Assembly (NCBI RefSeq): GCF_019464535.1
Contig: NZ_CP080507.1
Location: forward strand, 2,580,001-2,612,000
Reading direction: 5' to 3'
DNA length: 32,000 nucleotides
Origin: Horticoccus luteus
Lineage (GTDB): Bacteria > Verrucomicrobiota > Verrucomicrobiia > Opitutales > Opitutaceae
The notes beneath the pieces were generated by a model. It saw only the letters and a list, made by a program, of their open reading frames with translations. It did not search any database and had not been told where the DNA came from. Positions within the stretch are counted from its first letter, which is position 1. Each line of letters opens with the position of its first letter. Position numbers and translations under genes: made by a program. Shown here one piece after another: positions 1-32,000 of this stretch.

Positions 1-440
1 AACTCACGGGAAACCACCGAGACGTTCATCGGCACCTTTTGAATCTCCATGCCGATGCGGGTGGCGGTCGCGGCGTTCGTTTTCAGGTAACCATGGTCGC
101 GGTCGCTTCTCACTTCGAAGGCCGACATGACCGTCACGCCGCTGTCCGTCGGCAGACTGCGCGACGAGGACGCGGTGGTGTTCGCAGGACTCTCCGCGGG
201 CGCGACCGCGCGCGGGCTGGCCGGCGCCGCGGCCGGCGTTTCGGCCGGCGGCGTCTGGTGGCGAAGCTTCGCGTTTTCGCTGCGCAACGCGGCGTTTTCC
301 GCTTCCAGACGATCGACGATTGACTGCAAGCTCTCCTGCGCGCGCAACGGATTGGCGAGCAGAGCGATTAGGAATATAAAACCAAACCCGAGGCCGAGGG
401 ATCGCCGCGGGCGGTTGGAGTGTAGTTTCTTGGGGTTCAT
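1..440 (-). CDS. TonB-dependent receptor, N-terminal fragment (gene continues past the left edge)
   Basis: Absent from the ORF track because there is no stop in the window. The reverse complement of 438-440 is ATG. My translation has four parts: MNPKKLHSNRPRRSLGLGFGFIFLIALLANPLRAQ (signal peptide); ESLQSIVDRLEAENAALRSENAKLRHQ (heptad-like); an Ala/Pro-rich linker; and VTVMSAFEVRSDRDHGYLKTNAATATRIGMEIQKVPMNVSVVSREF. The last part looks like the start of a TonB-dependent receptor plug domain. Confidence 0.7.
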   Translation of the reverse strand, partial: MNPKKLHSNRPRRSLGLGFGFIFLIALLANPLRAQESLQSIVDRLEAENAALRSENAKLRHQTPPAETPAAAPASPRAVAPAESPANTTASSSRSLPTDSGVTVMSAFEVRSDRDHGYLKTNAATATRIGMEIQKVPMNVSVVSRE

Positions 441-575
441 AGGTTTGCGACGTCTCAGACCATGGAATTGATCCTGATATACTGAAGCCGGCGGGGTAGA
501 GGATCGTCGCGAACGGGATGTAGATTACGCTTGTGAAACAAGTCGCCGCGGTCGTGTTGGAAGCGTTGCAATCCC
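441..575. promoter_or_regulatory. Divergent intergenic region between the TonB-dependent receptor and the LacI regulator (promoters/operator expected)
   Basis: 135-nt non-coding gap between divergent starts, locally more AT-rich (ATTGATCCTGATATACTGAAG). It contains a small inverted repeat CTTGT-GAA-ACAAG at 530-542. No promoter consensus can be assigned confidently. Confidence 0.35.
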
Positions 576-1634
576 ATGCTCCCCGCCCCTGTCACGCTTA
601 GTGTTTTGGCTAAGAATTGTCAGCTCTCGGTGGCCACGGTCTCCCGCGCGCTCTCCGGGCATCCCAATGTCAAACCCGAGGTCCGCGCCCGCGTGCTGCG
701 TGTCGCCGAGCAATGCGGTTACCGACGCAATCAGCTCGTCAGCGAGTTGATGGGGCAGATGCGGGGCCGCCGCACCCAGCAATTCATCGGCAACCTGGCT
801 GTCGTCCACGTGCCCACGCCCAGTCAGCCCGCCATGCGACCGATGCAACGCCGCATGATCACGTCCGCCCAAGCTCGCGGACAGGAACTCGGCTTCGCGG
901 TCGAAGTTTTCAGTCTGAATCGTGAGAGCGGTGGTCCGGCCACGTTGGGACGCGTGCTGCGCGCCCGCGGCATCGTCGGCGTGATTTTTCTCCAACCCAA
1001 CTCCAACGATACCACGAACGGCTTTCCTTGGGCGAATTTTGCGACGTTGCAGATCGATTACGGGTCACCGATTCCGAAGCTGCACACCGTTTGCCTCGAT
1101 CATCATCTCACGCTGACCAGTGCGCTCGGCCAACTCCGCTCCTTGGGCTATGGCCGCGCTGGCATGTTCATCGAACGGCACAAAGACGAGCGCCTCATTC
1201 ACAAATGGTCCGCGGCGTTTCGCTCCTTCCAAGAAAACCAAGGCGGGATCGATCACCTCCCCGTGCTGATGGCTGACCACATGAATCCCGCTACTTTCAT
1301 GGACTGGTATCGCCGCCACCGCCCCGATCTCATCATCGGACACGTTGATCAAGTGTTGGGCTGGCTTCGCGCGGCCGGAGTTTCCGCGCCCGCGGATATC
1401 GGTTTCTTCAATTTGAACTGGAACGAGCGCTCCGAGACCTGCGCCGGGCTGGACCTGCAACCTGAACTTCACGGCATCGTTGCCGTGGAAACCATTGCCG
1501 CCCAAATCCACCGCCACGAGAGCGGCTTGCCCGATGACCCGCGCACCGTCGCCATCAGTGGCAAATGGGTCGATGGCCCCACGGTGCGCGCCACGGCCGC
1601 TGCGCCCGAGCGTCACGCGGCACCGACCCACTGA
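576..1634 (+). CDS. LacI-family transcriptional regulator
   Basis: ATG at 576. N-terminal HTH LAKNCQLSVATVSRALSGHPNVKPEVRARVLRVAEQCGYRRNQL is the classical LacI/PurR DNA-binding signature. It is followed by a ~290-aa periplasmic-binding-protein-like sugar-binding core. Confidence 0.9.
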   Translation: MLPAPVTLSVLAKNCQLSVATVSRALSGHPNVKPEVRARVLRVAEQCGYRRNQLVSELMGQMRGRRTQQFIGNLAVVHVPTPSQPAMRPMQRRMITSAQARGQELGFAVEVFSLNRESGGPATLGRVLRARGIVGVIFLQPNSNDTTNGFPWANFATLQIDYGSPIPKLHTVCLDHHLTLTSALGQLRSLGYGRAGMFIERHKDERLIHKWSAAFRSFQENQGGIDHLPVLMADHMNPATFMDWYRRHRPDLIIGHVDQVLGWLRAAGVSAPADIGFFNLNWNERSETCAGLDLQPELHGIVAVETIAAQIHRHESGLPDDPRTVAISGKWVDGPTVRATAAAPERHAAPTH

Positions 1635-1823
1635 ACGCGTTTGCAGCGGGGCAGACGCGCGCCAGCGGCGGGAAGCTCGTGTTGTTTCCCGCGATCCTGA
1701 ACTCGCGCGCACGCGCACCCGAGCTCGTGGGCATCCGGGCCCGCATCCCGGCCCACCCTCACCGCTTTGGGTGAGCGCCTCGATTTCCCGCGGGCGGGCG
1801 GCCGTCACGCCCGCCGACCGAAA

Positions 1824-3710
1824 TCACCGCGTTGCCGCAACCGGCGCCTCGCTGATCTCATCGACCAGAGCGGCAAACGTCGCGTAGCCATCGAGGCGCG
1901 CCTTGGCCGAAGCGCACGTTTCCTCCGGCACGAGCCCCGTGGCTTCGGCGAGAAACACGATGTAGCGCGCGACCCCTTTGGCGTAGAGCAACTGCGTTTC
2001 CGGACTGATCGCATAAAACCGCGCGCGTTGCTGGTAGCCCGCGGGCGAATGATCGCCGAGGGAGGATTTTGCCGGGCGCCCTCCCGCCGCGAGCACGTAG
2101 AGGAAGTTATACTCGAAGAAGAACATGTGCTCCGGACTCGCCGGCAACGCCTCCAGCGCGGCGCGCGTCGCCTCCGGCGAGCCGAACAACAGGGCGTCGT
2201 CGTGCGCCAACGGGCTGCCGCACTTCACCAGCGGATCGACAATGAACGTGCGGGCCATCTTTTGCTCCGTCGCGTCGTTGCTGAACGCTCCGGCCAGCGC
2301 CATCTCCAGCGTGAACCGATACCAGTCGCGCCACAGCGCCTGATCCGCCGCGGTGCGCGATTGCGCGATGGCGACGCCCATTTCGTAGGTGTAACGGCCG
2401 CTCGTCTTAATCTCCAGCCGGCTGCCGGTCACCTCGCCCATCACGCGATAATTTTCCGCCGATTTGCCCGAGCCGGAGTGGAAGCCGATGCTGACGCCGA
2501 ACTTCTCGCACACCGCCCACTGCCGCGCGATCAGCGTGCGCAACGCCGCGTTGTCGGGATACGGCATGTTTTTCTGAAAGCCGAATGCCGGGGCCACGAA
2601 GTTCACCGGCATCTCCAGCACCTCGCACAACGCCAGCATCACCGCGGTCGTCTCCGGCGTGGTGAGGCCGGGCAGTTCATCGATGGAGAGCTCCCGCAGA
2701 TACGTGCGTCCGATGTCGGTCGTAAACGCCGCCGCCCGCGCCGTGGCGTATTTGTCGTCGCGTTGCTTCATTTTCAGCATCGCCGGCCAGACGGTGCCGA
2801 GCAATCGCCCGAACGCCGCATCGTCGAGGGCCAGGCCCGCCTGCGCCACCCGGGCGCGCGTTTGCTGCACGATCGCCGCCGGCACATCCGCGATGACCGC
2901 CGGTCGATTCAACGCCAGTTCCGGCGACAGATCGAAGGTGATGTAGCTCGCGAGCAGGCATCCGCGCACCAGATCGTCCTCTCGCGCATCGAACTTGCCG
3001 CCGATCGGCTGGTGATCCGCATTGAAACTCCACGCAATGCGCCGCTGGTGAAACCCCGACTTCAGTTTCGCCAACACGCAGCCGTGGCTCATGCCCTCGA
3101 CGCTCTGCCCTTGGTGACCTTCGGGCACATTCGTGCCGATAAAGGGGAACGGCACCGAATCGAGCCGCCCTTCCAGCATCGCGTTCACATCGTAAACGAG
3201 TTCGCGCGGAATGCTGTTTTGATTCGCCGTGACGCCGAGATCGAGCGCGCTCATCGCCCAATCCACCGCCGGCCAGTGCAAGGTCGTGAAACGCGCGCCA
3301 ATGCCGAGGGTGCTGCGGCCCAATTGCGCGCCGCTCGTCGGAAAAATCGTCGCTCCCGCATCGTGTTCCTGCACCAGATTTTTCAGGCGCAGCAGGTTTT
3401 CCCACGTCGCCGGAAACACCATCGTGCCGCCGCCCACGCGGACGCCACCCGTCAACACGCCGCCCGCGCCGTTCGCCGCCTGCGTCGTCAGCCGCCAGGC
3501 GCAATCGCCCGTCCCTTCGTCCTCCAGCAGGGTCCACTCGCCCGCCGCCGTCGCGAAGTGGCTTTTCGGCCACTCCTTGATGGCACCACCAGCGACGAGC
3601 CGGGCGCTCAGCGCCGCCCAATCGAGACAAAAATCGGGGCTGACACAGGGATTCTGCGCAATGCGCAGGTCGTGTTGCCGCAGGAATGAATTAATCGCGT
3701 TCGTGTTCAA
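1824..3710 (-). CDS. uxaE: Tagaturonate/fructuronate epimerase (UxaE family), long form
   Basis: Three motifs align with my recollection of Thermotoga UxaE: LGIGARFTTLHWPAV...ANQNSIPRE, SFNADHQP and GFHSGSGKS...LEIKTSGRYTYE (cf. SFGTGDRLG...AQQSVRE, GADADH, SLHSGSDKF...HVKTAGTSYLE). The start is TTG at 3710, preceded by AGGGAG 9 nt upstream. There is no signal peptide. Confidence 0.7.
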   Translation of the reverse strand: MNTNAINSFLRQHDLRIAQNPCVSPDFCLDWAALSARLVAGGAIKEWPKSHFATAAGEWTLLEDEGTGDCAWRLTTQAANGAGGVLTGGVRVGGGTMVFPATWENLLRLKNLVQEHDAGATIFPTSGAQLGRSTLGIGARFTTLHWPAVDWAMSALDLGVTANQNSIPRELVYDVNAMLEGRLDSVPFPFIGTNVPEGHQGQSVEGMSHGCVLAKLKSGFHQRRIAWSFNADHQPIGGKFDAREDDLVRGCLLASYITFDLSPELALNRPAVIADVPAAIVQQTRARVAQAGLALDDAAFGRLLGTVWPAMLKMKQRDDKYATARAAAFTTDIGRTYLRELSIDELPGLTTPETTAVMLALCEVLEMPVNFVAPAFGFQKNMPYPDNAALRTLIARQWAVCEKFGVSIGFHSGSGKSAENYRVMGEVTGSRLEIKTSGRYTYEMGVAIAQSRTAADQALWRDWYRFTLEMALAGAFSNDATEQKMARTFIVDPLVKCGSPLAHDDALLFGSPEATRAALEALPASPEHMFFFEYNFLYVLAAGGRPAKSSLGDHSPAGYQQRARFYAISPETQLLYAKGVARYIVFLAEATGLVPEETCASAKARLDGYATFAALVDEISEAPVAATR

Positions 3711-3725
3711 AATCGTGGTCTCCCT

Positions 3726-4514
3726 TTAAATGGTCATGGCGTGGTAACCGCCGTCGACGATCAGCTCTTCGCCGGTGATGAACGAGCCCGCACCTTCGCT
3801 CGCCAGCAGCAGCGTGGCGCCGATCAATTCGCGGGCCTCCCCAAAGCGTTTGGCCGGCGTGTGGCCCATGATGCTCGCGACGCGGTCCGGCGTAAGCACC
3901 TTGCGGTTCTGCTCCGCCGGAAAAAAGCCCGGCACCAGCACGTTGACGCGCACCCGGTGCGGCGCCCACTCGCGCGCGAGATTGAGCGTGAGATTGTGCA
4001 CCGCGCCCTTCGTCGCCGAATAGGTGAACACCCGCGAAAGCGGCACCACGCCCGACATCGAGCCGAGATTGATGATCGAGCCGCCTTCGCCGCGCTCGAC
4101 GAGATACTTCCCGAAAACCTGGCAGCCCAGAAACACGCCCTTCATGTTCACGCGCACGATGCGGTCGAACTCGTCTTCCGTAATGTCGAGGAACGGCGTG
4201 GCGGAATTGATGCCCGCGCCGTTGACGACGATGTCCACGCGTCCGCTGCGTGCCAACACCGCCGCGAGGAGCGCCTCCAACTCCGCCTTGCTGGTGGCTT
4301 CGGCGGCGTAAAACCACGCCTTGCCGCCCGCCGCCGTGATGCGGTCAACCCGCGCCTGCGCCTTTTCGGCGTTGCGTCCCACCAGCACAACGTCCGCGCC
4401 CGCGCCGGCGAGACCCTCGGCCATCGCGCCGCACAACTCGCCGGTGCCGCCGATCACGACGGCGACGCGGCCGGTGAGGCCAAACAAATTAGTCAGATAA
4501 CTTTCAGGATGCAT
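3726..4514 (-). CDS. Short-chain dehydrogenase/reductase (classical SDR), candidate fructuronate/hexuronate-pathway reductase
   Basis: Motifs seen: GGTGELCG (TGxxxGxG), NGAG, and the S...YSATK catalytic triad. I prefer the ATG at 4514 ([20 protein letters not shown]) over the track start at 4580, which would overlap the upstream gene. The specific role is inferred only from adjacency to uxaE. Confidence 0.85.
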
Positions 4515-4530
4515 AAATTGAAAATGAGGT

Positions 4531-6099
4531 TCAGGGCAGCGGCTCCACACGGAACCACGCGAAATCGGCGGGGCCGGCAACGCTGACGTTGGTAGCGTCG
4601 TTGAACAGACCGACTTTCGCTCCGATCCATCGGCCCGGCACCGCTGTAAATAGCCCGCCGAGGGGCGAAAACGTGTGCCCGTCGGAGCTGAAGCTGAATT
4701 CGCAGCACCCGTGCTCGCGCACCGTCACGCGGATAAAAATCGCGCCGGTCGCCGCCGGTGCAGTCGACACGACCGCCGGTGACTCCGCGGGATCGCCGCC
4801 TCGCACGATTTCGACGCCGTTCGCGCTGCGCTGCAGTCCCATCCACGCCGACTTTTCTCCTGCCACAATCAATCCCGCGCGCTGGCCGAGCCCCGGCGAG
4901 GGCAGTTCCAGGCGCGTCGTCACGACAAACGTTGGGGCGGGAAATTTTTGCAGCAGCAAATACGGGGCGAGCGAAAGCGGTGCGACCGCCGCCTGCGGGT
5001 GCAGACGCAATGCGCCCGGACGATCGGTCAGCGAAAACCAACCTTCGCGCGGATTGGCGGGCCACTGCCATTGCAGTCCCAACGTCGGCGAATCGAACGC
5101 ATCGCTCGTCGGCGGCGTCGCCCGCGGCTCCGGCGGCAGCGTGGGTTTGCGGTGGGTGAGCACCGGCTCCCCGCGCCCATCGCCGTCGGGATCGCTGCCG
5201 ATCACGGGCCAGCCCTCGCGCCACACCACCGGCTCCAAATGCACCACGCGACCATACGCATCGAGATCCTGGAAATGCACGAACCACCACTCGCCCTTCG
5301 GCGTATCAACCAGCGCACCTTGGTGCGGCCCGTTGATGGCCGTGCTCCCTTGAGCCAGCACGATGCGCGCCTCGTAAGGGCCGCGCACGTCGCGCGCCCG
5401 AAACACCGATTGCCAGCCCGTCTTTACGCCGCCCGCCGGCGCAAAGATATAATACCAGCCGTCGCGGCGATAAAACTTCGGTCCCTCCAGCGTGCTATAG
5501 TCCGGCAGCGCGTGGCCATCGACGATCACGCCGAGATCTTCCTCCACGCGCGTGCCGCCCGCGTCGAGGCGCAGCAACGTGAGCACGTTATTGATGCCCG
5601 CACGACTCTTCGCCCACGCATGGACGAGATAGACGCGGCCATCCTCATCCCACAACGGGCAGGGATCGATCAATCCGCGCCCCGCCTGCACCAACACCGG
5701 GGCACTCCACGGCCCGCGCGGGTCCGCCGCCGTGATGACATAGAGACCAAAATCCGGATCCGGATAATAGATCCAAAAACGCCCCGCGTGATGCCGAATC
5801 GCCGGCGCCCACACGCCTTTTCCCGGCTGTGGACTCGCGAACGCCTCCTCCGGCACCAGCCGTGGCAACGCGTGCGCCGCGAGCGTCCAATTCACCAAGT
5901 CCCGCGAGTGCAGCAGCGGCAACCCCGGCACGCAACTGAAGCTCGACGCCGTCAGCCAATAGTCATCGCCCACCCGCACCACGTCGGGGTCGGAGTAATC
6001 CGCATAAAGCACCGGGTTGCGGTAGCGCCCATCGCCGAGGTCCGGCTGCCAAGGCGAAACGCAAGCAAGAGTCATGGCGGCGGCAAGGGGCAGCATCAT
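4531..6099 (-). CDS. Glycoside hydrolase family 43 (beta-xylosidase/alpha-L-arabinofuranosidase type) with C-terminal concanavalin-like domain
   Basis: [29 protein letters not shown]...[12 protein letters not shown] is a typical GH43 five-bladed propeller N-terminus. A ~200-aa beta-sandwich tail follows. N-terminal signal [16 protein letters not shown]. The ATG at 6099 overlaps the upstream stop (ATGA). Confidence 0.9.
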
Positions 6100-7472
6100 G
6101 ATGTCCGAACAGTGGCCACGCCCAGCCGCGGCACCAGCAATTGCAACGCGAACAACGACAACAAATACATTCCGGAAAAATACGCGAAGACCGGCACATA
6201 ACTCCCCGTGCGCTGCAGGATTTCGCCGGTGAAACCGTTGACGAAACCGCCCGTGAAATAGGCTGTAAACCCGCCCAAGCCCACGACCGAGCTGATCGCC
6301 TCACGCGGCATGGTGTCGGAAACAACGCTGAACAAGTTCGCCGACCAACCTTGGTGCGCCGAGCCCGCGAGTCCCACGATCGCCACCGCCAGCCACACCG
6401 TGCCGGCATACGGCGCAAAAAATACCGGCACCACGGCAACCGCGCAGATCAAGAGCGAGATCTTACGCGCCCCGTTCACCGTCCATCCGCGTTCCAGCAA
6501 CCACCCGGCGAGCCACCCGCCCGCAATCCCGCCCACCGCGGCCAGTGCGAAAAACGCACCCGTCCACCACCCCACTGCCTGGGTCGTGAGACCGAAGCGT
6601 TTCGTCAGAAAGTCGGGGACAAAAAATTGATAGAAACCCCACGCCGGCCCGGCGAGAATGCTGGCGATAACGTAAGCCCAAACCGCCCGATGCCGCAGCA
6701 GCGGAAGCCACGGCATCCGCGTCGGCACCGCTTCCGCCGGCGGCTGGCCCTCGCGGATATAATCGCGCTCGGCGGCTGAAAGATGCCGTGCCTGCTCCGG
6801 CGAATCATAAACCAGCCACCACGCGATCACCCACACGAAGCCGGCGCCGCCCGTGATATAGAAGGTCGATTGCCAGCCCAGATGCGCGTAAAGCCACGGC
6901 ACGCCGATCGGGCAGATGATCGCGCCGACGTTCGTCCCTGCGTTGAACAGGCCCGTCGCCAGCGCGCGCTCCTTCACAGGAAACCACTCCGCCACGACTT
7001 TGATGGCACCGGGAAAATTACCGCCTTCGGCGAGCCCGAGCGCGATGCGCGCGAGCATGAAGCCCGCCGCCGTCATTGGCATCGTCAGCAGAATCCATCC
7101 GACACTCTTCTCCGCCCACGAAAACCACGGCAGATGCATCGAAAACGTGTGCCCCACGGCGATGAAACCGCACAAACCATGGGCCGTCGCCGCGCAACTC
7201 CAGAGCAGCACAAAAATCGGCAGGCCTTTCTTCACGCCCCAGCGATCCATCAGCCGCCCGCCGAACAAATAACCAAACGCGTAGGCGAACGAGAACGCCG
7301 CGGTGATCCAGCCGTAGTCTGCTTCCGTCCAACCCAGATCGCGACTGAGATCGTTCTTGAGAATCGCCAGCACGAGCCGGTCGATATAGTTCACCGCCAC
7401 CGAGAAAAAAAGGAGACTGCAAATGACCCAGCGGAAACGGCCGGGTGAGGTGGAAGCAGCAGAATGAGACAT
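6096..7472 (-). CDS. MFS transporter, hexuronate (ExuT-like, anion:cation symporter family)
   Basis: Multi-pass hydrophobic protein with FFSVAVNYIDRLVLAILKNDLSRDLGW and FGYLFGGRLMDRWGVKKG motifs typical of ExuT/ACS-family MFS. The start is ambiguous: ATG at 7472, or GTG at 7502 overlapping the GH28 stop. Confidence 0.85.
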   Translation of the reverse strand: MSHSAASTSPGRFRWVICSLLFFSVAVNYIDRLVLAILKNDLSRDLGWTEADYGWITAAFSFAYAFGYLFGGRLMDRWGVKKGLPIFVLLWSCAATAHGLCGFIAVGHTFSMHLPWFSWAEKSVGWILLTMPMTAAGFMLARIALGLAEGGNFPGAIKVVAEWFPVKERALATGLFNAGTNVGAIICPIGVPWLYAHLGWQSTFYITGGAGFVWVIAWWLVYDSPEQARHLSAAERDYIREGQPPAEAVPTRMPWLPLLRHRAVWAYVIASILAGPAWGFYQFFVPDFLTKRFGLTTQAVGWWTGAFFALAAVGGIAGGWLAGWLLERGWTVNGARKISLLICAVAVVPVFFAPYAGTVWLAVAIVGLAGSAHQGWSANLFSVVSDTMPREAISSVVGLGGFTAYFTGGFVNGFTGEILQRTGSYVPVFAYFSGMYLLSLFALQLLVPRLGVATVRTS

Positions 7473-7498
7473 GCGGCAAAGGCGGCTGCGCGGGCGGC

Positions 7499-8875
7499 TC
7501 ACTGTTTTCCGTCGTCGACTATCAGCGGCACGCCGGCGTGCGGTGATCCACGGGTCAGGCCCTCGGTGTTGATCCGATCGCTGTTGTGCGCCACCAGCGC
7601 GGGTCCTTGCGCCGTGTCGATGCGCACACCGCGAAACACCACATCAGCCGCATTGGTGATCGTGAACGCCGATTGCGCCGCAATCTGCACATCGGTGAAC
7701 GTGAAATCGCCCACGGGCATTTCCCGCAGACCGGTGATCGCGCCGGCAATCTTTGCGCCGCGCGCCGTGATGCTGGCAAAATGAAAATCGCGATAACGCG
7801 GCGTGCCTTCGTCCACAGGCCGCACGTCCTCGGGCTGATCGCCGCCCGCATAGAAGGTTGTAATGAGGAACGGCGTCGCCACGTCCTGCATCACGATGTT
7901 GCTCACGGTCACGCCCTCCACCACCCCGCCGCGCCCGCGCTGCGATTTAATGCGAATGCCGGTGTCGGTGCCCTGAAACACGCAATTCGTCACGGTGACA
8001 TTGCGCACGCCGCCCGACATCTCGCTGCCGATCGTCACCCCGCCGTGACCGCGATACATCACGCAATCGGAAATCGTCACATTTTCCGTCGGCCGGCCCA
8101 TCCGGCGCCCGGACGCGTCGCGCCCCGATTTCAATGTCACGCAATCGTCGCCCGTATCGATGCGGCAGCCCGCGATCACGACCTGGCGACAGGCTTCGGG
8201 GTCGATGCCATCGGTGTTGTGCGAACCTTTTTCGCCGAAGATGGCAACGCGCTCGACCCGCACAAATTCGCAGAGCAACGGATGCACGGTCCAGTCGGCG
8301 GCGTTGCGCAGGTTAAGGTTTTCAATGAGCACGTCGCGGCAGCGCACGAGCCGGATTAGTCGCGGCCGGCCACGGCTGAGGTTTTTAACCTCGGCCCTCT
8401 CAGCAGGAGTCGCGGGCGGCCGCCATCCGCGTTTGGGATTTGGGTGCGCGAGTTCGAGCCGTTTCCACCAAATCCGCCCTTGGCCGTCGATCGTGCCGCG
8501 CCCGGTCAGCGTGATATTATCCGCGTCCACGGCGTAGATGAGCGGCGCAATCACTTCCTTCTCTTCGCCCCACTCGTCGGGCGTGGCAGGATAATCGTCC
8601 GGATGCTCGCTCCCCAGAATCGTCGCGCCACCGGCGACTTCCAGCGTGATGTGACTTTTCAACTCAATCGTGCCGCTCAGATAACGTCCCGGGGGGACGA
8701 GCACGGTGCCACCGCCCGCCGACGAGGCCGCCGCCACCGCGCGAGCGAAGGCCGCCGTCTCGATCGTAACCCCATCGCCCGTCGCGCCAAAGTCGCGCAC
8801 ATTAAAAACAGTCGGATGCGCCGCCGCCAAACTCGTGACGAGGGCGAAAAGAAAGGCTGTCCGCCGTCGTTTCAT
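7499..8875 (-). CDS. Glycoside hydrolase family 28 polygalacturonase
   Basis: Full GH28 catalytic signature: NTDGIDP, GDDCVTLKSG, GHGGVTIGSE, RIKSQRGRGG. Likely start is the ATG at 8875 (MKRRRTAFLFALVTSLAAA signal peptide), which forms an ATGA overlap with the upstream stop. The track start at 8962 overlaps the upstream gene. Confidence 0.9.
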   Translation of the reverse strand: MKRRRTAFLFALVTSLAAAHPTVFNVRDFGATGDGVTIETAAFARAVAAASSAGGGTVLVPPGRYLSGTIELKSHITLEVAGGATILGSEHPDDYPATPDEWGEEKEVIAPLIYAVDADNITLTGRGTIDGQGRIWWKRLELAHPNPKRGWRPPATPAERAEVKNLSRGRPRLIRLVRCRDVLIENLNLRNAADWTVHPLLCEFVRVERVAIFGEKGSHNTDGIDPEACRQVVIAGCRIDTGDDCVTLKSGRDASGRRMGRPTENVTISDCVMYRGHGGVTIGSEMSGGVRNVTVTNCVFQGTDTGIRIKSQRGRGGVVEGVTVSNIVMQDVATPFLITTFYAGGDQPEDVRPVDEGTPRYRDFHFASITARGAKIAGAITGLREMPVGDFTFTDVQIAAQSAFTITNAADVVFRGVRIDTAQGPALVAHNSDRINTEGLTRGSPHAGVPLIVDDGKQ

Positions 8876-11295
8876 TGCGGAGCCCGCTCCGCCGGCGCGT
8901 CCAAGACCTCCCGCAACCACGCGATGTAGTGCGCCTCGTAGTCCGGCCGAAGTTGCGCCCACGTTTCCAGGGCATGCGGCGCACCGGGAATCGTGAGCAA
9001 ATCACACCGCACGCCATTCGCGCGGAGCTTCGCTTGAAAATCGAGCGACTGCTGAAGCGGCACGGTTTTATCGGCCTCGCCATGCAGCAGCAGAAACGGC
9101 GGCAAGCCCGCGTGGACGTGATTAAGCGGCGAGATGTCGCGCAACACGGCCCGTGAACCGACGGTGACTTCGCGCGGCAAATTGAGCAGCCCTTGCAACG
9201 ACGGACTCAATCCGCCCCGCGCCGCCAAGTCCTGCTCATGATTTGTCACCGGCGCGAAGCCCACGATCGCCTGCACGCGCGTGTCTTCGCCCGCAAGGGT
9301 CGCCGCGAGACAGACGAGATGGCCACCCGAGGAATGCCCGAAAAGCGCCATGCGTTGCGGATCGCCCTTAAACTCGGCCGCGTGCGCTTTCGCCCAGCGA
9401 ATTGCGGTCTCCACATCGTCGAAGCACGCCGGCCAACGATGCTCCGGCGCGAGCCGGTAGTTGATGGAAAACCAAGTGAAATTCGCGGCGCTCAACGGTG
9501 CAAACCAAGGCGAAATATCCGCGCCGTCACCGGCCGGCACGGAATGTTTGTCGCCCCGGCTCCAGCCGCCGCCATGCACGAGGATCGCCACCGGAAACGG
9601 ACCGGCGCCCACCGGCACGTGCGCATCCAGCAACAGCGGCTCGCCGTCCGCCTCGCCGTATTTGATGTCGCGCAAAACATCGGTCGCGGGTTCGGCGCGA
9701 AGAAATGGCGCGAGTTCCGGCACGACTCGCCTCAGTTCGTCGGCCACCAGTGCGGCAAACGCCGCGGTGCCTTTCGCATTGAGATGAGTCGTATCCGGTT
9801 TGCCGTTCTTGATCGGGTTAAACGTGGCCGACTCCGTCGGACCAAGGCGCTCGCAGAGTTCGACGCTGCGCGCATACAGATCAACGAGCGGCACGCGTTT
9901 TTCCGCCGCCACCTTTCGCACGGCATCGACATACGGCGTGAGCGTGGAAACGATTTTCCCGCGACCTTCGTGGTCGAAATCGCGACGCGTGAGCGAAGTC
10001 ACCAGAATCGGCTGCGCACCGATCGCGCGCACCTCGTCCACGTAGCGGGCCATGTTGGCGAGAAACGTCGTGCCTGCGTCGGTCTCGCGCGCAGGCCCTT
10101 TGCCGGGCTGATCGTTGTGTCCGAATTGGATGAGGTAGTAATCGCCGTGCAACGCGAGCGCCGGTGGCCAATGCCCTTCCGCGCGAAAACTTTTCGAACT
10201 ACGACCGCCGCGGGCGGTGTTGATGCACTCGGTCGCGTCGGTCAGGAGTTGCTTGAACCCGCGTCCCCACCCGACTTCGTCGGTCACCGTGGAATCGCCC
10301 ACGAGCACGATGCGCACCTTGCGGGCGATGGGCGCGCGACCGGCGGGATTCCACCCATCGTGACCGCGCAACACCTCGGCCGGCGTCAACGCCGCCGCGG
10401 CAGCCGCGGTGAGCGCCTTCGCCCACGGCACGCGGCCGGCCGGATTCGCGCCTGGGCCGGTGCTGCCAAATTCGGCATAGCGCGTGGTGATCTCCGCCTG
10501 CGGCTTGTTCCAGTTGTGCCAACCCTCGGCGCGCACGACGCCGGACATCTCCGTGCGTAAAAACACCGTCTGCGCGTAATCGCGCCACGGCCGGCCGAGA
10601 TAGGTTTTCACGCCGGCGGCCCCGGTGATTTTGCCGTCGGCAAACACGAAGCCATGCGTCTGGCCTTTCGGCGTGGAAGCCGCCGTGAGATAGCCGTCCT
10701 TCAGCGCGTGAATTTCACAGCGGTCAAAATACGCCGTCGCCCCACCGAAGATGAAATCGACGTGGCCCTCGATATAACAATCCGCGAAATATTGCCGGCC
10801 GCGATTGAGCAGAATCGTGTCCTGCCAGCCGAGAAAGCGGCAGTGGCGAAACACGACGCGGTCGCCCTCCACACGCAACGCGAGCGCCTGGCCGACAGGA
10901 CCAGCGCTGTTGGCGATGGTGATATTCTCCCACTCCATGCCGTCGCCATCGATCTGCACCGTCGGCGTGCGAAACGTGCCGATGGGCTTTCCGTCGGGTC
11001 CGGGCGAACCGGTGCTAAGATCGTAAGTGATCGTCGTGGTGGCCGCATCCTCACCGACGATCCGCACGTGGCCGCGTTCGCGCTGGACGTAAATGCGTTC
11101 GTGATACGTGCCGGGCTTGACGAGAATCACCCACGGCGGCGTCGCTGGATCGGTGCGCAGCGGTGCGGTGCTGATCGCCTCTTGGACCGAACGATATTGC
11201 CCGGAGCCATCCGTGGCGACGACGGCGTCAGGCGTCGCGCGCGCTCCGAACGGGAGTAGACAGCAGGCAACGAAGACGGCGAGCCATGACCTCAT
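8872..11295 (-). CDS. Triple-domain pectin esterase: CE8 pectin methylesterase + SGNH/GDSL (CE12-like rhamnogalacturonan acetylesterase) + alpha/beta-hydrolase esterase
   Basis: Signal peptide MRSWLAVFVACCLLPFGARA. CE8 motifs (about 10345-11225): GQALAL, GWQDTILL, GHVDFIFG, YLGRPWR. SGNH block (about 9700-10325): IVLVGDSTV ... GHNDQ. Alpha/beta hydrolase (about 8875-9690): ILVHGGGWSRGDK, LFGHSSGGHL. Confidence 0.85.
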   Translation of the reverse strand: MRSWLAVFVACCLLPFGARATPDAVVATDGSGQYRSVQEAISTAPLRTDPATPPWVILVKPGTYHERIYVQRERGHVRIVGEDAATTTITYDLSTGSPGPDGKPIGTFRTPTVQIDGDGMEWENITIANSAGPVGQALALRVEGDRVVFRHCRFLGWQDTILLNRGRQYFADCYIEGHVDFIFGGATAYFDRCEIHALKDGYLTAASTPKGQTHGFVFADGKITGAAGVKTYLGRPWRDYAQTVFLRTEMSGVVRAEGWHNWNKPQAEITTRYAEFGSTGPGANPAGRVPWAKALTAAAAAALTPAEVLRGHDGWNPAGRAPIARKVRIVLVGDSTVTDEVGWGRGFKQLLTDATECINTARGGRSSKSFRAEGHWPPALALHGDYYLIQFGHNDQPGKGPARETDAGTTFLANMARYVDEVRAIGAQPILVTSLTRRDFDHEGRGKIVSTLTPYVDAVRKVAAEKRVPLVDLYARSVELCERLGPTESATFNPIKNGKPDTTHLNAKGTAAFAALVADELRRVVPELAPFLRAEPATDVLRDIKYGEADGEPLLLDAHVPVGAGPFPVAILVHGGGWSRGDKHSVPAGDGADISPWFAPLSAANFTWFSINYRLAPEHRWPACFDDVETAIRWAKAHAAEFKGDPQRMALFGHSSGGHLVCLAATLAGEDTRVQAIVGFAPVTNHEQDLAARGGLSPSLQGLLNLPREVTVGSRAVLRDISPLNHVHAGLPPFLLLHGEADKTVPLQQSLDFQAKLRANGVRCDLLTIPGAPHALETWAQLRPDYEAHYIAWLREVLDAPAERAPQ

Positions 11296-11298
11296 GGC

Positions 11299-12366
11299 TC
11301 ACGAACTCGTTTTCAGCCAGCGTGCGGCCCACTGGGGATAATCGCGCGCGAGCAGTGCGGCTGGATCGTTGACATACCAACGGTAGCCCCCGCGGCGCTC
11401 CGGCTCGACTTCGGCCAGCGTGTAATGAATGAGCGTATCGCGCCCGCCGAAGATCGGCCGGTTCGTGCCAATCTCGTAAAATCGCGCCCACAAGGGCGGA
11501 GCATGAGGATCGGCTACAATTGCGCGGTCGTGCCCGTGGGGCAAGGCAGGGTCCGGACGCTCCACCAGACGTTGCCCGGTGAGCTTCGACGTTTCAAACC
11601 ACGCCACGGCGGAGCGGACGGCATCGATCACTTCCGGCGACGGATTTTCTTCGCCCATCAGAAACCGCACGATGCCCACGCTCTCCAGACCAGAGAGGGA
11701 AACGTGCTCGTATTTGCGCGCCGGGGCGGGCTCGAACGTCAGCTCGTCGTGCTGTGCGCACCACACCGTTTTGCGGCCGTTCACCACGATCTGGCAGCGC
11801 AAGATGCACGCCACTCCACGTTGCACGGCTTCCGCGCAACGCGCCCGCAACGCCGCATCCGCCCACTGGAACGGAGCGTCTCCGCGCGCCACCGGGCGCA
11901 GCGTGGCGAGCACGCCGACCATGGCGTCGTCGTTGAACGTGATCCGTGTGTAGTAACCGGGGCGCAGCGGAAAATACTGCGGCCAGCCACCATTTGGATA
12001 CTGGGCGGCGAGCAGGTAATTGAGCCCATGGAGCGCGGCGGCGCGGAAACGCGGCTCAGGCTGGCCGGCGTCAATGCGTGCCAAGAGGCGGATTTGCGTC
12101 CACGTGGCATCGTTGTCGATCGTGGGCGCCACGTTTTCGTGATCGGCAAATTCCGCCGGCCCGGGCGGTCGCGTCATGTCGTGATTCTTCGGCCAGCCGC
12201 CTGACGGCGTTTGATAAAGCAAAACACTTTCCCCCACGGCGCGCGCCTCGGCCGAGGCATACCACGCGGCCGGCTGCCGCAGCACCGCGCGCCACGCCAC
12301 CGCGGCGCGCGCTTCGGCCGCGAGGGACAGCAGCAGCAGCGAAAGGAACGGCCGGAAGAAGCGCAT
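11299..12366 (-). CDS. Pectate lyase, PL10 (PelA/Pel-15E family)
   Basis: Motifs seen: LLYQTPSGGWPKNHDM, IDNDATWTQIRLLAR, AAQYPNGGWPQYFPLRPGYYTRITFNDDAM, WCAQHDELTFEPAPARKYEHVSLSGLES. Preferred start is the ATG at 12366 (MRFFRPFLSLLLLSLAAEARA signal peptide). Confidence 0.85.
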   Translation of the reverse strand: MRFFRPFLSLLLLSLAAEARAAVAWRAVLRQPAAWYASAEARAVGESVLLYQTPSGGWPKNHDMTRPPGPAEFADHENVAPTIDNDATWTQIRLLARIDAGQPEPRFRAAALHGLNYLLAAQYPNGGWPQYFPLRPGYYTRITFNDDAMVGVLATLRPVARGDAPFQWADAALRARCAEAVQRGVACILRCQIVVNGRKTVWCAQHDELTFEPAPARKYEHVSLSGLESVGIVRFLMGEENPSPEVIDAVRSAVAWFETSKLTGQRLVERPDPALPHGHDRAIVADPHAPPLWARFYEIGTNRPIFGGRDTLIHYTLAEVEPERRGGYRWYVNDPAALLARDYPQWAARWLKTSS

Positions 12367-12371
12367 GGCGA

Positions 12372-13811
12372 TCAGCGGGTCCGCAGGTCGACCATTTCGA
12401 ATTTCGGGGCCAGCGCGTGCATCACCAGCCACGCGACGAGGTAGGCGGAACCGCAAATGACGAAGAGCAGGGCGTAACCGGCCTCAAGATGACCGAGCGC
12501 CGTGAAGTGCTCCAACACCTTGCCCGCCACACGGGCGATCAGGATGCCGCCAATGGCTCCCGCCATGCCTCCCAAGCCGGTGACGGATGCCACGGCTTTT
12601 TTCGGAAACATGTCTGAGGCGGTCGTGAAAATATTGGCCGACCACGCTTGGTGCGCCGAGCAGGCGATGGCGATCGTCGCGACCGCGAGCCACGTGTTGA
12701 TCGCACCGAGGCGCGACGCGAAGAGCACCGTCAGCGGCAGGAGGGCGTAGATGAACATGGCGAGCTTGCGCGCCTTGCTCGCAGTCATGCCGTGGTTGAT
12801 AAACGCTTTCGGCAGCCACCCGCCGAAAATCGAACCTGCGGTCGCCACCGTATAAACCAGCGCAACGGCAATCGGCCAGCTGATCACGCCGGGAATCGAG
12901 CTGTGATCGCCGGTGAAGCCGGGATGCGTCGCAAGAAACGCGTCCACTTTGCGCGCGTTTTCGCCTTCGAGAAAGGCGGGCAGCCAGAAGAGGAAAAACC
13001 ACCAGATGGGATCGGTCAGAAACTTTCCGAGAATGAAAGCCCAGGTCTGGCGAAAACCGAGCAGACGCGCGCCCGAGATGCGCACCCCGGCGTCGGCCTG
13101 CTCCACGACCTGCTCGTCGCGGTCGCTGTGGATGTAATCATACTCCGCCTGGCTGAGCTGACCGCTCTGCAATTTCGCCGCGGGCGACGCATAGGTTTTC
13201 ACCCAGAAGACGATCCAGATGAGGCCGACCGCACCGGTGAGAATAAACGCCCACTCCCAACCCCACGCCGATGCGATATACGGCACGCACAACGGCGCCA
13301 CGATCGCACCGACGTTCGCGCCGGAATTGTAGAGTCCCGTGGCGAACGCGCGTTCTTTGCGGGGAAACCACTCGGCCACGGTTTTGTTGGCCGCAGGAAA
13401 ATTACCCGCTTCCGAAAAGCCGAGCGCGGCGCGCCAGAAGCCGAAGCTCCACGTGTGGTGGCCGAACGCGTGGCCGATGGCGGCGATGCTCCAGCCGATG
13501 AGCGACGCCGCATAACCGGTCTTGGTGCCCACCCAGTCGATAAAACGACCCGCGGCGAGCATGCCGACCGCGTAGGCGATTTGAAAACAGATGACGACCG
13601 TGGAGTAATTGAGCTCCTGCGCGGCTTTGTCGGGACCAAACACGCCGTGCTCGGAGAGCGTCTGCTTGAGCAGGCCGAGGACGTTGCGATCAAGGTAATT
13701 GATCGTCGTCGCAAAGAAAACCAGGCCGCAAATCGTCCAACGATAGCGACCAATTTGTTCGCTCAAAGGGATGCGAGGCGCGGGCGGGAGAGGAGTAGCG
13801 GTAGGCGGCAT
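12372..13811 (-). CDS. MFS transporter, ExuT-like paralogue
   Basis: Multi-pass membrane protein with FFATTINYLDRNVLGLLK and AAGRFIDWVGTKTGY motifs. It belongs to the same family as 6096-7472 but is clearly divergent, with an extra loop around SDRDEQVVEQADAG. Confidence 0.85.
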   Translation of the reverse strand: MPPTATPLPPAPRIPLSEQIGRYRWTICGLVFFATTINYLDRNVLGLLKQTLSEHGVFGPDKAAQELNYSTVVICFQIAYAVGMLAAGRFIDWVGTKTGYAASLIGWSIAAIGHAFGHHTWSFGFWRAALGFSEAGNFPAANKTVAEWFPRKERAFATGLYNSGANVGAIVAPLCVPYIASAWGWEWAFILTGAVGLIWIVFWVKTYASPAAKLQSGQLSQAEYDYIHSDRDEQVVEQADAGVRISGARLLGFRQTWAFILGKFLTDPIWWFFLFWLPAFLEGENARKVDAFLATHPGFTGDHSSIPGVISWPIAVALVYTVATAGSIFGGWLPKAFINHGMTASKARKLAMFIYALLPLTVLFASRLGAINTWLAVATIAIACSAHQAWSANIFTTASDMFPKKAVASVTGLGGMAGAIGGILIARVAGKVLEHFTALGHLEAGYALLFVICGSAYLVAWLVMHALAPKFEMVDLRTR

Positions 13812-13823
13812 GAAAAGAGGAAA

Positions 13824-16394
13824 TCAGGGGTTCGGGGCAACAGACGGGGAACTCAAACTGCGAGCTTTCCGGGCCGGCTCGACGGAGGTTCGGGTGAACG
13901 TAAGGCGACCTGCATGGCGGACGAGATCGGTTTCAGTCACGTTGTTGAACGTGCAGTCGGTGAGGCGGATGTCATCGATTGTGGCGCCCTCAAAACCGGC
14001 CACCCACAACACCCGCGGACTAGCCGCACTGGTCACATGATCAAGCGAAACATTGCGCACCGTCGGCGGGTGCGAACCCTGCGCGCCCTCCTCGTAAATC
14101 AAGTCGATCGTCAGCACCGCTTCCAGGACGCGGCCCACGGTGACGTTGCGCATGAAAACATTTTCGAGCACGCCGCCGCGACGGGCGTTGGACTTGAAAC
14201 GCAACGCCCGCTCGAGGTGCGGGCTGTCCATGCGACAATTTTCGATGAAGACGTTGCGCACACTGCCGGATATCTCGCTGCCGAGGACCACCCCGCCATG
14301 GCCGTCCAGCATCGTGCAGTCGCGCACGACGATGTTTTCACTCGGCACATTGACGCGGCGCCCGTCGTTGTTGCGGCCGGATTTGATCGCGATGCAATCA
14401 TCACCGGTGTCGAACACGCAGCGTTCGATCAGGATGTCGCGCGATGACTCCGGGTCGCACCCGTCGTTGTTCGGGCCGTGCGAATGGATTTGGACGCCGC
14501 GCACGGTGATGTTTTGCGAAAGCACGGGATGGATTTCCCACATCGGCGAACGCACGATCGTCACGCCCTCGATCAACACGTTTTTGCAGCGATACGGCTG
14601 GATGAAATTGGGCCGCAGAAAGCTGCCGGGCCCGAACACGCGCTCCGCCACCGGCACGCCGGCCTCGCCCATTTTGTTCAGGCGATCACGCGCGGCGGTT
14701 TGCAGCGTTTTCTTCCCTTTTTCCTTCTTGTTCCACGCCCACCAGTTCGACCAGTCGGCCTGGCCGTCGAGCGTCCCCTCGCCCGTCACGGCGATGTTTT
14801 CCTGCTCGAATGCGTAGATCAGCGGCGAATAGCTCATCGCTTCAACACCTTCCCACCGCGTGAAAACCACCGGGTAATCGTCGGGCCGGGTGCTGAACTT
14901 GAGCGTGGCGCCTTTCGTCACGTGGAGATTGACGTTGCTCAACAGGTGAACCGCGCCGGTGAGCCATTCGCCGGCCGGCACCACGACGCGGCCGCCGCCC
15001 GCAGCATGACACGCGGCAATCGCAGCGCGGATCGCGGCGGTGGCATCGGCACCGGGTTTCGCGCCGAAATCCGTGATCGGGAAATCATGCGCGGGAAACT
15101 CCGGCGCCTGGATGCGGGCCAGCACGGCGTCGAGATCGCCCCACCCGCGCACCGCGACGGGAGCGGCGGAGGATGCGAGCAGTTGCTGCACCTCGATGCC
15201 GGCGAGAATAAACGGGCCGACGCCCTTCAAATCGTTTTCGATGACCGGCTCGCTGACGTAATAGTCGAACGAGCCATCGCGTGCGCGGCCCTTGGAATTG
15301 GTGTAGCCGAGGCCGGCAACCTCGCAGCAGTGCGTGAGATTCACGCGTCCGTCGGCGTCGGTGCGGATGAAATCGCGAATGAGCCCGGCATAACCGCGCA
15401 AGACGGCGGGCAGATATTTTTCGCGCGGGAGATAGCCGCGATTGATGCCCTTCGCCAACGCATAGACAAACATCGAGGAGCCGGTCGCTTCGAGATAATT
15501 GCCGGCGCGATCCCCTTGGTCGGTGACCTGCCACCACAGCCCGCTGGCCGGATCCTGCCAGCGCACAATACCATCCGCCACGCGCCGCAGGACGTCGTTG
15601 ATCTGATCCACGTCCGGCTGCGTCGGCGGCAGAAAGTCGAGCGAATCGACCAGCGCCATCGCATACCAGCCTTCGGCGCGGCTCCAGAAATTCGGCGACT
15701 GCCCCGTCTGCGGATTCGCCCACGCCTGCGCATGCTTTTCATCCCACGCGTGGAAATGCAGTCCGGTCTTCGCGTCGTAGCCGTGGCGGTCCATCAATAA
15801 AATCTGCCGGGCGACGTCGTCGAAGAGCGCCGGCTCGCCGAAGACCCGGCCATATTGGGCGAGAAACGGCGAAGCCATGAACACGCCGTCGAGCCACATC
15901 TGGTCGGGATAGCGTTGCTTGTGCCAGAAGCCGCCTTCGCTCGTGCGCGGCTGATGGGTGATTTGGGCGCGGAGCGTGGCCAGCGCCGTGCGGAAACGCG
16001 GCTCGCGCACGCCGTCCTCCCAGCGCGTAAGGAGCACTTTGCCGGGCGGCATCATGTCGAGATTGTAGTCGGCCTGCTTGTAAGTGCGGATCGTGCCGTC
16101 AGCGGCGACAAACGACTCGGCGGTTTTGGCGCCGTAGTTGATATAGTCCGATTCACCGGTGGCGGCGCCGAGCTTTAGCAACGCGAGGCCGAAGAGCGAA
16201 GACGTATAATCCCAGCGCGCCCGTGGGTTGCTCCCGCCGTAGAACAAGGAATCGCCCCGGCGCGCCATTTCCGAGCGCGCGAGGCGTTGCGACCACTCGA
16301 GCGGTGCGGCGCCCGAGAATTGGCCGGGCGCCGGATCGGCGGCCCACAGAGCGGAGAAAGTCAGAAGGAAGCTGGCAAGCAGGCGGAGTTTCAT
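13824..16394 (-). CDS. Fusion protein: GH105 unsaturated rhamnogalacturonyl/glucuronyl hydrolase + GH28 polygalacturonase/rhamnogalacturonase-like
   Basis: The N-terminal half (about 15200-16330) has YteR/GH105-like motifs: RWDYTSSLFGLALLKL, WLDGVFMASPFLAQYG, NFWSRAEGWYAMAL. The C-terminal half (about 13850-15085) has the GH28 signature: NNDGCDPES, GDDCIAIKSG, GHGGVVLGSE, RFKSNARRGG. Preferred start is the ATG at 16394 (MKLRLLASFLLTFSALWA). Confidence 0.85.
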   Translation of the reverse strand: MKLRLLASFLLTFSALWAADPAPGQFSGAAPLEWSQRLARSEMARRGDSLFYGGSNPRARWDYTSSLFGLALLKLGAATGESDYINYGAKTAESFVAADGTIRTYKQADYNLDMMPPGKVLLTRWEDGVREPRFRTALATLRAQITHQPRTSEGGFWHKQRYPDQMWLDGVFMASPFLAQYGRVFGEPALFDDVARQILLMDRHGYDAKTGLHFHAWDEKHAQAWANPQTGQSPNFWSRAEGWYAMALVDSLDFLPPTQPDVDQINDVLRRVADGIVRWQDPASGLWWQVTDQGDRAGNYLEATGSSMFVYALAKGINRGYLPREKYLPAVLRGYAGLIRDFIRTDADGRVNLTHCCEVAGLGYTNSKGRARDGSFDYYVSEPVIENDLKGVGPFILAGIEVQQLLASSAAPVAVRGWGDLDAVLARIQAPEFPAHDFPITDFGAKPGADATAAIRAAIAACHAAGGGRVVVPAGEWLTGAVHLLSNVNLHVTKGATLKFSTRPDDYPVVFTRWEGVEAMSYSPLIYAFEQENIAVTGEGTLDGQADWSNWWAWNKKEKGKKTLQTAARDRLNKMGEAGVPVAERVFGPGSFLRPNFIQPYRCKNVLIEGVTIVRSPMWEIHPVLSQNITVRGVQIHSHGPNNDGCDPESSRDILIERCVFDTGDDCIAIKSGRNNDGRRVNVPSENIVVRDCTMLDGHGGVVLGSEISGSVRNVFIENCRMDSPHLERALRFKSNARRGGVLENVFMRNVTVGRVLEAVLTIDLIYEEGAQGSHPPTVRNVSLDHVTSAASPRVLWVAGFEGATIDDIRLTDCTFNNVTETDLVRHAGRLTFTRTSVEPARKARSLSSPSVAPNP

Positions 16395-16643
16395 GGGCGG
16401 GGAAAAACAAGACGCACGATCGCGGGGTGAAAAGCGGGCGTTGCGGCTCACTCGGGCGCGGAGGGAGGAGCGCAGAGAGTTACTGGTCGAAAAGAAAGGT
16501 GGAGGAAAAACTAATTCTGTCCTGAATTTCATTTTTCACCGTCCTGCGATGATCCACGAGAAATGCTCCACCCCGTCCGGTCGCGCTGCATCAGCGCACG
16601 GCCGCGTCGCCGCCGAGGGCAACGCGGGAAAAAACGACGGCGC
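16395..16643. promoter_or_regulatory. Divergent intergenic region: promoter for the nine-gene pectin operon (minus) and the rhombosortase gene (plus)
   Basis: 249-nt gap with a locally AT-rich core AAAAACTAATTCTGTCCTGAATTTCATTTTTCACC (about 16506-16540), including the small palindrome TGAATTTCA, and an inverted repeat GCGCTG-CAT-CAGCGC near 16584-16598. No consensus promoter can be assigned. Confidence 0.35.
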
Positions 16644-17267
16644 ATGAACGAACTGCAGACATCGCTGCGCCGTTTGTTCGCCCGGGACAAATTTCCGTGG
16701 GTGTTCCTTGCGCTGACGATCTTCGCCGTGGTGATTCAGCTCCATCCCGCTTGGCGCGCCGGGCTGATCTACGACCGCCGGGCGCTTCAACACGGAGAAA
16801 TCTGGCGGCTGTGGAGCGGCCATTTTGTGCATTTCGGCTGGCCGCACCTCGTCGCCGACGCAGGACTTTTCCTCATTCTCGGCCGCTTGCTGGAGCGCAA
16901 GTATCCCGTGGCGTTGCGCATTTCGGCGGTGCTGATGCCCGTCGTGATTTCCGTCGCGCTCTATACGTGCGACCCCGCCCTGGAACGCTATGCGGGCTTG
17001 AGCGCGGTCAATCTGGGCCTGCTGCTTTTCTACGCGTTTCAAGGCTGGCAGCGGAATCGGTGGGACTGGTTTTGGCCCACGATCCTCGCGATCTACATTG
17101 GCGAGGTTGTGCTCGAGGCGACACGCGGCCAAGGCCACGGCGGCGGATTCATTCAGTTCGACGATCCCAGCATCCATGTTGCCACCTCGGCGCACATTGC
17201 GGGAGGGCTTTACGGCTTCGCGCTGTGGTTGTGCTGTCGCCGACGCGCAAAACCGAACGCCGGCTGA
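16644..17267 (+). CDS. Rhombosortase-like intramembrane serine protease (rhomboid superfamily)
   Basis: A ~207-aa polytopic protein from the ATG at 16644. LIYDRRALQHGEIWRLWSGHFVHFGWPHLVADAGLFLILG matches the characteristic rhombosortase opening (YDR..I..GEWWRL.TGH.VH....HL..N). There is a candidate catalytic Ser in YAGLSAVNLGL and a candidate catalytic His in TSAHIAGGLYG. Confidence 0.65.
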   Translation: MNELQTSLRRLFARDKFPWVFLALTIFAVVIQLHPAWRAGLIYDRRALQHGEIWRLWSGHFVHFGWPHLVADAGLFLILGRLLERKYPVALRISAVLMPVVISVALYTCDPALERYAGLSAVNLGLLLFYAFQGWQRNRWDWFWPTILAIYIGEVVLEATRGQGHGGGFIQFDDPSIHVATSAHIAGGLYGFALWLCCRRRAKPNAG

Positions 17268-17424
17268 TACGCACCGCCGCAGCGGAAGCGTCGGCGCCAG
17301 GCTGCGATGACGGGCGAGGACGAGGGTCGCATCCCCAATCCCGACCCGCGAGCATCGCCCCCTCGCCTGCGCTAGCGCGGCGGACAGCGGCGGACGCAGA
17401 GTGGCGGGAGGAAAGCGCATCGCG

Positions 17425-17461
17425 AAAAACCGCGCCGGGCCGTGCGGGCACGGACCGGCGC
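17425..17461 (-). terminator. Rho-independent terminator of the giant gene
   Basis: The element starts 5 nt after the TGA (17467-17469). Minus-strand RNA is GCGCCGG-U-CCGUG-CCCG-CACGG-C-CCGGCGC, a ~12-bp GC stem, followed by GGUUUUUCG. Confidence 0.55.
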
Positions 17462-17466
17462 CCGAC

Positions 17467-20400
17467 TCACGGGTTGACGTCGTAAATTTCGAGCAGGGCG
17501 ACGCCGCTGGTGTTATTCACTCCCGCCACATGCACGGTATAGACGCCGGGCTGGAGCGTCACGACCGCGGCGGCATCTTTGGTCGTATCGGAATCCAGCG
17601 CGAAGGCGCCGACCGACTGAGCCACGTCCTTGAGCGCGGTGGTGCCGCCCCAGTTGTCGTTCGTCGCGACCACGGTGGAACCTTGATACACCGTCAGCAT
17701 GGGATCCTGAAGCACGCTGGATGCACTCACCCCATAGGTGACGAGGGACGGTCCGACGCCGCGAATCAGCAGCTTCTTGGGCGCGTTACCCGTGATGACA
17801 AAGCCGGCGATCAAAATGCCATCGCCGGTCTTCGCCTCGGACCGCACGGAGACGTTTACGAAGTGCGCATCGCCGACGAGGGTGGCGTCGTAGACTTCAA
17901 GGAGTGCGAGACCGGCTGCCGTGCCCGTCGTGGTGATATGGCCGCTGTAAGCGCCCGCCGTGAGAGGCGCGAGCAACACCGCATCTTTCGAATTGGACGG
18001 GATGACAAACGCGCCGACTTCGGCGGTTTTGACCACGAGAGGCGCGGTGCCGCCCCAGTCATCGTTTTCAGCGATCTGCGTGGCCGAACCGTTGTCGAAG
18101 AGACGGATCTGCGGATCAGCGAGGACGGTCGCCGCCGGCACGCCATACGGCACCAAGCCGGGACCGATGCCGCGCACCAACACATCCTGGCTGCCGGAAC
18201 CAGCCACGACGAAGCCCATGATGAGCGTCTGGTCGAGTTTGCCGGCGCCGCTGCGCACCGAGAGATTCACGATGCGTGAGGTCGAGATCGCCGAGCCGCT
18301 CAACCCCGCGAAACTGATCGGCGTCGTCGCGCCCACGGGGAGAACACTCGCGGTGACGCTCTCGCTCTCCGGAGCGACCGAAACAGTGATTGCCGACGAG
18401 TTCGCGGTCGCAACCGTGAGCTGGCCGTTGGCATCGATCGTGCCGGTGCCGCCTCCAACCGAGCCAGGCGTGGTCGTGACGACCAAGGCCTGGCCGCTGG
18501 CTCCGATGACGGTGTAAACGCCGCCGTCGGAAGTGCCGAGGGCTGCGGCGGCATAGTAGCCGGCCACGCCCTGCGCCGCGCCCGTTGAAGGATCCGCCGC
18601 GCCGCTGAAGGTTTCATCCAAGCCTTCCAGTTGCCCCACCACACTCTGGTGAACGACGTGGCCCGTCAGTGTGAACTGGCCGGAAACAAGGGCCTGCGGC
18701 GCGTGCGTCCCGGCGATCGCCACTGTCGGCGTCGCGGTGCCGGTGGCGCGGATTTCGCTGCCGGTGACCGTGAAGCTGCCATCCGCGGCGAGGGTGACGT
18801 CCAAGACGATTACGCTCTGGCGCTGCGGCAGGTTCGCGATGAACACGCCGGTGTTGTCGGCATTGACCGACAATGCCCAATCGCCGCCCGCGGTGAATTG
18901 TCCGAAATAGATGCCCGTGAAGCTCGGGACTGTCGCCGTCAGCGATACGGAATCGCTGGTCACGGAGCCGGCCGCGTTGGTGACGACAACGGAGTAGCTT
19001 CCGGCATCGGTCACCGCCGTGGACGTGAACGCGAGGGTGGCACTCGTCGCACCGGCGATGGCGACGCCGTCCTTGCGCCACTGATAGGTAAACGGACCGG
19101 TGCCGCTCGCGACGACCGAGAAGCTGGCGGCATCGCCAACACTGACCGACTGCCCCACCGGCGCGGTGGCGATCGCCGGCGCAATGATCAGCGGGTTGAC
19201 GGTGAGGGTTGTCGTGGCCGTGGCGTTTTTGTAATTAGCGGAATCAGTTGGCGTGAACGCGACGCTGAGGGTCTGACCGACGCCAGCACCGAGCACGGTG
19301 CCCGCAGGCGGCGTATAGACGAACGCTCCGGCCACATTCGCTGAGGCGTTGAGCTGCGTGGCGCCGAGCGCAGTGCCCGCCGTAATCGCCGCTGGCGCCG
19401 ACCACGTGATGGCCGGCGTGGCCTTGTTCACTGTGAGCGAAACGGTGGCGGTTGCGTTTGTATAATGAACCAAATCCGTCGGTGTGAACGTGACGCTCAA
19501 TGTCTGGCTGCCCGCCGCGAGCACCGCGCCCGAGGCCGGCGTGTAGACGAAGGCGCCCGCGACGTCGGCGGTGGCGTTGAGTTGCGTGGCACTCAAGGCG
19601 GTGCCGTAGCCAATCGCGGCCGGCGTAGCCCAAGTCAGCGTCGGCGTGACCGGCGTAGGCGGCACATCGCTCGTGACCACCGTAATGGTGGCGCTCGCGC
19701 CGCTGGTGCCGGCAGCGTTGGTCGCGCGGATACGGTAGTAATACGTGGTGCTCGCGGAGAGGCCGGTGACGCTGGCGTTCAGCGCGGCGCCGACGTCGAG
19801 ATCGGCATAGCCGGCAACCAGGTTCGTGAAGCTGTCGTTGGTGGACACATCAAGGCGGTAGCCAGTCGCCGTCGGCGCGCTGTTCCAGTGCGCCGTGAAA
19901 CCGGCCACCGTGACACTCGTGGCTGCACTGGCGACGGGCGCAGCGGGAGGCAAGTTGACGGTCAGCACGGCGGCACTCGAGGTGATCGCGCTGACGGTGT
20001 TCGTGACCACAACGGTGTAATTGCCAGCGTCGCCCGCTTGCACATTCGCAAGATCGAGGATCGGGCCGGTGGCGCCAACCACATCGGCGCCGTCATGTTT
20101 CCATTGGTAGGTAAACGGTCCCGTGCCGGCGGCGACCACGGCAAATTCCACATCGCTGCCGATCGCCACCGACTGGGATTGTGGCTGCGTCGTTATCGAC
20201 GGCGCGGTGGCCGCAATCACGGTGAGGGCTGCGCCGTTACTGGTGATGTTGCCGCCAGTGTTGGCGACCACGACCGAATAGGTGCCGATATCGGCGAGCG
20301 TGGTGGCGGAGATCGTCAGCACGGCGGTGGTGGAACCCGAAATATGCGCACTGTCGGAGAGCGCAGTGCCGTCTTTCTTCCATTGATAGGTCGCCGTCGT

Positions 20401-23400
20401 GCCGCTGGTGACCTGGACCGTGAAGGTGGCGTCGGCGCCGGTGGCGACGGTCTGGCTCTGGGGTTGCGCGGTGATGGTGGGCGCGCCGGACGTATCGACG
20501 GTGTAGGCCGTTTTGAGCCAGTTGTCTTTGCTCCACGTGAGCGTGCCGGCGCCAGAGCCCGCCGCGAGAATGGCGGGCAACTGCGCGGGATCGTCCATCG
20601 TGTAGTCGTAGGGCAGTTGATTGTTCGGCAGGTCCCACACGAACGGAATCACCGGCGCTTGGAACGGTCCCATCGGGTTGTTCGCATCGGTGCTGTTGCC
20701 GCGCACGGTCGTGAGCGTGCCATCGGGAGCGTGGAAGCTGTAGATGGAATCGAGGGCCTTGATCTTGCCGGTGTAGATGGCGCTCGACGGATCCGTCTGG
20801 TTGTTGCGCAGCGGCCAGAGGCAGTCCGCGTAGATCGATTTCTCGACAAGGATCGAGCCGTTCTCCGTGGAGATCGTGCCGTTGATGGGCGGATTGAAAC
20901 TGTAGGTGTTGTTGAGCGTGTTGAGCAGCGCCGAACTCAGCGACGCGGCGCGCGCATCGCGCAGACGTTTCGCCGCGAGCAGCTCAACGTCGTCAACGTA
21001 GATGTTGTAATCATGGACGTTGCCGCCGCGGAGACGGGGCACGACGCGGTCCCAGACGTTCTTGAACCATTGGTGATGGAACGTCGCCGTGAGCGAGTCG
21101 TTCTCCGCTTTCAGCGAGTTGGAACCCATCAAATGCCCTTTGTCGTGGCCTTGGATGATGGTGGCGATGTCGTCGACGGAATAGCCGTTGGTCCGCAGGA
21201 AATTGTAGAACGGATAAGACGAACGCTTCGCTTCGAGCGCGGCGAGTTGCACGCGCACCGGGCTGTTGGGGTTCGTCGCCTCGTCGTCGCCGATGTATTT
21301 GCACCACGAAAGCGTAGCGTTGGTCGTCCCGGCCTTGAGGTCGACGATGCCGTCGTAGGCCTTGGTGAACGTGCAATGATCGATCCAGATGTTGGACACG
21401 TCGCCGCCGTTGCTGACGGTGATGAAATCCCAATCGTTGGAATCGTAATTGCCTTTGGAGGCCTCGTCCCACTCCCACATTTCGTCGAACTTGAGATTGC
21501 GGATGATGATGTTGGAGGTGCCCTTCACGTTGAAGTTGACGTGTTTGATCGTGACACCGGTCGCCGAGAAAATCGTGAGGGGACTCTTGGCCTTGATGTC
21601 GAGGACGCTGACGCCCGAGGCAATCAGAGCCGGGTGCAGCTTCGGCGTGGCGTGCGAGCGCAACGGATTGCTCGGCAGGCCTTGCACCGTGGCGCCGACC
21701 TCGATCCAGCCGAGGTTGAGGTCGTTCATGATCTCGATGACCTTCACCTTGCCGGCGGTCTTGTTGGAATCGGAGATGGCCTGGACGAACTCCTGCGCCG
21801 TGGTCACTTTGCGGTAGGCCGGATCGCTCTCCGGAATCACACCGCCACCGGTCGTGCCGGAACCGACCGTGGCGAAGCCGGTGAGATTGAATTCCGTGAC
21901 CGGGAGGGCCGACGCGAGGTTGAGCGCGACCGCGTCGCTGATGACGGATCCGGCCGCATTCGAAACGGTCACCGCGTAATTACCGGTGTCGCCCGCCTGC
22001 ACGTTGCTCACCGTGAGCGAACTAGTCGTGGCGCCAGCGAGGGTGTTGCCGTCCTTCTTCCATTGGTAGGTCAGCGGCGCGGTGCCGGTGGCGGTCACGG
22101 TGAAGGTGGCGTTGGTGCCGGCCGCGACGGTTTGCGCCAGCGGCTGGGCGGTGATGACCGGCATCTGCGGCGGCGCGACCTGCACGGTCAGCGTGGCGAC
22201 CGCGGAATCAACGACGCTCGCGGAATTGGTGGCCGTGAGCACGTAGTCGCCCGCATCGGCGAGTTGCACGGTGCTCAGCGTGAGCGTGGCGCTGGTCGCG
22301 CCGCTGATCGCCGAGCCGTTTTTCTTCCATTGATAGGTCAGCGGGTCCGTGCCGGTGGCAGCGGCGGTGAAGGTGACGTTGGCCCCTTCAGTCACGGAGG
22401 TGGATTGCGGCTGCGTGGTGAACACCGGCGGCGTGGCGACCGTGACGGTGAGCACCGCGGCGGCGCTCGTGGCCGAGCCGAGATCATTGGTGACAACAAC
22501 GGTGTAACTGCCGGCGTCGCCCGAGGTGAGGTTGGTCAGCGCGAGCGTGGCGGAGGTGGCGCCGCTGATGGCGACGTTGTCTTTTTGCCACTGGTAAGTG
22601 AGCGGATTCGTGCCGCTGGCGACCACGGTGAACGCTGCACTTCCACCAAGCGCGCCCGCCACCGAAGCGGGTTGCGTGTCGATGGACGGTGCGGACGGGC
22701 CGGCGGCCTCGATGCTGTAAGAGAGTCCGGTGATCGTCAGGGCGTTGAAGGAGTTCGACCCTCCCGCAATGCGCACCGCGAGTTGATCGTAGGTGCCGTT
22801 GGCGCGCGAATCGGTGGTCGTGTCCGTGCCCGTGAGGACGTAGTTGGACAATCCGCCGCCCGTCAGCGTCGCCGTCAACTCACTGGATTCGGAGAGGCGC
22901 GCGACAACATAGGTGAGCGTGTAGGTCGTGGAGGCCGTGAACGCGGCCGTCGTGCCGGAAGGGTTGGCGGCCACCAAGTCGGTGTAGAGCGTGGCGCCGG
23001 TCGAACCCATCAACGTGGTGTTCGTCGAACCGGGAATGCGGGCGAGAAGCTTACCGGCGCCCGAGTCGATGTTATAGGAAGCGACGTAACCCATGTCGTC
23101 CGTGACGACGGAGTTCGTTTCCGTATTGGCGCTCGCGGTGACGCGGGTGCCGTTGGCGTTGAAGAGACCGAAGCGAAGCGCGTTGGGGGCGACCGCGACA
23201 TTGCTGCCCATCTGAAACACGAGCGTGAGCGTCAACTTTTGCCCCACGGCGAGGTTGATGGCGTTGGGCAGGTAGGTGACGAAACTGGAGGCGGAAGCCT
23301 GGCCTTCGTTGAAGGTGATGCTGTTCACGCCCGTCGTGAGGGTGTCGGCGGTGCGGGTCTTGAACCAAGTGAGTTGGGAGGCATCGAGCGTCGTGGTGGC

Positions 23401-26400
23401 CGCGCCAGCGGTGACGACCGAGATGACATTCGACGATCCGCTGGTTCCGGCGGCGTGGACCGCGCGAACGCGGTAATAATACGCGGTGCCGGAACTGAGG
23501 CCGGTGAGCGCGCGGCTGAGATCGGAACCGACGGCGAGGTCCTGGTAGCCAGAGACGAACGTGTCGAAATTGCTGCTGGAGGAAACGTCGAGGCGGTAGC
23601 TGGTGCCTCCGCTGACCGCGGACCACGAGGCGACGAAACCGGTATTGGAAACGGCAGTGGCCGCCGCCGCCACGGGAGCTTCCGGAGAATCCGTGACCGT
23701 CAACGTCGCGACGTCGCTCGTGACACTGTCAATGCTGTTGGTGACAACGACCGTGTAACCGCCGGCGTCACTGCTCTGCGCGTTGGCGACCGTATAAGCG
23801 CCGCCGGTGGCGCCGGAGATCGGCGAACCATCCTTTTTCCATTGGAACGTAAACGGCGCCGTGCCGCTCACCACGACGGAGAACGTGGCCGAGCCACCCA
23901 CGTAAACGGACTGCGCAGCCGGTTGCGTCGTGACCGACGGGCCGGTCGCCGCGCCGACCGTCACCGTGACGGCGTCGCTGGTCGTGTGGCCCGCGGAATT
24001 GGTGATCGTGATCGTGTAGCTGCCGGAATCGGCCACTTGGGCCGCGGCGAGCGCGAAGGAAGAATTCGTGGCGCCGCCGATCGCCGACCCGTCTTTCGAC
24101 CACTGATACGTGAAGGGCGCGGTGCCTTGCACCGACACGGAGAGCGTCACGGCTGCGCCGGTAATCACCGACTGACCTTGCGGCGCGGTCACAATGACCG
24201 GAGGCGTGTGGAGATAAGTTTCAACGGCACCAATGTCCGGCGCGTCTTCATAATAGCCGGCCGTCGCGAACGGGAACTGGCCGATCACGTCGCCCGGCGG
24301 GAGGACGCCCGCGTTGAGCAGCGGGCTGTTCGCGACCGGCCGGGCGAAATCGCCGAGCGCGATGCTGCCATCCGCGTTGCGCGCGAAGCCGCCGACCGGG
24401 ACGGTCAACGTGACGAACGCCGTTTTGTAAGCGGTGAGGCTGGCGTCGTTGATGCTGGGACCGCGGCTGGAAGAGCCGACGAACCAGAAGATATTGCTGG
24501 CCCCGGTGGGGACGCCGCTGTTGCCGACGTAGCGGTCGTTGACGCCATTGCGGTTGCCCGGACCGGAGCTGGTCGTCCAGAGGGAAATGTTGTTATAGAA
24601 CGTGGCCTCGCCGGAATCGAATTTGAAGTTTCCCTCGACGTTGTCCCACGCCAGATTGTTGACGAGGACGATGGCGCCGGGGTTGCTGTTCCACGTGAAT
24701 CCGTTCTTACCATTGTTAAAGCTGATGCAGCGGGAGACGTAGTGGGCGACGGCGATTTTCTCGCCGCCGAGTTTGAAGCCGTTGCGATCACCGGCGGCGT
24801 TTTGCGTGCCGTCGGTCAGCGTGCCGTTGTTATAGGAAATGCACTGGTCGAGGACGACCGGATCGATCGGGCCCGTCTCGCTCTTCGTATAAAGATCCCA
24901 CCCGTCGTCGATATTGTTGTGCGAAATGCAGCCGCGGAATACATTGCCGGCACCGGCGGTGAGTTTGCACGCGAAGCCGTCGGCGTTTTCGCCACTGCCA
25001 GGGGCGACGTCGCAGTTGTCGTAGGACTCGCAGTTGAGAATCAAGTTGTAGGTCGGCCATTCGGAGCGGGGCGCCGACGACGAATAGCGGCCGATCTGGA
25101 GGCCCGTATCCCGGTTGCCGTGCAGGCGGCACAGCTCGACGATATTGTGATTGCCGACGACGTAGACGCCGTTGTCCGCGGCGTTTTTGATTTCCAGACC
25201 TTTCAGGTGCCAGTAGTCGCCGCCGAGCCAGACACCGCGCGGGTTGCTGACAGTGGAGGGATTGCCGTAGGGCTGGGAGGAGAAGTCGAACACCGGCGTT
25301 TCGGCGGTGCCGCCCGGTGGGACGTAGGCGACGAGATTCTTAAGCGCACCATCCGTGCCATTATTACCGCGCTCGATGCGCAACTCCGTGGACATCGCGT
25401 AAGTGCCACCGCGCACAAAAATCGTGCCGCCTGCGGGCACCAGCGCGATGGCGTTGGCGAGCGTCGTCGGCTGCGCGAACGTGCCGGGGTTGTCCACGAG
25501 ACCGTCCGGAGCCACGAAGATCGAGCCTTCGCCGACCGCGGGCGGTTCGGTCACGGTGAGCGCGACGGGATCGCTCGTGACGCTGCTGGCGGCATTCGTG
25601 ACGACAACGGTGTAGTTACCCGCCGCCGTGAGTTGGACGTTGGTCAACGTCAGTGTCGGCGCGGTCGCGTCGGGGATGTCGGCGTTGTCTTTCCGCCATT
25701 GATAAGTGAAAGGCGCGCTGCCCCCGGCAGTGACACTGAAGCTCACGGCGCCGCCAATGACGACGGATTGCGAGCCGGACTGGGCAAGGACGACCGGCGG
25801 CGTCACCACGCCGGTGAGATCGAGCGATGCGACCGCGCTCGTGTCGGAGCCCGCGCTGTTGCTAACGACAACGGTATAGGCGCCGGCGTCGGCAGGTTGC
25901 ACGTTGTTCAACGTGAGCGTGTCGGAAATCTCGTCGGCAATCGCCGTGCCATTCTTCCGCCATTGATAACTGAGCGGCGCCGTGCCGGTCGCCGTGATGG
26001 TGAAGGTCACCGTCGCGCCGCTGTCGACGGTCTGCGACTGGGGTTGCGTGACGACCTGCGGCGCGTTGACGACGGTGGAAATCGTGAGCGTGGCGGGCGC
26101 GCTCGTGACGCTGCCTTTGCCGTTGGTGACAACGACGGTGTAATCGCCCGCGCTGGTATCCTGCGCACTGGCGATGGTGAGCGCGGCGGAAGTTTCGCCG
26201 GAAAGCGGTGAGCCATCTTTGCTCCACTGATAGGTGAACGGGGCATCGCCGCTGGCCGCGACGGTGAAAGTGACCGCCGAGCCCAGATCGACGGTTTGCG
26301 CGGCGGGCTGCGTGGTGATCACCGGGCTGCCGTCGGCGACCGCCGTCATCGAGACGGAGACGTTGTCGATGGCGATCGTGTCGTTGGACGTGGTCGAGGA

Positions 26401-29400
26401 CGTCGCGCTGTTGGCGGTTTTCCAGCGAAACCAAATCGTGGCGCCATCAGCCACCGTAACGGCAACAGGACCGCTGGTCAGGGTGGCGGTTTTGCCCACG
26501 GAGCCGCTGGCCGAGGTGAAGGCGAGGTCGCTCAACGTCGTCCAGCCGGACGTGGCATTGAGATCGGTGGACGTAGCGCCGATCCGGTATTCAACCGTGA
26601 ACGTCATATCCCGACCGGTGGTGTTTTCCCGCCACTGCTCGGGTGTGTAAGTGAGCGTGAACGAATCGAGGACGCGCCCGGATTGATTGGTAAACGCGAG
26701 ACCGAGGTAGGTCGGCGCTGTGTTAAGGCGCGTGTGATACGCGAGCGCGCGGTCGGCGTTGCCAGCAGTCCCAATGCTGCCGAGCGTGAGATCGGCGAGA
26801 TTGGATGAACCGTCGTTCGTCACGCCTGTGGCATTGAGCGAACCGGTGGTCGGGACGGCGTGCCAACCAGGCAGCGTGGAATCGTTGACCCAGGCAAAGG
26901 TGCCCGACGACGGCAGTGTGTCGAAATTCTGGGTATAAGCGGTGCCGCCGAGGCTGTAGGTGCGGTCGGCTGTCGCGCCGGTGTTGACGATTACGATATC
27001 GGCCGCCGCCGCCGAAGTCGCGATCGTCGCGGCAGTCGAAGAGGCACTGGTGCCCGCGGCGTTGATCGCCCGCACCCGGTAGTAATAGTTGGTGCCGGCA
27101 GTCAGGCCGCTGATCGCGCGAGAAAGGTTGGTGCCCACGTCGAGGTCGTTATAGCCGGCGACGAACGAGGAAAAATCGCTGCTGGTGGAAACGTCGAGCC
27201 GGTAGCCGGTGGCTTCGCTGACCGCGGCCCAGTTCGCGGTGAACCCCGTGCCGGTGACATTCGTGGACCCGAGCGTCTGCGGGACATCCGGAGGCGTGCC
27301 AGCCGGCATCACCGTGAGGACGGCGGCGGCGCTGGTGACGCTGCCGTGGGAATTGGTGGCCGTGACCGTGTAACTCCCGCCGTCCGCCGATGTGGGCGAG
27401 CCGATACTCAAGGTCGCCGCCGTGGCACCATCGATCGGGCTGCCGTCCTTGTTCCACTGATAAGTCGCCGCCGGCAGAGCCGCCACGGTGACGCCAAAGG
27501 TTGCCCCCCCCCCCGCCTGCGTCGTAACGGAAACCGGCGCGGAGAGCACGAGCGGCGCCAAAGCCGGCGTCCACGCACTCATCACATCGCCGGCCAGCGA
27601 GGTGTTCAACACCCACACCGGGTCATTATAGTTTGCGACTTGGGCGTCGTTGGCGGGCGAGGTCCACTGGTACGACCATGCAGCGCGCTGGCTGACATCG
27701 ACCGGGGAATTGTCGCTGATCTTGCGCGGATTGAACTCGACGCAATTGGTGGCGGCGGCACCGGAGACCGTCTGACCATTAAGGTTCCACGCCACGGGCA
27801 GGATATGGTCGCCTTCGGTGCTGTTGATCAGCACGACTTCGGTGTGCGGATTGGCGTTCTGGTCGAGCCGACCGAGGTAGCACCCACTGACCGGGTTCGC
27901 GGGATTCTGGCTGTCGGCGTCGGCGGAACTGAACTTGCAGTCCACGTAAACGAAGCCGTGGTTCGTCGCGGGATTCCGGATCTGGGTGTAATAGCTTTGA
28001 ATGCTGAGGGCTTTGAGTTCGCAGTTCGTGAAATAGACCGGGCCGTTGCCCCACATAAAGTCGGTGTCGCCTTCTATATAGCTGTCGCTGATGTAGGCCT
28101 GGCCATTGATGAGCAGCGTGTCCTGATAACTGGAGAGATTGACGTGAGTGATCACGGCCTGCAGCGCGGTCGCAGAGCCGCTGAGATAAAGCGCCTCGGC
28201 CTGCGAGCCCGTCTTCGGGGTGAAGTTCTTGATCGTCAGGTTGGTGATGACCATGCCCGTGCTGTTGCCTCCGCGGCAGGTGAAGGCCGCACGCCACGCG
28301 GTGCCGGTGGGATTGAAATTATTGTTGTTCGGATAACCGATCACCACTCCGTCGCGGCTTTGGCCGAGGAAGGTGATGTTGCTCTTCGCAGTCCAAGAAA
28401 CGATTTCGTAGTAAATGCCGTTTTTGATATAAATGGTCGTTGGCGTGGTGTTGTTAGCGGGAATGAAATCCAGGGCGCCCTGCACCGTGTAAAAATCGCC
28501 GGACCCGTCGTGCGCGACAGTGAGGCGGGTCGAACCAGCGTCGGGCGCGGCGGCTTTGGTGGAGAAGCGCCAAGTCGTGTTGTCGCTGAAACCGACGAAG
28601 GTTGCGCCGCTCGCGTCCACGATCGTCCCGGCGTCGATGGTCACATAGTAGGTCTTGCCGTAGGTGAGCGTGCCGTCGCGGGGATAGACCGTCAGCGTAT
28701 TCCCGTCGATCGTCACGGGGTAATAGCGCAGGCCGGTCTGGCCACCGACCGTCTTGGTCTGCACGGGCAACGCCAAAATGGAGGCGTTGGCGACGCGTGC
28801 GGCCGCGGCGTCAAAGCTGATCGTGTCGACGGGCGTGGAGGGATTGGCGGAGTCGAAAATCTTGAGCGAGCCCGAGACGCCCGCCGTGATCGGAGCGTTG
28901 AACGTGATCGTCAGCGGCTGATCGGGAAACACGGCCGAAGCGTTGTTCGCCGGGGCGGTGTTCGTGGTTGCGAGCGCGGTTGAAAGGACGTTGACGGCAG
29001 CGGTCGCGCTGGTGGCGGAGCCCGCGGCGTTAGTCGCCACGACGGTGTAGTTGCCCGTAGCGGCCCCCGTAGCCGAGGCGATGGTGTAGCTTGCGCTGGT
29101 CGCACCGTTGAGAACGACGTTGTTCAATTTCCACTGATAAGTGGGAACGGGCGTCCCAACAGTGGCGGCCGCGGTCAGCGTTAAAGACTGTCCGGCCTGA
29201 AGATTACCGCCGACCGGTTGCAGGGTGAACGAAGGCACTTGGTTGACGGTCAACTCCGCAGCGGCACTGGTCGCGGCACCGACCGAATTGGTCACGGTGA
29301 CGCGATATGATCCGGCGTCGGAAAGTTGCGCGGGCCCCACGACCAGCGTGGCGTCAACGGCATTGGTCAAATCCGCCCAGTGTGCCCCGGCATCCACGCT

Positions 29401-30675
29401 CTTTTGCCATTGGTACGCGAGGGGCGCAGTGCCGCTGGCGCTAACGGCAAACGTGTTGGACGCGCCCACCAAAATTGTAGCGGCCTGCGGATCGGTCTGC
29501 ACCGAGGGGGCCACAGCCCCTGCCGTCACCGCGACAGTGCAAGCGGCACTCGTCGTAGAACCAGCGGCATTGCCGATGATGACATGGTACTGCCCTTCAT
29601 CCGACGTCTGCACCGAGGTGAGCACAAGCGTGGCAGTAGCGGCGGAGCCGTTGGCGCCTGCGTTGATTGGCACAAAAGTCGCACCGCCATCGGTGCTCTT
29701 TTCCCATTGGTAAATCACTGCACTACCAACAGCCGTGCTCGTGATGGAAAGCGTGTCGCCCACGGAGCCGGTCAGCGTCGCGGGAGGTTGCCCCGTCACC
29801 GCAGCGAAATACGGCGGCGACGTCAAACCAACCACATCGGTCATGGTGATCGTAGCGGCGGCGGCCGCATCATTTCGAAAATAGAACGCGAATTCGTTGA
29901 ACGTCTTCGGTGCCGTGACCGCGGTGGCCGCAGCGCTGTAGATGGCCTGATAGGACGTGCCGGCGCCGACGGCCGACGAGTCTTCAATCACGAGCCCCGC
30001 ATTGGCGTAGGAAGAGGACGTACCAAGGCTGAACGCGCCGGAAGACGTTAGGGCGACGCGGAATGTGATGTTGACGAAGGAGTCGTCAGCGAGTGTCCAC
30101 GCGCCAACGGAACCGGCCGACTTGCCCGAGCCCAGCTTGAGCGCGCTTTGATAGCCGTCGAGTAGGCCAGCAATGGTGGTTGTGCCGCCAAAGACCTCGT
30201 TGCCCCATGTGCCACCTTTGAAGTTGGCGAACAAGCCGTTGTCGTCGGCAAAATTACCCGCCGCACCGGGCGGCGTGCCGCCGTCGCTAAACAAGCCAAG
30301 TTGATTGACGCGATTGCCGGTGATGGCGTTGGTCCAACCCGCAGAACTCTTCATCTTGTAAGAGATCGTTTGGAGCGAAGTGCCAGCCGTCGGCACCTCC
30401 ATCGCGATAGGCACGAAATTGGTGGTCACGAAGACCATTCTTCCGCCTGCAGGCACGGAAAACGTGTAAGTGCCGGATCCCGGATCGAATGTCGCCGCCT
30501 GATTCTGTGTGCCGACAAGTGCGCCGGTATTGTCGTAGGCGGTCCACCGCAATTGGGCATGGAGCGGCGAAACTAAAACGCCCAGCGCCACCAAGAAAGT
30601 CGCAGTCACGAGCGCGCGAAAAAGTATAGCCGATACGGACATACACACGACGGATGAATATCTGGAGAGACTCAT
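17467..30675 (-). CDS. Giant secreted multi-catalytic pectin-degrading protein (CE8 + PL9-like + PL1 modules on an Ig/FN3 scaffold), about 4,400 aa
   Basis: A single uninterrupted frame. The track start at 30774 is TTG. I prefer the ATG at 30675 or 30642, giving MSLSRYSSVVCMSVSAILFRALVTATFLVALGVLVSPLHA|QL as the signal peptide. The domain map is listed as separate features below. The C-terminus (...LLEIYDVNP) has no TM segment, LPXTG, PEP-CTERM or GlyGly-CTERM. Confidence 0.9.
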   Translation of the reverse strand: MSLSRYSSVVCMSVSAILFRALVTATFLVALGVLVSPLHAQLRWTAYDNTGALVGTQNQAATFDPGSGTYTFSVPAGGRMVFVTTNFVPIAMEVPTAGTSLQTISYKMKSSAGWTNAITGNRVNQLGLFSDGGTPPGAAGNFADDNGLFANFKGGTWGNEVFGGTTTIAGLLDGYQSALKLGSGKSAGSVGAWTLADDSFVNITFRVALTSSGAFSLGTSSSYANAGLVIEDSSAVGAGTSYQAIYSAAATAVTAPKTFNEFAFYFRNDAAAAATITMTDVVGLTSPPYFAAVTGQPPATLTGSVGDTLSITSTAVGSAVIYQWEKSTDGGATFVPINAGANGSAATATLVLTSVQTSDEGQYHVIIGNAAGSTTSAACTVAVTAGAVAPSVQTDPQAATILVGASNTFAVSASGTAPLAYQWQKSVDAGAHWADLTNAVDATLVVGPAQLSDAGSYRVTVTNSVGAATSAAAELTVNQVPSFTLQPVGGNLQAGQSLTLTAAATVGTPVPTYQWKLNNVVLNGATSASYTIASATGAATGNYTVVATNAAGSATSATAAVNVLSTALATTNTAPANNASAVFPDQPLTITFNAPITAGVSGSLKIFDSANPSTPVDTISFDAAAARVANASILALPVQTKTVGGQTGLRYYPVTIDGNTLTVYPRDGTLTYGKTYYVTIDAGTIVDASGATFVGFSDNTTWRFSTKAAAPDAGSTRLTVAHDGSGDFYTVQGALDFIPANNTTPTTIYIKNGIYYEIVSWTAKSNITFLGQSRDGVVIGYPNNNNFNPTGTAWRAAFTCRGGNSTGMVITNLTIKNFTPKTGSQAEALYLSGSATALQAVITHVNLSSYQDTLLINGQAYISDSYIEGDTDFMWGNGPVYFTNCELKALSIQSYYTQIRNPATNHGFVYVDCKFSSADADSQNPANPVSGCYLGRLDQNANPHTEVVLINSTEGDHILPVAWNLNGQTVSGAAATNCVEFNPRKISDNSPVDVSQRAAWSYQWTSPANDAQVANYNDPVWVLNTSLAGDVMSAWTPALAPLVLSAPVSVTTQAGGGATFGVTVAALPAATYQWNKDGSPIDGATAATLSIGSPTSADGGSYTVTATNSHGSVTSAAAVLTVMPAGTPPDVPQTLGSTNVTGTGFTANWAAVSEATGYRLDVSTSSDFSSFVAGYNDLDVGTNLSRAISGLTAGTNYYYRVRAINAAGTSASSTAATIATSAAAADIVIVNTGATADRTYSLGGTAYTQNFDTLPSSGTFAWVNDSTLPGWHAVPTTGSLNATGVTNDGSSNLADLTLGSIGTAGNADRALAYHTRLNTAPTYLGLAFTNQSGRVLDSFTLTYTPEQWRENTTGRDMTFTVEYRIGATSTDLNATSGWTTLSDLAFTSASGSVGKTATLTSGPVAVTVADGATIWFRWKTANSATSSTTSNDTIAIDNVSVSMTAVADGSPVITTQPAAQTVDLGSAVTFTVAASGDAPFTYQWSKDGSPLSGETSAALTIASAQDTSAGDYTVVVTNGKGSVTSAPATLTISTVVNAPQVVTQPQSQTVDSGATVTFTITATGTAPLSYQWRKNGTAIADEISDTLTLNNVQPADAGAYTVVVSNSAGSDTSAVASLDLTGVVTPPVVLAQSGSQSVVIGGAVSFSVTAGGSAPFTYQWRKDNADIPDATAPTLTLTNVQLTAAGNYTVVVTNAASSVTSDPVALTVTEPPAVGEGSIFVAPDGLVDNPGTFAQPTTLANAIALVPAGGTIFVRGGTYAMSTELRIERGNNGTDGALKNLVAYVPPGGTAETPVFDFSSQPYGNPSTVSNPRGVWLGGDYWHLKGLEIKNAADNGVYVVGNHNIVELCRLHGNRDTGLQIGRYSSSAPRSEWPTYNLILNCESYDNCDVAPGSGENADGFACKLTAGAGNVFRGCISHNNIDDGWDLYTKSETGPIDPVVLDQCISYNNGTLTDGTQNAAGDRNGFKLGGEKIAVAHYVSRCISFNNGKNGFTWNSNPGAIVLVNNLAWDNVEGNFKFDSGEATFYNNISLWTTSSGPGNRNGVNDRYVGNSGVPTGASNIFWFVGSSSRGPSINDASLTAYKTAFVTLTVPVGGFARNADGSIALGDFARPVANSPLLNAGVLPPGDVIGQFPFATAGYYEDAPDIGAVETYLHTPPVIVTAPQGQSVITGAAVTLSVSVQGTAPFTYQWSKDGSAIGGATNSSFALAAAQVADSGSYTITITNSAGHTTSDAVTVTVGAATGPSVTTQPAAQSVYVGGSATFSVVVSGTAPFTFQWKKDGSPISGATGGAYTVANAQSSDAGGYTVVVTNSIDSVTSDVATLTVTDSPEAPVAAAATAVSNTGFVASWSAVSGGTSYRLDVSSSSNFDTFVSGYQDLAVGSDLSRALTGLSSGTAYYYRVRAVHAAGTSGSSNVISVVTAGAATTTLDASQLTWFKTRTADTLTTGVNSITFNEGQASASSFVTYLPNAINLAVGQKLTLTLVFQMGSNVAVAPNALRFGLFNANGTRVTASANTETNSVVTDDMGYVASYNIDSGAGKLLARIPGSTNTTLMGSTGATLYTDLVAANPSGTTAAFTASTTYTLTYVVARLSESSELTATLTGGGLSNYVLTGTDTTTDSRANGTYDQLAVRIAGGSNSFNALTITGLSYSIEAAGPSAPSIDTQPASVAGALGGSAAFTVVASGTNPLTYQWQKDNVAISGATSATLALTNLTSGDAGSYTVVVTNDLGSATSAAAVLTVTVATPPVFTTQPQSTSVTEGANVTFTAAATGTDPLTYQWKKNGSAISGATSATLTLSTVQLADAGDYVLTATNSASVVDSAVATLTVQVAPPQMPVITAQPLAQTVAAGTNATFTVTATGTAPLTYQWKKDGNTLAGATTSSLTVSNVQAGDTGNYAVTVSNAAGSVISDAVALNLASALPVTEFNLTGFATVGSGTTGGGVIPESDPAYRKVTTAQEFVQAISDSNKTAGKVKVIEIMNDLNLGWIEVGATVQGLPSNPLRSHATPKLHPALIASGVSVLDIKAKSPLTIFSATGVTIKHVNFNVKGTSNIIIRNLKFDEMWEWDEASKGNYDSNDWDFITVSNGGDVSNIWIDHCTFTKAYDGIVDLKAGTTNATLSWCKYIGDDEATNPNSPVRVQLAALEAKRSSYPFYNFLRTNGYSVDDIATIIQGHDKGHLMGSNSLKAENDSLTATFHHQWFKNVWDRVVPRLRGGNVHDYNIYVDDVELLAAKRLRDARAASLSSALLNTLNNTYSFNPPINGTISTENGSILVEKSIYADCLWPLRNNQTDPSSAIYTGKIKALDSIYSFHAPDGTLTTVRGNSTDANNPMGPFQAPVIPFVWDLPNNQLPYDYTMDDPAQLPAILAAGSGAGTLTWSKDNWLKTAYTVDTSGAPTITAQPQSQTVATGADATFTVQVTSGTTATYQWKKDGTALSDSAHISGSTTAVLTISATTLADIGTYSVVVANTGGNITSNGAALTVIAATAPSITTQPQSQSVAIGSDVEFAVVAAGTGPFTYQWKHDGADVVGATGPILDLANVQAGDAGNYTVVVTNTVSAITSSAAVLTVNLPPAAPVASAATSVTVAGFTAHWNSAPTATGYRLDVSTNDSFTNLVAGYADLDVGAALNASVTGLSASTTYYYRIRATNAAGTSGASATITVVTSDVPPTPVTPTLTWATPAAIGYGTALSATQLNATADVAGAFVYTPASGAVLAAGSQTLSVTFTPTDLVHYTNATATVSLTVNKATPAITWSAPAAITAGTALGATQLNASANVAGAFVYTPPAGTVLGAGVGQTLSVAFTPTDSANYKNATATTTLTVNPLIIAPAIATAPVGQSVSVGDAASFSVVASGTGPFTYQWRKDGVAIAGATSATLAFTSTAVTDAGSYSVVVTNAAGSVTSDSVSLTATVPSFTGIYFGQFTAGGDWALSVNADNTGVFIANLPQRQSVIVLDVTLAADGSFTVTGSEIRATGTATPTVAIAGTHAPQALVSGQFTLTGHVVHQSVVGQLEGLDETFSGAADPSTGAAQGVAGYYAAAALGTSDGGVYTVIGASGQALVVTTTPGSVGGGTGTIDANGQLTVATANSSAITVSVAPESESVTASVLPVGATTPISFAGLSGSAISTSRIVNLSVRSGAGKLDQTLIMGFVVAGSGSQDVLVRGIGPGLVPYGVPAATVLADPQIRLFDNGSATQIAENDDWGGTAPLVVKTAEVGAFVIPSNSKDAVLLAPLTAGAYSGHITTTGTAAGLALLEVYDATLVGDAHFVNVSVRSEAKTGDGILIAGFVITGNAPKKLLIRGVGPSLVTYGVSASSVLQDPMLTVYQGSTVVATNDNWGGTTALKDVAQSVGAFALDSDTTKDAAAVVTLQPGVYTVHVAGVNNTSGVALLEIYDVNP
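17470..18280 (-). repeat. Giant protein: C-terminal tandem duplication of a ~130-aa unassigned module
   Basis: Unit 1: RIVNLSVRSGAGKLDQTLIMGFVVAGSGSQDVLVRGIGPGLVPYGVPAATVLADPQIRLFDNGSATQIAENDDWGG...AGLALLEVYD. Unit 2: HFVNVSVRSEAKTGDGILIAGFVITGNAPKKLLIRGVGPSLVTYGVSASSVLQDPMLTVYQGSTVVATNDNWGG...SGVALLEIYD. The two units are colinear. Confidence 0.7.
18285..18930 (-). other. Giant protein: unassigned module X3
   Basis: GIYFGQFTAGGDWALSVNADNTGVFIANLPQRQSVIVLDVTLAADGSFTV...GQFTLTGHVVHQSVVGQLEGLDETFSG... I recognise no motif. Confidence 0.35.
18935..19185 (-). repeat. Giant protein: Ig-like domain 15
   Basis: Core: FTYQWRKDGVAI...DAGSYSVVVTNAAGSVTS. Confidence 0.75.
19190..19665 (-). repeat. Giant protein: two tandem ~78-aa beta-sandwich repeats
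   Basis: First unit: LTWATPAAIGYGTALSATQLNATADVAGAFVYTPASGAVLAAGSQTLSVTFTPTDLVHYTNATATVSLTVN. Second unit: ITWSAPAAITAGTALGATQLNASANVAGAFVYTPPAGTVLGAGVGQTLSVAFTPTDSANYKNATATTTLTVN. Confidence 0.7.
19680..19950 (-). repeat. Giant protein: FN3 domain 3
   Basis: VTVAGFTAHWNSAPTATGYRLDVSTNDSFTNLVAGYADLDVGAALNASVTGLSASTTYYYRIRATNAAGTSGAS. Confidence 0.75.
19955..20490 (-). repeat. Giant protein: Ig-like array 5 (2 domains)
   Basis: Cores: ATYQWKKDGTAL, FTYQWKHDGADV. Confidence 0.75.
20500..21905 (-). other. Giant protein: PL1 pectate lyase module
   Basis: FATVGSGTTGGG, IIIRNLKF, NIWIDHCTF, YDGIVDLK, HDKGHLMGSN and TFHHQWFKNVWDRVVPRLRGGNVHDYNIYV correspond to the PL1 motifs vWiDH, DG..D and R.P..R.G..H..NN. 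Confidence 0.8.
21915..22690 (-). repeat. Giant protein: Ig-like array 4 (3 domains)
   Basis: Cores: LTYQWQKDNVAI, LTYQWKKNGSAI, LTYQWKKDGNTL. Confidence 0.75.
22705..23405 (-). other. Giant protein: unassigned module X2 (lectin/CBM-like?)
   Basis: LTWFKTRTADTLTTGVNSITFNEGQ...LTLTLVFQMGSN...NALRFGLFNANGTRV...YDQLAVRIAGGSNSFNALTITGLSYSIE. The composition and layout are similar to X0. Confidence 0.4.
23415..23685 (-). repeat. Giant protein: FN3 domain 2
   Basis: VSNTGFVASWSAVSGGTSYRLDVSSSSNFDTFVSGYQDLAVGSDLSRALTGLSSGTAYYYRVRAVHAAGTSGSS. Confidence 0.75.
23690..24205 (-). repeat. Giant protein: Ig-like array 3 (2 domains)
   Basis: Cores: FTYQWSKDGSAI, FTFQWKKDGSPI. Confidence 0.75.
24215..25530 (-). 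other. Giant protein: PL9-like right-handed beta-helix pectate lyase module
   Basis: IFVAPDGLVDNPGTFAQPTTLANAI...GGTIFVRGGTY is followed by parallel beta-helix turns containing GENADGF, NIDDGWDL, NGFKLGG and GKNGFTWNSN. These motifs are as I recall for PelL/Pel9A-type (PL9) lyases. Confidence 0.6.
25560..26335 (-). repeat. Giant protein: Ig-like array 2 (3 domains)
   Basis: Cores: FTYQWSKDGSPL, LSYQWRKNGTAI, FTYQWRKDNADI. Confidence 0.75.
26345..26995 (-). other. Giant protein: unassigned module X1
   Basis: YTQNFDTLPSSGTFAWVNDSTLPGWHAV...GNADRALAYHT...FTLTYTPEQWRENTTGRDMTFTVEYRIG...WFRWKTANS...NDTIAIDNVSV. It is beta-rich with no catalytic motif that I recognise. Confidence 0.4.
27010..27300 (-). 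repeat. Giant protein: FN3 domain 1
   Basis: VTGTGFTANWAAVSEATGYRLDVSTSSDFSSFVAGYNDLDVGTNLSRAISGLTAGTNYYYRVRAINAAGTSASS. Two further copies are at about 23415-23685 and 19680-19950. Confidence 0.75.
27310..27545 (-). repeat. Giant protein: Ig-like domain 4
   Basis: VSVTTQAGGGATFGVTVAALPAATYQWNKDGSPIDG...ADGGSYTVTATNSHGSVTSAAAVLTV. Confidence 0.75.
27504..27514 (-). repeat. Homopolymeric G tract (C tract on the plus strand) inside the giant CDS
   Basis: I count 10-11 consecutive C by eye. The continuous translation ...TTQAGGGATFGV... and the alternative-frame ORF 27149-27616 (...RYDAGGGGGNLW...) both require 11. It encodes the Gly run at the start of the Ig domain after CE8. Confidence 0.8.
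27775..28530 (-). other. Giant protein: CE8 pectin methylesterase module
   Basis: LTVAHDGSGDFYTVQGALDFIP, QAEALYL, SYQDTLLI, IEGDTDFMWG and CYLGRLD correspond to the CE8 motifs QAVAL, QDTL, DFIFG and LGRPW. The Trp of LGRPW is not conserved. Confidence 0.8.
28555..28975 (-). other. Giant protein: bacterial Ig-like (SbsA/Big_5-like) module preceding CE8
   Basis: APANNASAVFPDQPLTITFNAPI...GSLKIFDS...YYPVTIDGNTLTVYP...GKTYYVTIDAGTIVD...TWRFST has the pattern typical of SbsA-type Ig-like domains. Confidence 0.5.
28985..29800 (-). repeat. Giant protein: Ig-like array 1 (3 domains)
   Basis: Three ~88-aa units, each with a [AVT]xYQW[EQK]K core and a C-terminal D[AE]G.Y.V.V.N..G..TS strand pattern (I-set-like). 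Confidence 0.75.
29805..30555 (-). other. Giant protein: N-terminal unassigned beta-rich module (X0)
   Basis: About 250 aa after the signal peptide (LRWTAYDNTG...NRVNQLGLFSDGG...FAFYFRNDAAAAATITMTDVVGL). I recognise no catalytic motif. It resembles module X2 (NALRFGLFNANG...) in composition and layout. Confidence 0.4.
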
Positions 30676-30935
30676 AAGAAAGGGGCCGACTGTCGGGAAA
30701 CCTGATGAGGTTCGACGAGAGACAAAGAAGCTGGGAAAGACGCAGGGACTAAGGGGGCGAACACGTGAATCCAACGAACAAGTCCGTTAAACAACAAGGC
30801 GCGCGCCGTGCGCATCGTTGACCAGACGGGGTACGGAGCCGATCAAGTGTGCGACGCTCGTTTGATTATTCCAATGAACGAAATTCAAACGCTCGACCAA
30901 TGACGTTCAGATCGATTTTCACAGGAGACTTCACG
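30676..30935. promoter_or_regulatory. Upstream region of the giant gene (promoter expected)
   Basis: About 260 nt between the preferred start of the giant gene and the stop of the upstream TPR gene. It is less GC-rich (TTTGATTATTCCAATGAACGAAATTCAAACG) and has an inverted repeat TGAACG...CGTTCA around 30885-30910. No consensus can be assigned. Confidence 0.3.
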
Positions 30936-32000
30936 TCAGCGGCCAGAAGCAGCGCCGGCTTGCCGAAGACGAGCGGCAGCCAAACTCTGCGCGGCACGGG
31001 GATGCTCAGGTTCGAGAGCAAGTACGCTTTCGTACTCATGTACGGCGTCGTCATACCTTCCCAATAGGGCATACGTATTCCCAAGATTGTAGTGAGCGGG
31101 GACCATCGAAGAGTCGATCTTCGTGGCAGTTGCGTATTCCACGGCGGCATCGGGCAGTCGCCCCGCCTGCGCCAACGCGTTTGCGAGATTATAATGCGCC
31201 ATAGCCGAGCGCGGATCCTCTTTGACCGCCAGTCTCATTTCGTTCTGTGCCTCGTCCCACCGGCCTTGCGTCGCAACCAGGAAACCAAGGTTGAACCGAG
31301 CCTCCATCAATCCCGGAGCGGCCTTGATCGCTGCACGCAAATGCGCTTCCGCCGCGAAAGGGTCGTTCAATTGCATCTCCAACGTTCCAAGGCGTAGAAG
31401 CGTGGTCGGTTCGTCGGGGGTAAGATGCAGTGCCGCGAGATAGTGGCTCCGTGCCTCTTCCGCCCTACCCGCTTCGGCGAGGACGTTGCCCAAGTTGTAA
31501 TGCGCTCCCGCATAATTGGGATTGATTGCTAAAGCTCGAGAAAAGGCCGCAATTGCCTCTGGACTCCGTCCGCGCTTATGGAATGCAACTCCGAGGTTGT
31601 TTAGAGACTCGACGTAAAGCGGATCGACGCTCAAGCCAGCTTGATAGGCGATGATCGCTTCATCGATCATTCCCTCATCTGAGAGTGCGTTTCCCAAAGC
31701 ATCATAGCCTCTAGGGTTTTGCGGACATTTGGCGATGTTGTCGCGCCACAAGATCAGCGTGGACCGATAGTCGTCGTTGCGAGCCCGCGTGAGACCTATG
31801 CAAGCCATTGATACCAGCATCCAAAGCAGAAACGTGCGCCGCCCAAAAAGCCGATACAAGCAAGCGACCGTGACAACAATTACGGCGGCTAAAGAAAGGT
31901 ACATCCGATGTTCCGCCATGCTCTGAGTGACGACTGGCATCACACTCGAACTAGGAGCAAGAATGGCGAAAAACCAAAAACCGACAAAACCGAACGCGCT
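30936..32000 (-). CDS. Membrane-anchored TPR-repeat protein, C-terminal part (gene continues past the right edge)
   Basis: About eight TPR-like units (AHYNLGNVLAEAGRAEEA, AHYNLANALAQAGRLPDA, AHYNLGNTYALLGRYDDA, etc.). The frame stays open upstream of the track Met at 31943 to the window edge (SAFGFVGFWFFAILAPSSSVMPVVTQSMAEHRMYLSLAAV). That region looks like the last TM helices of TMTC/DUF1736-type membrane TPR proteins. Confidence 0.75.
   Translation of the reverse strand, partial: SAFGFVGFWFFAILAPSSSVMPVVTQSMAEHRMYLSLAAVIVVTVACLYRLFGRRTFLLWMLVSMACIGLTRARNDDYRSTLILWRDNIAKCPQNPRGYDALGNALSDEGMIDEAIIAYQAGLSVDPLYVESLNNLGVAFHKRGRSPEAIAAFSRALAINPNYAGAHYNLGNVLAEAGRAEEARSHYLAALHLTPDEPTTLLRLGTLEMQLNDPFAAEAHLRAAIKAAPGLMEARFNLGFLVATQGRWDEAQNEMRLAVKEDPRSAMAHYNLANALAQAGRLPDAAVEYATATKIDSSMVPAHYNLGNTYALLGRYDDAVHEYESVLALEPEHPRAAQSLAAARLRQAGAASGR

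Follow-up and report, generated by a model that had tools for sequence, protein, structure and literature searches.

A predicted secreted protein of 4,402 residues in Horticoccus luteus joins CE8, PL9 and PL1 pectin-active modules to a widespread C-terminal module

How could a bacterium with a diderm envelope bring a pectin methylesterase and two families of pectate lyase to a polymer outside the cell? This question is raised by one gene in the 32,000-nucleotide stretch of Horticoccus luteus DNA that we analysed (the window). Verrucomicrobiota, Opitutia among them, abound as degraders of polysaccharides in soil and freshwater, and little is known of how they deploy their enzymes beyond the envelope. 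The gene is an uninterrupted ORF of 4,402 codons plus a stop on the minus strand (17467..30675), and it begins at the first ATG (30675; the protein starts MSLSRYSS...). The ORF listing gave a longer call, 17467..30774 (4,435 aa), from an upstream TTG at 30774, an alternative start that adds 33 aa. An earlier note had described one uninterrupted frame with a pectin methylesterase, a PL9-like lyase and a PL1 pectate lyase. HMM searches (matches to PF01095, Beta_helix, PelX and PF00544), matches to solved structures and motifs agreed on all three catalytic assignments; the frame lies on the minus strand, a point that the note had left unstated. The features of the gene are the following.

17467..30675, minus strand: whole gene (ORF listing and translation)
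30553..30675, minus strand: signal peptide, aa 1-41 (read from the sequence; hydropathy)
29791..30552, minus strand: Nterm module, aa 42-295 (homology in relatives)
28990..29802, minus strand: Ig domains 1-3, aa 292-562 (Pfam and repeat analysis)
28543..28989, minus strand: Big_5 bacterial Ig-like domain, aa 563-711 (Pfam)
27586..28530, minus strand: predicted CE8 pectin methylesterase module, aa 716-1030 (Pfam, PDB matches, motifs)
27010..27582, minus strand: Ig domain 4 (aa 1032-1121) and FN3 domain a (aa 1125-1222)
26356..27003, minus strand: unkA module, aa 1225-1440 (relatives)
25552..26355, minus strand: Ig domains 5-7, aa 1441-1708
24226..25533, minus strand: predicted PL9 beta-helix pectate lyase module, aa 1715-2150 (Pfam, NCBIfam, PDB match, motifs)
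23404..24225, minus strand: Ig domains 8-9 (aa 2151-2326) and FN3 domain b (aa 2327-2424)
22711..23403, minus strand: unkB module, aa 2425-2655 (AF2 and Foldseek)
21916..22716, minus strand: Ig domains 10-12, aa 2654-2920
20500..21903, minus strand: predicted PL1 pectate lyase module, aa 2925-3392 (Pfam, PDB match, motifs)
19675..20508, minus strand: Ig domains 13-14 (aa 3390-3572) and FN3 domain c (aa 3573-3670)
18934..19674, minus strand: two HYDIN/CFAP65/MBG-like Ig domains of about 78 aa (aa 3668-3822) and Ig domain 15 (aa 3821-3914)
18259..18933, minus strand: CtA, first half of the C-terminal module of about 490 aa, aa 3915-4139
17470..18258, minus strand: tandem PPC/collagen-binding-domain-like beta-sandwiches (the C-terminal repeat), aa 4140-4402, 263 aa (AF2 and Foldseek)

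The CE8 module matched the Pfam Pectinesterase family (PF01095) at aa 718-965 with an E-value of 1.5e-27 and a score of 96.6 bits (cutoff 27), and it matched the solved structures 3UW0, 1XG2 and 1GQ8 with E-values of 1e-17 to 5e-16. In the carrot and Dickeya pectin methylesterases the catalytic residues are two glutamines (oxyanion), two aspartates and an arginine, and the motifs of the family are Q-A-x-A-L, Y-Q-D-T, D-F-I-F-G and G-R-x-W. The window module has QAEAL (from aa 824), YQDT (from aa 850), DTDFMWG (from aa 870) and YLGRL (from aa 933), and QAEAL, YQDT, DTDFMWG and LGR aligned with 3UW0 and 1XG2. The module is divergent, since only positions 2-244 of the 298 positions of the PF01095 profile were covered, and the tryptophan of the usual GRPW motif is missing (LGRLD); judged from its sequence, it could be a weak enzyme or one of altered specificity.

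The PL9 module matched Pfam Beta_helix at aa 1814-2007 (32 bits, cutoff 25.9), the NCBIfam PelX model NF041903 at aa 1718-2111 (E-value 1.7e-51) and Pel9A of Dickeya (Erwinia chrysanthemi; 1RU4) over query residues 15-330 (E-value 9e-38). Its PelX score of 175 bits is far below the equivalog cutoff of 1,490, so that it is not a PelX equivalog. Pel9A has a calcium-binding cluster of four aspartates and a catalytic lysine in its GFKLGG motif. Comparison of the two showed a beta-helix in common, and the window motifs NADGF (from aa 1897), IDDGWD (from aa 1922) and NGFKLGG (from aa 1965) match the ADGF, DDGFD and GFKLGG of Pel9A column for column over ADGF, DDGWD and GFKLGG.

The PL1 module matched Pfam Pectate_lyase_4 (PF00544) with an E-value of 1.5e-13 and 51-56 bits (cutoff 24). 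In PL1 enzymes the calcium-binding acidic residues and the catalytic Arg/Lys belong to the motifs vWiDH, DGxxD, K-G-H and R-x-P-R-x-R-x-G. In the window module NDWDF (from aa 3080), WIDH (from aa 3097), YDGIVD (from aa 3107), HDKGH (from aa 3177) and PRLRGG (from aa 3213, within VPRLRGGNVH) are all there and aligned to PelN, with NDWD, WIDH, YDG(I/L)VD, KGH and PRLRGGN shared by the two proteins. PelN (PDB 5GT5), from Paenibacillus sp. 0602, is an alkaline pectate lyase of family PL1 (PMC8091735). The match to PelN extends over the full length with an E-value of 8e-124 (query residues 14-477 against chain residues 6-446), and the window module is 55-60% identical to this characterised lyase fold over its whole length; PelN, however, is a free enzyme of 446 aa, unlike the embedded PL1 of the window protein. 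As far as motifs and alignments tell, CE8, PL9 and PL1 each keep the catalytic and calcium-binding motifs of their family.

Look-ups of the exact sequences of the giant protein and of three ORFs near it, one of them spurious, gave no match in the collections searched. Relatives were collected through a search with the PL1 module, which gave 79 PL1 loci. The nearest relative came from an Opitutia-type MAG (L001) and was 83% identical over PL1; its protein of more than 7,144 aa adds a further CE8 and a GH28 to a collinear CE8-PL9-PL1 series and ends in the same C-terminal repeat as the window protein. BLAST and HMM searches of the gap segments of this protein located Nterm, unkA, unkB and the C-terminal repeat. 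A second Opitutia MAG (L003, 79% identity over PL1) encodes a protein of 5,299 aa with the order CE8-PL1-PL9-PL1, and two proteins of about 3,200 aa (L004 and L028) have PL9-PL1. The earlier note had proposed that the module order follows the biochemical order, demethylation and then cleavage. The first position of CE8 in all three tri-catalytic proteins weakly favours this proposal, but the order of the lyases is reversed in L003, and the tri-catalytic proteins are related by descent and are thus not independent observations of module order. We therefore downgraded the proposal as an adaptive rule.

Each third of the giant protein also has a stand-alone counterpart with one enzyme. The CE8 third is matched by a protein made of an Nterm-like module, four Ig domains, Big5, CE8 and Ig (L080), the PL9 third by an unkA-Ig-PL9 protein of 913 aa (P0122) and the PL1 third by dozens of enzymes of about 1,200-1,300 aa with the architecture unkB/unkA-Ig(3-4)-PL1-Ig (L009-L070). 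The giant protein therefore reads, at the sequence level, as three cassettes joined in frame, each of which exists as a separate enzyme of about 900-1,300 aa in related bacteria. Like the stand-alone Verrucomicrobial pectinases, it follows the plan of a targeting module, Ig spacers, a catalytic module and Ig, whereas those enzymes have one catalytic module and their own C-terminal domain (...FYRLRLGP or ...LRVTQP) and the window protein has three cassettes and a single, different C-terminal module. The fusion is kept in L001 and L003 despite considerable divergence of PL1, which suggests selection for linkage.

The spacers comprise 15 Ig and three FN3 domains, the same counts as those first reported, and also one Big_5 domain, which in relatives always lies immediately N-terminal to the CE8 module, and two MBG/HYDIN-like Ig domains, for 21 Ig/FN3-type beta-sandwiches overall. 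Together, the Ig, FN3, lectin-like and unassigned modules make up about 60% of the length. At least four modules had been left unassigned, and our Pfam search left five stretches unmatched (Nterm, unkA, unkB, CtA and the C-terminal repeat). Searches with Nterm, unkA, unkB and CtA against Pfam, NCBIfam and PDB sequences gave nothing significant, and hhalign comparison revealed no relationship between any two of Nterm, unkA and unkB. Homologues of Nterm head the stand-alone CE8 enzyme of L080 (31%) and the CE8 cassette of L001 (32%), while unkA is N-terminal on stand-alone PL9 and PL1 enzymes and has distant copies on EEP-type nuclease-like proteins. A joint query of Nterm, unkA and unkB retrieved relatives of unkA only, and those of unkB were obtained with a profile query; across the 79 PL1 loci, 56 ORFs contain unkB, which also occurs by itself on PEP-CTERM surface proteins. 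The AF2 model of unkB (pLDDT 84.7, pTM 0.85) matched legume lectins in Foldseek with a probability of 1.0 and a TM-score of 0.55-0.6, and nearly all of its best 50 matches were L-type lectins or lectin-like (legume lectins, arcelins, and the CRDs of Emp46p/47p), with a TM-score of 0.5-0.6; the identity to lectins was 7-12%. The model gives unkB an L-type lectin/ConA-like jelly roll fold and makes it a candidate carbohydrate-binding module.

The Sec signal peptide that had been proposed was confirmed as the sole hydrophobic segment, at the N-terminus. It has a basic n-region and a hydrophobic core, ALVTATFLVALGVLV, followed by LHA|Q, it has no lipobox Cys and it is the only segment of the protein that reaches a Kyte-Doolittle(19) value of at least 1.6. 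The secretion route is probably a type II system. The statement that the protein has no recognisable anchor held for the known signals. A direct reading of the C-terminus (...GVALLEIYDVNP-COOH) showed no LPXTG motif and no TM helix, the Pfam scan gave no PF07589 match for PEP-CTERM and no C-terminal TM was present, GlyGly-CTERM was absent, with no Gly-Gly motif in that ending and no TM helix beyond the signal peptide, and searches of Pfam and NCBIfam with the whole protein and with its C-terminal 488-493 aa gave no match to T9SS CTD/Por_Secre_tail. The statement missed, however, a widespread C-terminal module of about 490 aa.

This shared C-terminal unit consists of CtA and two PPC-like sandwiches. 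The AF2 model of the C-terminal repeat had a pLDDT of 94, and its best Foldseek match was to the tandem collagen-binding domains of ColG (5IKU; E-value 2.4e-6, probability 1.0), with a further match to the PPC domain 5SV5 (probability 1.0, TM-score of 0.66 normalised to the target). The repeat had no Pfam match, including PPC (PF04151), even at an E-value of 5, its profile had no match among PDB sequences and it passed only NCBIfam NF038127, the 'DVUA0089 family', with 32.7 bits (cutoff 29). We found no account of DVUA0089 in the literature searched, and the functional annotation of this module is a bare NCBIfam family name and nothing more. The modelled fold of the repeat is PPC/collagen-binding-like. 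The repeat matched 19,036 representative protein clusters, it lay at the protein C-terminus in 118 of 120 matches and its tail is fixed (...EVYEVP), with the near-invariant form E-[VI]-Y-E-[VLM]-P-COOH. Many signal-peptide-bearing proteins with unrelated passengers, non-CAZymes included, carry the module.

Comparison with clostridial ColG (s3a-s3b, 5IKU) showed two tandem C-terminal PPC-fold sandwiches on a secreted multi-domain enzyme in both cases, and in ColG the tandem domains anchor the enzyme to an insoluble substrate. The likeness is one of fold only, with about 10% identity and a TM-score of 0.30-0.33 for the pair, and, unlike ColG and the PPC proteases, the window module lacks a Pfam PPC match, occurs in about 19,000 clusters on unrelated passengers and has the fixed terminus. 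Like the T9SS CTD, PEP-CTERM/exosortase and GlyGly-CTERM/rhombosortase systems, it is a strictly C-terminal module on unrelated proteins with signal peptides; unlike them, it lacks a TM helix and both the PEP and the GlyGly motif, and the T9SS CTD HMM does not match it. The PPC-like fold alone does not decide between a tether, substrate binding and an export signal, and we infer from the model and from this distribution that the module is most likely an envelope or substrate tether, or is recognised for export. As a tentative suggestion, possible rather than probable, the whole unit of about 490 aa may be an undescribed sorting or surface-attachment domain of Opitutia and other Verrucomicrobiota, similar in function to the T9SS CTD, and the window protein and its relatives of more than 7,000 aa may be cell-anchored 'single-polypeptide pectinosomes'. 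If so, the giant pectinases would correspond to the cellulosome in a diderm setting and without a scaffold. The terminal position of the module and its fixed tail make surface retention or export directly testable in these bacteria.

A pectin-utilisation cluster (1824..16532, minus strand) adjoins the giant gene, with the genes listed below.

16563..17267, plus strand: rhombosortase, between the giant gene and the cluster
13824-16532, minus strand: GH105(GH88)+GH28 fusion
12372-13811, minus strand: MFS transporter
11299-12456, minus strand: PL10
8872-11295, minus strand: CE8+GDSL+alpha/beta-hydrolase fusion
7499-8962, minus strand: GH28
6096-7502, minus strand: MFS transporter
4531-6099, minus strand: GH43
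3726-4580, minus strand: SDR, KduD-like
1824-3710, minus strand: weak UxaE-like match
576..1634, plus strand: LacI-family regulator, at the other end of the cluster from the giant gene

A minus-strand ORF at 16536-17420 (294 aa) was rejected as spurious, the real gene there being that of the rhombosortase. As this opposite-strand gene lies between them, the giant gene and the cluster are not one co-directional block, and their co-regulation is an assumption. A promoter and terminator consensus scan of the 3' end of the giant gene gave no sites, a negative of little weight in this phylum. Each of the cluster products is putatively cytoplasmic or periplasmic, and the LacI-family protein may regulate the cluster. 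The rhombosortase was rejected as the sorting enzyme of the giant protein, since no protein in the window has a GlyGly-CTERM tail, the C-terminus of the giant has no TM helix and a rhombosortase was found in 0 of the 79 related loci, so that its adjacency is not conserved in relatives.

We consider that the giant is a single Sec-exported pectinase of the 'beads-on-a-string' type, extracellular or at the cell surface and of about 0.44 MDa, with a probability of about 0.8; its enzymatic activity and the synergy of its modules are predictions from sequence. CE8 would strip methyl esters off homogalacturonan, and PL9 and PL1, both calcium-dependent beta-eliminases, would cut the de-esterified chain to unsaturated oligogalacturonides. 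The 21 beta-sandwiches would be spacers that keep the three active sites close to one polymer, the non-catalytic, presumed jelly-roll modules before each catalytic unit (Nterm, unkA and the lectin-like unkB) would direct the enzyme to the polysaccharide, and the C-terminal module (CtA and the two PPC-like sandwiches) would serve as the tether to envelope or substrate or in export recognition. The products would then pass to the GH105-GH28, GH28, PL10, esterases, two MFS transporters, KduD-like SDR and UxaE-like enzyme of the adjacent cluster.

Other explanations fit parts of these results. A chimeric assembly across the Ig repeats, or adjacent genes merged by sequencing errors that removed stops, would account for a gene of such high domain-level repetitiveness, but the Ig copies within the gene are at most 60% identical in amino acids and at most 71% in nucleotides, a divergence that makes repeat-driven misassembly unlikely, and the longest exact direct repeat is 19 nt. 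The codon-position GC is even along the gene and in line with its neighbours (GC3 of 0.805 compared with 0.76-0.78), the borders of the cassettes show neither an internal signal peptide nor a start context and independent MAGs have collinear giant ORFs, so that an artefact is highly improbable. The exported chain could also be a polyprotein, cut in its linkers or losing the PPC-like module, which would free CE8, PL9 and PL1. The existence of a stand-alone enzyme for each third and the PPC fold of the C-terminal module agree with this, and secreted proteases typically lose their PPC domains once they have been secreted. We saw, however, no protease site and no self-cleaving module, the linkers are folded Ig/FN3 domains rather than disordered and the fusion persists in L001 and L003, which leaves processing rather unlikely.

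The non-catalytic share of about 60%, the divergent CE8 and the presence of the C-terminal module on many non-CAZyme passengers would suit a giant adhesin, in which the Ig stalk and lectin-like modules serve mainly to hold the cell on the walls of plants or algae, and the catalytic modules play an accessory part or have partly degenerated. All three catalytic modules retain their catalytic and calcium-binding motifs, however, the identity of PL1 to a characterised lyase extends over its full length and the gene adjoins a complete pectin catabolic cluster; a role mainly in adhesion is quite unlikely. A periplasmic multi-enzyme, which would cross the inner membrane only and act on imported oligomers, is improbable: the Sec signal is the only demonstrable export signal and none of the known signals for sorting to the outer membrane or the surface was found, but the long stalk, the endo-type lyase folds and the lectin-like targeting modules would better fit an insoluble polymer outside the cell, and the cluster already supplies smaller enzymes with signal peptides that would suit the periplasm.

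The single exported pectinase, the preferred reading, resembles CelA of Caldicellulosiruptor bescii (GH9-CBM3c-CBM3b-CBM3b-GH48) and CbXyn10C/Cel48B (PMC6892212). As in CelA, complementary catalytic and binding modules lie on one secreted polypeptide, and synergy would arise from their proximity. The window protein differs from CelA-type enzymes in its three pectin-active families (one esterase and two lyases), in its 21 Ig/FN3-type spacers instead of CBM3s and Pro/Thr linkers, in its length of 4,402 aa and in its origin from a diderm Verrucomicrobium. Bi-catalytic pectinases, such as PL1-CE8 fusions, occur in Firmicutes and Bacteroidota. The architecture had been called unusual, and this is borne out by the literature searched, in which no CE8+PL1+PL9 polypeptide and no giant Ig-rich Verrucomicrobial CAZyme is described; it is less so among the related Opitutia MAGs, where it recurs in proteins that are in some cases larger. 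Within the literature searched the CE8+PL9+PL1 combination is new, whereas multi-catalytic CAZymes as such are already known. The giant pectinase is a template for engineered multi-enzyme pectinases and offers a natural system in which to ask whether native methylated pectin is attacked better when successive pectinolytic activities are covalently linked. The locus indicates that Verrucomicrobiota put together single polypeptides of great size out of cassettes that can be reused, each with its targeting module, its Ig spacers and its catalytic module; here they join a de-esterase to two lyase families, and in relatives they include GH28 as well.

The ORF listing of the window contained one giant unbroken ORF on the minus strand (17467..30774, TTG start), whose first ATG, at 30675, gives a product of 4,402 aa; this confirmed the uninterrupted frame that an earlier note had placed at 17467-30675. 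The giant ORF is unlikely to be a repeat-driven artefact, because its Ig copies have diverged (identity of at most 60% in amino acids and 71% in nucleotides), the longest exact direct repeat within the 13.2-kb gene is 19 nt and its GC3 (0.805) is near that of the neighbouring genes (0.76-0.78). The N-terminus of the protein has a basic n-region, the hydrophobic core ALVTATFLVALGVLV and then LHA|Q, lacks a lipobox cysteine and is plausibly a Sec signal peptide, to judge from its sequence. This segment is the only hydrophobic one in the entire protein.

The results of our HMM searches gave the following matches in the giant protein:

aa 718-965: Pectinesterase (Pfam, full protein; E 1.5e-27)
aa 1718-2111: PL9-type PelX-like (NCBIfam; E 1.7e-51, well under the equivalog cutoff)
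aa 1814-2007: Beta_helix (Pfam, full protein)
Pectate_lyase_4 (Pfam, full protein; E 1.5e-13)
Ig_3/I-set in 14-15 stretches and fn3 in three stretches (Pfam, full protein)

Repeat mapping gave 15 Ig copies and three FN3 copies, the same counts as those claimed from the sequence alone. A single Big_5 domain precedes the esterase, and two HYDIN/MBG-like Ig repeats of about 78 aa are also present. The CE8 module (aa 716-1030) aligned with the pectin methylesterase structures 3UW0, 1XG2 and 1GQ8 (E 1e-17 to 5e-16) and retained QAEAL, YQDT, DTDFMWG and LGR, matching the two Gln, the two Asp and the Arg of the CE8 active site, while the Trp of the GRPW motif was absent and the C-terminal third was divergent. 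The PL9 module (aa 1715-2150) aligned with Pel9A (1RU4; E 9e-38), with ADGF, DDGWD and GFKLGG conserved column by column. The PL1 module (aa 2925-3392) aligned over its full length with 5GT5 (E 8e-124), the PelN of Paenibacillus sp. 0602 (PMC8091735), and retained NDWD, WIDH, YDGIVD, KGH and PRLRGGNVH. All three modules thus look functional. Since HMM matches, structure alignments and motifs were obtained for each of the three, rather than two or more of the assignments failing, the claim of CE8, PL9-like and PL1 modules on one polypeptide held.

The PL1 module was scanned against 185,579 species genomes, which yielded 79 loci (L-numbers), almost all from Verrucomicrobiota, the closest being from Opitutia, Lacunisphaera and Didemnitutus; the best relative was 83% identical over PL1. 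The majority of these loci encode enzymes of about 1,200-1,300 aa arranged as a targeting module, three or four Ig domains, PL1 and Ig, and only a few encode giants. In locus L001 (JAFEGO010000094.1, 86657-108090), the ORF was open over the whole 21.4 kb, so that its length of more than 7,144 aa is a lower bound, the true N-terminus lying outside the stretch examined. It was collinear with the giant protein, as shown by an Nterm-like module (32%), unkA (66%), unkB (48%), PL1 (83%) and the C-terminal repeat (46%), Nterm (aa 42-295), unkA (aa 1225-1440) and unkB (aa 2425-2655) being modules of the giant protein without a Pfam match. At least two CE8 modules were present in L001, along with PL9, PL1, GH28 and the PPC-like C-terminal repeat that it shares with the giant protein; beyond the latter it has a further CE8 upstream, the GH28 cassette and 11 He_PIG domains. 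L003 (5,299 aa) has the order CE8-PL1-PL9-PL1, and L004 and L028 (about 3,200 aa each) have PL9-PL1.

Each third of the giant protein also exists alone: the CE8 cassette in L080 (Nterm-like, four Ig, Big5, CE8, Ig), the PL9 cassette in P0122 (unkA, Ig, PL9), a protein from our homology searches with accessory and C-terminal modules (P-numbers), and the PL1 cassette in the 1,200-1,300-aa enzymes. For this reason the giant protein appears to be three single-enzyme cassettes concatenated in frame, the stand-alone C-terminal domains (...FYRLRLGP or ...LRVTQP) being replaced by FN3 and the next cassette. The proposal that module order mirrors the chemistry fared less well: each of the three tri-catalytic proteins has CE8 in front of its lyases, yet the idea is only weakly supported, because the lyases themselves vary in order and the three are related proteins. 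The relatives L009-L070, L004, L023, L025, L027, L080 and P0122 share another type of C-terminal domain (...RFYRIQLGP, ...FFRLRVTR, ...LRVTQP), often with proline as the last residue, so these bacteria may have a second class of such modules.

Comparison of the accessory modules showed different distributions for unkB and unkA. No Pfam or PDB sequence match was found for unkB, while its AF2 model (pLDDT 84.7) matched L-type lectins with a probability of 1.0 and a TM of 0.55-0.6. The family also occurs as proteins of about 300-340 aa made of a signal peptide and the unkB domain, several of them with PEP-CTERM (P0135, P0140, P0141, P0145, P0146, P0150 and P0156), which argues that unkB is an autonomous, surface-displayed module, lectin-like by its model and plausibly a carbohydrate-binding module. 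Close copies of unkA were found only on related pectinases, whereas distant copies form the N-terminus of P0131 and P0134, proteins of about 900-1,000 aa with an endonuclease/exonuclease/phosphatase (EEP) domain (PF03372); unkA is therefore not confined to pectinases. Sequence searches assigned no fold to Nterm, to unkA or to CtA (aa 3915-4139), the first half of the C-terminal module described next.

The earlier note had seen no recognisable anchor. LPXTG, PEP-CTERM, GlyGly-CTERM, a T9SS CTD and a terminal TM helix were indeed absent from the giant protein, but a shared C-terminal module of about 490 aa (17470-18933, minus strand; aa 3915-4402, CtA plus two PPC-like repeats) had been overlooked. 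This module has no Pfam match, and the C-terminal segment scored above the cutoff of the NCBIfam DVUA0089 family. Its final 263 aa form two repeats whose AF2 model (pLDDT 94) best matched the tandem collagen-binding domains of ColG and also matched a PPC domain. More than 3,012 matches were obtained among 8,000 candidates scored, and a profile run against 1.84 billion representatives found the module in 19,036 representative clusters (10,826 at E <= 1e-30). Its carriers are signal-peptide proteins (P0001-P0120, P0160-P0301) with unrelated passengers, namely NHL propellers, beta-helices, PQQ dehydrogenases, matrixins, cyclophilins, CAP domains and esterases. The module ended no more than seven residues from the C-terminus in 118 of 120 proteins, and the chain stopped exactly three residues past a conserved E-x-Y in 204 of 256 (consensus EVYEVP-COOH; tail ...E-[VI]-Y-E-x-P-COOH, with proline last in 69%); the giant protein itself ends in ...EIYDVNP. 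Domains that tether or sort proteins typically show such a pattern, and the module is a candidate for either role. In L016 (JANYBX010000055.1) the PPC-like repeat pair is placed N-terminally in two stop-to-stop ORFs (1,122 and 430 aa), which may be exceptions to terminal placement or mis-framed segments.

A pectin-utilisation cluster adjoins the giant gene on the same strand, with a rhombosortase gene in between, so that the two are not contiguous:

8872-11295, minus: CE8+GDSL esterase+alpha/beta-hydrolase (BD-FAE-like) fusion, 807 aa
13824-16532, minus: GH105(GH88)+GH28 fusion, 902 aa
pectin cluster, minus: two MFS transporters
pectin cluster, minus: PL10 lyase
pectin cluster, minus: GH28
pectin cluster, minus: GH43
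pectin cluster, minus: KduD-like SDR
pectin cluster, minus: UxaE-like protein (weak)
far end of the cluster, plus: LacI-family regulator
16563-17267, plus: rhombosortase, 234 aa (TIGR03902, 112 bits against a cutoff of 84; Pfam Rhomboid, 1.2e-13)

The two fusion genes are, like the giant, multi-catalytic, and the locus seems to fuse genes habitually. The rhombosortase gene and the giant gene face each other tail-to-tail, the former ending 200 bp from the stop of the latter, and this adjacency makes it a tempting partner; a partnership is unsupported, because no protein in the window has a GlyGly-CTERM tail and the adjacency was absent at all 79 related loci. A 294-aa minus-strand ORF overlapping it (16536-17420) was rejected as spurious by codon-position GC and composition.

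The most likely reading, to whose core we give a probability of about 0.8, is that a Sec-exported protein, then secreted or surface-exposed, attacks methylated homogalacturonan. Secretion would probably use a type II system. CE8 is predicted to de-esterify the polymer, after which PL9 and PL1 would cut the chain by Ca-dependent beta-elimination, the lectin-like and other jelly-roll modules being putative targeting elements. The Ig/FN3 stalk, on the order of 80-100 nm if extended (estimated from usual domain sizes as 21 sandwiches of about 4 nm), could let all the active sites reach a single polymer chain; the C-terminal module may keep the enzyme attached to the cell or to its substrate, and the neighbouring cluster would finish the oligomers. 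Less likely are processing into separate enzymes after secretion, a mainly adhesive role for the protein and its retention in the periplasm. An assembly artefact is likewise less likely, the giant gene having collinear relatives.

Multi-catalytic CAZymes such as CelA are well known (PMC6892212). In the literature that could be searched, neither a CE8+PL9+PL1 polypeptide nor the Opitutia giant-pectinase family nor the C-terminal module was found described. Bi-catalytic pectinases also exist. We regard the giant as a new architecture among multi-catalytic CAZymes; its biochemistry is conventional, and the architecture recurs in public MAGs.

Two overlapping near-full-length ORFs lie on opposite strands at 1824-3710 (minus, 628 aa) and 1767-3689 (plus, 640 aa); the annotation of the former as UxaE-like (tagaturonate epimerase) is uncertain, because only this minus-strand ORF matches UxaE, and weakly (6e-8). 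The GC content drops from about 0.64 to 0.55-0.58 at the upstream window end (30001-32000), where a TPR-repeat gene (30936-31943, minus strand) has a GC3 of 0.60 against 0.76-0.80 in the other genes; this end may border DNA of another origin.
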